Assembly (NCBI GenBank): GCA_031409655.1
Contig: JANNXQ010000170.1
Location: 43,150 to 107,149 of the forward strand
From: Chthoniobacteraceae bacterium
Lineage (GTDB): Bacteria > Verrucomicrobiota > Verrucomicrobiia > Chthoniobacterales > Chthoniobacteraceae
Direction: 5' to 3'
Length of the DNA stretch: 64,000 nucleotides
Shown one piece after another: positions 1-64,000 of the stretch (position 1 is its first letter; each line of letters starts with the position of its first letter). The notes under the pieces are model-generated. The model ran no database searches. It had not been told where the DNA came from and saw only the letters and a program-made list of their open reading frames with translations. The position numbers and the translations under genes are program-made.

Positions 1-1114
1 CGAGGATGAGTGTGAGGAGGAGGAAAAACATCGGCAGGACCGGCACGACGTAACGCGATCCCCAGCCGACGACGCCGTGCCAGTTCACGGAACACGAGAC
101 CGGCGTCAGATAGACGATCGAAGTCACTCCCCAAATCAGGCACAACTGCCCGTGACGGGCTGGCAGGCGCTTCCAGATGAAAGGGAGAAGGGCGAGCAGG
201 AGAAACTGCGGGGAGTAAAAGAGGAGGCCCCAATTTGGTGAAAGCAGCATGCCGTAGAGGCCATCCGCGGGGCTTCCGGTGAGGGCGTTCATGCCTTGCA
301 GATACTTGGCGTGGACGGTGCCCGGACGGAAAGGGCTGCCCATGCGCGCGTAGTTGTAGAGAAAGGTGGGTGCCATGAGCACCGCAAAGACCACCGAGGC
401 GATGGCGAAGCCCTTCAGGGAAACATCCTTTCGGCGGAGAAAAAGGATGATCACGAGGGCAGGTCCGAGGAAAGGCAGGAGCGAGTAGCGGAAGGAGCCC
501 GCCACCGCGAGGGCCGCAAAAGCGAAGACCAAGTCGCGCGCGCGAACCCGCTCTGACAAAAAGATCCGGGTCGAAGCGTAGAGTAACATGCAGGCGCCGG
601 CGGCGCCGCCGAGCACGTCGAAAGCACAGCGCGAGAAGGCCCAGAAAGGAGTGGTGGTCACGAAGGCGAGGCTGAGCAGAAAGGCTGTGCGCGAATTGTG
701 GAAGAGGCCAAAGGTGAGGAAGAGAAAGTAAGCTCCGACTGCGGCGACGATGGCGTAAGTGAGCGAGGCCCCCGCTTTCACGATGAAGGGGGGACGCTGC
801 AGCCATTCTTCGACGGAGGTCTTGCGGATCATCGATCCGGCGAAGGTCGAAGGGAGCATCAGGAGCACGGCGCCGATGTCGTGGGATTCAAAGTAACGTC
901 CGTCCGGTATTTGGACCCAGTTATAACCATCGCCGGGAGGCGCGGCTGCGCTCGCCAGGGAGTGAGTGCCAGCGAGGAGCATGGAGGCCCGGAGCTGATC
1001 GTTCGGGTCGCCGCCGGAGAGCCGTCCACTGGAGAAGAGCAGGAAAAAGCAGGCGTAAAAGAGCGCGACCATCGAGCGCTCAAACCGGGTGCGATTTGCG
1101 CCGGCGGGTTTCAT
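1..1114 (-). CDS. Multi-pass membrane protein, putative GT-C fold (polyprenyl-phosphate-sugar dependent) glycosyltransferase; 3' end runs off the window
   Basis: Not in the ORF track because it has no stop in the window. Manual translation from ATG 1114 (ATGA overlap with the upstream stop) gives MKPAGANRTRFERSMVALFYACFFLLFSSGRLSGGDPNDQ..., many hydrophobic segments and a late WHGVVGWGSRYVVPVLP segment typical of GT-C-like proteins. Confidence 0.65.
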   Translation of the reverse strand, partial: MKPAGANRTRFERSMVALFYACFFLLFSSGRLSGGDPNDQLRASMLLAGTHSLASAAAPPGDGYNWVQIPDGRYFESHDIGAVLLMLPSTFAGSMIRKTSVEEWLQRPPFIVKAGASLTYAIVAAVGAYFLFLTFGLFHNSRTAFLLSLAFVTTTPFWAFSRCAFDVLGGAAGACMLLYASTRIFLSERVRARDLVFAFAALAVAGSFRYSLLPFLGPALVIILFLRRKDVSLKGFAIASVVFAVLMAPTFLYNYARMGSPFRPGTVHAKYLQGMNALTGSPADGLYGMLLSPNWGLLFYSPQFLLLALLPFIWKRLPARHGQLCLIWGVTSIVYLTPVSCSVNWHGVVGWGSRYVVPVLPMFFLLLTLIL

Positions 1115-1770
1115 TTCTTCAGGACGAGGGTGAAGTGCGGATACCACCACATGCGCCGATGAGATTCGCTGACCACGCGGAAGCCGGTGGCGTGGGCCAT
1201 TTCACGGAGCCGAGGCGCGGGGAGTTCGCAGCCAATCTCGCCAGCGAGGAGGAGGTCGTGGAGCTTGTTGCAAAGCGCCAGGGGGCTGGCGCCGTCGATG
1301 TCTTTCAAGATGAGTTGCGCGCCGACTTTCATGCTGGCGTGGAGGGCAGAGAGGAACGGGGCTTGAACGAGGGGTGGGATGTGATGGAGCACGTCCACGA
1401 GGAAGATTTTGTCGGCGGTCTGGAGGGTCTCCGGGAAGGTCGAGCCATCATAGGTCGCGAACTCATGCGGCACTTTCAGATCGGCATTTTTGAAAAGCTG
1501 ATGGGCGTTCTTGACCAACTGCTCACTGATCTCGATGCCGCCGATCCAGGACGGGCGCGTGTAGCGGGCGAGCAGGAGACAAAATTGACCCGAGCCGGAG
1601 CCGACATCGAAGACCCGGTCGCCTGCCTTGACCAAACCCAAGAGATCGCCGAACGGACAGATGTAAGGTCGATAAGTGATCTTTGCGCGACCGAGGAATC
1701 CGGCTTCGCTCGGGACGCTCTTGAGGAACTCAACGAGTCCGTTGGCAGTGAGGCTTTCCACGTTGAACAC
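1111..1770 (-). CDS. Class I SAM-dependent methyltransferase
   Basis: VFDVGSGSG motif I, IGGIEIS motif II, LVDVLHHIP post-II; closely spaced with both neighbours. Confidence 0.85.
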   Translation of the reverse strand: MFNVESLTANGLVEFLKSVPSEAGFLGRAKITYRPYICPFGDLLGLVKAGDRVFDVGSGSGQFCLLLARYTRPSWIGGIEISEQLVKNAHQLFKNADLKVPHEFATYDGSTFPETLQTADKIFLVDVLHHIPPLVQAPFLSALHASMKVGAQLILKDIDGASPLALCNKLHDLLLAGEIGCELPAPRLREMAHATGFRVVSESHRRMWWYPHFTLVLKK

Positions 1771-1773
1771 GCT

Positions 1774-3243
1774 TTAGATGGAGGCGGCGACGACGATCAA
1801 GGTGGCGACACCGACGATGAGGCTGACGCGATCGCTGGTGGCGAAGATCACGGGATCATCGAGTAAAGTGCGGCGCCGGGCGAGGAACCACATGCGCGTG
1901 ATCCAGTAGAGGAAGAGCGGACAAAGCGTCCAGAGGAACATGGGATGGCGGTAGATGCCGACGACCGCGGTGCTATTCAGGTAAAGGCAGAGCACCATGA
2001 CGGCGAGGTAGCCGCTGGTGGGGCCGACGGTTTCGATGAGGCCGATGTCTTCGGTGAGATAACCGCGGCCGGTGGCCTGGCGGTGATTGCGATCCGAGAC
2101 CATGAGTAACTCGGCGTAACGCTTGAGGTAAGCTAGGCTGAGGAAGAAGAAGAGTGCGAAGGCGAGGAGCCACGGTGAGATTTCGACATTCGTCGCAGCG
2201 CCGCCAGCGATGATGCGCAAGGTGTAAAGTCCCGCGAGAACGAACACATCCTGTAACAGGCGACGTTTGACAAAAAACGAGTAGGCAGAGGAGAGCAGGA
2301 AATACAGGCCGAGCAGGAGCGTGAAGCGGACGGGCAGCAAAAGGGCCGAGGCCGCGAAGGCCCCGCCGAGCAAGGCAATGGCCAGGACGATGCCGACAGG
2401 GATGGAGACATGGCCGGCGGCGAAAGGGCGGTGGCGTTTGCGGGGGTGTTGGCGATCGGCCTCGAGATCGAGGAGGTCATTGACGATATAGACGGACGAG
2501 GCGCAGGCGCTGAAGCAGGCGATGGCGAGGAGGGCCTGGAGGACCAGCGCGGCGTCGCCGAACTTGTGGGCGGCGAAGACGGGGACGAGGAGCAGGATGT
2601 TTTTCACCCACTGCTGCGGGCGGAGGGCTTTGAGCATCCCGCCCGCACCGCTGTTTTCCTTTTCAAAGACGCGGCGCGGTTGGCAGACGTGCTCGGCCTG
2701 GCGGATGAGCGCGGAATCCTGGGAGACGACGTAGGCATCTTCCGCTTTCGCCCAGACTGGCAGATCGACGCTCGAGTCGCCGACGTAGCCGAAGGGTTCG
2801 CCTGCGCAGGACTCGACGATGGCTTCGAGTTTCCGTTGGCCGGCGAGGTTGCGTTCTCCGTCGCTGGCCAGCGTTTCGTCGAAGATGCCGAGATGGTCGG
2901 CGACGCTCGCGGCGACGCGTTCGTCGGCAGCGGTCGCGAGGATGAGGCGCCGGCCGTCGCGCTTTTCGGAGCGGAGGAAGGCGAGCACTTCCTCCCGATA
3001 CGGGAGGGTCGCGGGATCAGGCAGGCAGCGCGCGGCGAGCTGGCGTTTGAGATTGGGCCGGCCACCGAGCAGCCAGACCGGGATGCGCCAGGCTTCGAGC
3101 GGATGTCTCGAGGTGAAGAGCATGGCGGTCTCCCAGAGGAGATCCGTGGCGACGAGAGTGCCGTCCATGTCCACGAAGAGCGGGCCTTTGGCGCGCGGCT
3201 CGGTCGGTAAAGGGGCCACGACGGCCTGGTCTTCGCGGTTCAT
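1774..3243 (-). CDS. HAD-phosphatase-like/UbiA-family fusion, putative polyprenyl-phosphate 5-phosphoribosyltransferase
   Basis: N-terminal HAD motifs (FVDMDGTL, YVGDSSVD); C-terminal UbiA motifs (RPQQWVKN, YIVNDLLDLEADRQHPRKRHRPFAAG, KRYAE, DDPV) as in the DPPR-synthase subfamily. Start taken at MNRED (ATGA overlap). Confidence 0.85.
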   Translation of the reverse strand: MNREDQAVVAPLPTEPRAKGPLFVDMDGTLVATDLLWETAMLFTSRHPLEAWRIPVWLLGGRPNLKRQLAARCLPDPATLPYREEVLAFLRSEKRDGRRLILATAADERVAASVADHLGIFDETLASDGERNLAGQRKLEAIVESCAGEPFGYVGDSSVDLPVWAKAEDAYVVSQDSALIRQAEHVCQPRRVFEKENSGAGGMLKALRPQQWVKNILLLVPVFAAHKFGDAALVLQALLAIACFSACASSVYIVNDLLDLEADRQHPRKRHRPFAAGHVSIPVGIVLAIALLGGAFAASALLLPVRFTLLLGLYFLLSSAYSFFVKRRLLQDVFVLAGLYTLRIIAGGAATNVEISPWLLAFALFFFLSLAYLKRYAELLMVSDRNHRQATGRGYLTEDIGLIETVGPTSGYLAVMVLCLYLNSTAVVGIYRHPMFLWTLCPLFLYWITRMWFLARRRTLLDDPVIFATSDRVSLIVGVATLIVVAASI

Positions 3244-4433
3244 TGGAGGACCGTTTGTTTCTCGCTGCGCGCGGCCTTTGGCTCGCTCGTGAGGCGGCTC
3301 ACGCGGGCCCACGTTTCGTCCCAGGTGAACTTTTCCGCACGCGCGCGGGCGAGCCGACCGTAGTCGGCACGGAGCCCGGGATCGGCGAGGAGGCGGGCGA
3401 GATGGGCGGTGAGGCCGTCCACGTCGTCGCGTTCAAAGAGCAGGCCGGAGTCGCCGACGACTTCGGCGGTGCCGCCGGTGCGTGAGGCGACGAGCGCGAG
3501 TCCGGTCGCCATGCCTTCGACGGTCGTGAGGCCGAAGGGTTCGTCCCAGCGCGAAGGCACCACGTGGATCTGCGCTTTGCGCAGTTCACCGGGCAGGTCC
3601 GGGCGGGCGATCACTCCGGGGCGGCGGACGGTGATGCCGAGGGCGGCGAGTTGCGCGGAGAGATCGTCGAGCGCGCGTTGATAGTCGTCCGGTTCGGAGC
3701 CCCAGTAGAAGCGCGCACCGAGGATTTGCACGCTGAAGTCCTTGGTCGTCGCCGCGAGTTTGAGCGCAGCTTTTAGGATGAGATCGGGAGCTTTCGTTGC
3801 GTCGGTGCGGCCGACGAAATTGATCACGGGCGGACCCGGCGGCGGCTGTGCGGCGGGGGCGAAGCTCTCGATGTCCACGCCGTTGTAAATTGTCTCCACG
3901 CTTCCCGAGCGCATGCCGAAGTAGCCTTCCTGCCAGCGGCTCGTGAAGTCGCTCACACCAGCCGCGACGGACACGGCTTGCGGATAATCCTGGCGGCATT
4001 TTTCGCCGCAGGTGTTGGTGTTGTGGAAGAGGTGGACGATCCGGGCTTGCGGGAAACAGCGGCGCAGATGTACGGCCATTTCGGGATCATTGTGCAGGAC
4101 GAAGGGCATCTCGGTGAGGCCGTTCTTGCGGATGGCGCTGATGACTCGCCGGGCGTAGGCGCCCTGGCGGACGTGACCCCAGTGGCCGAGTTTCCGCTGG
4201 ATTTCAAAAAGCCGCCCGAGGCCAGTGCCGCGGATCTGCGGGATCCACGGATAATCGAGCAGGATGGTGCGCTGCCACGGATGCGGTTCGGCATTCGTCG
4301 TCCGGGAAATGACCCACGGCTCGACGCCCTGCCTTTGGGCTGCCCGACAGACCTCCCAATTCCAAGTGCTGATCGCCCCGCTGCGCGTCGGCGTGAAAGT
4401 CTCGCCGGTGCAATTGATGAAGACGACGCTCAT
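3240..4433 (-). CDS. Glycosyltransferase family 4 (GT-B)
   Basis: IYNGVD and VVPSRWDEPFGLTTVEGMATG (EX7E) motifs. Confidence 0.9.
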   Translation of the reverse strand: MSVVFINCTGETFTPTRSGAISTWNWEVCRAAQRQGVEPWVISRTTNAEPHPWQRTILLDYPWIPQIRGTGLGRLFEIQRKLGHWGHVRQGAYARRVISAIRKNGLTEMPFVLHNDPEMAVHLRRCFPQARIVHLFHNTNTCGEKCRQDYPQAVSVAAGVSDFTSRWQEGYFGMRSGSVETIYNGVDIESFAPAAQPPPGPPVINFVGRTDATKAPDLILKAALKLAATTKDFSVQILGARFYWGSEPDDYQRALDDLSAQLAALGITVRRPGVIARPDLPGELRKAQIHVVPSRWDEPFGLTTVEGMATGLALVASRTGGTAEVVGDSGLLFERDDVDGLTAHLARLLADPGLRADYGRLARARAEKFTWDETWARVSRLTSEPKAARSEKQTVLQ

Positions 4434-5611
4434 GCGGCGGGTTGGAGTTCCCGGTGCGGGATCGGCAGGGCGGCGGCGGCGTGAAATCCGCGCCAGGTTT
4501 CGTCCCAGGTGAATTGCTCGGCGCGGGCGCGGGCTTTCCGGGAATAGTCAGCGCGCAGGGTGGCGTCGGAGATCAGTCGCGCGAGAATTTCCGCGAGGCC
4601 TTCCACGGAGTCGCGTTCGAAAAGCAGGCCAGCAGTGCCGACCACTTCCGGGGCGCCGCCGGTTCGCGAAACGACGGTGGCGAGTCCGCAAGCCATGCCT
4701 TCGAGGATCGTCAGGGCGAAGGGCTCATCCCAGCGCGAAGGGACGACGTGGAGGTGCGCTTTGCGCAGCTCGGACGGAAGTGCGGTGCGCGAGATGTGGC
4801 CGGGGCAGCGCACCGGGATGCCGGCGTTCTGGAGTTGGTCCACGAGGGCCTGGAGCTGCTGCTGGTAGGCATCGAGCTCGAATTTGTGCCAGTGATTCGA
4901 GCCGAGGATTTGGACTCCGAATTTCAGTCCCTTCTGGGCAAGGAGCACGGCGGCCTTGAGGAGAAGATCCGGTGCTTTTTCGATGCCGGTGCGGCCGAGG
5001 AAGTTGATCACCGGCACGCCATCGGTCGCGCTTTCAGCGGGTGCGAAATGCGCGCTGTCCACGCCGTTAAAGATGGTGCGCACGCTCTCCGGCGGGAGGC
5101 CGTAGCACTGCTCGATCCAGCGCCCGGTGAAGTCGCTCACGGCAGTGACGACATTCGCTGCTGCGGGAAAGCTGCGGCGGAAGTTTGGCGCGGAGTCGAT
5201 CTGATTATGGAAGTGATGGACGATGAAGGCGCGCGGAAATTTTCGGCGCAGGAGCACCGCCATCTCGGGGTCGTTGTGGAGGATGAAGGGTTGCGTTTCG
5301 AGACCGCCATCATGGATGGCGGCGGCGACTTTTTCCGCATATGCCTGCTGCCCGAGATGCCGCCAGCCGGTGAGCTTGCGCTGGAGGCGGAGGAGCTTGA
5401 AGGCGGCGCCTTTCTCCGGGACTTTCGGGTAGTCGAGCAGGATGAGTTTCACTCCGGGAAATGGCGCGGCTGCGCAGCGGATCGAGATCACGGTGGGCTC
5501 GGCGCCGTGGCGCTGGGCGGCGTGGTAGGTTTCGCAGACGTGTGTGGCGATGGCCCCGCTCCGCGTCGGCGTGAAGGTTTCGAGCGACTGATTGATGAAG
5601 ACCACGCTCAT
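4430..5611 (-). CDS. Glycosyltransferase family 4 (GT-B), paralog of 3240-4433
   Basis: IFNGVD and VVPSRWDEPFALTILEGMACG motifs; start MSVVFIN at 5611 matches the paralog start and gives an ATGA overlap. Confidence 0.9.
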   Translation of the reverse strand: MSVVFINQSLETFTPTRSGAIATHVCETYHAAQRHGAEPTVISIRCAAAPFPGVKLILLDYPKVPEKGAAFKLLRLQRKLTGWRHLGQQAYAEKVAAAIHDGGLETQPFILHNDPEMAVLLRRKFPRAFIVHHFHNQIDSAPNFRRSFPAAANVVTAVSDFTGRWIEQCYGLPPESVRTIFNGVDSAHFAPAESATDGVPVINFLGRTGIEKAPDLLLKAAVLLAQKGLKFGVQILGSNHWHKFELDAYQQQLQALVDQLQNAGIPVRCPGHISRTALPSELRKAHLHVVPSRWDEPFALTILEGMACGLATVVSRTGGAPEVVGTAGLLFERDSVEGLAEILARLISDATLRADYSRKARARAEQFTWDETWRGFHAAAALPIPHRELQPAA

Positions 5612-6606
5612 GGGGTGGGCTCCGCGGTTTTCACCGTGGCGGATCGGTAGGGGCCGTAACGTCCGGAGAGATGATCGAAGACGGCGTGAAAAACTGAACG
5701 GAAACATTCAAGCCGGATGCCGGGCTCGGAGCGGGCGCGCAGGGAGCGCCAGAGATAAGTGGCGATGAGCTGCGGGCCAGAGCGGAAGTAAGCGAGACCG
5801 CTATGCTTGCGCAGCAGGAGCAGGGTATTGCGGACGGTGTAGTAGAAGTGGATGCCCGACATCCGCAGGCCAGAGCGGCCACCTTTGTGGTAGATGCGTG
5901 CGGCGGGGACGGCCATGACGCGGAGTCCGGATTTGCGCACGCGCACGCAGAGGTCCACGTCTTCGGAGCTCAAGTAGTAGCGGTCGTCGAAGCCCCCGAG
6001 TTCCTGCATGAGCTTGGTGCCGATGAGCATCGCGCAACCGGTCGCCCAAGGGAGTTCGTAGGGGATTTCGGTCGGCTCGGGCACATGGGAATTGTCGTGC
6101 CAGGCGGCACCGCGCTTGATGTCCATCTTCGAACCGGCGAACCAGATCGGCCGCGGCGGGTAGTATTCGAAAATGATCGGCGCGAGCAGTCCGGCGGTGG
6201 GCTGCGACTCGGCGGCGGCGACCAGGGCTTCGAGGGCGTCGGGTTCCACGGTGGTGTCGTTGTTCAGCAGGTAAACGTAGTCCGCACCGAGCTTGATGGC
6301 GTGCTGGATGCCGACGTTGTTCCCGCCGGTGAAGCCAAGATTCTTTCCGGTCTTGAGGACGATCGTGTTGGGAAAGGCGCGCGCGATTTCGTCGCTCGAG
6401 CCATCGGTGGAGCCATTGTCCACGACGATGATTTTGCGGTTTGGGTAACTGTCGTGGCTCAGCGAATCGAGGCACTCGAGGGTGTCTGCTTTGCCGTTCC
6501 AGACGACGATGACGATCGCGACCGAGGGGGGCACGGGTTTCGTATCCGGCCCGACCGCGGAGTAACTCGTGGGCGAAGCGATCGACTTAGCGGTGATCTT
6601 GCTCAT
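5608..6606 (-). CDS. Glycosyltransferase family 2 (WbbL/rhamnosyltransferase-like)
   Basis: VVDNGSTDGS, NLGFTGGNNVG, LLNNDT, GGFDDRYYLSSEDVDLC motifs. Confidence 0.88.
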   Translation of the reverse strand: MSKITAKSIASPTSYSAVGPDTKPVPPSVAIVIVVWNGKADTLECLDSLSHDSYPNRKIIVVDNGSTDGSSDEIARAFPNTIVLKTGKNLGFTGGNNVGIQHAIKLGADYVYLLNNDTTVEPDALEALVAAAESQPTAGLLAPIIFEYYPPRPIWFAGSKMDIKRGAAWHDNSHVPEPTEIPYELPWATGCAMLIGTKLMQELGGFDDRYYLSSEDVDLCVRVRKSGLRVMAVPAARIYHKGGRSGLRMSGIHFYYTVRNTLLLLRKHSGLAYFRSGPQLIATYLWRSLRARSEPGIRLECFRSVFHAVFDHLSGRYGPYRSATVKTAEPTP

Positions 6607-6655
6607 TACTCAAACACCGCGGCCGTGGAGGCGCGGGCGGGGAAAGGCGGCGCGT

Positions 6656-7453
6656 CTAAAAGAACGCCAGGAAGCTCGAGAGCATCCGGCCTAGCCGACG
6701 CTTAATTTTCCCGAACGTCGTGATCGCCCGGTTACTTTCGAGGCTTTTGGCCACGAGGAGCAGGCCTTCCGTTGATTTGCGGCTCTCGCTCACCACGATG
6801 GAGTCCAGGTTGGCAAATTTCCCGACGTTCGGGATGCGGTTCAAGGTCGCGCGGATGTCTTTCAAAAGGCTGCCGTTGGTCGCATTCATCGGCAGTTCTG
6901 TGGCGATAAAGCCGAGGTTGAGCGCGTGCTTTTCGCCGGGGTAGGCGTAGTTGAAAATGATCGATTGGAAGCCACACTCGGCGAGCAGTTCGCGCAGGTA
7001 ACTGGCGTCGAAGAGGGATTTGTGAAGTTGCGGAATCCATCCCTTGGGCGCTTTGCCGTTCGTGGCCCGCCAGACCGGCCACACTGGCTGGGTCGCATGC
7101 TCGGGTTCGCCATGCGTGTAGCGGTACACGTTGTGGAGATCGAAGCGTTCGCCCATGACGCCGGAAGCCCCATTCAAGTAAAGACGCGCGATCGCCTCGA
7201 AGTCCGGGATGGCGAGCATGATCAGCAATCCATCGCGGGCGATCACCCGTTTCCACTCGCGCAGGGCGGCGAGTTGGTGGCCGAGGAAGAAGTGTTCGAA
7301 AACAGCGTGGCCGAAGAGGATCTCCACCTCGCCGGTCTTGATCGTGTCCAGCTCGCAGGCATCGGCGACGATATCGACTCCCGGGACATCGCGGATGTCC
7401 ACATTCTTGAAGCCCTCGATCAGCACACCGCCTGCGCCTACTTGGATGTTCAT
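6656..7453 (-). CDS. Methyltransferase-domain protein (glycan-cluster type)
   Basis: [38 protein letters not shown] and HKSLFD motifs. Confidence 0.75.
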
Positions 7454-8073
7454 TGGAATTTCTTCGCGTAACCTAGTTTGTAGCGGAGGTCGTGCGAACG
7501 CTCGCGGATCACTTTCGCCGGGACTCCTCCGACGAGCATGTAGGGAGCCACGTCCTTTGTCACTACCGCACCTGAGGCCACTACGGCACCCGTGCCGATG
7601 CGCACTCCGGGCATAATCGTCACGCGCGTACCGATATACGCATAATCCTCGATGGTCACGGGTCCGCCGGTTTCGGCAAAGAAGGGATCGTCGATGTCAT
7701 GTTCGCGGGTGTAAATGCGGACTTCGGCGGCGATATTGACGCAGGCGCCGATGGTGATGGTGTCGCGGGCATCGTAGAAGCCGTCGTTGCCGAGGGTGCA
7801 GTGTTCGCCGATCGAGAGGCCTTCGGGTTTGAAAAAGCGGGCGTGCCAGTGGAGGGAGCTGGTCGGCGCGAGGCGCAGGCCGGCGCGGCGGTAGAAGAAA
7901 TTGCGAATCCGGTGCGAGGGTACGTAGCCGAGCATGGTCAGCCAGTAGAGCCGGAGATCCTGGTAGATGTTGTTATAATACCACCGGCGCGCCTTGCGCA
8001 GCGGGGTGATCTTTTTCCCGAAGCGGACCCAGGCGGACTCGGGCGGCGGTTCGGACACGGCTTCAGGATTCAC
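7450..8073 (-). CDS. Hexapeptide-repeat (left-handed beta-helix) sugar acetyltransferase
   Basis: [49 protein letters not shown]. Start uncertain (GTG 8073 chosen; ORF open to 8121). Confidence 0.88.
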
Positions 8074-8917
8074 GGAGAGCGAGGGTCGCGGGCCGCAAGG
8101 CAGGCCAGAGGCCGCGGGCAAAGGGATGGAAGTCGCGGAGCCAGCGCCAGACGAGCGGGGCGCTTTTCCAGGTCACATGATAGAAGCGCCACGAACGCCA
8201 GCCTTCATAGTGGCCCCAGGAGGCGATCTTCGAGCGGATCTCGGCGGGCGTGCGGACCCAGGAGAAATGCACGATGGCTTCGTCCTCGGCGCAGAATTCG
8301 AGGCGCTGTTCCCCGGGCTCGTTTGGCCGGCTGACTTGCAGGCTCTTTTTGTCGCCGCAGACGACGGCGCGGAGGAAAGGGCCGCCCGTCCGTCGCGCGC
8401 TGTCGAGCTTGGTGCCGGGCCGGATGGCGATCGGACCGGGATATTCGTAGTGGCCGCCGGTTTCGCGCTGGCAGACTTCGAGGAAGCGGCCATCGGGCAG
8501 GCGCTGAAAAAAGACGCGCATCGGCCACTCGACGGCGGGGATGCCTTCGCGGCCGGCGTGTTCGAGCAGTTCGATGAGGCGCGCGGGTTTCGGGAGAAGC
8601 TCGTCGGTGTCGAGTTGCAGGACCCAATCCGCGTCCTGGCCGGCCTCGGCGATGGCGCACTGGCGCTGGTGGGTCTCGCCTTTGAGCGGCTGATTGTCGT
8701 GCCGGACGTAATCGCCGGGGCAGAGGCGCATCTTTTTGTCGCGGTCGATCGCCGCGAGCCGGCGCAGACATTCCTCCACATTGATCGGCGCGCCGGTCCA
8801 GCCGCGGTGATTCTGGTCGTATGACACGATGATCTCTTCGACGGCATCGTAGTAGGAAAGGACGCCTTCTTCGATCCAGGCGGGGTCGGCGGCGAGGACG
8901 TAGGCTTTCAGTCTCAT
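8063..8917 (-). CDS. Putative GT-A fold glycosyltransferase-like protein
   Basis: Likely start [11 protein letters not shown] at 8917 (ATGA overlap); WVLQLDTDE DxD motif; [19 protein letters not shown] segment; glycan-cluster context. Confidence 0.65.
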
Positions 8918-10074
8918 GGCAGGCTGGGCGCGGCGGCGGGAAGGTTGCGGACGCGGCGCGTGAGGAAGGGCTTCTCGCAGAGGTGATGGAAGCCGAGCGC
9001 CGCGAGCAGCGAGAGCGGGACACCGAGGCCGACCAGCACGAAAAGCGTCGGCAGCGACGGCCACTGGAGACTGCGCGTGACGACGTGGAGCGAGGCGAGC
9101 ACCGGTGCGTGGATGAGATACAGACTGTAAGAGATCGCGCCGAGCCACATGGTCGCTGGCGCTTCGAGGAAGCTGAGCACAGGACTGGCGGCCTTTTCCT
9201 CCCGCCGCGTGCAATGGGCTCCATAGATGAGCAGGGCCATCGTGGCGAAGCCAACGGTGAAATCCATGGCGATCCGATAAAGCACGAAGACCTCGTGGCG
9301 GAACTGCATCGCGAGCAGCAGCGGAATCCAGGCGACCGCGGCGATCGCGCCCCAAGGAATCCGCCGCGGCTCGTGCGTGGTGCCGATCACCGCACCCGCT
9401 GCGCCAATCGCGAAAAGGCCGAGGAAGTGGGGATAGGCGACGTCATATTTTCCGTGAAAGAGAAAGTGCGGCAGCAGACCGACGAGGCACGCGGCCGCCA
9501 CGGCAACAGCGATGCCGAGGCGCCGCCAGAGCGGGAGGATGAGCAGCGGGAGGAAGAAGTAGATCTGCCATTCCGTGGCCACGCTCCAGAGCGGGTAGTT
9601 GATCTTCGACGACCAATCCGGGCTGACATTGTGGAAGACAAAAAGATGCGAAAGCAGCACATCCGGCGTGAAAGCCGGGAGCGCGGAGTCCCAGTAAACG
9701 TCGGCCTTTTTCCCCAGCGCGGGAACCAGGGCGATGAGGGCGAGGGACAGGAGCACGACGGCGAAGTAAGGCGGCAGGATGCGCCGGGCGCGGCGCGCGA
9801 CGTAGCGGGCGATGCCGCCTTCGAGCTGACGCTGGGGATGGGTGGCGACCGGGAGCATCAGGCAAAAGCCGGAGAGGACGATGAAGATGTCCACGCCCAC
9901 GTTTCCGTGGAGGAGCCAGCGGAGGAGTTTTTCGAGCAAAGGCGGGAGGGTGTGCCGCCAGCCGAGAGTCGAGCAATCCGAGGTGCAGTAGGCGTGATAG
10001 AAGACGACATACAAGGCGGCGAGTCCGCGGACGCCATCGAGGAAGGGCAGGCGGAGTGCAGGGCGTGGAGTCAT
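8914..10074 (-). CDS. Membrane O-acyltransferase (Acyl_transf_3/OafA-like)
   Basis: LDGVRGLAALYVVFYH, VDIFIVLSGF, RRARRILPPY, WSVATEWQIY, GAISYSLYLIH, EKPF motifs. Confidence 0.92.
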   Translation of the reverse strand: MTPRPALRLPFLDGVRGLAALYVVFYHAYCTSDCSTLGWRHTLPPLLEKLLRWLLHGNVGVDIFIVLSGFCLMLPVATHPQRQLEGGIARYVARRARRILPPYFAVVLLSLALIALVPALGKKADVYWDSALPAFTPDVLLSHLFVFHNVSPDWSSKINYPLWSVATEWQIYFFLPLLILPLWRRLGIAVAVAAACLVGLLPHFLFHGKYDVAYPHFLGLFAIGAAGAVIGTTHEPRRIPWGAIAAVAWIPLLLAMQFRHEVFVLYRIAMDFTVGFATMALLIYGAHCTRREEKAASPVLSFLEAPATMWLGAISYSLYLIHAPVLASLHVVTRSLQWPSLPTLFVLVGLGVPLSLLAALGFHHLCEKPFLTRRVRNLPAAAPSLP

Positions 10075-10107
10075 CGCGGCCGCGCAGGCCAGGCGGGTGG
10101 ATTGGTA

Positions 10108-10181
10108 CTCACCCTCATCCTCATCATCTTCATCCTCCCGCCGCTGATGATGAAGATGAAGAGGATGAGGATGAGGATGAG
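10108..10181. repeat. Intergenic imperfect inverted repeat built from CTCATC/GATGAG hexamers
   Basis: ctcaccctcatcctcatcatcttcatcctc, short spacer, gatgatgaagatgaagaggatgaggatgaggatgag. Confidence 0.8.
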
Positions 10182-10197
10182 CGTGCGGGACGTAGGC

Positions 10198-11070
10198 TCA
10201 CTGGCTCTTCGTCAGCGAGCGCGCGGCGCGCCAGAGGACCGGCGGGACGAGATCCTTGCCGAGTTGCTTGAGGCGTTCACCGAGCGGCGGCGGCGGCACG
10301 TCCGCGCTGGTGCCGAGACTCTTCGTGGCGATGACGCCGGCTTCCAGATCGCGGGTAAGTTCCGGCGGGAGCTTGATCTCGCGGCCGTAAAAAACGAAGT
10401 CGCCCCGGCCCTGGACTTTCTGGGTCACGTCGTCCGGGAGGCGGATGGGATCGAGGCCGTAAAACGCAAAAAGGTTCAGCCAGAATTTTTCCGGCTGCTC
10501 GTTGCAATGATGGTAGTGGGCGTCATTGGTCGAAGGTTCCTCGAAGGAGAACCAGGCGACCCGGGCGTGATTGACGATATTGGCGACGAGCACGCCGGAG
10601 AGCGGACATTCGATGTGCTCGGCGACTTCCGTGCAGATCACCATGTCGAAGGTGCGGTTCAGATTCAGCGGCAGGCGGAGATCGTGCTGCAGCAGACGCT
10701 CCTGCGGAACGCCGCGGGCGAGGGTGCGGCGGTTGCCGGCGTGGGTGCCTTCGACGGCGAAAATGTCGATGCCCGCCTTGAGAAAGCCCTCGGTGAAAAA
10801 GCCGCTCGCGCAGCCAAGTTCGAGGATCGATTTCACCGGACGCCCCAGCACCATGCGGCCGTAATCGAGGACGTGGGTGACGTAACTCTCGACGATGTGC
10901 GGCGGCACATGGTCGGCCTCGTAGTAGGTGTCTTCGTAGAAGCCATCGAGGTCGAAGTAGCAAAAGGCGTGTTCAAATTTCGGATCGAACCACCACCGCT
11001 GGTTATCCCCGAGCCACCCGGTGTCTTTCTTGTCGTCGTAGATGGTTACTTTGCTGGTCGTCGGTTTCAC
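10198..11070 (-). CDS. Class I SAM-dependent methyltransferase (glycan O-methyltransferase-like)
   Basis: ILELGCASG, AVEG, HDLRLP, FDMVICTEVAEHI, HHCNEQPEKFW motifs; GTG start. Confidence 0.85.
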   Translation of the reverse strand: MKPTTSKVTIYDDKKDTGWLGDNQRWWFDPKFEHAFCYFDLDGFYEDTYYEADHVPPHIVESYVTHVLDYGRMVLGRPVKSILELGCASGFFTEGFLKAGIDIFAVEGTHAGNRRTLARGVPQERLLQHDLRLPLNLNRTFDMVICTEVAEHIECPLSGVLVANIVNHARVAWFSFEEPSTNDAHYHHCNEQPEKFWLNLFAFYGLDPIRLPDDVTQKVQGRGDFVFYGREIKLPPELTRDLEAGVIATKSLGTSADVPPPPLGERLKQLGKDLVPPVLWRAARSLTKSQ

Positions 11071-11127
11071 GTGAGTCGATTTGTTGTTTCCAGTTTTGGG
11101 CGGTCGGATTGAAATTTTCCCTGCTGC

Positions 11128-12399
11128 TCAGGCGGGCTGCGCAGCGCTTGCGCCAGCGGTGAGGGCATCGGGCGCACTGCCCTGGGCGGTGGTCGCAAAG
11201 GCGAAGTCGGCAAAGACCACGCCGGCAGCCGTGGCCTCGGTATTTCCCGCGGCGGGATAGGGGAGCAGCGGGAGGATTTCGAGCTGCAGCGCGTGCTCGA
11301 AGGCGTCGATGACGCCGGCGCTGCAGATGAAAATGCTCACCCGATACGTGTCCGGCCGGAGCCACGGCGTCCGCAGCGTGAACTCGCCTTCGTAGCGATC
11401 GCTCGCATCGACCCAGTGGCCGACCATGCGCGAATCGCACTGGAGCAGGATGACGCCGTAGTGATCGACGATGTGGCAGGAGAGAAAATAGCGGCCGTTG
11501 TAAGGGGCGAAACGCTCGATGGTGAACCGGATGGTCTTGTCCCCGGCGCACTCGTAAAACTCCTTCGTGGTGGTGATCGAGGTGACGCGGAGTTCGCCAC
11601 TGCCGGCGCGCTGGCGGGGGTCGCCCATTTTCGTCGCCGGACGCTCGAAGCTGCGCACGTAGTAGTCGATCGCCTGCGGCACGCCGCCGTAGCAAACGAG
11701 CCGTCCCTTTTCCAGATACATGGCCCGGGTGCACAGTACTTGAACAGATTGCATGTGATGGCTGACGAAAAGCACGGTGCGTCCGCCGTGGGCCACGTCC
11801 TTGATCTTGCCCAGGCATTTTCGCTGAAACTCGGCATCGCCCACGGCGAGCACTTCATCCACGAGCAGGATGTCCGAGCTGAGGTGCGCGGCGACGGCAA
11901 AGGCGAGCCGGACGTACATGCCGCTCGAGTAGCGCTTCACCGGGGTATCGAGGAACTGCTCGACGCCGGAGAAATCAACGATGGCGTCGAACTGGCGATC
12001 GATGTCGCGCCGCGACATGCCGATGATCGCGCCATTTAAGTACACATTCTCGCGCCCGGTCAGTTCGGGATGAAAGCCGGTGCCGACTTCGAGCAGGCTG
12101 CCGACGCTGCCGTAGAGGTCGATCTCGCCGCTGGTCGGTTCGGTGATGCGGCTGAGGATTTTCAGGAGCGTGCTTTTGCCCGCGCCATTGCGTCCGACGA
12201 CGCCGACGACGTCGCCCGCCATGATGTCGAAGGAAACATCTTTCAACGCCCAAAACGTCTCCGACTCGGTGCGCCGGAAGCCGCGTTTCGCTTTGTGGAT
12301 GAGCTGTTCGGCGAGCGTGGTCTGCTTCTCGCCCTGGTGCTGGATGGTGTAGGACTTCGAGAGGCCGCGTACACCGATGGCTACTTCACTGTTGGACAT
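11128..12399 (-). CDS. wzt: Polysaccharide ABC exporter ATP-binding subunit with C-terminal Wzt_C-like domain
   Basis: Walker A GRNGAGKST, YSSGMYVRLAF signature, LLVDEVLAVGD, VSH; ~170-aa C-terminal beta-rich extension. Confidence 0.93.
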   Translation of the reverse strand: MSNSEVAIGVRGLSKSYTIQHQGEKQTTLAEQLIHKAKRGFRRTESETFWALKDVSFDIMAGDVVGVVGRNGAGKSTLLKILSRITEPTSGEIDLYGSVGSLLEVGTGFHPELTGRENVYLNGAIIGMSRRDIDRQFDAIVDFSGVEQFLDTPVKRYSSGMYVRLAFAVAAHLSSDILLVDEVLAVGDAEFQRKCLGKIKDVAHGGRTVLFVSHHMQSVQVLCTRAMYLEKGRLVCYGGVPQAIDYYVRSFERPATKMGDPRQRAGSGELRVTSITTTKEFYECAGDKTIRFTIERFAPYNGRYFLSCHIVDHYGVILLQCDSRMVGHWVDASDRYEGEFTLRTPWLRPDTYRVSIFICSAGVIDAFEHALQLEILPLLPYPAAGNTEATAAGVVFADFAFATTAQGSAPDALTAGASAAQPA

Positions 12400-12408
12400 G
12401 AGAACGGT

Positions 12409-13305
12409 TCAGGTTCCGAAAAGGCTGCGGCCGAGGACGCGCTTCAACGCGGGCGGATATTGCCGGAAGGCGCGCACGGACTCGGCGGCGGCAGTGAAAT
12501 AGCGCCCGGCGGACCAGGCCGCGTAGGCGCGGCCTTTGAAATGCCCGTAGTAGTCTTCCTGCAAAATGTCCCGGCTTTTGGCAATTGCCGCGCGGCACTG
12601 CGCACAGCCGGGATGCAGGTTGGCGTGTTTGTCGAGCACGCGCATGGCGTTGAGGAACATCCGCGGGGCATTGCGGCCCTGCTGTTTCCCGTGCAGGCCG
12701 ACGCGGCCGAGGATTTCGTTCACGCCCACCAGGCGAAACTCGGCGGCCATGCGGATGCCGATGTCCCAGTCGTCGGTGCCGCCGAGCGAGGCGTCGAAGG
12801 GGCCGATCTGATCGAGCGCCGAGCGCCGGAAGAGCATGGTCTGGACGGGCAGGACCATGTGGCCGAGCAGGTCGTGTACGTCGAGTTCGTCGGCTGGGAA
12901 ATAAGTCGCCGTGGCCTCGCCGGAGTGGATGTGGAAGAACTCGATGGTCGCATAGACCAGCCCGATCTTCGGATCTTCGCTGAAGCGGGGAATCTGGCGC
13001 TCGAGCTTGTGCGGCAGCCAGAGATCGTCCTGATCGAGCACCGCAAAAAATTCCCCCTGCGCGTGCAGCAATCCGAGATTGCGCGCGGCCGCGGTCCCCG
13101 AGTTTTTCTGCTCGAAAAATCGGATCCGATCTCCGAACCGGCGCACGATGTCCGGGGTGCCGTCGGTCGAGCCGTCGTCCACGACGAGCAGTTCCACCGC
13201 CGGCCAGGTCTGGGCGAAGATGCTCTCGATGGTCTTGCCGATGAAGTCCGCGCCGTTGAAGGCAGGGATCACCACGCTGACCAGAGGTTTGTCGGAATCT
13301 GTCAT
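12409..13305 (-). CDS. Glycosyltransferase family 2
   Basis: VSVVIPAFNG, VVDDGSTDGT, ARNLGL, LDQDDLWLPHKLERQ; start MTDSDKP at 13305. Confidence 0.9.
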   Translation of the reverse strand: MTDSDKPLVSVVIPAFNGADFIGKTIESIFAQTWPAVELLVVDDGSTDGTPDIVRRFGDRIRFFEQKNSGTAAARNLGLLHAQGEFFAVLDQDDLWLPHKLERQIPRFSEDPKIGLVYATIEFFHIHSGEATATYFPADELDVHDLLGHMVLPVQTMLFRRSALDQIGPFDASLGGTDDWDIGIRMAAEFRLVGVNEILGRVGLHGKQQGRNAPRMFLNAMRVLDKHANLHPGCAQCRAAIAKSRDILQEDYYGHFKGRAYAAWSAGRYFTAAAESVRAFRQYPPALKRVLGRSLFGT

Positions 13306-13306
13306 T

Positions 13307-14194
13307 TTAGATGATGTCTGCAAAACGGCGCTCCATGCGTTTGAACGAGAAAAGCCCGATCGCCATGACGACCAGTGACGCGCCCGCCGCGTAGCCGAGC
13401 AAAGTCCAATCCAGCGAGCCGCGACCGAGGATCGAGAAACGCATCGCTTCGAGGAGGCTCGAGAGAGGGTTGAAATTATACCAAAAACGCAAGTGCTCCG
13501 GCACTGCCGAAACCGCATAGGCGATGGGGCTCGCGTAGAGGAGGATCTGGAGGGCGACGGGGAGGATGTAGGAGACGTCGCGATAGCTCACGGTGAGCGA
13601 AGCGGCGCAGAGGCCGATCCCGGTCGCGAAAAGCAGGAGAACCATGAGCAGCGCCGGAAGGAGAACCAGCCCCCAACCCGGCACGACACCGTAGATGATC
13701 ATGAGGACGGCCATCATCCCGGTGGCCACGCTGAAATCGATGAGGACTGATGGGATCGAAGACAACGGCAGCACCAGCCTTGGAAAGAAGACCTTCGAGA
13801 TGAGGTGGGCATTGCCCACGAGGGAGCCACTGACCTTCGCGACGGTCGCGCTGAAAAGATTCCAGCCCATGAGGCCGGCATAGGAGAAGAGAAAGTATGG
13901 CAGCCCGTCGCTGGGCATTTGCGCCACTTTCCCAAAGACAAAGGAGAAGATGCCCGCTGCCATGAGCGGCTGCAGGACCACCCAAACGACGCCGAGGGCC
14001 GTCTGCTTGTAGCGCAGGCGCAGGTCGCGGAGGGCGAGCGAGAGGAGGAGATCCCGGAACTTCCAAATCTCCGGGAGATTCAGCGGCACCCAGCCAGAGC
14101 TGGCCCGCAGGGTCATCGTGGGACGGCGCGGGTCTCCAGGCGGCGGAGGTGCCGGGGTCGCGGGTGCGGACAGGGTCGATTGCAAAGATGGCAT
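13307..14194 (-). CDS. wzm: Polysaccharide ABC exporter permease
   Basis: RDLRLRYKQTALGVVWVVLQPL, LISKVFFPR, YRDV, YASPIAY, NPLS, ERRFADII; start MPSLQ at 14194. Confidence 0.93.
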   Translation of the reverse strand: MPSLQSTLSAPATPAPPPPGDPRRPTMTLRASSGWVPLNLPEIWKFRDLLLSLALRDLRLRYKQTALGVVWVVLQPLMAAGIFSFVFGKVAQMPSDGLPYFLFSYAGLMGWNLFSATVAKVSGSLVGNAHLISKVFFPRLVLPLSSIPSVLIDFSVATGMMAVLMIIYGVVPGWGLVLLPALLMVLLLFATGIGLCAASLTVSYRDVSYILPVALQILLYASPIAYAVSAVPEHLRFWYNFNPLSSLLEAMRFSILGRGSLDWTLLGYAAGASLVVMAIGLFSFKRMERRFADII

Positions 14195-14253
14195 TTTTTG
14201 ATTCAGAGATGATTCACATCCGGACGGGCGCACGATGTCGCACCCACCAGGCG

Positions 14254-14793
14254 TCAGCCCGCGAGTTGCTCTTCTTCGCGACCCAAACGCTCGACGAGCA
14301 TCGGAAGCATGGCGCCCGCCTTTTTCCGCCAAATCTGGAGGGATTGAATGCGTTCCTCCATCAGGCCGCGATTTGAGGCTGGAAGCTCGCTGAGCAACTC
14401 CACGAGTCGGGCAAGGCGATCGTCCTGATCCGAGAGTTGCGGAACGATCCGTTCGCGGACCACGCCCGCCGCGATCGTCCGGAGGTGAGTCTCCGCCACA
14501 TAGAAGTCCCGGCGCTCTCCTGGGACGTAGGTCACCTTCACCGCTCCTACAGTGCGGAGTAGCCGCAAGCCCTGGCTTGCCGATCCGCTGCTGATCCGCA
14601 GCTTTTCCCGCACGTAGTCGGCTGAGACGGGCTGTGGTGAGGCAAAAAGGAGTCCATAAATCTCGCCGATTGACCGCGAGATGTGGAAGAGATTGGCGAG
14701 GCGGACGAAGAAATCGATGGTGTCGATTTCGATTGGGGAAAGGATCTTTCCCGGTTCGCCCGAGGGCAGCACCGAAGCTTGGGATGGGTTCAC
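14254..14793 (-). CDS. GbsR/MarR-type winged-helix transcriptional regulator
   Basis: SRSIGEIYGLLFASPQP..ADYVREKLRISSGSASQGLRLL..GAV....PGERRDFYVAE. Start uncertain (GTG 14793 chosen; ORF open to 14982). Confidence 0.82.
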   Translation of the reverse strand: MNPSQASVLPSGEPGKILSPIEIDTIDFFVRLANLFHISRSIGEIYGLLFASPQPVSADYVREKLRISSGSASQGLRLLRTVGAVKVTYVPGERRDFYVAETHLRTIAAGVVRERIVPQLSDQDDRLARLVELLSELPASNRGLMEERIQSLQIWRKKAGAMLPMLVERLGREEEQLAG

Positions 14794-15253
14794 GTCAGTG
14801 GTTGTATTTGGTTGTGGATCAATGGCTTCACTCCGTTCATTAGGGAGTGAAAACTCAGCGCAAAAAGGGGGCTCGAAGGGGCTCAGTGCCGGGCCGGCGG
14901 GCCAGAAGATGCTGCCGCACTTGGTCTTGTTCCCTCGGCGAGGGGCAGGACCATTGTTCATTTCGTGAACGGGATATTCCAACTTTCATCCGAGAGAGCG
15001 CATCTTGCGCCACGGCACGACTACCTCTTCCTTTTTTATCGAAACGCGGCCGCCAAGGCCATCTTTCAGCGACCAAATCGCACATCGGAATCGCTGAGAT
15101 ATGCCAGTAAGACTTCGTCCTACGTAATTTTGCCAATCACGCACCCGGCTTTGAACCTTTTCAGCCCGATATGTTTACGGGTCCATCAACGACTAGATCT
15201 CCCATTTGGAGGGAACTCTTGTTTTTTCAAAAGGATTTCTGAATAAATGCGAA

Positions 15254-15270
15254 GGTTTTTATCAAAAACC
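15254..15270. promoter_or_regulatory. Perfect 7-3-7 palindrome in the divergent promoter region (candidate operator)
   Basis: GGTTTTT-ATC-AAAAACC in an AT-rich intergenic tract; function inferred only. Confidence 0.35.
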
Positions 15271-15342
15271 CCGCGACTTGTGTTAAAGACCCGTGTTTAT
15301 CTTCACGTTCCCCGGCCTGCTCCACTTCCCTTCCCGAAACCT

Positions 15343-18300
15343 ATGAGACGCTCCTTCCTATTTCCCGCCTTACTCTCTGCGCTTGCGGCCCTGCACGTCC
15401 CGGCCCGTGCCGCGCTCGATATTGGGCCCGGTGGTGGTCCCGGCGACGGCGTACCGGACGTTTGGGCAGCCGTCACCGGCTACACTGGCGACGGTGCATC
15501 TTTATCCGCCGACAGCGATGGGGACGGGCAGACCAATGGAGCCGAGGCGGCTGCGGGGACGAATCCCAACGCTTCGGGAGACGTCATCGCCATCAAGAGC
15601 CTGACCCCCGCCGGGGCCAACCTGAAAATCGATTTCCCGGGAATCGGTGGAAAAAAGTATCAGATGCAAAGCTCGCCGACCCTTTCCCCTGCGAATTTTA
15701 CCAACGTGCCGCAAGCTGCGGGGACGGTAGTCGCCACCGCAGATGCAAATATCCAAGTGACCTTACCAATGGGCGCCGGGTCCAAATACTACCGGGTCGT
15801 GGTCTCGGACATCGACACCGACAGTGATGGCCTGACCGATTACGAAGAACGCAAAATCGGACTGAATCCTCTCTTGCCAGATATCATCGGCGGTTTGAGC
15901 GGTGTCGCCTACGTGAGCGGCCAACTCGCTCTCCCGGATGTGGTGACAGTTGTCGCCACGGATGCCACGGCGTCGGAGGATGGTTCTGATTTCGGAAGCT
16001 TCATGGTGGAGCGGACCCGCAACCTCTTTACCATCGATGTCCCCTACACGGTTTCAGGAACCGCTACACCTGGCGTGGATTACCAGTCTCTGGGAGGATC
16101 GGTGCATCTGATGTTGGGTGAAAACACCGCTTCATTCAACATTGTGCCAACGTCCGAGCCGACGAATGTCGTTGAAAGTGGAGAGTCCGTGACGGTCACC
16201 CTTGCAAATCCATCACTGGTCTATTCACTTGGCACGCCTAGTTCGGCAACCGTGATCATTGGCGAAACCACCGCCACGAGTGGGACTGGTCTGATGGCTC
16301 GTTACTACGACACCGCGAGCGGCAACTACAGCCGACCGGAAAACTTCGGCACCGTTTCGAGTTATACCTACACAAGGCTAACCGCGGCCACCGGGACGGC
16401 AACGATCGCCTACACCGCGACGCCCGCACTTTCTGTGGGACACCAGGTGAACGTGGCCTTTACAGCCGGCAACCTCAATAACGTGCTCTACAGCCCGCTG
16501 CTCTACACCGTGACGGGAGTTACTCCGACGAATTTCACGGTGGCGATTGCCGGCACCGCCTTGCCGACCAACCAAACTACGGCGTCGTCCTGCGTCATTA
16601 GCATCACCAGCTTCCCGCACCCGGCGGTCATCACTCAGGTGGATCCGACGGTGAATTTTGATTGGCAGCACGGGACGCCAAATGGCGTGGTGATCCTGCC
16701 AAACAATTCTCCGGACAATTACTCCGCGTCTTGGGATGCGTATCTCCAACCGACGACTGCTGGGAACTATATTTTCCAGCTTGATGCGGATGACAAAGCG
16801 CGGGTGCTGCTCGATACCGGGGCGGGTTTGGTGCAGATCCTCGAGCACGGTTGGGATGGCCCGGCCACAATTGGAACCTTTAAGCAGAGTGCGCCGATCG
16901 CCCTCTCGGTGCCGGGATCTCCATCCGCGCGCTACCACATTCGGGTGGAGCATGTGGAAACCACGGGTAATGCACGGTGCAGGCTGCAGTGGAGCGCGAA
17001 CGGTGGCACCACTTTCGCCAATATCGCGCAGGCAAATCAGTTCACTCATACCCAGGCAATAACTTATAGCTATACGCAAGCCACGGGTGATGTGGTCGTC
17101 ACTCCTACGGGCGGACATCTTTTCGTGGGTGGCGAAGTCGTCAATCTGACGATGTCATCAGGAAACCTGTTCCTCCCGATCAGCTACAGTGGACCGTACA
17201 CGATCACGGCCGTCAGCGGAACCAGCACTTTCACCGTGAATATCACCGGGACTGGCTTGCCAGCCACTGGCACAGGTTCAGGCTTTCTGGAAAACGCGGC
17301 CAGCACCACGACGGGTCTATTCAACCGCACCTATGCAAACACGGCCTTCACCAGTCCTCCGGGACGCGTTGGCGTGGACGCTGCAGTTACTACTGGGAAT
17401 AATGGCATCTGGAATACCGGAACGCCCGACGTGAATCTCATCCGGCCGGAGACCTTTTCAGTTCGGTGGACCGGTCAGGTGCAACCTCAATTCTCCGAGG
17501 AGTACACCCTCGTGGTGGGGGCCGATGATGGTTGCGCCTTGCGGATCAACGGGCAGTCGCAAATCCTTAGGACGATTCCTTCCGCGAGCACCAGTGGTAG
17601 CACCTACCTCTATGACGCCGGCTCCGGAAATGCGGTGGTCTCCTACCCGGCTTTGATCGTATCTCCTGGCAGCTTTATCGTAGGGGAGTCCGTGCGGCTT
17701 GATCCCAGCAGCGGCAGTCTTTCCCATGCCCCCGCCAGTCCGCCCACCTACCGCTTCGATGACGTTACTGGGGACGTCGTTATTAACTACGCGAACCTGA
17801 CGAACGTGACGCCGGGCGGCTTTGTCGTTGGAGAAACGATCGAACTGGACCCTACCAGCGGCAGTCTCAGCGCTCTGGGTCTCCTCCCGTATACCATTAC
17901 TGCCGCCACGGCGAACACCATCACGGTCAACTCCGGCGGGCTGGGTTTTAATCCGAGGATGAGCGTCGCGGCCATCTCCGTTGGACCTGCTTGTGAGATC
18001 ACCACTGTGCAGAATCACGGCTTGAGCGTCGGCAGCGAGCTGAGGATTTCCTCGGTCGCCACCGGGATTTTCTCACCGGATATCAACAGCCTTTATACGG
18101 TGGTCGCGGTTGTCAGTCCGACTAAGTTCACCGTGGCTTCAAACTGCACGGTCGCTCCCACTGCTGGCACCGGAGTGGTAATCGTATCGGGCAATATCGC
18201 TATCAGCGACAATCGGAATGCGGTCATCACCGCGGCCACGCCCACCACCTTCACGGTCAATATGGGCGCGAACAAGTATGCCAATGCCAGCGCGGGCAAC

Positions 18301-21300
18301 GTAAGCATTGATATTGTCAATAAGCCGCTCAAGGACTGGTCTTCGAGCGCCAACGAACGTTTCGTCCATGTTCCGATGATTGGCGGGGTGCGTTACGACA
18401 TTCAACTCGATTACTACGAGAGCACGAGTGCCGCGAAGTGCCAGCTCTCGTGGTATAGCCCCAGCCAGCCCCGGCAGATTATCCCGAGCAATCGGCTCTA
18501 CCCAACATCCACGCCTGCCTCCCCGCTCGCTCCACCAATTCTCCTCAGTCCGACTTCGGCGGTGGCCTTGGTTGGCGGTGCGTTCTCCTATGCAGTGGTC
18601 GGCAGTAATGGCGCTACGGTCACGGTCAGTGGTAACCCGGCTTGGTTGACCTACAGCGGTGGCGTCCTCAGTGGCACGCCGCCTCCTGGAACGGCTGGGC
18701 ACTACCAGATCGTGGTCACAACTACCGGACCAGCAGGGACTGGGATGTCGGTCATCGAACTCGACGTTCAGGATACCGGTGGGGTGATTGCGCGGGAATA
18801 TTGGAATGGTGTCGAGGGAACGACCATCGCGACGATCCCGACCGGTGCGGTCCCGACGGGCTCCGGGGATCTTTCACAGCTTGCTGCTCCGACCGACTTC
18901 GGAGACAACTATGGCGCGCGGATCCGCGGCTATATCACCGCGCCCGTCACGGGAAATTACTACTTCTGGATCTCCGCCAGCAACGCTGCGGAACTCTGGA
19001 TCGCCAATGATGATGAACCGATCAACACCTTCAAGCGCGCGTCGGTGACGACCGGTAACACCACTCCACAAACGTGGGTTGGTGAAGCAAATCAGAAGTC
19101 CGCCTGGCTGGCTCTGGAAGCCGGTCAAAGATATTATATCGAGATCCTCCACAAAGCCGGCTCCGGTGCTGGGGACAATCTCGCAGTCGGCTGGCTCAAA
19201 CCTGGCGAATCCGGCGCCCTCCCGAGTGAAGTGGTGCCTGGCTATGTGCTCTCGCCGTATGTCGCGCCGTCGTTGCAATCGATCCCCGGGACGCTCTACG
19301 TGGCGACCATGCTCTCGCAGAACGGTGCGGCGACCAGCGGTGTGGGCACGTCCACCCTTCGCCTGAGTGCGGACGAGACGACGGTCATCATGGGCTACAG
19401 TTACAGGGGCCTGACGGGTCCGATCACCTCGCAGCACATTCACACTGATCCCTACCTCTTAAAGCCATCGGAGATCGTCTTCGACATCGATACGCCCGAG
19501 ACGGCGGGGGATGGCTTGATCCTCACGGGTCCTGACGCTGGAAAGTATAAATGGACGATCAAAGATCGAGGAAGCCTCACCGCCCCGGAGATCCGCGAGA
19601 TCATCAAGCAGGGCAAAGCCTACATCAATTTGCATACCGCAATGTTTCCGGCAGGCGAAATACGCGGTAACTATACGTTAGCGAACGGCTCGCGCCTGTT
19701 CACCCCGCCGCCGGCGCCTCCGGCTCTCGCCGACGATCATGCGACCAACAACGGAGCCTCCCGCTTCCTCACGCAGGCGACGTTTGGGCCAAATCCTGCC
19801 GATATCGCGGCGCTGAAAGCGATGGCCAGTTACGATGCCTGGATCAATGACCAGTTCACGAGGCCAGTGAGCTACACCTTGCCCGAAGTCATCAGGACCG
19901 AAAATGCGAGCGCCCAAGGTGCCGCGTTCGATGAAACGCTGGCTTTCAATGCGTGGTGGAAGAGTGCCGTTTCTGCCCCGGACCAGCTCCGGCAGCGAAT
20001 CGCTTATGCATTAAGCCAGATCCACGTCGTATCAGCGCAGGGACCACTCGACAACCGTGCAGAAGCCTTGGCCTATTACTACGACCATCTCGTCAATCAC
20101 GCTTTCGGCAACTTCCGCGACCTCCTCCAAGCGACGACGCTCACGCCGGCCATGGGGCGTTACCTTGACATGAAGGAAAACGACAAGCCTGACCTAACGG
20201 TGGGGCGCATTCCGAACGAAAACTATGCTCGTGAGATCCTGCAGTTGTTCGACCTCGGACTTTTCCGGCTGTGGCCAGATGGCACGTTGATGCTGAATTC
20301 GAAGGACGAATTGATCCCCACCTACACCCAGCGTGAGATCGTCGGTTTTGCCCACCTCTTCACTGGCTGGGACGACGGATACGATGGAGCCTTCCGGACG
20401 ACGCTCGGTGCAGCGACCAATTACACCCGCCCGATGCGGGAGGTGCCCGCCCGCCATTTCACCGGACCGAAGCGCGTGCTGAACAATGAAGTCCTGCCCG
20501 GACTTCAGCAGTTGGGCGGTCAGCCGCTCGACCCTTACGCCACTCATAACGCGACGCAATTCAACGATCCATCCTACCAGGCACTTCCTGGGTTGGAACT
20601 CGCCGTTTCCCATCAGCAGCTTTTCGAGCACCCGAATGTTGGTCCCTTCATCTGTCGCCAGCTCATTCAGAGGATGGTGATGAGCAATCCTTCCCGCGAC
20701 TACTTGTACCGGGTCGTCCAAAAATTCAACAATAACGGCGCGGGGGTGCGCGGCGATCTGAAAGCAGTCATCAAGGCGATCCTCCTCGACTACGAAGCCC
20801 GCAGTAGCTCGGAAACAACGAAGCCGATCTATGGAAAGCAGCGGGAACCGGTGCTCCGCGTCGCCGCAGCGGGACGGGCTTTCCGGCAGGCCGCTTGGAC
20901 CGGAACCTACACGCAGAGCGCCTCACCGAGCAGCACGTCACGGACGATTACGGTCAGCACCTCGACGGCCCACAAACTAGTCACCGGTAACAATGTGTTT
21001 CTCGACTTTTCCGACACTACGGGAGACGTCGCCAAACCCGCGCCGTGGATCGGTACTTACTCGGCAACCGTCACGGGAAACAATACGTTCACGGTTCAGG
21101 CGAACGGATGGGCCACCGGAACTTATAACATCCCGGCGAATTCCACTGTGTGTACCGTAAGTATGGGCAGCCATTGGCTCGAAGCGACTGAACAGGCGTA
21201 CTTCGACTTTACCAGCGGACCCGCGGACGGCCTCGCCGGTTTCGATAACACCGTGCATCCGGCGGTCACGTCGAACGCCAGTAATACTGTTGCCGGTACG

Positions 21301-22293
21301 ACTTTCACGATCACCGTTCCGACGTCAGCTAGCGCGCGGTCCGGCAACGTGATGATCCCGCGATTCGCACCGGGCAGCTACACCACCTCGGCTTCGGGTC
21401 TCGCGGCACCGCGAGACCGCCGTGTGACGATGGATACCAATTTCGACCATCACCTCAAAGTCGGTGATCAGGTGCAAATTAACTTCTTCCAAGGTAATCC
21501 CCTGCCTGTTGACATGGTAGCTACCGTAGAATCCGTCGTGGACATGAACACTTGGACTTTCCTCGCGCCATCGCTCGGAACGAATCTCGGAACCAACCAA
21601 GGGAACAACAATGTCTATCAGTTCCCGCTGCTCGCTCAACCGTTGACTCGGAGTGGGACCGTGGGTTCACGCCCGAGCACGTTCAACATGGGCAACACTG
21701 AAGGGGATATGGACCAGGCTCCGTTGAACTCTCCGACCGTGTTTAACTTCTATCTGCCGGACTACAAGTTCCCTGGAGCGCTTGCCTCGCAGGGCATCAC
21801 GACTCCCGAGTTCCAGGAAACGGCTGAGACTTCGGTCATCCGCCAGGCGAACTTCTTAGAGCGCGGCATCTACGCACTGGGAAACACCAATGGCGTAAGC
21901 AGCTTCAAGAACGGCACCAATGCATTGGTCATGGATTTGAGCCCGTGGATGGCGAACGCGGTCGGTACCGTTTCGCCAGGTCTGGAGCTTGGAGCCGGCA
22001 CCAGCACCACGCGGCCTTGGACGCACGATCAAAACCTCAGCGTTCTCATCGACCGTTTCAGTACGGTGCTTCTTGGTGCGGCTTTGCCCGCGGCTGTGAA
22101 GACCCAAATCACAACCTTCGTCCAGACACGCACAAATATGGGTTCTGCCTATAATCAATTCACTAATCCTTACACCAATATTCCCTACAATAACTCGGGC
22201 ACAACGACTGCGACCGATCCCGAGAAGACTAATCGCATCCGGGCAATTCTGCACCTCATCCTCACCTCCCCCGACTTCACCATCCAGCGCTAA
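15343..22293 (+). CDS. Giant secreted multidomain DUF1800-family protein, copy 1 (signal peptide, Ca-binding DxDxDG repeats, Calx-beta, 3 PA14-like domains, Ig-like domain, CHRD, DUF1800, 8 beta modules)
   Basis: Signal peptide MRRSFLFPALLSALAALHVPARA; DSDGDGQTNGAEAAAGTNP; GTATPGVDY (Calx-beta); FSVRWTGQVQP..EEYT..ADDG (PA14); QHIH...GKAYINLHTAMFPAGEIRG (CHRD); ASRFLTQATFGP, DQLRQRIAYALSQI, PAMGRYL, PNENYAREILQLF, GKQREPVLR, SPTVFNFYLPDY (DUF1800). Confidence 0.9.
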   Translation: MRRSFLFPALLSALAALHVPARAALDIGPGGGPGDGVPDVWAAVTGYTGDGASLSADSDGDGQTNGAEAAAGTNPNASGDVIAIKSLTPAGANLKIDFPGIGGKKYQMQSSPTLSPANFTNVPQAAGTVVATADANIQVTLPMGAGSKYYRVVVSDIDTDSDGLTDYEERKIGLNPLLPDIIGGLSGVAYVSGQLALPDVVTVVATDATASEDGSDFGSFMVERTRNLFTIDVPYTVSGTATPGVDYQSLGGSVHLMLGENTASFNIVPTSEPTNVVESGESVTVTLANPSLVYSLGTPSSATVIIGETTATSGTGLMARYYDTASGNYSRPENFGTVSSYTYTRLTAATGTATIAYTATPALSVGHQVNVAFTAGNLNNVLYSPLLYTVTGVTPTNFTVAIAGTALPTNQTTASSCVISITSFPHPAVITQVDPTVNFDWQHGTPNGVVILPNNSPDNYSASWDAYLQPTTAGNYIFQLDADDKARVLLDTGAGLVQILEHGWDGPATIGTFKQSAPIALSVPGSPSARYHIRVEHVETTGNARCRLQWSANGGTTFANIAQANQFTHTQAITYSYTQATGDVVVTPTGGHLFVGGEVVNLTMSSGNLFLPISYSGPYTITAVSGTSTFTVNITGTGLPATGTGSGFLENAASTTTGLFNRTYANTAFTSPPGRVGVDAAVTTGNNGIWNTGTPDVNLIRPETFSVRWTGQVQPQFSEEYTLVVGADDGCALRINGQSQILRTIPSASTSGSTYLYDAGSGNAVVSYPALIVSPGSFIVGESVRLDPSSGSLSHAPASPPTYRFDDVTGDVVINYANLTNVTPGGFVVGETIELDPTSGSLSALGLLPYTITAATANTITVNSGGLGFNPRMSVAAISVGPACEITTVQNHGLSVGSELRISSVATGIFSPDINSLYTVVAVVSPTKFTVASNCTVAPTAGTGVVIVSGNIAISDNRNAVITAATPTTFTVNMGANKYANASAGNVSIDIVNKPLKDWSSSANERFVHVPMIGGVRYDIQLDYYESTSAAKCQLSWYSPSQPRQIIPSNRLYPTSTPASPLAPPILLSPTSAVALVGGAFSYAVVGSNGATVTVSGNPAWLTYSGGVLSGTPPPGTAGHYQIVVTTTGPAGTGMSVIELDVQDTGGVIAREYWNGVEGTTIATIPTGAVPTGSGDLSQLAAPTDFGDNYGARIRGYITAPVTGNYYFWISASNAAELWIANDDEPINTFKRASVTTGNTTPQTWVGEANQKSAWLALEAGQRYYIEILHKAGSGAGDNLAVGWLKPGESGALPSEVVPGYVLSPYVAPSLQSIPGTLYVATMLSQNGAATSGVGTSTLRLSADETTVIMGYSYRGLTGPITSQHIHTDPYLLKPSEIVFDIDTPETAGDGLILTGPDAGKYKWTIKDRGSLTAPEIREIIKQGKAYINLHTAMFPAGEIRGNYTLANGSRLFTPPPAPPALADDHATNNGASRFLTQATFGPNPADIAALKAMASYDAWINDQFTRPVSYTLPEVIRTENASAQGAAFDETLAFNAWWKSAVSAPDQLRQRIAYALSQIHVVSAQGPLDNRAEALAYYYDHLVNHAFGNFRDLLQATTLTPAMGRYLDMKENDKPDLTVGRIPNENYAREILQLFDLGLFRLWPDGTLMLNSKDELIPTYTQREIVGFAHLFTGWDDGYDGAFRTTLGAATNYTRPMREVPARHFTGPKRVLNNEVLPGLQQLGGQPLDPYATHNATQFNDPSYQALPGLELAVSHQQLFEHPNVGPFICRQLIQRMVMSNPSRDYLYRVVQKFNNNGAGVRGDLKAVIKAILLDYEARSSSETTKPIYGKQREPVLRVAAAGRAFRQAAWTGTYTQSASPSSTSRTITVSTSTAHKLVTGNNVFLDFSDTTGDVAKPAPWIGTYSATVTGNNTFTVQANGWATGTYNIPANSTVCTVSMGSHWLEATEQAYFDFTSGPADGLAGFDNTVHPAVTSNASNTVAGTTFTITVPTSASARSGNVMIPRFAPGSYTTSASGLAAPRDRRVTMDTNFDHHLKVGDQVQINFFQGNPLPVDMVATVESVVDMNTWTFLAPSLGTNLGTNQGNNNVYQFPLLAQPLTRSGTVGSRPSTFNMGNTEGDMDQAPLNSPTVFNFYLPDYKFPGALASQGITTPEFQETAETSVIRQANFLERGIYALGNTNGVSSFKNGTNALVMDLSPWMANAVGTVSPGLELGAGTSTTRPWTHDQNLSVLIDRFSTVLLGAALPAAVKTQITTFVQTRTNMGSAYNQFTNPYTNIPYNNSGTTTATDPEKTNRIRAILHLILTSPDFTIQR

Positions 22294-22298
22294 GCCCT

Positions 22299-23792
22299 AT
22301 GAGCTCCGAACAAGATCCCAAAGTCTCCACACGCCGCGATTTCATCCGCCAGGCTTCGTGCGCTGCCGTCGGCACGTGGGCGATCACCAGCACGATCCGC
22401 GACCTGCGGCTCATCAATGCCGCCGTCGCGCAGACCGGCCTGACAGGATACAAGGCCCTGGTCTGTCTTTTCCTGTCGGGCGGCAATGACGCGAACAACT
22501 GGATCGTTCCGACCGATACCGCAACTTACAATGAGTATGCGGGATTGCGCGGAATCCTGGCGATCCCGAAGACATCGCTCCGGCCGCTTTGGAGTAACGC
22601 AGCCGGAACGACGCCCTATACCGACACCGACGGGCATACTCACGGTTTCCATCCCGCTTGCACCGAACTCGAGACGCTCTTCAAGGAAGATAAGCTCGCG
22701 GTGATTTTCAATGTCGGGACATTGGTTCGTCCAACCAGCCGCGAGCAATACCTCTCAGCCAATCCCTTTTACCGGCCACCTCAACTCTTCTCCCATAGCG
22801 ATCAAGTGACCCAATGGCAGACGTCCATTCCAGACCAACCACCCGCCACCGGATGGGGAGGGCGTTGCGCGGATCTATTGGACGCGACCGCAAACCCGAC
22901 AGGAGCCATTTCTATGTCGGTCTCGCTGAACGGAGCGAATACTTTTGAGGTTGGGAATATCATCTCGCAATACCACGTCTCCAGTGCTGGGGCCGTGACT
23001 TTATCGAACCTAAGTTCGGCCAAGATTGCGACGATGAGGGCGATCTTTAATCCGACGATCCCGATTTCAACCGCCAGCAACGCCGTGAACCTTCAGCGCG
23101 CGGCCTACGCGGAGGTATTGGATCGTGCGGTGGAAACCGGGAATTTGCTGAATACGAGCATTGAGGGCACGGCCATGGCAACCGACACTCCTCTAGGAAC
23201 CTGGGTGTGGACTGCGCCGTTCCCGAATACTGGCTTGGGCAACCAAATGAAGATGATCGCGCGTTTGATTGCCGCCCGCGGCCCGACCGGATTCAACATG
23301 AAGCGCCAGATCTTTTTCTGCTCGGTGGGTGGTTACGACACCCACACCAACCAAATCACCTTCAATAACAACGGAACAACCGATCCGACCACGGGCACCC
23401 ACGCCAATCTCCTCGGTGAGGTGAGCGACTGCGTCTTCGCTTTTCAGCGCGCGATGGAGCAACTCGGTGTTTCCGATCAAGTCACAACCTTCACCGCGAG
23501 CGACTTTGCCCGCACCTTCCCAACGAACTCGCAGGGAAGCGATCACGGTTGGGGTAGCCACCACATCATGGTGGGCGGGGCCGTTAAAGGCGGCCAGACC
23601 TATGGTCATCTTCCTACCCTTGTCATCAATGGACCAACCGACACTGGCTTGGGTCGCTGGATACCCACGACCTCTGTCGACCAGCACGCCGCCACGCTCG
23701 CGCGCTGGTTTGGAGTTGACTCATCAAATCTCGCGTCGATCTTCCCAAACTTGAGCCGTTTCCCCACATCGAATCTCGGGTTCATGCTTTGA
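22299..23792 (+). CDS. Tat-exported DUF1501-family protein, copy 1
   Basis: TRRDFIR Tat motif; YKALVCLFLSGGNDANN, LFSHSDQ, GGYDTH, SDFART, GSDHGWGSHH, GRWIPTTSVDQ, FPNL motifs. Confidence 0.92.
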   Translation: MSSEQDPKVSTRRDFIRQASCAAVGTWAITSTIRDLRLINAAVAQTGLTGYKALVCLFLSGGNDANNWIVPTDTATYNEYAGLRGILAIPKTSLRPLWSNAAGTTPYTDTDGHTHGFHPACTELETLFKEDKLAVIFNVGTLVRPTSREQYLSANPFYRPPQLFSHSDQVTQWQTSIPDQPPATGWGGRCADLLDATANPTGAISMSVSLNGANTFEVGNIISQYHVSSAGAVTLSNLSSAKIATMRAIFNPTIPISTASNAVNLQRAAYAEVLDRAVETGNLLNTSIEGTAMATDTPLGTWVWTAPFPNTGLGNQMKMIARLIAARGPTGFNMKRQIFFCSVGGYDTHTNQITFNNNGTTDPTTGTHANLLGEVSDCVFAFQRAMEQLGVSDQVTTFTASDFARTFPTNSQGSDHGWGSHHIMVGGAVKGGQTYGHLPTLVINGPTDTGLGRWIPTTSVDQHAATLARWFGVDSSNLASIFPNLSRFPTSNLGFML

Positions 23793-24110
23793 ATCAGCTA
23801 TGCACTGAGGTGCATTGATTTCCCTGGGGGAGATTCCTTGATCGTCTGTAGCCAAAGCAGTTGGGGAAAAGGCTTGGGTTCTTAGTTGCACGTTGGGCGA
23901 TCACACGTACCAAAAAAAGTCCGCGGTGACACGACTTTTGCAGGAGAATTAGTCCGGGCCAGCGTTTTTCGTAGATGAGTCCAAATGTCACGATTTCAAG
24001 GGATTCTTCTTGCTTAAGGACACGAAAATGTTGAAATATTTATCTTCACGCAAAGTCCCCCCTTGGGAGATCGGACCGTGAATCGCCCTTTCCGAAGTTA
24101 CCCCAGTTCC

Positions 24111-27100
24111 ATGAGCCGATTCACTCGCTTCCTTGCCGCACTTGCGGCTTCTTTTGCGTTAATTCCAACCGGCCGGGCCGCTCTGGACGTATCGCCAGCC
24201 GACGGAATCCCCGATATCTGGGCGCTCGTCCAGGGTGTCAGCGTGCTCACCCCAGCAGGAGATGACGACGGCGATGGGCAGACGAATGTGGCCGAGGCTG
24301 CCGCCGGTACCAATCCGAAGAACGCCACCGAAGTTCTCAAGATCAAGAGCATCACGAAAAGCGGGAGCAATGTGACGCTGATCTTCCCGGCGATCTTATC
24401 GAAGAAATATGAGGTGCAAGGGGCGACAACTCTCACGACGACTCCCCCAACGAATTTCGTGACGATCGGTTCCCCATTTGTTCCCGGGGCCGACGGTGAT
24501 TACACGGCTGTCGTTGCTGCCGGTAGCGCCAAATTCTTCAGGGTTCTGGTCTCCGATTTGGATACCGATAACGATGGTCTTTCAAATTACGAGGAGCGGA
24601 TGATCGGCCTGAATCCGCTCCTCGCTGATAGCGATGGCGACACGGTCAGCGACCTGAATTATGTTACCGCGCAGCTTGCCCTGGCAGATACGCTCTCCAT
24701 CCGCGCCTTGGAGTCGATCGCCTCGGAGGACGGTCCGACTTCCGGCGAATTCGAGGTTTACCGCAGTCGTAGTCTCTTCACCATCAACGTGCCTTACGAC
24801 GTTGGTGGCACGGCTACGGTCTCCACGGATTACGCAGCATTGGCGGGTTCGGTTACGCTCGCCCGCACCTTCACGTCAGCGAAGTTTAACGTAAATCCAA
24901 ACCCCGATAGCATCGTGGAAGGAAGTGAGTCCGTGCAGGTCACGCTGACGCCGCCGCCGGGGGGCCTCAGCAGCCAGTACCTGCTGGGTAGCCCAAGTGT
25001 CGCAACGGTTATTATTACCGACAAGACGACGCCCGTTGGGACGGGCCTCACCGCGCGGTACTATGACCATGCCAACACCATCTACGCGCACGCCGCCAAC
25101 TTTGGTGACGCTGCGAGCTACGCTTACACCCGGTCCGGCACGACGCCGAACTTCACCGGCTCTGTCGTCATTACGCCGACCGGATTGACGCCGGACCGGC
25201 TGACCACGGTCCTGGCGGCGGTCACGGTGAACGGCCAGGTGAAGCTCTCTTTCAACGGAGGCAACCTGAATACTGCCGTTTACAACCACCAGAACTACAC
25301 TGTGACGGCGAAGAACGCGACGAGCTTCACGTGCACGGTGCCTCCTGGCGCATCTCTCCCGGGAAGCAGCAGCAGCACCTGCAATTTCAGTATCCAACCC
25401 CTCCACCCAGCGGTGATCGACCGCATCGATACGGTGGTCAACAATGACTGGGCCTACGGTACACCGAATGGAGTGACGTTGGCGACTCACGGCGCTCCTC
25501 GCCTGGCCAATTTCCCGGACGATTACTCCGCGTCGTTTGAGACTTATCTGGTGCCAACTACGACAGGTTCTTACCGTTTCCAGTTCGATGCGGATGACAA
25601 AGCCAGGGTCTTGCTCGATACCGGGAGCGGCTTGGTGGAGATCCTCGAGCACGGCTGGGACGGCGCCACCACGCCGGAGACCATCGGTGTTTTCAAGGTG
25701 AGCGCCGCGTCCTATACCCTCACCGCAGGTCAGCGCTACAAGATGCGCGTGGAGCATGTCGAGACGACCGGCGATGCGCGTTGCCGTCTGCAATGGAGCC
25801 GGGACTTGGGCGGTTTTGTCAACATCCCTCAGGCCGAGCAGATCACGCAAACGCAGGCGGCCACTTATGTGTTTAACAAGCTGACGACGACTACCGGCAC
25901 GGCCGTCATCACCCTCACGTCGCATGGCTTGAACAATGGCGACCCTGTCACGCTCGCGTTCTCCACAAGCAACCTCTTCACGCCGGCAAGCTATAGTGGC
26001 AATTACACCGTCGCCAATGCCACGACGAATACCTTCGAGGTGGCGATTGCGGATCCCGTTGCGGTGCCGAACACGGTCGCGGCGGGCCAGGGTTGTTTTC
26101 TCGAAAATCGGCCCCTGAGCACCACGACCGGCGTGTTCAATAGGACTTACGCGGGCACCGCATTTGCCGGATTCCCGCTGCGAGTTGGTGTCGATGGCGC
26201 GGTCACGACCGGAAACAACGGCATTTGGGGTTCAGGCACGCCTGATGTGGGCCTTGTTTCCCCCAGCACGTACATCAATCCCGACACCTTCTCGATTCGC
26301 TGGACGGGCCAGGTGCAGCCACAGTTCACGGAAGAGTACACCTTCGTGGTTCATGCGGATGAAGGCAGCACCCTCAAGATCAACGGCCAGACGCAGGAGA
26401 TGCAGGCGGCTCCGTCCTCGATCGTGGGCGGCAGCACCTACCTCTATGACAACGCGACCGGCAATACGGTCATCAACTACTCTGGGAATGCGGTCAAGCC
26501 GGGCGGGTTTATCGTTGGTGAAACGATCAGGCTTGATCCCAGCACCGGCAACCTGACCCATCCCAATGGCAGCACCTACAGCTACGACTCCGTCACGGGC
26601 CTGGCCGTGATTGACTTCTCCAATCTGACATCTGTCCTGCCGAACGGCTTCGGCGTCGGACGGATTGTGGAAATCGACCCGACTGGGGGCACCGCTTCGG
26701 CCTTGGCGAATGCGCGCTACACGATTACCGCGGCGACTGCGACCACCTTCACGGTGAGCTTTGGCGTTGGCGCGTTTGCGCCGCAGGCTGTGGCACCCAC
26801 GGCCACCATCAATGTGACTGACAACAGGAATGCAGTCATCACGGCAGTTCACGCCACCGGCACCGGCACGTACGCCTACAGTTCCACCACGGGCGATGCT
26901 GTCATCGACTACACGGGCCTGGGCATTCCCAATAATACCGTCACCGTCGGCCAGAGCGTGGCGCTCGACCCTAGCAGCGGCAATCTGAGTACCTTGCCCA
27001 ACGCATTTGCGACGGTCACCGCTGCGACGGCGACTACGTTCACCGTGAACTACGGCACCAGTTTCACGACCGGCAACGGCAACGTCGTTATCATTGCGCC

Positions 27101-30100
27101 ATCCAACGGTTTGGTCGATCCGGCCGTGACTACGGCTTTCACCGTCAATTTTGAACCGGCCAAGTATGCCAACGCTAGCATTGGCACTATGAACGTGGAG
27201 GTCATCAATAAGCCGCTCAAAGAGTGGTCCTCGATGGGCAATGAGCGTTACGTGCGCATCCCTGTCGTCGGCGGCACGCGGTATGACATCCAGCTCGATA
27301 CGTATGAGAATACGAGCTATGCGCGGGCCATTCTTTATTGGTACAGCCCCAGCCAGACGAAACAGGTCATCCCGACGGAGCGTCTTTATCCCACCTCAGT
27401 GCCACAGGCTCCGGTGGCACACGCTGGTGCGACAGAGGCTGCCGCAGTCGTCGGCTCGGCCTTCAACTATTTGGTGGGCGGAACCAATGGCAGCTCGGTC
27501 ACCGTCTCCGGGCTCCCGGCCGGGCTGACCTACAACGCCGGGGTCATCAGTGGCACGGCGACAACCGCAGGCGATTATCAAGTCCTGCTCACGATCACGA
27601 ACGGTGTGGGTACGAGCACCTCGGTTCTCAATCTGCATGTGGAAGCGCCGGCCGGCTCCATCGTGCGCGAACATTGGAACGGCGTCGCGGGAACGGCAGT
27701 GGCGAATCTTTCCACGGAAATTGCGGCTGGCACACCGCCGACGGGCACGACGAACCTTAGCTCTTTGGAAGGACCGACCGACTTCGGCGACAATTATGGC
27801 GCTCGCATTCGCGGTTACATCACCGCTCCGGTCACCGGCAATTACTACTTCTGGATCGCGGCCAGCAATGCCGCCGAGCTTTGGATTTCCAATGATGACG
27901 AGCCGGTCAGCGCGCTGAAGCGGGCTTCGGTGGCGACTGGTAACACGACGCCTCGTACGTGGAGCGGCGAAGTGAAACAGAAATCGCCGTGGCTCGCTCT
28001 GGAGGCCGGGCAAAGGTATTACGTCGAAATCCTGCACAAGGCCGGAACAGGCGCAGGCGACAACCTCGCGGTCGGCTGGCGCAAGCCGGGCGAGACCGGC
28101 ACCGCGCCGAGCGAAGTCGTGCCTGGGAATGTGCTCTCTCCGTATGTGGCACCGGCACCGGGCTCGACCCCTGGCACCCTCTACGTAGCCACGATGCTGG
28201 CGCAGAACGGCGCGGTGACCAAGGGCGTGGGAGTGGCCACTTTCCGCCTGAGCGACGATGACAATGTGGCCTACATCAAGTTTGACCGGCAGGGATTCCT
28301 GAACCCGCCTTATAATGGCCTGACGGGAATAATGACGGATTGGCACGTGCATAACGATCCGTATCTCACCCGCCCTTCGAGCATTATGTTCGATCCGAAT
28401 GCCCCGCCCGCCAACAGTGGCTTGCAGCCGGACGGCAGCTTTAAGTGGACGATACCCAACCTGGTTGGAACGATTCCCAAGGCCGAAGTCGTGGAACTGA
28501 TCAAGCAGGGTAAGGCTTACATCAATATCCATACTACGGCTTATCTGAATGGAGAAATCCGCGGCAACTTCACCTTGGCCAGCGGCACCCGCACCTTCAC
28601 CCCGCCGCCGGCGCCGCCGGCGTGGACCGACGACAGCAGCACTAATGACGGAGCCTCCCGCTTCCTTGCGCAGGCTTCCTTTGGGGCTAACATCGCCGAC
28701 ATCACCGCTTTGAAGGCACTGGCAGCGACTGGCGCTGTTCCCACTGCGGGGATCCCGGCCAGCCGCTACGACAAGTGGATCGACAATCAGTTCCTCGTTG
28801 GCGCTACCCAGCATCTGCCGGAAGTTCTGGCGCGTGAGTATGGGAATGTGTTCGGCCCTTTTGATGTCTCGTTGAGTTTCAACGCTTGGTGGAAGGCATC
28901 GATGACCGCCCCGGATCAGCTCCGGCAGCGCGTGGCTTTCGCCTTGAGTGAGATTCACGTGGTCTCCGGTCAGGGGCCGCTGGAGGATAATGCCCGCGCC
29001 ATTTCGGACTTTTACGACACGCTGGCTACCAATGCCTTCGGCAACTTCCGGGACATCGTGGTCGGCACCACTCTCACTCCGGGAATGGGTCGCTATCTGG
29101 ATATGCTGCGCAACGACAAGCCCGATATCTCGGTCGGACGCAGCCCCAATGAAAACTACGCCCGCGAGATCAAACAGCTTTTCACCATCGGACTCTACGA
29201 GATGTGGCCGGATGGCAGCTTGAAGCTCACCTCCAAGGATGCACCGATCGATACCTACACCCAGCGGGAGATTGTCGGCCTTTCGCATGTCTTCACCGGA
29301 TGGGACTACGCGTACGACGGTGCTTACCGCACGGCGTTCGGTGCTACGGCGGACTGGACCCGGCCGATGCGCGAGATTCCCGCCCGGCACTTCACGGGTC
29401 AGAAGCGCGTCTTGAACAACGAGGTGCTGCCGGGGCTTTCTACGGTGGGTGGCCAGCCGTTGGATCCGAATGCGACCCATATCACCACGCATTTCAACGA
29501 CCCCGCGTATCAGGCGCTCGCCGCGCAGGAACTCACCGCCGCGCATGACATGCTCTTCAATCATCCGAACGTCGGCCCGTTTATCTGCCGGCAGCTCATT
29601 CAGCGTCTGGTGACGGCCAACCCGTCGCGCGACTATCTCTATCGTGTAGTCCAGAAGTTCAATGACAATGGGTCGGGCGTGCGCGGGGACATGAAGGCAG
29701 TGATCAAAGCCATTCTGCTGGATTACGAAGCGCGGAGCACCGGTCAATTCGCGATCCCGGCTTACGGCAAACAGCGTGAACCGATCATGCGCGTCGCCCA
29801 AGCGGCCCGTGCGCTCCGGCCGAACAACGTGACCGGAACGTATACTCAGAATAACTCGAACCTGATCACCATCGCCACGAGCACTTCGCATCTGCTTACC
29901 GATGGGGAAAGCGTCTTCCTGGAGTTCGCCGATGCCACGGCGGCCGGAGCGCAACCCGCGCCGACCACTGGCTCGTACATTGTGAACGTCATCAATGCGA
30001 CTTCCTACACCATCGACGCCCCGGGCTGGATGGTCGGATCCTACAATCAGTCGGCGGGCTCCAATGTGATGACCATCACGATGTCTGGGCATTATTTGCC

Positions 30101-31526
30101 CGGGAATAATGCCAACGTGATCCCGTCGGTCCAGGTGCTGCCAACTGCAAACAAGGGACAAGCCTATTTCGATTTCACCAGTGGCACAGCCAATGGCCTG
30201 GCTGGTTTCGACCAAACGGTCCGATCGGTCGCCACTTCCACGTCGTATGATATCCCCAGCGCGGTAGGTAATACGGCAACGGCGCCCAACATCAATGGGA
30301 ATGCCTCCGGGACGACCTTCACGATCACCGCGCCGGATACCACGGCGCGCAGTGGAAACCTGAGGGTCTCGCGCTTCCCCAGTAGCTACCAGAGCACGGG
30401 CCGGGCTGGCGTCATCACGATCGACACTTCATATGGTGGGTCCGGTACGTTCGGACAGCAGGCAGATCATGGACTGTCCGTTGGGGACGCCATGTTCCTC
30501 AATTTCTACGGATCGCGGGATACGACTTCGTTTAACGAAACCTCCACGGAGAACGATCTCGTCTATACCGTTGCGAGCGTTCCCGATGCGAATACCTTCA
30601 CGGTCGCGGCACGGGATGCAGCCAATGCGGCGATGAACAGTGGCAACGAAGTCATCGTGTTCCCGCTCGAGGCGCAGCCTTTGGTTCGCAACGGGACAAT
30701 CTCCGCGCGTCCCTCCACCTTTGCGATGAGCAACACGGACGGGGACCTTCAGCAGACGCCACTGAACTCGACGACGGTGTTCAACTTCTTCCTGCCCGAC
30801 TACAAGTACGCCGGGACGCTGGCTTCGCAGGGCATCACCACTCCGGAGTTCCAGATCACGTCAGAGACCACGGCCATGCGTCAGGCAAACTTCCTCTTCA
30901 ATGGTGTTTTCAATCCTTCAGGGAGCACCACCGGGGTCAGTAGCTTTAAGTCTGGAACTCACGCGTTGGTCATGGACCTGAGCCGTTGGATGAACGGCAA
31001 CGCGGCAAACTTGGGCCTCGGCGTCCCAACCAGCACCTTGGTGCCGTGGACGCAGAATCAAAACCTCGCTGAACTTATCAACCAGCTCAGTACGCTGCTG
31101 ATGGCCGGGCGCCTGCCGCAACCGGCCAAGGATATCATCAAGAACTTCATCGCCACGCCGATCACCTCCATCGGCACCGGCAATCCATGCTTGGTGACGA
31201 CGACTGTTGCGCACGGGTTGAAGACTGGTGATGTCGTACTTGTCAGCGGCGTCGCGGACGGAACGTTTGGTGGTGTCGCAAACAGCTTGAATAACACGAA
31301 CACCACGCGGGCCGTGACGGTGACGGGACCGACCGACGGAACCTCGACAACGTTCACGATTCCGTTGAGTTGCACGATTGCCCCGACTGGTCTGACCAAC
31401 GCCCATGTCTCGGTGATTCCCTACAATCAGGGTGACACGACTCCTAACGTCACCGACAAGCTCGGTCGCTTGCGCACCATCATCCATCTTATCCTCACCA
31501 GCCCCGATTACACCATCCAGCGATAG
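24111..31526 (+). CDS. Giant secreted multidomain DUF1800-family protein, copy 2 (same scaffold, 9 beta modules)
   Basis: Signal peptide MSRFTRFLAALAASFALIPTGRA; same domain order and motifs as copy 1 (PNENYAREIKQLF, GKQREPIMR, HLILTSPDYTIQR). Confidence 0.9.
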   Translation: MSRFTRFLAALAASFALIPTGRAALDVSPADGIPDIWALVQGVSVLTPAGDDDGDGQTNVAEAAAGTNPKNATEVLKIKSITKSGSNVTLIFPAILSKKYEVQGATTLTTTPPTNFVTIGSPFVPGADGDYTAVVAAGSAKFFRVLVSDLDTDNDGLSNYEERMIGLNPLLADSDGDTVSDLNYVTAQLALADTLSIRALESIASEDGPTSGEFEVYRSRSLFTINVPYDVGGTATVSTDYAALAGSVTLARTFTSAKFNVNPNPDSIVEGSESVQVTLTPPPGGLSSQYLLGSPSVATVIITDKTTPVGTGLTARYYDHANTIYAHAANFGDAASYAYTRSGTTPNFTGSVVITPTGLTPDRLTTVLAAVTVNGQVKLSFNGGNLNTAVYNHQNYTVTAKNATSFTCTVPPGASLPGSSSSTCNFSIQPLHPAVIDRIDTVVNNDWAYGTPNGVTLATHGAPRLANFPDDYSASFETYLVPTTTGSYRFQFDADDKARVLLDTGSGLVEILEHGWDGATTPETIGVFKVSAASYTLTAGQRYKMRVEHVETTGDARCRLQWSRDLGGFVNIPQAEQITQTQAATYVFNKLTTTTGTAVITLTSHGLNNGDPVTLAFSTSNLFTPASYSGNYTVANATTNTFEVAIADPVAVPNTVAAGQGCFLENRPLSTTTGVFNRTYAGTAFAGFPLRVGVDGAVTTGNNGIWGSGTPDVGLVSPSTYINPDTFSIRWTGQVQPQFTEEYTFVVHADEGSTLKINGQTQEMQAAPSSIVGGSTYLYDNATGNTVINYSGNAVKPGGFIVGETIRLDPSTGNLTHPNGSTYSYDSVTGLAVIDFSNLTSVLPNGFGVGRIVEIDPTGGTASALANARYTITAATATTFTVSFGVGAFAPQAVAPTATINVTDNRNAVITAVHATGTGTYAYSSTTGDAVIDYTGLGIPNNTVTVGQSVALDPSSGNLSTLPNAFATVTAATATTFTVNYGTSFTTGNGNVVIIAPSNGLVDPAVTTAFTVNFEPAKYANASIGTMNVEVINKPLKEWSSMGNERYVRIPVVGGTRYDIQLDTYENTSYARAILYWYSPSQTKQVIPTERLYPTSVPQAPVAHAGATEAAAVVGSAFNYLVGGTNGSSVTVSGLPAGLTYNAGVISGTATTAGDYQVLLTITNGVGTSTSVLNLHVEAPAGSIVREHWNGVAGTAVANLSTEIAAGTPPTGTTNLSSLEGPTDFGDNYGARIRGYITAPVTGNYYFWIAASNAAELWISNDDEPVSALKRASVATGNTTPRTWSGEVKQKSPWLALEAGQRYYVEILHKAGTGAGDNLAVGWRKPGETGTAPSEVVPGNVLSPYVAPAPGSTPGTLYVATMLAQNGAVTKGVGVATFRLSDDDNVAYIKFDRQGFLNPPYNGLTGIMTDWHVHNDPYLTRPSSIMFDPNAPPANSGLQPDGSFKWTIPNLVGTIPKAEVVELIKQGKAYINIHTTAYLNGEIRGNFTLASGTRTFTPPPAPPAWTDDSSTNDGASRFLAQASFGANIADITALKALAATGAVPTAGIPASRYDKWIDNQFLVGATQHLPEVLAREYGNVFGPFDVSLSFNAWWKASMTAPDQLRQRVAFALSEIHVVSGQGPLEDNARAISDFYDTLATNAFGNFRDIVVGTTLTPGMGRYLDMLRNDKPDISVGRSPNENYAREIKQLFTIGLYEMWPDGSLKLTSKDAPIDTYTQREIVGLSHVFTGWDYAYDGAYRTAFGATADWTRPMREIPARHFTGQKRVLNNEVLPGLSTVGGQPLDPNATHITTHFNDPAYQALAAQELTAAHDMLFNHPNVGPFICRQLIQRLVTANPSRDYLYRVVQKFNDNGSGVRGDMKAVIKAILLDYEARSTGQFAIPAYGKQREPIMRVAQAARALRPNNVTGTYTQNNSNLITIATSTSHLLTDGESVFLEFADATAAGAQPAPTTGSYIVNVINATSYTIDAPGWMVGSYNQSAGSNVMTITMSGHYLPGNNANVIPSVQVLPTANKGQAYFDFTSGTANGLAGFDQTVRSVATSTSYDIPSAVGNTATAPNINGNASGTTFTITAPDTTARSGNLRVSRFPSSYQSTGRAGVITIDTSYGGSGTFGQQADHGLSVGDAMFLNFYGSRDTTSFNETSTENDLVYTVASVPDANTFTVAARDAANAAMNSGNEVIVFPLEAQPLVRNGTISARPSTFAMSNTDGDLQQTPLNSTTVFNFFLPDYKYAGTLASQGITTPEFQITSETTAMRQANFLFNGVFNPSGSTTGVSSFKSGTHALVMDLSRWMNGNAANLGLGVPTSTLVPWTQNQNLAELINQLSTLLMAGRLPQPAKDIIKNFIATPITSIGTGNPCLVTTTVAHGLKTGDVVLVSGVADGTFGGVANSLNNTNTTRAVTVTGPTDGTSTTFTIPLSCTIAPTGLTNAHVSVIPYNQGDTTPNVTDKLGRLRTIIHLILTSPDYTIQR

Positions 31527-31531
31527 CCCGT

Positions 31532-33019
31532 ATGAGAACCGACCAAGATCCCAAACTTACGAATCGCAGAGATTTCATCCGGCAGGCCTCCTGTGCCGCA
31601 GTCGGCTCGCTGGCGCTCAAGAGCACCATCCGGGATCTGCGCCTGATCAATTCCGCGCTCGCCGTGCAGCCCGCATTGACTGGCTACAAAGCACTGGTCT
31701 GCGTGTTTCTCAGTGGGGGAAATGACTCGAACAACTGGATCGTCCCGACCGATCCTACGACGTTCGCGGATTACACCTCCATCCGCGGCAATCTCGCGCT
31801 CGCGCAGCCGTCTTTGCTCCCCTTGTGGGCGAACGCGGCTGGCACCATACCCTACACGGACTCTGATGGTCACACGTATGGCTTCCATCCCAGTTGTCCG
31901 GAACTCCAGACCCTCTTTAAGGAAGACAAGCTGGCCGTAGTCCTCAATGTGGGAACCATCGTGCGCCCGACCACTCGCACACAGTATCTGTCCGGCCTCC
32001 AAGCGTATCGGCCGCCACAGCTTTTTTCGCACAGTGATCAGGTCACGCAGTGGCAAACCTCGATCCCCGACGTTCCCCCGACCACGGGGTGGGGCGGTCG
32101 TGTCGCCGATCTCGTCAATGCCGCAGCGTCGAATCCGTCGAATAGCATCTCCATGTCCGTCTCCGTCAGCGGGGCGAACACCTTCGAGATCGGAAACCTC
32201 ATCTCACAATACCAAGTCTCCACCACCGGGGCAGTGGTCCTGACGGGAGACACGCTGATGACGAGCGGCGGTCCACGTTCGCGCGCTTTCCAGGCGATCG
32301 CCCGTCTTTCCGACATCAATTTGCAGCGGACGGCAGTGGCCGATGTGACCAAGAATGCGATCGCAAAGGGCGATCTGCTCAACGCCAACATTTCTGACAC
32401 AGCGCTCGATACGTATTGGAATGTTCCATTCCCCAATACGACCCTTGGCAATGAATTGAAGATGGTCGCCCGCCTGATCCAGGCGCGCGGATCGACGAAA
32501 TTCAACATGAAGCGTCAGATCTTCTTCACGTCGGTCGGCGGGTACGACACGCATACTTCGCAGGTCTCGGTGAATGGACAAGACCAGCCGGAGAGCCCGC
32601 AGGGCGCACATTACCGGCTCCTCGATGAGGTGAGCTCCTGTATGTTCGCGTTCCAGCGCGCGATGGAACAACTTGGCGAGTCGAACAATGTCACGGCATT
32701 CACGGCCAGCGATTTTGCCCGCACCCTTCCGACCAACAGCCAGGGCAGCGATCATGGCTGGGGCGGTCATCACATCATCGTGGGTGGCGCAGGCGGTGCC
32801 ACAGGCGCAGTGAAGGGCGGGAAGACCTACGGCCAACTGCCCGTGTTGGCGATCAATGGCCCGAATGACACCGGCCTGGGCCGCTGGATCCCGACCATTG
32901 CGGTCGATCAACATGCGGCCACGCTGGCGAAATGGTTCGGCGTGGATTCAACGGAGATGGATGCCATTTTCCCGAATCTAAATCGTTTCTCGACTCGAGA
33001 TCTGCTCTTCATGGCCTGA
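31532..33019 (+). CDS. Tat-exported DUF1501-family protein, copy 2
   Basis: NRRDFIRQASCAAVG; GGNDSNN, LFSHSDQ, GGYDTH, SDFART, GSDHGWG; colinear with copy 1. Confidence 0.92.
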   Translation: MRTDQDPKLTNRRDFIRQASCAAVGSLALKSTIRDLRLINSALAVQPALTGYKALVCVFLSGGNDSNNWIVPTDPTTFADYTSIRGNLALAQPSLLPLWANAAGTIPYTDSDGHTYGFHPSCPELQTLFKEDKLAVVLNVGTIVRPTTRTQYLSGLQAYRPPQLFSHSDQVTQWQTSIPDVPPTTGWGGRVADLVNAAASNPSNSISMSVSVSGANTFEIGNLISQYQVSTTGAVVLTGDTLMTSGGPRSRAFQAIARLSDINLQRTAVADVTKNAIAKGDLLNANISDTALDTYWNVPFPNTTLGNELKMVARLIQARGSTKFNMKRQIFFTSVGGYDTHTSQVSVNGQDQPESPQGAHYRLLDEVSSCMFAFQRAMEQLGESNNVTAFTASDFARTLPTNSQGSDHGWGGHHIIVGGAGGATGAVKGGKTYGQLPVLAINGPNDTGLGRWIPTIAVDQHAATLAKWFGVDSTEMDAIFPNLNRFSTRDLLFMA

Positions 33020-33165
33020 GCTGGGAAAATCTCTTTTATCGGGAGCGCTGAGGCCGGACAGTTCCGGGGCTCGGCAATTCGCCGAGGAAAACGCAGTAGT
33101 TTTAAGGTCGGGTACTTTCTTTCTTTGCCTGGCAACGGCTGCTAAGGTTTGAACCTCTGTAACAT

Positions 33166-33771
33166 ATGAAAGCAAAAGTCATCCTCCTCGTTTTGGTCCT
33201 CGGTGGAATTGTTCTGTGGCGCATGAATCGTCCGGCCCCGAGCGGATCGACTGAAGTAGTCCCCGCGGCTCCATCCGAGCATCAGGCTGGGGCGTCGAAG
33301 CCTGGATCTGTCCCGAACGCTGCCCCGGCACCTGCCATTCCTTCGGCTCCCGGTAGTACTCCTTCGCCGCAGGGTGCGGCGGTTCCTCCGCCTGCTCCTG
33401 CTCCGATGGCGAACGGGGGCGGAGCGATCACAGTTCCGCCGCCTTTGCCTGGTGCGGAGAACGTTGACGAACGGGAGGTTGCGGCCTCGGATGGAGAAAA
33501 TGTGCGGCTGATGTTGCGCGATTTCCGCACGGTGATGGGAGAGAACCCAGTGGGTAGCAACGCGGAGATCATGAAGGCGGTGATGGGCGGGAATCCGAAG
33601 CAGGCGAGACTGGGACCGCCGGCGGGGCAAAATCTGAACGGTGCGGGTGAACTCGTGGATCGCTGGGGCACGGCGTATTTCTTCCACCAGATGTCAGGAA
33701 CCGAAATGGAGATCCGGTCCGCGGGAGCGGATCGGAAGTTGTTCACGAGCGACGACGTGATCAGTCGCTAG
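33166..33771 (+). CDS. Membrane-anchored Pro/Ala-rich protein with a C-terminal GspG/T2SSG-like motif
   Basis: N-terminal TM helix, Pro-rich linker, LVDRWGTAYFF...EIRSAGADRKLFTSDDV resembling the pseudopilin C-terminal motif; no prepilin cleavage site. Confidence 0.65.
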   Translation: MKAKVILLVLVLGGIVLWRMNRPAPSGSTEVVPAAPSEHQAGASKPGSVPNAAPAPAIPSAPGSTPSPQGAAVPPPAPAPMANGGGAITVPPPLPGAENVDEREVAASDGENVRLMLRDFRTVMGENPVGSNAEIMKAVMGGNPKQARLGPPAGQNLNGAGELVDRWGTAYFFHQMSGTEMEIRSAGADRKLFTSDDVISR

Positions 33772-33840
33772 CGGGCGGCGCGGCCCGGGGCAGCCACACA
33801 GAAATTGCGGCGCGTGGGCAAACCTGCCACGCTCGACTTC

Positions 33841-35370
33841 ATGCCCCGCAAATCCCCCAGTGCGCTCAAGCCCGCGATCGTTCATCCAGTAGTTTTCACG
33901 AAGCCCGTTTCCGTCCGCGAGCGGACGCTCACTTTCGGCACAAAGTGGAGTTACGCGCCGGCCCCGGAGTCGGTGCCGGTGAAGATCGCGGCGCGATTCG
34001 AACTCTTCATCGACGGTAAATTTGTCGCCCCGCGGAGCGGACGCTATTTCCCGTCCATCAATCCCTCGACGGAAAAGCCGCTGGCGGAAATCGCGGAAGC
34101 GGATGCGAGTGATGTGAATGCTGCGGTGCTCGCCGCGCGGCGCGCGTTCAAGGACTGGAGCGGGTTGCCGGGCCGCGAGCGGGGGAAGTATCTCTACCGC
34201 ATTGCTCGTATCCTTCAGGAAAAAGCGCGCGAACTGGCGGTGGCCGAGACGATGGATGGTGGCAAGCCGATCAAAGAATCGCGCGACTTCGACCTGCCGC
34301 AGTGCGCAGCGCATTTCTTCTACTACGCGGGATGGGCGGACAAACTCGACTACGCCTTCCCCGGTCGAAAGGCCGCGCCGGTTGGGGTGTGTGGACAGAT
34401 CATCCCGTGGAATTTTCCGCTGCTCATGGCGGCGTGGAAACTTGCGCCGGCGCTGGCTTGCGGAAATACCTGCGTGCTCAAGCCAGCCGAGACCACGAGC
34501 ATCACGGCGCTGCTGCTCGCGCAGATCTTGCAGGAAGCGGAGTTGCCGCCGGGCGTGGTGAATATCATCACCGGCGCGGGCGAGACTGGGCGGGCGCTTG
34601 TCGAGCATCCCGATGTGGACAAGATCGCCTTCACGGGTTCCACGGATGTCGGCAAGCTCATCGCGAAATCCACGGCGGCCACGCACAAGAAGCTCACGCT
34701 CGAGCTCGGTGGAAAAGCGGCGCATCTGGTTTTCGAAGACGCGCCGATCGACCAGGCGGTGGAAGGAGTTATCGGCGGCATCTTCTTCAATCAAGGCCAC
34801 GTCTGCTGCGCCGGCTCGCGCCTGCTCGTGCAGGAGGGCATCTACCGGACCGTGCTGCGCAAATTGCGTGATCGCATCGCCGCGCTGCGCGTCGGCGATC
34901 CGATGGACAAGAACACCGACATCGGCGCGATCAATTCGCGTCCGCAGCTTGAGAAGATTCAATCACTCGTGGACGCGGGCGTGGCCGAGGGCGGCGAACT
35001 CATCCAGTCTGCATGTGCGCTGCCGAAGCGCGGCTACTGGTTCCCGCCGAGCCTCATCACCGGCGTCACCGCGAGCCACCGCGTCGCGCAGGAGGAAATC
35101 TTCGGACCCGTGCTGAGTGTGATGACCTTTCGCACGCCGGAGGAAGCGATCGAGCGCGCAAACAATACGCCCTTCGGTCTCAGTGCCGGGGTCTGGACGG
35201 ACAAGGGCTCGAAGATTTTCAAGATGGTCTCAAAGCTCCGGGCCGGAGTGGTGTGGGCGAACACTTACAACAAGTTCGATCCCACGAGCCCCTTCGGCGG
35301 CTACAAGGAAAGCGGCTTCGGCCGGGAAGGCGGCGTCCACGGGCTGCTGCCGTATGTGCGGCTGAGCTGA
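33841..35370 (+). CDS. NAD-dependent aldehyde dehydrogenase
   Basis: IIPWNFPLLM, LKPAETT, FTGSTDVG, LELGGK, FNQGHVCCAGSR, EEIFGPV, PFGGYKESGFGREGG. Confidence 0.95.
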   Translation: MPRKSPSALKPAIVHPVVFTKPVSVRERTLTFGTKWSYAPAPESVPVKIAARFELFIDGKFVAPRSGRYFPSINPSTEKPLAEIAEADASDVNAAVLAARRAFKDWSGLPGRERGKYLYRIARILQEKARELAVAETMDGGKPIKESRDFDLPQCAAHFFYYAGWADKLDYAFPGRKAAPVGVCGQIIPWNFPLLMAAWKLAPALACGNTCVLKPAETTSITALLLAQILQEAELPPGVVNIITGAGETGRALVEHPDVDKIAFTGSTDVGKLIAKSTAATHKKLTLELGGKAAHLVFEDAPIDQAVEGVIGGIFFNQGHVCCAGSRLLVQEGIYRTVLRKLRDRIAALRVGDPMDKNTDIGAINSRPQLEKIQSLVDAGVAEGGELIQSACALPKRGYWFPPSLITGVTASHRVAQEEIFGPVLSVMTFRTPEEAIERANNTPFGLSAGVWTDKGSKIFKMVSKLRAGVVWANTYNKFDPTSPFGGYKESGFGREGGVHGLLPYVRLS

Positions 35371-35374
35371 GGGA

Positions 35375-35470
35375 GGAGCGGCGATCATCCTGGCGCGGGT
35401 GCAAGCTGGTGCGGGAGGGAGAGTGGCGCTGCGCGCGAAGGTCGAACGGCGACAAAAATGTCGCCGCTCT
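35375..35470. repeat. Degenerate inverted REP-like pair / hairpin between convergent genes
   Basis: Hairpin cggcgaca-aaaa-tgtcgccg (35447-35466); its minus-strand read gagcggcgacatttttgtcgccg resembles ggagcggcgatcatcctggcgcg at 35375. Confidence 0.45.
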
Positions 35471-35474
35471 TGGG

Positions 35475-37679
35475 TCAAGCGAGCGCGAGTTTCTTGCACT
35501 TTGCGAGGTCGAGTTTGCCGCTTCCGAGCACCGGGATTTGCTCGATGCGTTTGATCTTTCTCGGGATCCAGAGATTCGGGAGTCCGGCGGCCGTGAGTTT
35601 TTCACGCAGTTCGGCGGCGTCGATGTCGCGCGTCGTGAGGACGACGAGCGCCTCGCCTTTCGCTTCGTCAGGGATGCCAGCGATGGCAATGGTGCGCTCG
35701 TCTTTCGGGAGCGCGAGCACTTCGCCGATCTTCTGCTCCACGGTTTCGTGCGGGACCATTTCGCCGCCGATTTTCGAGAAGCGCGAGAGCCGACCTTCGA
35801 TGATGCAGAAGCCGTCGTCGTCGAAGCGCGCGAGGTCGCCGGTCTTGAACCAGCGATCGACGAGCACGTCGGCGGTGCGTTTGGGATCGTCGAGGTAGCC
35901 CTCGAAAATGTTTGGCCCGCGCAGCCAGAGCATGCCGGTTTCGTGCAGGGAAAGTTTTTCGTCGGTCTCGGGATGGCGGATTTGCGCGGCGATGCCGGGC
36001 GCGAGCTTGCCGACGGTGCCGCGCCGATTCGATGGCTGGACAGTGTCCGTAGGACGGCTGGCCTTCGGCTCGGGGAGGTTCACGGCGGCGACGGGCGCCG
36101 TCTCGGTGAGGCCGTAGCCTTGCAGGAGTTCCTTGCCGAAGCGCTCCTCGAAGGCGACGGCGAGATCGTTGGGCAGCTTCTCTGCACCAGTGACGATGAA
36201 GACGAGCGATTGCAATTTCGCCGGCTCCACTTTCCGCAGATAGCCGCGGAGGAAAGTGGGCGTGCTGCAAAAGAAGGTGACGCCGTAACGTTGGATGAGG
36301 TCAGCGTTTTTGGTGATCTCCAGCGGGTTCGGATACGTGACCGAGCGGACGCCTTCGATGAGCGGATACCAGAGCGTGACGGTGCAGCCGAAGCTGTGGA
36401 AGAAAGGCAGGCACGCGAGCACGGTGTCGCTGCGCTTGAGATCGAGCATGAGGGCGAATTGCGAGACGTTGCTGAGCACATTGCGATGGCTGAGCACCAC
36501 CCCCTTGGGCTCGCCGCTCGAGCCGCTGGTGAAAAGGACGGTCGCTTCTTCGCGGTCGCCAGTGCGCGGCAGGCCAAGCACTGCGGCGAGCAATGACGCC
36601 GGCAGCAGCGCCACCACGCAGCGCCAGCCAATGATCTGCGGCTTGAGCGCGGGCATCACGGCTTCGAGATGGAGCAGATGCATCGGCCAGGGGAATTCGG
36701 CGAGCTTCTTCACCACGGCGTGCGCAGTGATGCAGTCGTGGACCTGCCCGATACGGAGCGCAGCCTCCACGGAACTCCGGCCGGCGGTGAAGTTCAGATT
36801 CACCGGCACCTTGCCGGCGAGCGTCACCGCGAGGTTGGCGATCACCGCGGCCTTGCCGGGCGGCAGCACGATGCCGATGCGTCGCGCGCTGCATTTCTCC
36901 TTAACATGCCGTGAAAGGGCGATGGCGGCGGCGAGCAGGGAGCCGCCGCTGAGCGCGCTGTGGTCGGTGCCGTCGATGACGGCGGTGTGCCACTGATTCT
37001 TCTTCAGTCCGCGCAGGCAGGCGCGCGCGAGGTGGCCTCCGAGATCGGGCCGCTGCTGGTAGCAAAATTCCCCGAGTGCCAGGAAATGCTCCCGCACCGT
37101 GGCGATGTCCGCCTGCTCCGCCGCGATCGGTTCTCCGAAGGCGACCGTGACCGGATAGGGCAGCCGGCGCGGCCACTTGAAGAAATATTTCCCCTCTACG
37201 AAGGAGAAGACCGAGCCCCAGAGCCGATCCAGCCAGACCGGAACGACGGGGCAGTCTGCCGTGCGCGCGATGAGTTCGTAGCCACGTTTGAGCTTGAGCA
37301 GCATCCCGGTGCGGGAGAGTTCGCCTTCGGGAAAAATGCAGACGATTTCGCCCGCCTTGATGGCGTCCGCAGCATCGCGCACGGCGTCCTTGGCGCGCTT
37401 CGCAGAGATCGGCAGCGCGCCCACTGCGCGGAAGACCGGATTGAGCCAGCGCGTCTTGAAAATCTCCGCATCGATGACGAAGCGGATCGGGCGCGGGCAG
37501 GCGATCTGGAGCATCGCGGCGTCGATCCAGGAGAGATGATTTGGCAGCAGCAGGAAGCCGCCGGGCGGCAGCCAGTGCTGGCCAAATGGAGTGACGCGAT
37601 AGAACAGCGAAGCCACGAGCCTCCCGAGCCCGCGGACGAAGCCGCCGGCGACGGAAGAGGATGGGGAAGGATTTTCCAC
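35475..37679 (-). CDS. aas: Bifunctional lysophospholipid acyltransferase / acyl-ACP synthetase (Aas-type), without a fused MFS domain
   Basis: PlsC motifs NHLSWID and FPEGELSRTG; AMP-binding motifs LFTSGSSGEPKG, QGYGLTE, WFKTGD, GRLSRFSKIGGEMV, GSGKLD. GTG start at 37679 inferred. Confidence 0.88.
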   Translation of the reverse strand: MENPSPSSSVAGGFVRGLGRLVASLFYRVTPFGQHWLPPGGFLLLPNHLSWIDAAMLQIACPRPIRFVIDAEIFKTRWLNPVFRAVGALPISAKRAKDAVRDAADAIKAGEIVCIFPEGELSRTGMLLKLKRGYELIARTADCPVVPVWLDRLWGSVFSFVEGKYFFKWPRRLPYPVTVAFGEPIAAEQADIATVREHFLALGEFCYQQRPDLGGHLARACLRGLKKNQWHTAVIDGTDHSALSGGSLLAAAIALSRHVKEKCSARRIGIVLPPGKAAVIANLAVTLAGKVPVNLNFTAGRSSVEAALRIGQVHDCITAHAVVKKLAEFPWPMHLLHLEAVMPALKPQIIGWRCVVALLPASLLAAVLGLPRTGDREEATVLFTSGSSGEPKGVVLSHRNVLSNVSQFALMLDLKRSDTVLACLPFFHSFGCTVTLWYPLIEGVRSVTYPNPLEITKNADLIQRYGVTFFCSTPTFLRGYLRKVEPAKLQSLVFIVTGAEKLPNDLAVAFEERFGKELLQGYGLTETAPVAAVNLPEPKASRPTDTVQPSNRRGTVGKLAPGIAAQIRHPETDEKLSLHETGMLWLRGPNIFEGYLDDPKRTADVLVDRWFKTGDLARFDDDGFCIIEGRLSRFSKIGGEMVPHETVEQKIGEVLALPKDERTIAIAGIPDEAKGEALVVLTTRDIDAAELREKLTAAGLPNLWIPRKIKRIEQIPVLGSGKLDLAKCKKLALA

Positions 37680-37788
37680 GGGCGGCAACCTAGTCGGGAA
37701 TGTCGCGGGAGCGCAACGCAGCGTGGAATGAAGATCGGGGGCGCTGCGCATTGGACTAAAGCCCAAACTACTTTCAGACTTTCGACCC

Positions 37789-39066
37789 ATGTCCGCCGCC
37801 ACTCGCGCGCTTGCGCTGCTGCTTGCGATCAATCTTTTCAATTACCTCGACCGCTACATCCTCGCGGCGGTGGAGCCGCTCATCGCGGATCACTTTTTTG
37901 CCGCGACCGATGAGACGGCGATGGCCAAGACGGGCGCACTCGCGACCGCATTCCTCGTCAGCTACATGCTGCTCGCGCCGGTCTTTGGTTGGATGGCGGA
38001 TCGCTTCTCGCGCTGGTGGATCGTCGGCGGTGGTGTGGCGCTGTGGAGTCTGGCGAGTGGATGCTCGGGGCTGGCGGGCACGTTCGCGGTGCTGATTCTC
38101 ACGCGGGTCTTTGTCGGCATCGGCGAGGCGGCCTACGGGCCGGCGGCACCGACGATCATCGCCGATCTCTACCCGGTCGCGAAACGCGGGCGGATGCTCT
38201 CCTACTTCTATCTCGCGATCCCGGTCGGCAGCGCACTCGGCTACGCGTTTGGCGGGAGTATCGGACAACACTACGGCTGGCGCTGGCCCTTCTACCTCGT
38301 GACGATCCCCGGGCTCGTGCTCGGCGGCCTGTGCCTGCTCATGCGCGACCCGCGATCCGCGGCGCGTGCGGCGGAGAAAAAGGCACCGATGAAAATGGAC
38401 GATGTACTCGCGCTCTTCCGCATCCGCTCCTACGTCTTCAATACGGCGGCGATGACGGCGATGACTTTCGCGATCGGCGGCATTTCGTTCTGGCTGCCGC
38501 GCTATCTGTACAAAGACCGCGCCGCGGACTTTGGCGGCGCCCCGAGCCTGGGGCAGATCAATCTCACCTTCGGCGGCATCATGGTCGTGGCAGGCTTGCT
38601 CGCGACGCTGACCGGTGGCTGGGCTGGCGATCGGTTGCGGGCGCGTTTCCCGAGCGCCTATTTCCTCGTCTCGGGAAGCGGCATGTTGCTCGCATTTCCT
38701 TTCACGGTGCTGATGCTCTACACGCCATTTCCGGGGGCCTGGGTGCTGGTCTTCTTCGCGATCTTCTTCCTCTTCTTCAACACTGGCCCCGCCAACGCCG
38801 CGCTGGCCAACGTCACGCCACCCTCCAACCGCGCGACGGCGTTTGCGCTCAATATCCTGATGATCCACGCCCTCGGTGACGCCATCTCGCCGCCGCTGGT
38901 GGGCTGGATCGCCGGGAAGACGAGCATGCAGACGGGCTTCCTGCTGGTATCAGCGACGATGGTGCTGGCGAGCGGGTTTTGGTTTATGGGCGCGCGGTAC
39001 TTGGGGCGGGATACGGCGGCGGTGGAGGCGCTGGGGGAACATCGAACATCGAACGTCGAACACTGA
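37789..39066 (+). CDS. MFS transporter, Spinster (Spns)-like
   Basis: INLFNYLDRY, RVFVGIGEAAYGPAAPTIIADLYP..KRGRMLSYFYLAIPVGSALGY, HALGDAISPPLVG match remembered Spinster-family motifs. Confidence 0.85.
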   Translation: MSAATRALALLLAINLFNYLDRYILAAVEPLIADHFFAATDETAMAKTGALATAFLVSYMLLAPVFGWMADRFSRWWIVGGGVALWSLASGCSGLAGTFAVLILTRVFVGIGEAAYGPAAPTIIADLYPVAKRGRMLSYFYLAIPVGSALGYAFGGSIGQHYGWRWPFYLVTIPGLVLGGLCLLMRDPRSAARAAEKKAPMKMDDVLALFRIRSYVFNTAAMTAMTFAIGGISFWLPRYLYKDRAADFGGAPSLGQINLTFGGIMVVAGLLATLTGGWAGDRLRARFPSAYFLVSGSGMLLAFPFTVLMLYTPFPGAWVLVFFAIFFLFFNTGPANAALANVTPPSNRATAFALNILMIHALGDAISPPLVGWIAGKTSMQTGFLLVSATMVLASGFWFMGARYLGRDTAAVEALGEHRTSNVEH

Positions 39067-39134
39067 ACATCGAACGAAGAGGCAGCGCCCTCCTTGTTCG
39101 ATGTTGGGTGTTGGATGTTCGACGTTCGATGTTT
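39037..39134. repeat. Inverted repeat of tandem heptamers: ~5.5x GAACATC, 20-nt spacer, ~5.5x GATGTTC
   Basis: gaacatc gaacatc gaacgtc gaacact gaacatc gaac ... gttc gatgttg ggtgttg gatgttc gacgttc gatgttt. Confidence 0.9.
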
Positions 39135-39147
39135 CATACTCCCTGAA

Positions 39148-41703
39148 ATGTCCGAAGCCCTGACCCCCATGATGCAGCAATACCAGAGCATCCGGAGGTC
39201 ATTGCCTGCGGATACGCTGCTGCTCTTCCGGCTCGGGGATTTCTACGAGATGTTTTTCGACGATGCGAAGGAGGCGTCGGCCCTGCTCAACGTCGCGCTC
39301 ACGAAGCGGAATCTCGTGCCGATGTGCGGCGTGCCTTTTCACGCGGCGGAGAACTACATCCGGCGGCTCATCAAGGCCGGGAAACGCGTGGCGGTTTGCG
39401 ACCAGGTATCCGAGCCGAAGCCGGGGAAGATCGTCGAACGCGAGATCACCCACATCGTCAGCCCCGGCACGATCTCCGATCTGCACATGCTCGATGCGAA
39501 GCGGAACAACTTCCTCGCCTCCATCTACCAGGGCGCGAAGGGCGGGTTTGGATTCGCATTCATCGATGTGACCACGGGCGATCTGCGGCTCACGGAACTC
39601 GCCGACGAAAAGGAACTCGCGGATGAACTGGCGCGCGTGCAACCGAGCGAAGTGCTCGTGAGCGAAGAGCAGGCAGGAGTTTACAAAGACATCCGCGGGC
39701 TGGTGCTGCGCGACGGCTACACCTTTCTGCTCGATCAGGCCTATTTCACCCTGCGCGAGCATTTCAAAGTGCAGTCGCTCGATGGCTTCGGTTGCAGTGA
39801 TCTGCCGACGGCGATCGGGGCGGCGGGCGCGGTCGTGCATTACCTGAAGAATGAGCTGCGCCGCTCGCTCAGCCATCTCACCCGGATGCAGGTTTATCGT
39901 AATGCGCAGTACATGGTGCTCGACGCGGTGACGCAGGCAAATCTGGAACTCGTGCAGGCGCGCGGCGGCGGGCGCGATACGTCGCTGCTCGGGGCGCTGG
40001 ATCGCACGGCGACGCCAATGGGCGCGCGGAAAATGCGCGACTGGATCCTCCACCCACTCTGCGACCTGGCGGCGCTGAATCAGCGCCAGCAGATGATCGG
40101 GGAGCTGCTCGCAGAGCCTTTCGTGTTGGGAAATGTGCGCGAGACTTTGAAGTCGATCCGCGACATGGAGCGAACGGTGGGGCGGTTGACGCAGACGGGT
40201 GGGAATGCACGCGACCTCCTCGTGCTGCGCACGGCGCTGGAGCAAATCCCGCAGCTCCGCGCGGACCTCGAAGCACTGCATTGTAGGGCAAGCGCTCCGC
40301 TTGCCGCGGGAGTGACGGCAAGCGGAGCGCTTGCCCTACAAAACCAGATCCAACGCGATCTCCAGCCGCTGCCGCACGTCGTCGAACTGCTCGCGAAAGC
40401 GATCATCGATGAGCCGCCGGCCTTGACCAAGGAGGGCGGGATGTTTCGCGATGGCTACCACGCGCCGCTCGACGAACTGCGGCGCGCGTCCACGGACGGC
40501 AAGGAGTGGATCGCGCAACTCCAGCAGCGGGCGATCGAGGAGACGGGGATCAAGTCTTTGAAGGTCCGTTTCACTTCGGTCTTCGGCTACTTCTTGGAGG
40601 TCACAAAATCGAACCTCGATAAGGTGCCGCCGAGCTGGCACCGCAAGCAGACCGTCGCGACCGGCGAGCGTTTCATCACGCCAGAGCTGAAGGAAGTGGA
40701 AGGCAAAATCCTCGGTGCGGATGAAAAGGGAAAAGCCCTCGAGCACGAACTCTTCCTCCAACTCCGCGACGAAGTGCTGCAAGACCTGCCGTCCCTGCAA
40801 TCCACCGCGCACGCCGTGGCTACGCTCGACGTGATCTGTTCCCTCGCTGAGACCGCGCGTCTCTACAACTACTGTCGTCCCGTGCTTTCGGAAGAGCTCG
40901 CCATCTCCGTGGTGGATGGCCGCCACCCGGTGCTCGATCAATCACTCGTGGAGGAAAAATTCGTCCCGAATGACGTGACCCTCGACGCCGAGAAGAACCG
41001 GCTGCTCATCCTGACTGGCCCAAACATGGCGGGCAAATCGACCTACATCCGCCAGGTCGCGCTGCTCGTGCTCATGGCGCAGATCGGTTCGTGGGTGCCG
41101 GCGAAGAGCGCGGAGATCGGGCTGGCGGATCGCATCTTCACCCGCGTCGGCGCGAACGACGACCTCTCGCGCGGGCAATCCACTTTCATGGTGGAGATGA
41201 ACGAAACCGCGAACATTACCAACAACGCGACGGCACGTTCGCTCGTGATCCTGGATGAGATCGGGCGCGGCACCTCGACTTTTGACGGCCTCTCGATCGC
41301 CTGGAGCGTCGCCGAGTATCTGCACGATGAAGTGAAGGCGCGGACGCTTTTCGCCACGCACTACCACGAACTCACCGAACTCGAGATGACTCGCGGCGGC
41401 GTGCGCAACTACAACGTCGCGGTGCGCGAATGGAACGATCAGATCATCTTCCTGCGCAAAATCGTCAAAGGCGGCGCGGACAAGAGCTACGGCATCCAGG
41501 TCGCGCGGCTCGCAGGCCTCCCGCCGTCGATCATCGCGCGCGCGAAGGAAATCCTGAGCAACCTCGAACAGCACGAACTCAACGCCGAAGGCAAACCGGC
41601 ACTTGCCGAGGCCCCGCCACCCCAGAAGCACGGCAAGCCGCGCGGGAAGAAGAAAGCCGAGAAGGCGCTCGCGGAGATGAAGCCGCAGATGACGCTGTTC
41701 TGA
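39148..41703 (+). CDS. mutS: DNA mismatch repair protein MutS
   Basis: TPMMQQY, FRLGDFYEMF, GPNMAGKSTY, STFMVEM, DEIGRGTST, FATHYHELT, SYGIQVARLAG and C-terminal clamp motif QMTLF. Confidence 0.97.
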   Translation: MSEALTPMMQQYQSIRRSLPADTLLLFRLGDFYEMFFDDAKEASALLNVALTKRNLVPMCGVPFHAAENYIRRLIKAGKRVAVCDQVSEPKPGKIVEREITHIVSPGTISDLHMLDAKRNNFLASIYQGAKGGFGFAFIDVTTGDLRLTELADEKELADELARVQPSEVLVSEEQAGVYKDIRGLVLRDGYTFLLDQAYFTLREHFKVQSLDGFGCSDLPTAIGAAGAVVHYLKNELRRSLSHLTRMQVYRNAQYMVLDAVTQANLELVQARGGGRDTSLLGALDRTATPMGARKMRDWILHPLCDLAALNQRQQMIGELLAEPFVLGNVRETLKSIRDMERTVGRLTQTGGNARDLLVLRTALEQIPQLRADLEALHCRASAPLAAGVTASGALALQNQIQRDLQPLPHVVELLAKAIIDEPPALTKEGGMFRDGYHAPLDELRRASTDGKEWIAQLQQRAIEETGIKSLKVRFTSVFGYFLEVTKSNLDKVPPSWHRKQTVATGERFITPELKEVEGKILGADEKGKALEHELFLQLRDEVLQDLPSLQSTAHAVATLDVICSLAETARLYNYCRPVLSEELAISVVDGRHPVLDQSLVEEKFVPNDVTLDAEKNRLLILTGPNMAGKSTYIRQVALLVLMAQIGSWVPAKSAEIGLADRIFTRVGANDDLSRGQSTFMVEMNETANITNNATARSLVILDEIGRGTSTFDGLSIAWSVAEYLHDEVKARTLFATHYHELTELEMTRGGVRNYNVAVREWNDQIIFLRKIVKGGADKSYGIQVARLAGLPPSIIARAKEILSNLEQHELNAEGKPALAEAPPPQKHGKPRGKKKAEKALAEMKPQMTLF
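40281..40341. repeat. REP-doublet (REPIN-like) perfect palindrome inside the mutS coding sequence
   Basis: ttgtagggcaagcgctccgcttgccg (40281-40306), loop cgggagtga, cggcaagcggagcgcttgccctacaa (40316-40341): 26/26 complementary; each arm is GTAG plus an internal hairpin. Confidence 0.88.
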
Positions 41704-41721
41704 GGCTGCGGTTGGGAGCGG

Positions 41722-42963
41722 TTACGCGACCGGCAGAGATTTTCCGACCGTCGCCATGCTTTCACTCTGGCGCTGCTGGACGAAGTCGCGCGCTTTCATG
41801 GCCTTTGCTTTCGCGGTGGCGGGATCTTTCGCCAGTGCGAGCACGGCAGGGACGATGCCGGGGATTTCGGCTTCGTTGTCCATATCGAAGAGCCATTCGC
41901 CGAGCCCAATGTCGCGCCACATCAGGCCCTTGCTAGTCTGCTCTTGCCAGCGGCAGACGATCGCGGGGATGCCATTGCCGATGCACATGATGGGGCTGTG
42001 CATCTCCGCGCCGAAAAGGCCGGCGCTGCGCACGTAGGTGCTGAGGGCTTCGTCGGTGAGCCAGTAATTTGGCCGCCAGACGACCTTCGACTTCGCGTCG
42101 TCGGGCAGTTTGTCCACGAGCATTTCCTTGCCGATTTCCATCTGGCTGGAGTCCTCGGGGCAGACGAGCACCTTCATCCCGGTCTGCCGGACCACGGCGA
42201 CGATGGCCTCGCGCAGCGGCCCGAGATCGTGCTCTTTCATCGCCTCGTTGCGGGCGTGCTTTCTTTCGTCGAAGGCCACGCCGGGCTTCATCTTCCAGTA
42301 AGGCGTGTTGCGGAAGCGCGGGATGCAGCAGAGGAATTTTCCGGGCTCAAGCTGATTGGATTTTAGGAACGTGTCCGCGGCGGCGTCATTGCGCAGATCC
42401 ACGGCGAAGGATCCTTCGGGGCAAAACTCCATGATGGGTGAGGAGACGCCGTGATCCTTGGCGAACTGGAGCGAGACGGAGTCGCGGAAGTAAACAAACC
42501 TTGCGCCGCTGAGGAGATCGATCGTCGGCTGGTCTGTGTATGAAGCGGTGATCCCGTAGATGCCGTAGGGTTTGCCGGTTTCGTCGCGCCACTTGGCGAC
42601 ATCCTTCTGGGCAACCAGGCTTGGTCCGGAGCCGTGCAGCAGGAAGTCGCACTCCGCGAGTGCGGCCAGGATGTCTTCGCGGGTCTGGATGATTTTCACT
42701 TTCGGAAAGCGCTTAGTGAGTATCGCGTCCACGCCATTGGACACGCTGCTGGGCCAGAGGCGCACCTCCACATCGGGAAGATGCTGCTCGAGCAGGTGCA
42801 GGACCCCGGGCGTGTGCGCGATGTCGCCGATATTCACCGTCTGCCAGGAAGAGCGGAGGACGATGCGCCGCGGGCGCGTGGCGGCGTGGGTGAGACGGGG
42901 AGCGAGGCTGGCGGCGAGGGCGGTGGTGAGGAAGGTGCGGCGGGAGAGGTGCGGTGAGGACAT
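41722..42963 (-). CDS. Tat-exported polysaccharide pyruvyl transferase-family protein
   Basis: SRRTFL Tat signal; SSWQTVNIGDIAHTPG, LHGSGP, YFRDSVSL, EMHSPIMCIGNGIP motifs. Confidence 0.75.
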   Translation of the reverse strand: MSSPHLSRRTFLTTALAASLAPRLTHAATRPRRIVLRSSWQTVNIGDIAHTPGVLHLLEQHLPDVEVRLWPSSVSNGVDAILTKRFPKVKIIQTREDILAALAECDFLLHGSGPSLVAQKDVAKWRDETGKPYGIYGITASYTDQPTIDLLSGARFVYFRDSVSLQFAKDHGVSSPIMEFCPEGSFAVDLRNDAAADTFLKSNQLEPGKFLCCIPRFRNTPYWKMKPGVAFDERKHARNEAMKEHDLGPLREAIVAVVRQTGMKVLVCPEDSSQMEIGKEMLVDKLPDDAKSKVVWRPNYWLTDEALSTYVRSAGLFGAEMHSPIMCIGNGIPAIVCRWQEQTSKGLMWRDIGLGEWLFDMDNEAEIPGIVPAVLALAKDPATAKAKAMKARDFVQQRQSESMATVGKSLPVA

Positions 42964-43004
42964 GGGAAAGGTTGGGAATCTGGGCGGGATCGGCGGCGCA
43001 GGAG

Positions 43005-43036
43005 AAACGCTAAACTTCAAACGCCAAACGCTAAAC
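43005..43036. repeat. Intergenic tandem heptamer repeat, ~4.5x AAACGCT
   Basis: aaacgct aaacttc aaacgcc aaacgct aaac. Confidence 0.7.
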
Positions 43037-43184
43037 GGGAGGACACGCGCCAGGGCGGGAACTTTGGCGTTTTCTTCGCCGCGCCGCCCTTTAGACTTCA
43101 GAACAGATATCCGACTCCACACGCCCCGCTATTTTCCTCGCTCCGCCGGGAAAGCGCCGCATAGCCTCGCGGTCCGTTTTTGCC

Positions 43185-44069
43185 ATGGAATCACCTAACC
43201 CTGTGCTCCGCGTCGGTCTGCCTTCGGGCAGCTTGCAGGAGCCGACTTTCGCCCTTTTCGCCAAGGCCGGCTTCCACATTTCCGGCGCCAGTCGCTCGTA
43301 CAAGCCGCAGGTGGACGACTCGGAAATCGTGATCCGCCTGCTGCGTGCGCAGGAGATTTCCCGCTACGTCGAACACGGCTTTCTGGATTGCGGGCTTACC
43401 GGCGCGGATTGGATCGCGAACAACAGCTCCGACGTGGAGGTGCTCGCGGAGATGACCTTTTCCAAAGTGAGTAGCAAGCCGACGCGCTGGGTCATTGCCG
43501 TGCCGGAGGATTCAGACATTCGGACCGTGAAGGATCTGCAAGGCAAAGTAATTGCCACGGAAGCCGTGGAACTTACGCGCAATTTCCTGGCGAAACATGG
43601 CGTCACGGCCGAGGTGGAATTCTCGTGGGGGGCGACCGAGGTGAAGGTGCCGGATCTCGTGGATGCGATCGCCGATGTGACGGAAACAGGCTCGTCGCTG
43701 CGGGCGAATAATCTGCGCATCCTGGAGACGATGATGGAGTCCTCCCCGCAGTTCATCGCGAACCATCGGGCAATGGAAGACGCTTGGAAAAAGGCGAAGA
43801 TCGAAATGGTGGTGCTGCTGCTCAAAGGCGCCTTTGCCGCGCGCAACAAGGTGGGGCTGAAAATGAATCTGCCCGAGGACAAGCTCGCCGCCTTGCTCAC
43901 GGCGCTCCCCGCCTTGCGCAATCCGACGATCTCGAAGCTCGCCTTCGATGGCTGGATCGCCGTCGAGACGATCACGGACGAAAGCGTCGTCCGCGAAATC
44001 ATCCCGAAGCTCAAAGTGCTCGGCGCCGAGGGCATCATCGAGTATCCGCTGAACAAGGTGGTGTACTAA
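43185..44069 (+). CDS. hisG: ATP phosphoribosyltransferase (long form)
   Basis: GLPSGSLQ, LRAQEI, FSWGATEVKVP, DAIADVTETGSSLRAN and C-terminal regulatory domain (PALRNPTIS, GAEGIIEYPLNK). Confidence 0.95.
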   Translation: MESPNPVLRVGLPSGSLQEPTFALFAKAGFHISGASRSYKPQVDDSEIVIRLLRAQEISRYVEHGFLDCGLTGADWIANNSSDVEVLAEMTFSKVSSKPTRWVIAVPEDSDIRTVKDLQGKVIATEAVELTRNFLAKHGVTAEVEFSWGATEVKVPDLVDAIADVTETGSSLRANNLRILETMMESSPQFIANHRAMEDAWKKAKIEMVVLLLKGAFAARNKVGLKMNLPEDKLAALLTALPALRNPTISKLAFDGWIAVETITDESVVREIIPKLKVLGAEGIIEYPLNKVVY

Positions 44070-44087
44070 GCGACCGAGGCGTCGGTG

Positions 44088-44798
44088 TCAGCCCATAGGC
44101 GTGAGGCGCACGGCCATCGAGGTGGCGAAGGCGCGGAAGCCGAGGCGTTCGGCGATGCACATCGAGGCGTGATTTGCGGCGAGCGTTCGATATTGCGGGA
44201 GCAACCCGGCAGCGAGCGCGCGGGCGGTGAGATGGGCGACCGCACTTTGCCCAAAGTCGCGGCCGCGAAAGGACGGATGGGTGACGATAGAAATGTGCGC
44301 GATAGTTCCACCCCAGACTTCGTAACCCGCCAAAGCGACAAGCTGGCCGCCCGAGAATACCCCGGAGCACGGATGGGCGATGTCGCTGCCACCGTGCTCC
44401 CATTCGTTGACGTCGCAGGCGCCCCGCAAAGCTTCGAGTGCGGGCGCGTCGGCGGCGTCGAGCGCACGCGTCGGCTGCAAGGCAGGTGCAACTTTTTCGG
44501 CGTAGCCGATGAAGGCTGGGCCGATGACCTTTGCGGCCACGGAACCCAGGGCGTTGGCAAATGAAGCGGGCGTGACCGGTCGCTGACGGAGGAGGTGCGA
44601 AAGGGTCTCCATGCGTTCCGGTGGGAGTGACGCAATCGCGTTTCCTTCCCGAAAGAGGCTGAAGGCTCCGGCGTAGCCTGCGAGTTCGCCACCATGTGGG
44701 ACGATCCGCAGCGGTGCGGAAAAGAGGTCTCCCGGTTCGCAGCCCAGATGTTCCGCCCAGTAGCGGAGCGCGATGGCCGCGGCGCGTTTGCTCAGCAT
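44088..44798 (-). CDS. GNAT-family N-acetyltransferase
   Basis: C-terminal IVTHPSFRGRDFGQ motif A and NHASMCIAERLGF. Confidence 0.8.
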   Translation of the reverse strand: MLSKRAAAIALRYWAEHLGCEPGDLFSAPLRIVPHGGELAGYAGAFSLFREGNAIASLPPERMETLSHLLRQRPVTPASFANALGSVAAKVIGPAFIGYAEKVAPALQPTRALDAADAPALEALRGACDVNEWEHGGSDIAHPCSGVFSGGQLVALAGYEVWGGTIAHISIVTHPSFRGRDFGQSAVAHLTARALAAGLLPQYRTLAANHASMCIAERLGFRAFATSMAVRLTPMG

Positions 44799-44955
44799 GA
44801 TTCGCGATTGCTACTGGCACGCGAGCGGGGCGGCAATCGCGATTCGCCAGGAGCCTCCGGCGCGCTCAATCGTGAAATGGCCAAAATTGTCGTTGCCCCC
44901 CCGGGGGAATAGTGATTCCCTCCCCGCCCCTAACCGAACATTTACCACCACCTCA

Positions 44956-45060
44956 ATGGGTTCACTCAAAAAGCGCCGGAAGGCGAAAATCGCCAAACAC
45001 AAACGCAGGAAGCGGATGAAGGAGAACCGCCACAAGAAGCGTTTGCGCTACAAGAGCTAG
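44956..45060 (+). CDS. 34-aa basic peptide, AURKAIP1/COX24-domain (bS22/mS38-like ribosomal protein)
   Basis: MGSLKKRRKAKIAKHKRRKRMKENRHKKRLRYKS, the 3' part of ORF 44773-45060; resembles actinobacterial MGSVIKKRRKRMSKKKHRK peptides. Confidence 0.82.
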   Translation: MGSLKKRRKAKIAKHKRRKRMKENRHKKRLRYKS

Positions 45061-45076
45061 CCGCTAAAATGCGGCC

Positions 45077-47089
45077 ATGAAAATGTCCCGTTCGGCAAGA
45101 CCTTCATGGTGGCCGCGGGCGCTTTTCTTCGCGGTGCTCACCGCGGTCTTCGTTCCGGCTTACGGCGCTCCGCCGACGGGAACACCTGCGCGGATTCGCG
45201 AACCCAAACCGGCGGCTAAACCCGCTGCTGAGTCTGCCTCCAAGCCCGCCAAAGGCGCGCGCGCGACAGTCCCCGAGGTGCGACGCAAGGACGCCGAGCC
45301 GAAAATTTCCACCAAGCCGGTGACTGGCGTACCCCCTGTGGCGGGCGGCCCGGCGGAGTTTGCCGACGCCTATCCCTCGGAGATGCGCCCGGCGCCCGCC
45401 GACCTCCTCCTGAAGCCAGCAGACGCGCGGAAAGCGGAAGCCTTTGGGGCCTTCGCCGAGGGGCTGCTCGCCGAGGATAGCGCGGATTCGGAGCGGATGC
45501 TGGCGGGCTACCGGAAGACCCTCGAATACGACCCAGGCTACGTGGAGTTGGCCATCAAGGTGGCCGTCGAACTCGCCCGGCGGAACGACGCCCCGTCGGG
45601 CATCCAGATTCTCAAGGACGCCATCAAGGCCGAGCCCAAGGAGCCGCTGCCCTACGTCTATCTTTCCCAGCTCTACGCGCGCTTTCTGAAGAAACCCGAA
45701 CTGGCGGAGAAGTATGCGCAGGACGCCCTGGCTCTTGCCCCGGAGAATTTCGCGACGCACCTCGCGCTCTACGAACTGCAGGCCACCGCTGGCGACCCGA
45801 AGAAAGCCGAGCAGGTCATCGAACGGGCAGCGAAGGTGAACTCGAAGGATCCGAAGTTTTGGATTCAACTCGGCAGCCTCTACCGCCGACTCTATCTCAA
45901 GGAAGACGGCACCGCGGGCCCCGAGGAGTTGAAGAAGATGAACGCCGTGCATCTGAAGGCCGCCGATCTCGGGAAGGGCGACGTGGCCATCCTCACCGAT
46001 GTCGGCGATTACTTCGTGCTCTCGAAGCAGGTCAAGGAAGCCATTCCTTACTACCTCGCCGTCCTGGGCCTGCCTCAGGAAGCGGGCGATCCGCAGGTGG
46101 TGAATGTCCGCGACAAGCTCGCTCGCAGCTACATCGTCACCGGCCAGCGGGACGAGGCCATCACCGTGCTCGAGCAGCTCACGCGCGACAACGCGCTCCG
46201 CTTCGAGACCTACGAACTCCTCGCCAAACTCTACGAAGAATGCAGCGAAGCCGAGCGCACCGCTGGCGACACCGCGAAGTCCGAAGCCTCGCTCCAGCGC
46301 GCGCTGGACAACTACCAGCATAGCCTGCTCCTCGACTCCAGCGTGCCGCAGAACCACCTGCGCCTTGCCGATGTGATGATGCGCCGCAAGCAGTTTGAAA
46401 AGGCCGTGGAGACGATGGTCGCGGCGAAGGTGAAATTCCCCGACGTGCCGGTGATCAAATACAGCCTCGCCATCGCCCTCGGCCAGGCGAAGCGGCACAC
46501 CGAAGCGCTCGCGGCCTTTGCCGAGGCTCAGGCGGACGCCGAAAACAGCCACGAAGAGTTGCTCAATGCGGAATTCTACCTGAGCTACGGCGCTGCGGCC
46601 GAACAGGCTGGCCTCACCGACCGCGCCGCGGAGCTTTTGCGCAAAAGCATCCAGCTCGATCCGAACAGCGCCAAAGCCATGAACTACCTCGGCTACATGT
46701 GGGCCGAACGTGGCGAGCAACTCGAGGAAGCTGGCGAACTGATCCGCAAAGCCAACGAACTCGATCCCGACAACGGCGCCTACCTCGACAGCCTCGGCTG
46801 GTATTACTTTAAAAAAGGTGAACCGGAGCGCGCGCTAAAAGAACTCCTCAGCGCCGCGGAACATATCCGGCGCGAGGAGAAAAAAGACGACGCCGTGGTG
46901 CTCGATCACATCGGCGACGCCTACGCGAAGCTCGGCAAAATGAGCGAGGCGCTGGACTACTGGAAGAAGGCCGTCGCCATCGGACTAGACGATCCAAAGA
47001 CCGCCGGTCGCGTCGCGGAAAAGATCGAGGAAGCCAAACAGAAACTCACGCAAGGTGAGGCCGCGGTCGCGGAGCCGGCTAGGAACTGA
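45077..47089 (+). CDS. Exported tetratricopeptide-repeat protein
   Basis: Signal peptide; many TPRs; C-terminal AMNYLGYMWAE...AYLDSLGWYYFKKG...VLDHIGDAY pattern. Confidence 0.9.
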   Translation: MKMSRSARPSWWPRALFFAVLTAVFVPAYGAPPTGTPARIREPKPAAKPAAESASKPAKGARATVPEVRRKDAEPKISTKPVTGVPPVAGGPAEFADAYPSEMRPAPADLLLKPADARKAEAFGAFAEGLLAEDSADSERMLAGYRKTLEYDPGYVELAIKVAVELARRNDAPSGIQILKDAIKAEPKEPLPYVYLSQLYARFLKKPELAEKYAQDALALAPENFATHLALYELQATAGDPKKAEQVIERAAKVNSKDPKFWIQLGSLYRRLYLKEDGTAGPEELKKMNAVHLKAADLGKGDVAILTDVGDYFVLSKQVKEAIPYYLAVLGLPQEAGDPQVVNVRDKLARSYIVTGQRDEAITVLEQLTRDNALRFETYELLAKLYEECSEAERTAGDTAKSEASLQRALDNYQHSLLLDSSVPQNHLRLADVMMRRKQFEKAVETMVAAKVKFPDVPVIKYSLAIALGQAKRHTEALAAFAEAQADAENSHEELLNAEFYLSYGAAAEQAGLTDRAAELLRKSIQLDPNSAKAMNYLGYMWAERGEQLEEAGELIRKANELDPDNGAYLDSLGWYYFKKGEPERALKELLSAAEHIRREEKKDDAVVLDHIGDAYAKLGKMSEALDYWKKAVAIGLDDPKTAGRVAEKIEEAKQKLTQGEAAVAEPARN

Positions 47090-47124
47090 GTCCCCAGAGA
47101 CGAGTCATTCCGCTGGAGAAAAAG

Positions 47125-47196
47125 TGGGTCGGGCGAGACTCGAACTCGCAACCAACGCCTTAAAAGGGCGCTGCTCTACCATTGAGCTACCGACCC
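47125..47196 (-). tRNA. tRNA-Lys (anticodon TTT), CCA not encoded
   Basis: Minus strand GGGTCGG TA GCTC AATGGTA GAGC A GCGCC CTTTTAA GGCGT TGGTT GCGAG TTCGAGT CTCGC CCGACCC A folds into a full cloverleaf. Confidence 0.96.
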
Positions 47197-47277
47197 GGTC
47201 TACAAAAACGCGGACGGCTGGTTAATTCACGTGCCGGGGTGGCGCAAGGAATTATTCCAGCTAGCCTGCGCGGTTCC

Positions 47278-48387
47278 ATGAGCCTTTCCTCCATTCTTGC
47301 TTCACGCGGCCCTCGCTGGCGGTGGTGGGCGGTGCTGGTTAGCGTAGTGGGGATGGCGGTCGCTTGGGCAGCGATGGGGAGGCGTGCGGTGGATCCGGTG
47401 ATGGGGACGCCGCGGCTGGCGCTGGAGGCGGTCTCGGGGGCGTCGATCTATTTCAATGCGGGCGCGCTGCCTTGGCTGCGGACTTTGCGTCCCGAGTTGG
47501 TGACGGAGGCGACGCGCGATCCGCAGGGTGAGATGGCGCGGAATTTCGCCCGCGCGATGCAACTGCCGAAGTTCTTTCGACAGCTCGATCGCCAGTTGCG
47601 CTTCGATACGCTGCTGCTCGTCGGGAATCCGAGTGAGTATCGCCCCTTGCTCGAGCATCTCGTGGAGGTGAAGGATTTCGCGCCGGTGTATGTCGATCAC
47701 TGGGCGATCATTTTCAAACGCGGCACGTCCCCCGTTTGGGCGCCGGCGCAACTCGATGGATTGCGCGCACGGTTGGCGGGGCTGGCGGCGCGTGATCGGG
47801 CTACGGCGCTGGCGGAGACGGCGGTGCGTTTGGGTTCGTTGCGCAGGGTGGATGAAGCGCGGGGTTTGCTCGATGAGGCGGAGCAGCTCGATGGGCAGTC
47901 GGCGGCGATGTGGAATGCGCGGGCGGTCCTGCATAGCCAGCGGGGCGAGTGGAAGGAGGCGCTGGCGTGTGCGGATCGGGCGCTCGCGGGGAAAATGGAG
48001 CCGCTCGCCGCGCTGGCGACCAAGACGCAGGCGCTCTATGCGATGAAGCAGTTCTCTGCGGCTTACTACTTGTCGTCCTACCTCGTTGAGCGCGTGCCGG
48101 AAGATCCGGGCATCCTTTTCTATCACGCAAAGATCGCCCACGAAGCGCACGCGTATAAAGCCGAGATCGCCGCGCTGGAAAAGCTGATCGCGCAGGCCGC
48201 GGCGGCTCGCTGGCCGACGTCCGGTTACTCGATCTATCTCGGGCAAGCGTATGCGGCGGCGAGCGAGGGCGAGCGGTCGGTGGCGGCGTTTACGAAGGCG
48301 CTCGAGGATGAGGATTTGCCGAAGGAGCAGCGGGATTTTGCGCTGGAAAATATTCGGCGGATCAAGAGCCGCGTGGGGATCGAGTGA
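47278..48387 (+). CDS. Membrane-anchored protein with C-terminal TPR-like helices
   Basis: N-terminal TM segment (WWAVLVSVVGMAVAWA); TPR-like repeats in the C-terminal half. Confidence 0.7.
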   Translation: MSLSSILASRGPRWRWWAVLVSVVGMAVAWAAMGRRAVDPVMGTPRLALEAVSGASIYFNAGALPWLRTLRPELVTEATRDPQGEMARNFARAMQLPKFFRQLDRQLRFDTLLLVGNPSEYRPLLEHLVEVKDFAPVYVDHWAIIFKRGTSPVWAPAQLDGLRARLAGLAARDRATALAETAVRLGSLRRVDEARGLLDEAEQLDGQSAAMWNARAVLHSQRGEWKEALACADRALAGKMEPLAALATKTQALYAMKQFSAAYYLSSYLVERVPEDPGILFYHAKIAHEAHAYKAEIAALEKLIAQAAAARWPTSGYSIYLGQAYAAASEGERSVAAFTKALEDEDLPKEQRDFALENIRRIKSRVGIE

Positions 48388-48393
48388 GCCGGG

Positions 48394-49059
48394 CTACTGC
48401 GGCTCCAGGAGGGCGCGCAGATCATTCTCCGGTCGCTGGAGACGGAAGACTTGGAGGCCGGCGGACTCGGCGCCGCCCCAATCGCAGCGCGGGTCGTCGC
48501 CGACGTGCAGGACGGCGCCGGCGTCGAGTCCGCAGAGATCGAGGGCGTGCTGGAAAATCCACGGGTCGGGTTTGTCGGCACCGACTTCGCTGGAGAGGAC
48601 GATGTGCTGAAAGTCATCCGTGAGGCCAAGGTCGGTGAGGATGGTGCGCAGCCGGGCGTCGAAGTTTGAGACGACGCACAGGGTGTGGCGTGCGGCCAGA
48701 GCGGTGAGCACGTCCCCGATTTCTGGGTAGATCTCCCACACTCCGGGTCGGGTGAACTCATCGTAGAGCTCCGCAAAGTAGGCGTCGCGATCCAGGCGCG
48801 ACGGCGCAACACGCAACGCATCCAAGACAGACCAGACCAATTCCCGCCACCAGCCACGATCGTCGTCGGCGCGCGCCTTCCGGGTGGAAGCGCGGGGAGG
48901 CATCGCTTTCCAGGAGGCGCGAAACGCAGCGGAGAGCGCGGCCTCTTCGAGTTCGCAGCCGTGGCGCCGGGCAACATTCCGATAGTGAAAGCCAACCCCG
49001 CGCGGCAGATGGATGAGCGTTCCTGCGGCGTCGAAGAAAATCGCACGGGGGGCGGTCAC
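48394..49059 (-). CDS. HAD-superfamily hydrolase (subfamily IA)
   Basis: FFDAAGTL, VVSNFD, KPDPWIF, HVGDDPRCDWGGA. Confidence 0.92.
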   Translation of the reverse strand: MTAPRAIFFDAAGTLIHLPRGVGFHYRNVARRHGCELEEAALSAAFRASWKAMPPRASTRKARADDDRGWWRELVWSVLDALRVAPSRLDRDAYFAELYDEFTRPGVWEIYPEIGDVLTALAARHTLCVVSNFDARLRTILTDLGLTDDFQHIVLSSEVGADKPDPWIFQHALDLCGLDAGAVLHVGDDPRCDWGGAESAGLQVFRLQRPENDLRALLEPQ

Positions 49060-49775
49060 TGCTTGCGCGGGCGTTCGCTCTCACCGGTCATCGGAACAAA
49101 CATGACCGGAAGTACCGCGCGCTGCTCGACGGAGCCGCCGCGCTTTTCGAGCACGTGCAGGCGCTGCCCGTTTGCATCACCCACGGGGATGATCATCCGC
49201 CCGCCTTCGCGCAACTGCCGGATGAGTGGCTCGGGGACGTGATCCGGCGCGCAGGTCACGATGACGGCGTCGAAGGGCGCGGCGTCCGGCCAGCCTTGAT
49301 AACCGTCGCCGGCGCGGACGTGGACGTTTGTGAAACCGAGCCGCTCCAGATCCATCGCCGACTGGCGGGCGAGCCGCTCCACGATCTCGATCGAATACAC
49401 CTCGGCGACCAATTTCCCCAACACGGCCGCCTGGTAGCCCGAGCCAGTGCCGATCTCGAGCACGCGATCGGTGGGCTGGAGACGGAGTTGCTCGGTCATG
49501 AAGGCGACGATGTACGGCTGCGAGATCGTCTGGCCGTCGCCGATGGGCAGGGGACGATCTTCGTAAGCGCGTTCGCGCAAATTCGCGGGAACAAACTCGT
49601 GCCGCGGCACGGCGCGCATCGCGGCGAGGACGCGCTCCTCGGCGATCCCGCGGGTGACGAGTTGTTCCTCGATCATCGTGGTGCGGCTCTGCATGGGGTC
49701 AAACGCTCGGGGTGAGTCTCCCCGACCGCACGCGGTGAGAGCGAGGAAGCAGAGAATCAACCCTTCACGTTTCAT
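49056..49775 (-). CDS. pcm: Protein-L-isoaspartate O-methyltransferase
   Basis: AYEDRPLPIGDGQTISQPYIVA, VLEIGTGSGYQAA, GDGYQGWPDAAPFDA, FVPMTG; N-terminus has a lipobox-like LTAC. Confidence 0.93.
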   Translation of the reverse strand: MKREGLILCFLALTACGRGDSPRAFDPMQSRTTMIEEQLVTRGIAEERVLAAMRAVPRHEFVPANLRERAYEDRPLPIGDGQTISQPYIVAFMTEQLRLQPTDRVLEIGTGSGYQAAVLGKLVAEVYSIEIVERLARQSAMDLERLGFTNVHVRAGDGYQGWPDAAPFDAVIVTCAPDHVPEPLIRQLREGGRMIIPVGDANGQRLHVLEKRGGSVEQRAVLPVMFVPMTGESERPRKQ

Positions 49776-49833
49776 TGTTCGCGTTGCACCCTGCGGCCGA
49801 AGTCGAGCGCGCGCAACTTGTGCGAAGGCCCGC

Positions 49834-50688
49834 TCAATCGCGGAAGACCACGGTCTTCTTTCCGTGCATCAGGACGCGATCCGCGAGGTGCCAGCGGACG
49901 CTGCGGGCCAGCGCGAGGCGCTCGCATTCGCGGCCGAGGCGCACGAGTTCCTCCGCGGTGTGGAAGTGCTCCACGCGCACGACTTCCTGATCGACGATCG
50001 GCCCGGCGTCGAGTTCCGCGGTGGCGTAGTGGCAGGTGGCGCCGATCAATTTCACGCCGCGCTCGTAAGCGCGCTGATAGGGATTCGCGCCGACGAAGGA
50101 CGGCAGGAAGGAGTGGTGGATATTCATGATCCGGCCGTGGAATTCTGCGCACAGCTCCGGCGGGACGATCTGCATGAAGCGCGCGAGGACGACGAGGTCC
50201 GCGCCCGCTTCGCGAAAGATGCGCGCCATTTCGGCGAAGGCTGCCGACTTTTCTCCGGGGCTCATGGGGATGTGGCGGAAGGTGAGGCCTTCGCGTTCGA
50301 CCATTTCGCGGAAGTCTTCGTGATTCGAGATCACGCAGGGAATTTCAAAACGGAACTCGCCGGAGCGCCAGCGCCAGAGCAGGTCGGCGAGGCAGTGCCC
50401 GAGCCGACTCACGAGCAGCACGACTTTCATCGGAGCCTCCTCCGCGCGGATGGACCACTCGGCTTGCAGCTCCTCGCCGATCGGCGCGAAGTCCGCGCGG
50501 AGAGCGGGGAGATCGACTTGGAGCGTCGCGGTGTCGATGGCCATGCGGGTGAAAAACCAGCCGGCCTGGGCATCAGTGAACTGGTGGACTTCGAGCAAAT
50601 TTCCGCCGTGCCGGGCGACGAAGCTGGAGACGAGCGAAAGCAGCCCGACGCGGTCGGGGCAACTGAGTTTCAGGAGCGTGGTGGGCAT
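49834..50688 (-). CDS. purU: Formyltetrahydrofolate deformylase
   Basis: ACT domain (SCPDRVG), HCLADLL, LARFMQI, NIHHSFLPSFVGANPY, GVKLIGATCHY, LDAGPI. Confidence 0.95.
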   Translation of the reverse strand: MPTTLLKLSCPDRVGLLSLVSSFVARHGGNLLEVHQFTDAQAGWFFTRMAIDTATLQVDLPALRADFAPIGEELQAEWSIRAEEAPMKVVLLVSRLGHCLADLLWRWRSGEFRFEIPCVISNHEDFREMVEREGLTFRHIPMSPGEKSAAFAEMARIFREAGADLVVLARFMQIVPPELCAEFHGRIMNIHHSFLPSFVGANPYQRAYERGVKLIGATCHYATAELDAGPIVDQEVVRVEHFHTAEELVRLGRECERLALARSVRWHLADRVLMHGKKTVVFRD

Positions 50689-50760
50689 GGCGGGTCAGGG
50701 CAGAGTTGAGTGTTAAGAGCCGTCTTGCGAGCGCGGGATTCGCCACGCAACCTGCGACCC

Positions 50761-52452
50761 ATGACTCCCCCGCGCTGGCTCCTCCCGACTCCGATCGATC
50801 CGGCGCAGACGCGGGTGCTGGTGAAGAAGCTCGGGCTCGCGCGCTTCGCGGCCGAGCTGCTGGTGCGGCGCGGGTTTGGCACGGCGGAGGAGGCGGAGAG
50901 TTTTCTCGATCCGCGACTGCAGACGCTCGGCGATCCTTTTTTGCTGCCGCAAATGGAGGCGGCGGTGACGCGCATCCTCGCAGCGGTCGATGGCGGCGAA
51001 CGCATCGCGCTCTACGGCGACTACGATGTGGATGGCGTGACTTCGCTCGCGCTGCTCTCCCGCGTGCTCGAAGCCTACGGTGCGGCGCCAGCGTGTTTCC
51101 TGCCGACGCGCGGGGATGAAGGTTACGGACTGAGCCTGGACGGAGTGGCGCGGTGTGTCGAGACGCTGCAGCCGCGCCTGCTCATCGCGGTGGATTGCGG
51201 CACGGGATCCGTGGACGAGATCGCGGCGCTCGGGGCGCAGGGGATCGACGTGATCGTGATCGACCATCACGAGTGCAAGGAGACGCTGCCGGCCTGCGTG
51301 GCGCTGGTGAATCCGAAGCTCGGCACCGATTACCAATATCTGTGCAGTGTCGGGCTCGTCTTCAAAGTCGCACACGCGCTGCTCAAGCGGCGAGCGGTGC
51401 CGGGGTTCGACCTCAAGGAATGTCTCGATCTCGTGGCGCTCGGCACGGTTGCGGACCTCGTGCCGATCCGGGATGAAAATCGCGTGGTCGTGAAACGCGG
51501 CCTGGTCCAGCTCGCGCGCTCGAAGTGGCCGGGCGTGCGTGCGCTCATTGAGGTGACGGCGCTGCGTCCGCCGCTCACGCCGGCGAATGTAGGCTTCGGG
51601 CTCGGTCCCCGGCTGAATGCGGCCGGGCGGCTCGGGACGGCGGAGGCGGCGCTGGAGCTTTTGCTCACCCACGACGCGACGCGCGCGACCAGCATCGCCA
51701 CGGCGCTCGATACGCAGAACCGCGAACGGCGCGCCGTGGAGGATGACGTTTTCCGCCAGGCCGAGGCGCAGCTCGCGGAGTGGTTTGATCCGGCGCGCGA
51801 TGCGGGGATCGTCGTCGGTGCGCGCGGCTGGCACACCGGCGTGGTCGGGATCGTGGCGTCGCGATTGCAGAAAAAACATCATCGTCCCACGCTGGTGATT
51901 GGCTTCGATGACGAGGGCGTCGGAAAGGGAAGCGGACGGAGCATCGAAGGCTTCTCGCTCGTCGCGGCGCTCGAGCATTGCACGGAGCTGCTGGAAAAAC
52001 ATGGCGGCCACGAGATGGCGGCCGGGCTCACCTTGCACGAGGCGCGGTTTGTGGAATTGCGCGACGCCTTCCGGGCCTGCGCCCGCGCGCGGCTGAGCGC
52101 CGAGCAGCTCCAGCCGCGCCTCCATCTCGATGCCGAGATCACACTCGGCGAGATCGACTACACGCTGCTCGATCAGCACGAGGCCTTGCAGCCTTTTGGC
52201 ATGGGCAATCCGCAGCCGCTCTTCTGCGCGCGCGGCGTCACTCTCGCCGGCGAGCCGCGCGTGATGAAAGAGAAGCACTACTCTTTCCTGCTCCGCCAGC
52301 AGGGCGACGAATACCGGGCGGTCTGGTTTGGCGGAGTCGCGATCGGGCTGCCGCGGCTGCCGTGGGACATTGCCTTCCACATCGAGCGGAATGAGTGGAA
52401 CGGGTCCGTGAGCCCGCAGATCCAGATCCGGGCGGTGCGCGCGGCGGAGTAA
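50761..52452 (+). CDS. recJ: Single-stranded-DNA exonuclease RecJ
   Basis: YGDYDVDG, VDCG, IDHH, GTVADLVP, PRLNAAGRL, GSGRS, GGHEMAAG, PFGMGNPQP. Confidence 0.96.
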   Translation: MTPPRWLLPTPIDPAQTRVLVKKLGLARFAAELLVRRGFGTAEEAESFLDPRLQTLGDPFLLPQMEAAVTRILAAVDGGERIALYGDYDVDGVTSLALLSRVLEAYGAAPACFLPTRGDEGYGLSLDGVARCVETLQPRLLIAVDCGTGSVDEIAALGAQGIDVIVIDHHECKETLPACVALVNPKLGTDYQYLCSVGLVFKVAHALLKRRAVPGFDLKECLDLVALGTVADLVPIRDENRVVVKRGLVQLARSKWPGVRALIEVTALRPPLTPANVGFGLGPRLNAAGRLGTAEAALELLLTHDATRATSIATALDTQNRERRAVEDDVFRQAEAQLAEWFDPARDAGIVVGARGWHTGVVGIVASRLQKKHHRPTLVIGFDDEGVGKGSGRSIEGFSLVAALEHCTELLEKHGGHEMAAGLTLHEARFVELRDAFRACARARLSAEQLQPRLHLDAEITLGEIDYTLLDQHEALQPFGMGNPQPLFCARGVTLAGEPRVMKEKHYSFLLRQQGDEYRAVWFGGVAIGLPRLPWDIAFHIERNEWNGSVSPQIQIRAVRAAE

Positions 52453-52511
52453 GCGGAGCCGTTGCTTGCGGACTTGCCGCATCCTCCGTGGTTGCCACAA
52501 CATCCACGAAC

Positions 52512-54758
52512 ATGCCGCCGCGCCCTCCTTCCTGTGTCATCGAAAATGTCCGGCCCATCGTCGAGCACGGGCGCTATCCGGTAAAGCGGGTGGTGGGCGA
52601 AGACATCGTCGTGGAGGCCGATGTCTTCAAGGATGGCCACGATGTCGTGAGCGCGGTGCTGAAGTGGCGGAAGCAGGGCGACAGCAAATGGCACGAGACG
52701 CCGATGCAGATCATCGACTCCTTTAACAAGGATCTCTGGCGCGGCGTCTTCACGGTGTTTGAGAATGCGATCCACGAGTTCACCATCGAAGCGTGGGGTG
52801 ACACCTTTCGCTCCTGGCAGCATGAGTTTGAGGTGAAATTTGCGGCGGCGCAGCCGGATCTCGCCAGCGAGCAGATGGAAGGCGCGGCGATCGTGGTGCG
52901 GTCCGCGCAACTCGCGGTGGGGCTCGATCAAAAGCGCGATGCGGAGCGGCTCACGGCCCTGGCGGCAAGGATGCGGACGGGCACGCCGGCGGAAGTACAC
53001 GAGCTGGCGCACGATCACGAGCTGGAGGCGCTGACGACGGCGTATCCCGACCGGCGCGAGCGCGCGGAGTACACGCTCGCGGCGCCGCCGATTCAGGATC
53101 TCGTCGAATTTTCCCCGCCAGTCACCAAGCCGGCGAAGAAGGCGCCTGCGGCGAAGAAGACGAAGGCCGCGCCGAAGAAGAAGGCTGAAGTCGTGGTGGC
53201 TGCGCCGACGCTGGGCCGCGCGGGGATCGCGCCGCGTTATCCGCTGGTCTATGTCGATCGACCGCGCGCGCAGTTTGCGCAGTGGTACGAATTCTTCCCG
53301 CGCTCCGCGGAGGGGCGTGGGGACAAGGGTTCGACGTTTCGCGATTGCCTGGCGCGGATCGACGACGCCAAGGCGATGGGGTTCGACGTGATCTATTTCC
53401 CTCCGATCCATCCCGTGGGCGTCACCGCGCGGAAAGGGCGCAACAACTCCGTGACTTGCGAGCACGGGGAGCCCGGCGTGCCTTACGCGATCGGCAATCG
53501 GCAGCAGCAATGCCCGAACGGCGGGGGGCACAAGGACGTGGCCCCGGAGCTCGGCACGCTCGAAGATTTTGCCTGGCTGGTGGAGGAGATCCACGCGCGC
53601 GGGATGGAGCTGGCGCTGGACTTTGCGCTGAATTGCTCGCCCGATCATCCCTACGTCCACGAGCACCCGGATTGGTTTTACAAGCGCCCGGACGGGACCA
53701 TCAAATACGCGGAGAATCCGCCGAAGAAGTATCAGGACGTCTATCCGCTGAACTATCACAACGACGACTGGCGCACGCTGTGGAGCGAACTCGCGAGCGT
53801 CATCGAGTTTTGGTGCGAGCGCGGCGTGCGCATTTTCCGCGTTGATAATCCGCACACGAAGCCGGTCGCGTTCTGGGAATATCTCATTGGGCGCGTGCAG
53901 CGGCAGTTTCCCGACACCATCTTCCTGAGCGAAGCCTTCACCCGACCGAAGATGATGCGCGTCCTGGCGCAGGCCGGCTACACGCAGAGCTACACCTACT
54001 TCACGTGGCGCAATACGAAGCAGGGGCTCACCGAATACTTCACCGAACTCACGCGCACCGCTTGTGCGGAATACATGCGGCCGAATCTTTTTCCGAACAC
54101 GCCGGACATCCTCCCGAGCTTCCTGCAGTTCGGCGGGCGGCCCGCGTTCCTCATCCGCGCCGTGCTCGCGGCAACGCTTTCGCCGGTCTATGGCATCTAC
54201 TCGGGCTTCGAGCTGGGCGAAAATTTGGGGCTCGAAAAGAAGCCCTTCCCTGCGGCGGGCGATGTGCGCCAGTTCCTGCACCTCTGCGACCACGACTACA
54301 AGCAACTCGCCCGCGAGGAGTACCTCGACTCGGAGAAGTATCAGTGGAAAGAGCGCGACTGGGACGCGCCGGGGAACATCAAGGAAACGATCACGCGCCT
54401 GAACCGCATCCGGCGCGAAAACCGCGCACTGCAACAGCTCCGCAACCTGCGCTTTCACCAAGCCGAGAACGACCTCGTGCTCTACTACACGAAGATGACC
54501 GAGGCGCGGGACAATCTGCTGCTCATCGTCGTCTCGCTTGATCCCTTCCATCCGCAGGATGCCTTCCTACATATCCCGGTCGAGCAGTTCGGCTGGCTCG
54601 AGGGGCAGACTTATCAAGTGCATGATCTCCTGAGCGACGAGCGCTATCTGTGGAGCGGCTGGCGCAATTTTGTGCGGCTCACGCCGGAGCGGCCGGCGCA
54701 CATCTTCCGCGTGCGGCGGCGCACCCATGCCGAGCGGGACTTCGAGCAATATCTGTGA
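52512..54758 (+). CDS. glgE: Alpha-1,4-glucan:maltose-1-phosphate maltosyltransferase
   Basis: WYEFFPRS, FPPIHPVG, YAENPPKKYQD, FRVDNPHTKP, FLSEAFTRP, QSYTYFTWRN, PNTPDILP, EEYLDSEKY. Confidence 0.95.
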   Translation: MPPRPPSCVIENVRPIVEHGRYPVKRVVGEDIVVEADVFKDGHDVVSAVLKWRKQGDSKWHETPMQIIDSFNKDLWRGVFTVFENAIHEFTIEAWGDTFRSWQHEFEVKFAAAQPDLASEQMEGAAIVVRSAQLAVGLDQKRDAERLTALAARMRTGTPAEVHELAHDHELEALTTAYPDRRERAEYTLAAPPIQDLVEFSPPVTKPAKKAPAAKKTKAAPKKKAEVVVAAPTLGRAGIAPRYPLVYVDRPRAQFAQWYEFFPRSAEGRGDKGSTFRDCLARIDDAKAMGFDVIYFPPIHPVGVTARKGRNNSVTCEHGEPGVPYAIGNRQQQCPNGGGHKDVAPELGTLEDFAWLVEEIHARGMELALDFALNCSPDHPYVHEHPDWFYKRPDGTIKYAENPPKKYQDVYPLNYHNDDWRTLWSELASVIEFWCERGVRIFRVDNPHTKPVAFWEYLIGRVQRQFPDTIFLSEAFTRPKMMRVLAQAGYTQSYTYFTWRNTKQGLTEYFTELTRTACAEYMRPNLFPNTPDILPSFLQFGGRPAFLIRAVLAATLSPVYGIYSGFELGENLGLEKKPFPAAGDVRQFLHLCDHDYKQLAREEYLDSEKYQWKERDWDAPGNIKETITRLNRIRRENRALQQLRNLRFHQAENDLVLYYTKMTEARDNLLLIVVSLDPFHPQDAFLHIPVEQFGWLEGQTYQVHDLLSDERYLWSGWRNFVRLTPERPAHIFRVRRRTHAERDFEQYL

Positions 54759-54838
54759 GCGAGACTCGGTCCGCCGAAGTGCGGAAAAACACGGGACAGG
54801 CGCGCGCCGGCTCCTTATGGTCGCGATCGGTTTGTCCC

Positions 54839-57547
54839 ATGCGCCCGCTCCTCCAGCGGACTCGCCTGCTCCTTCCGAGATGCTTTCGGGATCTGCTCGC
54901 GGTCCTTCTTTTCTTCGTCCCCTCCAGCGACTCGCAGGCGGCCGAGGCGGTGCGGCCGGAAGTGCTGATCCTGCTCTCGCACAATCCTTCCGATCCGTGG
55001 GCGGTGGCGGAACTCGATGGCATGCAGAAAGTGCTCGGGAAAGCCCGGGGACGCGGGCCCGCGGTGGTCGAGTACATGGATTGGCAGGGCGGGTCCGGTG
55101 CCGAGTACGACGCCACTCTTTTTTCCTACTACCGGAAGAAGTTTGCGCAGCATCGCTTCCGGCTGGTGCTCGCCGCCGACGATCCGGCGCTCCAGTTTCT
55201 CCTCGCGCACCGGGGCGCGCTTTTCCCGGACGCTCAGGCGGTTTTCTGCGGGATTCCGAGAGTGCCCGCAGGATTCCGGGCCGGGCGGCCCTGGCTGACG
55301 GGAGTGCTCGAGACTAATGATCCCGCCGCGACGTTGCGGCTCGCCCTGAGCCTTCAGCCAAAGCTCGCGCGTTTCTACATTCTCGAAGACAGCACCCTCA
55401 GCGGTGCTGGCGTGCAGCGGCGTCTGGAGCAGGATCTGGTGGGGGCGGAAAAGAACATTGCGCTCGAACTGCTCCGCGCGGACACCGCTCAGGCGCTCTT
55501 CGCCGCCGTCGAAAATCTCCCGGCCGACAGCGCGGTGCTCCTGACCCGCTCGCGGGTCGCCCGGCGGATGCTCACCGAACTGCGCGCGCGCGGCCCGGTG
55601 CCGATCTATGGCCAGCGCAGTCCGGGGCATCTCGAAGGGATCGTGGGCGGCGCCTTGATTGACGGTGGCGCCCACGGTGAAGCCGCGGCCCGAATCGGTC
55701 TGCGCCTGCTCGGCGGCGAATCCGCGGCGAACATTTCCCTCAAGCAAGATGTCCCCTTGCGGTTCGTGGTGGACTATCCGGAGATGCTCCGGCTTGGCCT
55801 GCCCTTTTCCCCCCTGCCCGCCAGTGTCGAACTCCTCAACCGCCCGCGTCGGATCTGGGAGGACCACCCGAAGCTGACGCAAGCGACCGCGGTGGCGCTC
55901 GGCTCGCTCGCGATTCTCGCCCTACTGCTGGGTCTGGGTTCGCGGCAAAATCGGCGCACGGCCGAGGCGCTCAAGAGTTCCGTTTCGCTGCTGAATGCAA
56001 CCCTCGACGCCACCGCGGACGGCGTGCTCGCCGTGGACAGCACGGGCAAGGTGACGGGGTACAATGGGAAATTCCTGGAGCTCTGGCGGATCCCGCCCGA
56101 ACTCGCCGCCCGCCGGGATGATGGGCTGATTCTGGGGTCGGTGCTTGAGCAATTGCGCAATCCGGAGCTTTTCCAAAAGCGCGTGCAACAGCTCTCCGCA
56201 GCGCCGGAGGCGGAGAGCTTCGATGTCATTGAGTTCAAGGACGGACGCACTTTGGAGCGGCGTTCGCGCCCGCAGCGCCTCGAAGGCCGGATCATCGGGC
56301 GGGTCTGGACCTTTGCGGACATCACGGAACGCCGGCGCGCCGAGCAGAAGCATCGCAAGCTGGAGGCGGATCTCGCCCACGCGCAAAAGCTCGAAGCTCT
56401 CGGCACGCTCGCTGGAGGCATCGCGCATGATTTTAATAACCTGCTCACCGCCATCCTCGGATACACGCAGCTCGCGCACGATTCGCTGCCCGCCGCGGAA
56501 AGCGCACGTGCCGATCTCGAAGTCGTGCTCAGCGCCAGCGAGCGCGCGCGGGATCTCGTCCAGCAGATCCTCACCTTCAGCCGCAAAGGCCCGACCGAAC
56601 ACCGCTATGTGACCCTCGACGGGGTGGTGCAGGACGCCATCCGACTCCTGCGCGCCTCCACCCCGGCCGCGATCGACCTGCAACTCGACATCCAGCAGGG
56701 CGACCGCACCGTCCTCGCGGACAGCTCGCAAGTGCATCAGGCCATCCTCAACCTGGTCGGCAATGCTGCGCAGGCGCTGGGCCGGCAGCCGGGCAAGATC
56801 ACGGTCACGCTCGCGCCCATCGAGTTGACCGCCGCGCTGGCCCGCGAGAAGCCGCCGCTCCGGGAGGCTTCCTACATGTGCCTGACCGTGGCCGACACCG
56901 GGCAGGGCATCGAAGGTGAGACGCTGCTCCGCATCTTCGATCCCTTCTTCACGACGAAGGAGACGGGCGAAGGCACGGGCCTCGGGCTCGCGGTGGTACA
57001 CGGCATCATGCAGGGGCACGGCGGGGCCGTGACGGTGGAGAGCCGGATCGGTGCGGGTACCATGTTTCGGCTTTTTTTCCCCATCGTCGAGGCTCCGGCC
57101 ACCGGCGATCAGCCGGCCGTGGCGCTCCCGGATGCCGGGCGGCACGAGCGCCTGCTGCTCCTGGATGACGATGCGAAGGTTCTGCACGTCGCCCAGCGCG
57201 TGCTCGAGATGCTCAAGTACCAAGTCACCCCGTGCCTCGTGGCGGAGGCGGCTCTGGAGATCTTGCGGGCGCAGGCCGCTGACTACGACGCGGTGGTCAC
57301 GGATCTGAATATGCCGAAGATGAGCGGCATCGAGTTCACGGAAGCATTGCGGTGTTTCTGCCCGGACATGCCCGTCGTCCTGGTCACGGGCTACCTCGGC
57401 GATGGCGAGGTGGAAAGCCGCGCGGCGGAACTCGAGATCGCGGCGGTCGTCGAGAAGCCCTTTACCTCCGCGTCACTCGGCACGGCGGTGCGCGCGGCCA
57501 TCGATCGCCGAAACGCCGCCGTCCCGGATAACGAGGCGGCGGCGTAA
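54839..57547 (+). CDS. Hybrid sensor histidine kinase (periplasmic sensor, TM, PAS, HisKA, HATPase, REC)
   Basis: GTLAGGIAHDFNNLL H-box, NLVGNA, DTGQG, FDPFFTTK, GTGLGL; receiver LLDDD..TDLNMPKMSG..EKPF. Confidence 0.93.
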   Translation: MRPLLQRTRLLLPRCFRDLLAVLLFFVPSSDSQAAEAVRPEVLILLSHNPSDPWAVAELDGMQKVLGKARGRGPAVVEYMDWQGGSGAEYDATLFSYYRKKFAQHRFRLVLAADDPALQFLLAHRGALFPDAQAVFCGIPRVPAGFRAGRPWLTGVLETNDPAATLRLALSLQPKLARFYILEDSTLSGAGVQRRLEQDLVGAEKNIALELLRADTAQALFAAVENLPADSAVLLTRSRVARRMLTELRARGPVPIYGQRSPGHLEGIVGGALIDGGAHGEAAARIGLRLLGGESAANISLKQDVPLRFVVDYPEMLRLGLPFSPLPASVELLNRPRRIWEDHPKLTQATAVALGSLAILALLLGLGSRQNRRTAEALKSSVSLLNATLDATADGVLAVDSTGKVTGYNGKFLELWRIPPELAARRDDGLILGSVLEQLRNPELFQKRVQQLSAAPEAESFDVIEFKDGRTLERRSRPQRLEGRIIGRVWTFADITERRRAEQKHRKLEADLAHAQKLEALGTLAGGIAHDFNNLLTAILGYTQLAHDSLPAAESARADLEVVLSASERARDLVQQILTFSRKGPTEHRYVTLDGVVQDAIRLLRASTPAAIDLQLDIQQGDRTVLADSSQVHQAILNLVGNAAQALGRQPGKITVTLAPIELTAALAREKPPLREASYMCLTVADTGQGIEGETLLRIFDPFFTTKETGEGTGLGLAVVHGIMQGHGGAVTVESRIGAGTMFRLFFPIVEAPATGDQPAVALPDAGRHERLLLLDDDAKVLHVAQRVLEMLKYQVTPCLVAEAALEILRAQAADYDAVVTDLNMPKMSGIEFTEALRCFCPDMPVVLVTGYLGDGEVESRAAELEIAAVVEKPFTSASLGTAVRAAIDRRNAAVPDNEAAA

Positions 57548-57628
57548 AGTGGCGGGAGCGGAGCGGCCATAGGCTAAGCTCGGTCGCCGGCGGGATGCGC
57601 CAGACGACCGGGCCGAAGCCGGCGGCGC

Positions 57629-60600
57629 TTACAGTTGTGGATCGAAGGTCACCGGGCCGGTCGCCCGGTCACCGGTGAACAATCCATAGCCGATGTTCTG
57701 CTTTTGCAGCACCACGCCGCGGAAGCTGTACGCCTTGTTTTGGAAGTCGTAGAAGGTACCGGTGAAGTTGCCGTTGCCGCCATCGAGGAAGAACGAGAAG
57801 GCCTCGCTGCCGATGATCTTGACGGTGTTCCCACTGACCGTGAGGTAGCGAGTCGCATCCCCCGGAGCGATGCCTCCACCCTTATGGTTGAAGGAGCCGT
57901 AGCCGCCGGGCGAACTGACGATCTGCGGGCGCGTCGGCGGAGCGACGTAGATCGAACCTTCGACCGTGGATTGCCCGGTGAAGGCCGATGGATACATGAC
58001 CGTGGAGGTGGACGGCTTGAACCAAGTGAGGGTGCCGGTGACCTGATTGAACGCCGAGGAATCCCGGAGCGTCATCCAGCCGCCGAACGAGCCCTTCCCG
58101 GAGTAGAGCGAGACGCAGAAGGGCACTTCGCCATCCGCGGAGATCGAGGCACCCTGGCTGATGCCGGTCTGGTCGCCAAGGGCGCCGATGAACCACACCG
58201 AGCCCGTCGTCGAGACGGTGATGTAACCCCAGCCAGTGCCTTTCGGGTAACTCGACTCAGGACGATTTGGATCGGTGGGGAAGACCACGGTGTAGCGTCC
58301 GGCGCGAGGTGCGGGCTGCGACGTGGAGTAGAACGGCGGCCGGATGGCCACGACGTTCGCGACCTTCGTGCCAAACTCCGTCACCGAGCCAGTCAGGCGG
58401 CCATTGGTGTTCCCGGCGTCGATTTGCAAGGCGAGGCGGAAGTTGGTGTTCGGCACTGCGCCCTCGAAGCTGCCATTCGTGCCGAAGGTCCCGGTGAAGG
58501 CCGTCGTCGTGCTGCCGATCATCACGGAAGCGGAGAAGGACCGGCTCGAATTGATGGTCAGCGTCGCCTTCCCGGATTTCGCAAAGTCCAGGGAGAGCGG
58601 CTGGATCAAGCCAGTGTAGTTTCCGCTGAGCGCGTTGAAATTCACCGTGCCAGTTGGAGTGGGAGTAGGTGTCGGAGTGGGAGTCGGCGTCGGCGTTGGC
58701 GTTGGCGTTGGAGTCGGCGTTGGAGTTGGCGGAGAGACAAAGCCGCCGTCGTTGTTCTCGATCGTGTAGGTGTAGGTGGACCTGCCGCCGAGGAAGGCAT
58801 TGACGGGACTCGAGAGCGTGACCTGCACCGTCTCGTTCGCTTCCGCCGTCGAGTCGTTGACGATCGGGAGCTTGAAGAAGCGATACTGCTCGCCGGGCGG
58901 GAAGGTGAGGGTGCCTGAGACGGAGGTGTAATCCGAGCCCGAGGACGCCGAACCCCCGGAGACGAAGTAATTCACCTGGACCGTCGAGCCCGAGATATTG
59001 CTCAACTTCACCAGCGGGAAATCATTTTTCATGAATTCGCTGCCGCTGTCCGAGCTGAGGAGAAACTCCACCGCAGGCTGACTGCCGGCAACGGTGTATT
59101 TCGCGGCATTGATGAAGCTGTCCTGCATCCCGGACTTAAAGGCGCGGGTCTTCACCGTGGCGCTCGAATAGAGCTGGAAAGGCCCGGAGTAGGTGGGCGA
59201 GGAGAAGCCGGGGTCCGAGCCGTCCGTGGTGTAGCGGATCGTGGCGCCGCTGGCGAAAGCGGGATCGATATCGAGCTTTACGGTCACCGGGCCGGTGATG
59301 GGGCCGGAGAGACGCGGGCTGATCGACGGCCAGGAGACGCGGGCGCTCGAGTTGAAGAGCACGTAGTCGCCCTCCATGTCGCCCGTGGTGATGCTGCTGA
59401 TTTGATTGCCGAAGCGATCATAGTGCGTCCGCCCGGTCGGCAGGGACACGGTCTTGTAGCCGCCCGTCCAGTTCAGGTAGCAGATGCCGCCTTCACATTC
59501 GCGCCAGTAGAGGCGGCTGCCGATCTGCTTGCCGGGCTCCTGGGCGCTCTGCCAGCCAGAGGTCGGGCGACCGAGGCGATTGCGCATATCGGCCCAGAGC
59601 GCGGGGTCGATTTCGCGGGAGGAGGAGTCTTTGGGCCCGAAGAAAAAGTTGTCGCCACCGAAGATCAGGAAGGACATGAACGACCGGCGGAGGAGTGTGG
59701 AATCCCACGGATTCATGGGACACTCGAAGATCTCGACCATGCCGATGGAGCCGCGGTAGTAGCCCTCGGACAGGGCCTTGAAGAAGTCCTCGCGATACCA
59801 ATCGCTCGTGCCATTGGCGTGGTACCAGAAGTCTTCGCGGATGACGCCGTCGATCACCGCCGCCATGTCGGCATGCCGGTATTGTTGTTCGTCGCTCAGG
59901 CCGATGTCGTTCGTGGCGACCTTGATGTTGGGCGCGAGTTCTTTGATTTTGCGCAGGAGGTAGATGTTCGCGTCGATCCACTCGCCGGCGCTCTGGGCGT
60001 AGGGCTGGTCCCAGGGAACATTATTGCGGTAGCCGCCAAAATCATCGACCACGCCATAGAGTTCGCGGCGGAAAGTGCCGTTGTCCGAGCCGACCCACCA
60101 GTTTTGGTAGTAGTTGTTCGAGAGGATGCCGCGCAGGTAGTTTTTGATCCAAAACTTCACAAACCGGTCGTCCCGGATGTGGACGGCCTGGAAAGGATAC
60201 TGGGCATTAAACCCGCCGTAGCCGAAATAGACGGGGCGCTTTTTGCCGGCATAAGTGGCGGTGACGATGAGCGAGGCGCGGCCTTGGGCGATTTCGTCGT
60301 TGTTAAAGGCGACAAACTCCGACCACGGGAAGTAGGCCAGACCGTTGCCATCATCCACGGAAGCAAAGTGTTGCAGTCGACCGTGGAGGCCCTTCACGGC
60401 ATCCGGCGACATCGCGCCGAAATCCATGTTGGTGCGGCCAAATTCCGCGCCGAGCCGGCTCCATTGATTGCCATAGGCGTAGGCGAAGTAGCCGCCGCGT
60501 TCCGTGTCCATCACGGTGCGATTGACCCGGCCAGGGGCCTGGGCGTGGACGGTTCCGGTGATCGCGAAGCAGAAGCTGGCGAGGGCGAGGGCGATGATCC

Positions 60601-60640
60601 TGCGACCTCGTCGCAGGGATAGATGACGGCACGTATTCAT
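57629..60640 (-). CDS. Secreted modular protein: putative glycoside hydrolase (GHL15-like) domain, chitobiase/Fn3-associated domain, Calx-beta, Pro-Thr linker, uncharacterised C-terminal beta domain
   Basis: Signal peptide ending VHA-Q; DGVIREDFW and LGRPTS..LYWRECEGGICYLN; IRYTTDGSDP..SPTYSGP; GSDYTSVSGTLTFPPGE..IVNDSTAEANET; (PT)n linker. Confidence 0.7.
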   Translation of the reverse strand: MNTCRHLSLRRGRRIIALALASFCFAITGTVHAQAPGRVNRTVMDTERGGYFAYAYGNQWSRLGAEFGRTNMDFGAMSPDAVKGLHGRLQHFASVDDGNGLAYFPWSEFVAFNNDEIAQGRASLIVTATYAGKKRPVYFGYGGFNAQYPFQAVHIRDDRFVKFWIKNYLRGILSNNYYQNWWVGSDNGTFRRELYGVVDDFGGYRNNVPWDQPYAQSAGEWIDANIYLLRKIKELAPNIKVATNDIGLSDEQQYRHADMAAVIDGVIREDFWYHANGTSDWYREDFFKALSEGYYRGSIGMVEIFECPMNPWDSTLLRRSFMSFLIFGGDNFFFGPKDSSSREIDPALWADMRNRLGRPTSGWQSAQEPGKQIGSRLYWRECEGGICYLNWTGGYKTVSLPTGRTHYDRFGNQISSITTGDMEGDYVLFNSSARVSWPSISPRLSGPITGPVTVKLDIDPAFASGATIRYTTDGSDPGFSSPTYSGPFQLYSSATVKTRAFKSGMQDSFINAAKYTVAGSQPAVEFLLSSDSGSEFMKNDFPLVKLSNISGSTVQVNYFVSGGSASSGSDYTSVSGTLTFPPGEQYRFFKLPIVNDSTAEANETVQVTLSSPVNAFLGGRSTYTYTIENNDGGFVSPPTPTPTPTPTPTPTPTPTPTPTPTPTGTVNFNALSGNYTGLIQPLSLDFAKSGKATLTINSSRSFSASVMIGSTTTAFTGTFGTNGSFEGAVPNTNFRLALQIDAGNTNGRLTGSVTEFGTKVANVVAIRPPFYSTSQPAPRAGRYTVVFPTDPNRPESSYPKGTGWGYITVSTTGSVWFIGALGDQTGISQGASISADGEVPFCVSLYSGKGSFGGWMTLRDSSAFNQVTGTLTWFKPSTSTVMYPSAFTGQSTVEGSIYVAPPTRPQIVSSPGGYGSFNHKGGGIAPGDATRYLTVSGNTVKIIGSEAFSFFLDGGNGNFTGTFYDFQNKAYSFRGVVLQKQNIGYGLFTGDRATGPVTFDPQL
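58651..58731 (-). repeat. Coding hexamer repeat encoding a (Pro-Thr)n linker
   Basis: Degenerate gttgga/gtggga/gtcggc units on the plus strand; protein PPTPTPT...PT. Confidence 0.85.
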
Positions 60641-60928
60641 GGAATTTGCGACCTCACCAAAATTAGTGGGCCGAGGGATAGCGTTTTTGCGGGGAGTGGG
60701 GAAAATTCCGCATACCTCCCACAGGGTTGAGGGCAGGGGGCCTACGGGACGCATAGGACGATGGACTACGTGAACTTTTTTCCGAGGTTCCAGCCAGAAC
60801 GTGCAACCCGCTCAACTCGAAAACTTTCCATGCACCGGACAGGAGCCGCAGCTTCCCGACCACGCCAGTGGGCAAAAAATGCCGCATCGAAGTTCGCGGT
60901 GCGGACGCGGGTCTCTGCCGCGTCGCCC

Positions 60929-61846
60929 TTAGCGCGCCGTGGTCGGACCGCCGAGATGCTGACCGAAGAAAGCCGCCGCGATCTCCACGGTCTCGTCGCA
61001 CCACGGCTGGCTCATCCAGAAGGGATGCGGCGCGTCCTTCAAGGTATGCACCGCTGTCTCGACACCCAGCGCGCGCAGCTTGGCCTGCATCTCCGCGCGG
61101 CCAATCTTCAGCGTGTCCTTCTCTCCCTCGATGAAGATCGTCGGCGGCACGCCTGCCCGGACGTGGGTGATCGGCGAGGCCTGTTCGTAGATCGCCCGCC
61201 GATCTTCCAGCGTGCCGCCAAAGAACTTCACCGCACTGGCCGAGGATTTTCCCGCATTCGCGGTGACGAGATCCTGCGTCGCCGCCATGACGATGCTGGC
61301 CTGCACCGCGCTGGAAAATTCACGATGCGGCCCTTCGCCCTCGAACTCGGGCTTCCCGCTGGTCATCGCCAGCAGCCCGGAAAGATGCCCGCCCGCCGAG
61401 CCCCCCATCACGCCGATGCGCTCCGGGTCGAGCTTCAGCTCCTTCGCCTTTGCGCGGAGAAAGCGCACCGCGGCTTTGCAGTCGTGCAGTGCGGCAGGGT
61501 AGGGCGCCTCGGTGGAAAGCCGGTAACTGACCAGCGCGGTGACGAAGCCCCGCGCCGCGAGCCGCTCCATCATCGGTCGATCGCTCTCGATCTGCCTTTT
61601 CTCCCAACCGCCGCCGTGGATATCGAGGATCGCGGGATACGTCCCCGCCTTGTCTGGCACATAGACGATGAGATCCACGGTATGCTCGGGATAGACCGCA
61701 ACGAGGTGGGTGCTGCACGTCACCCCCGGCGGTGTCGCGGGCAGCACTTTCTGCCACTTCGGTCCGGCAGGCTTGGGCGCGGAGGTTTGGGAAAATGCGG
61801 AAAGGACGCCGCTGAGCAGGAGCGCGAGAGGGAGGAGGGATTTCAT
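60929..61846 (-). CDS. Secreted alpha/beta hydrolase (esterase, HGGG type)
   Basis: IHGGGW, GGSAGG nucleophile elbow, SPITHV, GEKD, PHPF; start MKSLLPLA. Confidence 0.9.
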   Translation of the reverse strand: MKSLLPLALLLSGVLSAFSQTSAPKPAGPKWQKVLPATPPGVTCSTHLVAVYPEHTVDLIVYVPDKAGTYPAILDIHGGGWEKRQIESDRPMMERLAARGFVTALVSYRLSTEAPYPAALHDCKAAVRFLRAKAKELKLDPERIGVMGGSAGGHLSGLLAMTSGKPEFEGEGPHREFSSAVQASIVMAATQDLVTANAGKSSASAVKFFGGTLEDRRAIYEQASPITHVRAGVPPTIFIEGEKDTLKIGRAEMQAKLRALGVETAVHTLKDAPHPFWMSQPWCDETVEIAAAFFGQHLGGPTTAR

Positions 61847-61871
61847 GAGGGATGGGAGAAGGTTACCTGGT

Positions 61872-62582
61872 TCACGGCGCGCGGAGCGCCGCTGCGATGC
61901 TGGCGGCGACGCGTTGCGCGAGGAATTCGGAGCCCTCGGTACTGAAGTGAACGTCGTTCGGACGCAGCATCGCCGCGGCCTGCGGGGCGATGGCTGCATT
62001 GAGATCGTCGATCGCCACCCCGTTTTCCTCCATCACCTTTCTCGCGATGGCGTTGTAGGCATCCACGCTGCCAAAGCGGCGGTCCGGCGCGATGTTGCCG
62101 CCATTAGGCACCGGGGTCGTCGTGGCCCAGATGAGCTTTGCGCCCGTGGCCTTCATTCGCGTCACGAGTTCGCGGAGGTTGCGTTCGTAGGTGTCCGGCG
62201 GCGCATGGCGGACTCCCTCGGGTGGGAGCTTGGCATCATGCAGTCCAAAGTTGAAATGGATCACTGCCCACTTCCCGTCGCCGAGCCACGAGGGGAGATG
62301 GTTCAAGCCATGGCCAGTCGAACTGCAATTCGTCGGAGGCCGATGCACATTCGCCTTTCCGCGGAGAAGATGGCGCGTCGGCACCGTATAGGCGATCGAG
62401 ATGGAGTCGCCGATGAGCAGCACCCGTGGGAGTCCCGGCACATCCTCGATGGTGGCGAGCGCTGGGTCGGGCGCGCGCTTGGCCGCTGCCGCGGGTTTCG
62501 CCGCGCCCTCGGCGGCGAAGCCAGGGGAGGTCAGGTTTAAGGCGAAGGTCGCCGCGAGGAGCAGGGAGAACGGAGGCTGCAT
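61872..62582 (-). CDS. Secreted SGNH/GDSL hydrolase
   Basis: LIGDSIS, FNFGLHD, WATTTPVP, NDVHF blocks. Confidence 0.9.
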   Translation of the reverse strand: MQPPFSLLLAATFALNLTSPGFAAEGAAKPAAAAKRAPDPALATIEDVPGLPRVLLIGDSISIAYTVPTRHLLRGKANVHRPPTNCSSTGHGLNHLPSWLGDGKWAVIHFNFGLHDAKLPPEGVRHAPPDTYERNLRELVTRMKATGAKLIWATTTPVPNGGNIAPDRRFGSVDAYNAIARKVMEENGVAIDDLNAAIAPQAAAMLRPNDVHFSTEGSEFLAQRVAASIAAALRAP

Positions 62583-62690
62583 GAGGTGTGGAGGAAAATC
62601 CACCGCCGCCGGTTCACTTAGAATTCCTTCCGTCCGAAGCCCTGCGATCCAGCGGGCGAGGCGCGGGCGTTTCCCGAGCGCGCCCTTTGG

Positions 62691-63866
62691 CTAGAGCCGG
62701 GTCAGCGGATTGTCGCGCACCTCCAGCGGGAAGGTCACGCGTCGTCCACCGAGACGGTGCGACTCGAAGACCGCGGTGATCATTTCCACGATCACCCGGC
62801 CATCGTGCGCGCTGCAGAGCGGCTGCCGATTTTCGCGAAGCGCGGCGAGCAGATCGCGCCCGCCGACGAGGTGCTTCATCGTGTCCCTGCCTTCATCGGC
62901 GAGCGGTTCGGGCTGGCCGATGCCGGCCGACGTGATCGGCGTCCACGCGCGCGCCTCTTGCACAGGTTGAAAGGGACTGCCGGCCAGCAGATGCGCGCAA
63001 GGATTCGCGTCGATGCGCAGATCGATGATCCCGCGCGTGCCGATGAGTTGCAGGCCGAAGCCCGCTTCCTTCGTGCCCGCATGCGCCACGGAATCGAAGA
63101 ACGCCGGCACCCCGCGCTCCATCTCGAAGCGTGCGTGCACTGCATTGCCCGCGAGCGGCCCGAGGCCTTCCGCGCCGTCCTGCACATCCTCGCGCACGAC
63201 CGGGCGGCGGTCCTGCAAGACCGTCGCCGAACACGCCCGCGGCTGGCCGCCGAAGAAGTTCACCAGATTGAAAAGATGCGAGCCGAGCACCCAGAGATCC
63301 AGGGAGCCGCCGCGGGCGTCCTCTTTGCCCCGTGCGCGCAGTTCGAGAAGCTGACCGATGGCGCCTTCTGCGATGAGGCGCGCGATGGTCGGCAGCGCGG
63401 GGTTCCAGCGATTGCGATGCGCGATGGCGAGCTTCACGTTCGCGCGATCGCAGGCGGTGACGATTTCATCCGCCTCCGCGAGCGTGCGGCAGAATGGTTT
63501 CTCGACGTAGATGCCGCGCGCGCCCGCCGCGACGGCCGCGAGGATGGCATCGCGATGCTGATCGACGTGCCGCATCCCCACGGCCACGAGGTCGGGCTGC
63601 ATCTCGGTGAGCATCTGCCGGTAGTCGGCGAAGCCTTTGCTGACGCCGAGTTTCTGGAGCGCGATGGGGAGATTCTTTTCGTCGGCATCGGCGACGGCGA
63701 CCACTTCTACTTCCGGCAGCGCGAGCCACATGGTGTCGAGCCCATGGCCAAAATCACCGCGCCCTTTGTGGCCGATGATCGCGACGCGCAGCTTCGGGTC
63801 CGCCGCCCGAGCGGCGAAGGCGAGAGTGGCGGCGGTGGTGGTGGCGAGAAATTGGCGGCGGTTCAT
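62691..63866 (-). CDS. Tat-exported Gfo/Idh/MocA oxidoreductase
   Basis: MNRRQFL Tat signal; IIGHKGRG, YVEKPF, GKEDARGG, LGSHLF. Confidence 0.9.
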   Translation of the reverse strand: MNRRQFLATTTAATLAFAARAADPKLRVAIIGHKGRGDFGHGLDTMWLALPEVEVVAVADADEKNLPIALQKLGVSKGFADYRQMLTEMQPDLVAVGMRHVDQHRDAILAAVAAGARGIYVEKPFCRTLAEADEIVTACDRANVKLAIAHRNRWNPALPTIARLIAEGAIGQLLELRARGKEDARGGSLDLWVLGSHLFNLVNFFGGQPRACSATVLQDRRPVVREDVQDGAEGLGPLAGNAVHARFEMERGVPAFFDSVAHAGTKEAGFGLQLIGTRGIIDLRIDANPCAHLLAGSPFQPVQEARAWTPITSAGIGQPEPLADEGRDTMKHLVGGRDLLAALRENRQPLCSAHDGRVIVEMITAVFESHRLGGRRVTFPLEVRDNPLTRL

Positions 63867-63901
63867 GGGGGAAAGATGAGCGTGGGTTGGTGCGAATCCG
63901 A

Positions 63902-63957
63902 GGAGCAGGGGCGCCCCCGCCCCCGGGAACAACACCGGGCGAGGGCGCCCCAGCGCC
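63902..63957. repeat. Inverted REP-like doublet upstream of the Gfo/Idh/MocA gene
   Basis: ggagcaggggcgcccccgccc (63902-63922) versus reverse complement of 63937-63957 (ggcgctggggcgccctcgccc): 18/21 match. Confidence 0.6.
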
Positions 63958-64000
63958 ATTGGCGTGCGACCAGGCGGGAAATTTCAAAAACAAAAAGCGG

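Follow-up and report, generated by a model that had tools for sequence, protein, structure and literature searches.

Predicted barrel modules nested three deep within a PA14 domain of a giant DUF1800 protein

Introduction

DUF1800 and DUF1501 proteins are encoded by tandem genes, the DUF1501 member bearing a twin-arginine signal, and their function is unknown; in PVC bacteria, DUF1501 partners often contain carbohydrate-binding domains (excerpts of PMC5122149 and PMC3542564). The 64,000-nucleotide stretch of Chthoniobacteraceae DNA analysed here (the window) encodes a giant DUF1800 protein in which, according to an earlier note made from the sequence alone, small beta modules are inserted inside each other and inside PA14 domains, to give a branched rather than linear protein. 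Is this nesting real, how did it arise, and what might it do? Our main reading, to which we assign a probability of about 0.62, is that a PA14 domain is interrupted by modules in a three-level nest (C in B in A), that these predicted barrels were likely acquired by repeated in-frame insertion, and that they probably make up a side branch of a secreted surface protein which binds glycans and is likely to act together with DUF1501.

Results

A giant DUF1800 gene in a sound assembly

The gene and its one uninterrupted PA14 domain lie at:
15247..22293, + strand: giant DUF1800 protein P0001 (2,348 codons), with TSP3 repeats, Calx-beta, three PA14 domains, CHRD, DUF1800 and eight barrel modules
18787..19266, + strand: third PA14 domain, uninterrupted and without a DD motif (GLEYA/PA14 match; motif from direct sequence reading)

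Translation likely starts at ATG 15343, which is followed by a stretch that by eye resembles a signal peptide, and P0001 is likely secreted; its database record has 2,316 amino acids. All motifs quoted in the earlier note lie in frame within this single ORF, at positions that are exact or off by at most about 12 bases, while its map omitted an un-nested module (M2, 17053-17295) and a second nest in the DUF1800 domain (20902-21666). The junctions are covered without differences by contigs from four runs of one study (three of which may be the source samples), which indicates that the nesting is not an assembly artefact, and identical junctions recur in independent assemblies and many genomes. 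A PHROGs search returned nothing useful.

Three levels of nesting in the second PA14 domain

The second PA14 domain and its guests are arranged as follows:
17302..17598, + strand: PA14 N-terminal half, with DD motif (PF07691 positions 3-80)
17599..17745, + strand: module A strands 1-3 (A1), level 1
17746..17955, + strand: module B strands 1-5 (B1), level 2, in the strand 3-4 loop of A
17956..18183, + strand: module C, level 3, a complete FCCH-type barrel with two cysteines, in the strand 5-6 loop of B
18184..18210, + strand: module B strand 6 (B2), directly after B strand 5 in homologues without C
18211..18318, + strand: module A strands 4-6 (A2)
18319..18507, + strand: PA14 C-terminal half (PF07691 positions 96-145)

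The two PA14 halves match complementary parts of PF07691 and together score 43.1 bits against a cut-off of 24. Scripted joins were scored on an HMM built from 21 uninterrupted PA14 domains: joined, the halves form one domain of 110.9 bits, against 65.1 and 41.6 bits in native order and a maximum of 69.3 bits for shuffled tails (n=100), so that removal of the insert raises the PA14 score, as the earlier note had expected. On a module HMM built from 39 intact B modules, A1 joined to A2 reaches 80.7 bits and covers positions 1-77 of 79, compared with at most 62.1 bits for shuffles (n=200); of 2,312 scored 36-mers of P0001, the one at the native start of A2 ranks first. The last strand of B raises its score from 104.5 to 107.3 bits, which is not significant by HMM alone (shuffles reach 107.4); its assignment is based on homologue comparison and on the structural model. 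In homologues that lack one of the modules A, B or C, or the module M1 of the first PA14 domain (below), the flanks are joined directly.

An AlphaFold2 model of the nest (pLDDT 80.5, pTM 0.67) has six strands in each of A, B and C. The models used here were built from alignments of 30-31 sequences, with fold matches judged by residue ranges. In PA14 chains, 96-108 residues align with the model between its residues 42 and 404, a span for which both halves are needed, and 6qe7 matches with Z 10.8 (rmsd 2.1, 96 aligned); the first 50 or so residues of the domain have low confidence. The PA14 domain is thus predicted to be rebuilt across the gap around its guests. RIFT barrels align 66-76 residues over model residues 142/144-303/305, the span of B1 plus B2, and match B only when its distant last strand is counted in (predicted barrel: Z 7.3, rmsd 1.9, 66 aligned). 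Two fold searches returned no row spanning A1 to A2, so the reunion of A is argued from sequence and from confidently modelled strands, both halves having a pLDDT of about 84-96 per block. A Foldseek search of the 404-residue model against the PDB gave mostly long, low-TM matches of pointer value only, and a viral structure library returned many phage structural proteins, listed without residue ranges.

These data also bear on a crossed fold, in which A1 would pair with the second half of B and the first half of B with A2, or B would be five-stranded. Swapped A/B half joins score much like the unswapped ones (79.6 against 80.7-82.0 bits), and the missing row for A would suit such an arrangement; against it, the RIFT matches cover residues 143-305, none covers 96-303, and both halves of A are confidently modelled. 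We consider a crossed fold very improbable. As to the structural check called for by the earlier note, the second PA14 domain and B are predicted to refold from discontinuous segments, whereas A has no fold-search row and the reunion of the first PA14 domain was not reproduced.

Taken together, the match of the host halves to complementary parts of one profile, the splice tests, the stepwise homologue series (below) and the model bear out C in B in A within the second PA14 domain, and this nesting is real. The claim of a branched rather than linear protein is likewise supported, with PA14 and B discontinuous in the predicted structure and a true bifurcation in the paralogue P0002. No fourth level was seen in the regions read.

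The first PA14 domain and the linker module

Upstream, the protein is organised as follows:
16282..16350, + strand: first strand and loop of the first PA14 domain, contiguous with the remaining PA14 in homologues without M1 (pLDDT below 50)
16351..16617, + strand: barrel module M1, within the first PA14 domain (pLDDT 80-97 per block)
16618..17046, + strand: remainder of the first PA14 domain, with DD motif (PF07691 positions 20-140, E 2.6e-11)
17053..17295, + strand: barrel module M2, linker between the first and second PA14 domains, un-nested in P0001

The remainder alone scores 44 bits on PF07691 (cut-off 24) and matches 6qe7 with Z 10.7 (rmsd 2.1, 98 aligned). The proposed split of this domain by a module is favoured by the alignments and by homologues without M1: the insert at this site measures 80-109 residues in 112 of 132 homologues and fewer than 20 in 13 of 132. 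The join gain is small by comparison (88.9 against 77.1 bits, with shuffles reaching 85.7, n=100), and AlphaFold did not place the first strand, model residues 114-148 having a pLDDT below 50 and PA14 matches starting at about 141; the split is thus argued from the alignments. As predicted models, M1 matches RIFT barrels (Z 8.1, rmsd 2.8, 87 aligned) and M2 the phi92 endosialidase barrel (Z 8.3, rmsd 2.2, 77 aligned). In homologues, M2 hosts other modules.

The modules as FCCH/RIFT-type barrels

The module of about 80 residues is predicted to be a six-stranded FCCH/RIFT-type barrel. The modelled C matches E1 FCCH and endosialidase barrels with Z 9.6-12.1 (rmsd 1.8-2.1, 75-77 residues), the best being UBA6 FCCH (Z 12.1, rmsd 1.8, 77 aligned), and gives a weak PF12195 match (E 0.019). 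None of the window's modules exceeds the curated cut-offs of PF16190 or PF12195 (about 15-16 bits, against 29.5 and 35), and a precomputed PF16190 match occurs somewhere in 34 of the 120 homologues listed. By sequence, A and B belong to one subfamily, and C to a separate two-cysteine subfamily that occurs elsewhere in these proteins: A, B and D (a further module of relatives) are 43-52% identical to one another and 21-32% identical to C. Iterated module HMMs drifted into one generic profile, so that subtype names taken from them are unreliable.

Insertion in frame, repeated at many sites, might suggest a mobile element acting at the DNA level. In-frame palindromic mobile elements carry palindromic ends and recur almost unchanged in genes that are unrelated, neither of which was found for the window's modules. 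The module boundaries lack inverted repeats, and the direct repeats shown are at most 79% identical. Furthermore, a scan of 42,231 ORFs of the genome placed modules in seven DUF1800 giants, with weak E-type matches in one other large ORF. Together with junctions shared by independent assemblies and by many genomes, this already largely refutes an origin from such an element or from an assembly artefact, the probability of which we regard as close to negligible.

A second nest and a paralogous locus

The DUF1800 domain and the genes that follow are:
19735..20901, + strand: DUF1800 N-terminal part (PF08811 positions 1-311)
20902..21666, + strand: second nest in DUF1800, module H (module HMM matches; weak PF12195/PF16190; gap series in homologues)
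21667..22290, + strand: DUF1800 C-terminal part (PF08811 positions 322-418)
22299..23792, + strand: DUF1501 partner gene with twin-arginine-like signal (PF07394, E 1.6e-25; TIGR01409 below cut-off)
24063..31526, + strand: paralogue P0002, its second PA14 domain with A carrying B and D, and no C
31532..33019, + strand: second DUF1501 gene
33166..33771, + strand: conserved third gene, membrane-anchored, with a GspG/T2SSG-like lead (tblastn matches in 16 of 111 loci)

The DUF1800 match (243 bits, cut-off 26.1) is split in the same manner as PA14, the host halves being complementary parts of one domain, and H, by its sequence, likely hosts F and G ahead of its last strand (order by eye). In P0002, A itself hosts both B and D, and a C-type barrel lies near the C-terminus instead of in the second PA14 domain. 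DUF1501 starts 5 bases downstream of the P0001 gene and a DUF1501 gene follows 10 of the 11 DUF1800 ORFs of the genome. The third gene has no Pfam match; in the ESM Atlas it scores 0.97 to a cluster of which 16% of the members carry PF08334. Sequence searches found no solved relatives of DUF1800, DUF1501 or the third gene. The polysaccharide cluster neighbouring these genes was not found beside homologues in 111 loci, many of them too short to reach it.

A quantised series of nesting states

Across 140 proteins, the insert between the halves of the second PA14 domain measures 0-29 residues in 16, 100-109 in 2, 180-199 in 53, 250-299 in 48 and 340-379 in 21, in steps of about 85 residues that correspond to 0, 1, 2, 3 or 4 modules, with no lengths in between. 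The states are none, A, A[B], A[B[C]], A[B][D], A[B[C]][D], A[B[E]] and A[B[E]][D], with E, a different module type, at the site of C in 2 of the 140. The window's genome alone has 0, A, AB, ABC and ABD. An apparent five-module protein, P0123, proved to be a pattern artefact and is A[B].

The lengths bear directly on a different origin for B, in which half-barrels were duplicated in tandem twice in succession, first strands 1-3 and then strands 4-6, a route that would produce the same linear order as A[B]. As A and B belong to one subfamily (45% identity; 66-74% DNA identity in short stretches), their strand order fits either route. Half-step lengths are however absent among the 140 proteins, and duplication would leave C and E (different subfamilies), D, M1 and the entry of A into PA14 unexplained. 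We judge it improbable, and favour repeated in-frame insertion.

A further reading accepts the nesting and sees it as near-neutral, with insert-tolerant barrels and host loops and the modules as passive spacers. C and D are scattered over a tree of the module-free core (root chosen by the analyst, state labels from patterns, 20 rows dropped), the inserts are rich in Thr, Gly, Ser, Ala, Val and Asn (64% combined), and intact genes are found for each of the states 0 to 4. Close relatives differ in C and D, which are thus likely dispensable. Conversely, at least A and B are present in all 120 database homologues examined, although the search favoured such proteins (its query contained the inserts, leaving states 0 and A under-sampled); conservation extends to the module boundaries and the motifs; and phage enzymes have related barrels that bind sugar (excerpts of PMC8822698 and PMC12632334). 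On balance we find near-neutrality rather unlikely, and retain a glycan-binding side branch as the preferred reading.

The DD motif, present in the first and second PA14 domains and absent from the third, is nearly invariant in homologue alignments; 62 of the 69 proteins with at least three modules and 45 of the 53 two-module proteins retain it in the second domain. In PA14 domains, this motif has a calcium/sugar role.

Discussion

We propose that each split domain refolds around its guest, which would give a stalk of PA14-A-B-C, and that modules are added as barrel copies insert repeatedly, in frame, into loops. From a state with no insert, A would have entered first, followed by B, a copy from A's own subfamily, into A; C would have come later from the separate two-cysteine subfamily, D and E would have entered other loops or the same loop, and C and D may have been repeatedly lost, gained or exchanged among paralogues. 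The FCCH barrel in E1 and the barrel in endosialidases are inserts in their hosts. The K1 lyase rider barrel is likewise inserted in its host (excerpts of PMC8822698), and a fold known as an insert fits, by analogy, the close module termini that nesting calls for.

Functionally, the first and second PA14 domains may bind glycans through the retained DD motif, and the barrels may lengthen the reach of the protein and contribute stiffness or accessory contacts with glycans, like related inserted barrels in phage tailspikes. In the available parts of the sources, an inserted barrel binds polysaccharide and stabilises its enzyme (PMC8822698), the endosialidase barrel has a sialic-acid site (PMC12632334), and FCCH lies on the outer face of phage tail tubes (PMC13576161). 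Such a branched glycan-binding surface scaffold, a role we infer to be likely, would act with the Tat-exported DUF1501 enzyme. More speculatively, and with considerable doubt, the barrel may be an insertion-tolerant hub, which both enters hosts and takes up guests at three or more (perhaps four) of its five loops, with recombination among the many DUF1800 paralogues in Verrucomicrobia generating combinatorial, branched and variable antennae through which a surface enzyme complex would sense glycans. If so, diversification would proceed via branching topology, not repeat number.

Deep nesting is rare and mostly met as a finished product. Here, more than 100 natural proteins show its states, and relatives with zero to four modules are likely a rare natural series of side-branch growth by repeated insertion. 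Five of the states occur in one genome, and the questions of which insertion came first, in what order nested hosts fold and which loops tolerate guests become directly testable with matched natural pairs. The small barrel also offers a natural multi-loop hub for branched-protein engineering, the split domains show how annotation by profiles comes to miss such domains or break them up, and the finding opens a way towards explaining the DUF1800/DUF1501 pair.

Nested insertion, including self-insertion, and inserted FCCH-type barrels are already known. Self-nested barrels in PA14/DUF1800 proteins with living intermediates were not found in the openly accessible literature searched. Compared with known DUF1800 (PF08811)/DUF1501 (PF07394) pairs, the locus has the same tandem order and twin-arginine DUF1501, and differs in its DUF1800 protein of about 2,300 residues, the DUF1800 domain of which is split by barrels, and in the conserved GspG-like gene that follows. 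PA14 domains are commonly themselves inserted in glycosidases. P0001 shares the fold (Z 8.0-10.8) of PA14 lectins (PF07691; RsgI 6qe7/6qdi, RTX adhesin 6m8m/6x95, yeast Cea1/Flo/Epa), with the DD motif in its first two PA14 domains; unlike in those lectins, PA14 is here the host, split once in the first domain and by a three-level nest in the second. E1 FCCH (PF16190; UBA1/UBA6) and phage endosialidase barrels (PF12195; phi92, K1F) have the same six-stranded closed barrel as C; they are single and un-nested. The window's modules do not reach the Pfam cut-offs, and for A, B and M1 the RIFT barrels of flavin reductase and riboflavin synthase are matches of at least equal quality.

The closest precedent is the SI3 region of the cyanobacterial RNA polymerase beta-prime subunit, in which small homologous beta modules are recursively nested over six levels (excerpts of PMC13114784). 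The main text of that paper is without PA14, FCCH or RIFT, and three of its supplementary files are without PA14, FCCH, DUF1800 or End_beta_barrel, although its tables may use ECOD numbers. Judging from these parts of the source, SI3 and P0001 both have the order A1-B1-C-B2-A2 and hosts with more than one insert. SI3 comprises hybrid-motif folds in a cytoplasmic enzyme at six levels, whereas P0001 has FCCH/RIFT barrels at three levels in a likely secreted protein, and here states 0-4 occur among living relatives, several of them in one genome.

Homologues and sequence tests of the nested modules

Within its second PA14 domain (PA14 #2), the giant DUF1800 protein P0001 carries ~80-residue barrel modules, with C in B in A (A[B[C]]). 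The earlier note's observation of this arrangement is confirmed, its quoted motifs sitting at the positions it gave, and its interpretation as a branched protein is supported. It is almost certain that PA14 #2 is split and holds A and B, and we place the probability of a three-level nested fold at roughly 0.85.

The strongest evidence for nesting is a series of insert states among homologous sequences. In the window's genome, PA14 #2 has no insert in paralogue C294, A only in C4, A[B] in C127, A[B[C]] in P0001 itself and A[B][D] in the downstream paralogue P0002 (D being a further such module); wherever a module is absent from a paralogue, its flanks adjoin directly. Among 140 proteins (120 from the database, 20 from fetched loci), 16 have an insert of 0-29 aa, 2 of 100-109, 53 of 180-199, 48 of 250-299 and 21 of 340-379, and no intermediate length occurs in this set. 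The region used as query matched 262 of 7,995 scored candidates, of which 120 were listed, and every case of the no-insert and A-only states comes from the loci, since this query favoured inserts. In 2 of the 140, C's site holds another module type, E.

Scanned apart, the N-terminal half of PA14 #2 aligns with PF07691 positions 3-80 and the C-terminal half with 96-145. Joined by script and scored with an HMM built on 21 PA14 domains free of inserts, they form one domain of 110.9 bits, versus 65.1 and 41.6 in native order (shuffled-tail maximum 69.3). For PA14 #1, the first PA14 domain, joining around the enclosed module M1 raised the score from 77.1 to 88.9 bits and beat all 100 shuffles, but narrowly (maximum 85.7). 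Of 132 scored proteins, 112 have an 80-109 aa insert here, 13 have <20 aa and 7 are unresolved; M1 is absent from six close homologues. The host PA14 #2 appears, from its sequence, to stay functional, since its DD motif is retained in 62/69 proteins with at least three modules and 45/53 with two.

Module A is itself interrupted: its two parts, A1 and A2, together score 80.7 bits over 77/79 positions of an HMM built from 39 intact B modules, where shuffles reach 62.1. Native A2 is the top continuation for A1 among 2,312 scored 36-mers, and B's own second half comes near it (79.6 bits). B's last strand is too short for significance by this join (107.3 versus 104.5 bits), with other 9-mers scoring higher.

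Predicted structure

An AlphaFold2 model of 17299-18510 (31 sequences; pLDDT 80.5, pTM 0.67), read as ranges and scores, gives six strands each to A (3+3), B (5+1) and C. The earlier note expected discontinuous segments to fold into intact domains, and for PA14 #2 and B the model predicts this. In a search of 48,161 chains, the aligned length for PA14 domains is 96-108 residues, spread over 42-404 of the model; for 6qe7, Z is 10.8 and rmsd 2.1. Neither half is long enough for such an alignment, so both are needed. Flavin-type RIFT barrels match 66-76 residues between 142/144 and 303/305, the stretch bounded by B's two parts. Module C (218-297) matches the UBA1 FCCH (Z 10.4), the phi92 endosialidase barrel (Z 9.6) and, in a second search, the UBA6 FCCH (Z 12.1, rmsd 1.8, 77 residues). 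No match spanned A in either search. A second model (16279-17304, 30 sequences) folded M1, the PA14 #1 core and M2, the module between the two PA14s, with confidence; the reunion of PA14 #1 was not confirmed, because its first strand, like residues 114-148, lies at pLDDT <50 and PA14 matches begin near residue 141.

Modules at other sites

The DUF1800 domain of P0001 is also split, profile positions 1-311 and 322-418 matching separately. Of 141 proteins, 4 have a gap of <40 aa here, 131 one of 220-319 aa and 6 one of 340-499 aa. Further modules lie at:

20902-21666, a second nest, in DUF1800, where module H appears to hold F and G ahead of its last strand
31160-31420, a C-type barrel in P0002 (near residues 2369-2450), just ahead of the last DUF1800 helix, where P0001 has none

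The neighbouring paralogues thus share the C type at differing sites. Distant paralogues carry five or six modules at the DUF1800 site. In Prosthecobacter-like homologues (L074, L097, P0007, P0012, P0101) M2 is host, in two separate loops, to between one and five modules of the E type, and P0038 and P0076 carry the PA14 #1 plus M2 unit in tandem duplicate. Genome-wide, modules occur only in DUF1800 giants, except for weak E-type matches in one other ORF. A 1,961-aa non-DUF1800 ORF (L110, G000:C107:118569-124451) contains several modules resembling E, which look nested on inspection by eye.

Likely origin of the nest

Modules A, B and D, at 43-52% identity, group as a single subfamily. C, 21-32% identical to these, is of a two-cysteine subfamily that relatives also carry inside DUF1800 and near the C-terminus (61 copies by pattern, 28 in B). 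We rooted a tree of the module-free core with a distant paralogue; it holds 122 rows, 20 having been dropped. In it, most proteins lacking an insert diverge earliest, followed by those with A and with A[B], and C and D are spread over the tree. Events may be ordered as no insert, A, then A[B], with C and D variable thereafter. C-in-B copies mostly cluster together, with weak support, which suggests that C entered B once and was later lost or exchanged among paralogues. Insertion sites are the loops joining strands 3-4, 4-5 and 5-6; two distant paralogues, judged by eye, also have inserts in the 2-3 loop. At the DNA level the modules show no sign of a mobile element or recent duplication, and contigs from four runs of one study agree over the junctions.

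Genomic context and likely function

P0001 is an ORF of 2,348 codons (15247-22293); a 2,316-aa database record implies a start at 15343, directly followed by a stretch judged by eye to be signal-peptide-like. Pfam assigns TSP3, Calx-beta, PA14, CHRD and DUF1800 domains, and close relatives carry the names Chthoniobacter, Prosthecobacter, Brevifollis and other Verrucomicrobia. Downstream come a DUF1501 gene and then P0002 (52% identical) with its own DUF1501; such a gene lies behind 10/11 DUF1800 ORFs in the genome. PMC5122149 and PMC3542564 describe DUF1501 as Tat-exported, function unknown. Other features are:

33166-33771, a conserved, membrane-anchored, GspG/T2SSG-like third gene, next after DUF1501 at 16/111 loci (some overlapping)
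1774-14332, minus, a cluster for surface polysaccharide that diverges from the giant genes and encodes an ABC-2 transporter pair, GT2/GT4 glycosyltransferases, and acyl- and methyltransferases
14254-14982, minus, a helix-turn-helix regulator with a weak CudC-like match, between that cluster and the giant genes
57629-60754, minus, a large ORF, likely secreted and 1,041 aa long, carrying Calx-beta as well as CHB_HEX_C/Fn3-associated domains

The GspG-like gene suggests a three-gene module; linkage to the polysaccharide cluster was not seen in the other fetched loci, many of which are too short to extend that far. DUF1501 lies in two reading frames at L053 (G000:C4:5660-7152), L041 and L044, as does the giant gene at L041, through frameshift or assembly error.

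Related barrels have roles described in three papers: an inserted barrel touches polysaccharide and stabilises a phage lyase (PMC8822698), the endosialidase barrel bears a sialic-acid site (PMC12632334), and others decorate phage tail tubes (PMC13576161). We lean slightly towards P0001 being a putative branched scaffold that would bind glycans at the surface and serve the DUF1800/DUF1501 pair; that its predicted barrels are passive spacers is a serious rival.

Comparison with known systems

FCCH/RIFT-type barrels are already known as inserts. We found no description of barrel self-nesting in PA14/DUF1800 hosts with living intermediates in literature mostly outside subscription journals, nor any mention of such self-nesting in the text and three supplements of PMC13114784. 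That source describes recursive nesting in cyanobacterial RNA polymerase, as in P0001, but with six levels there versus three here.
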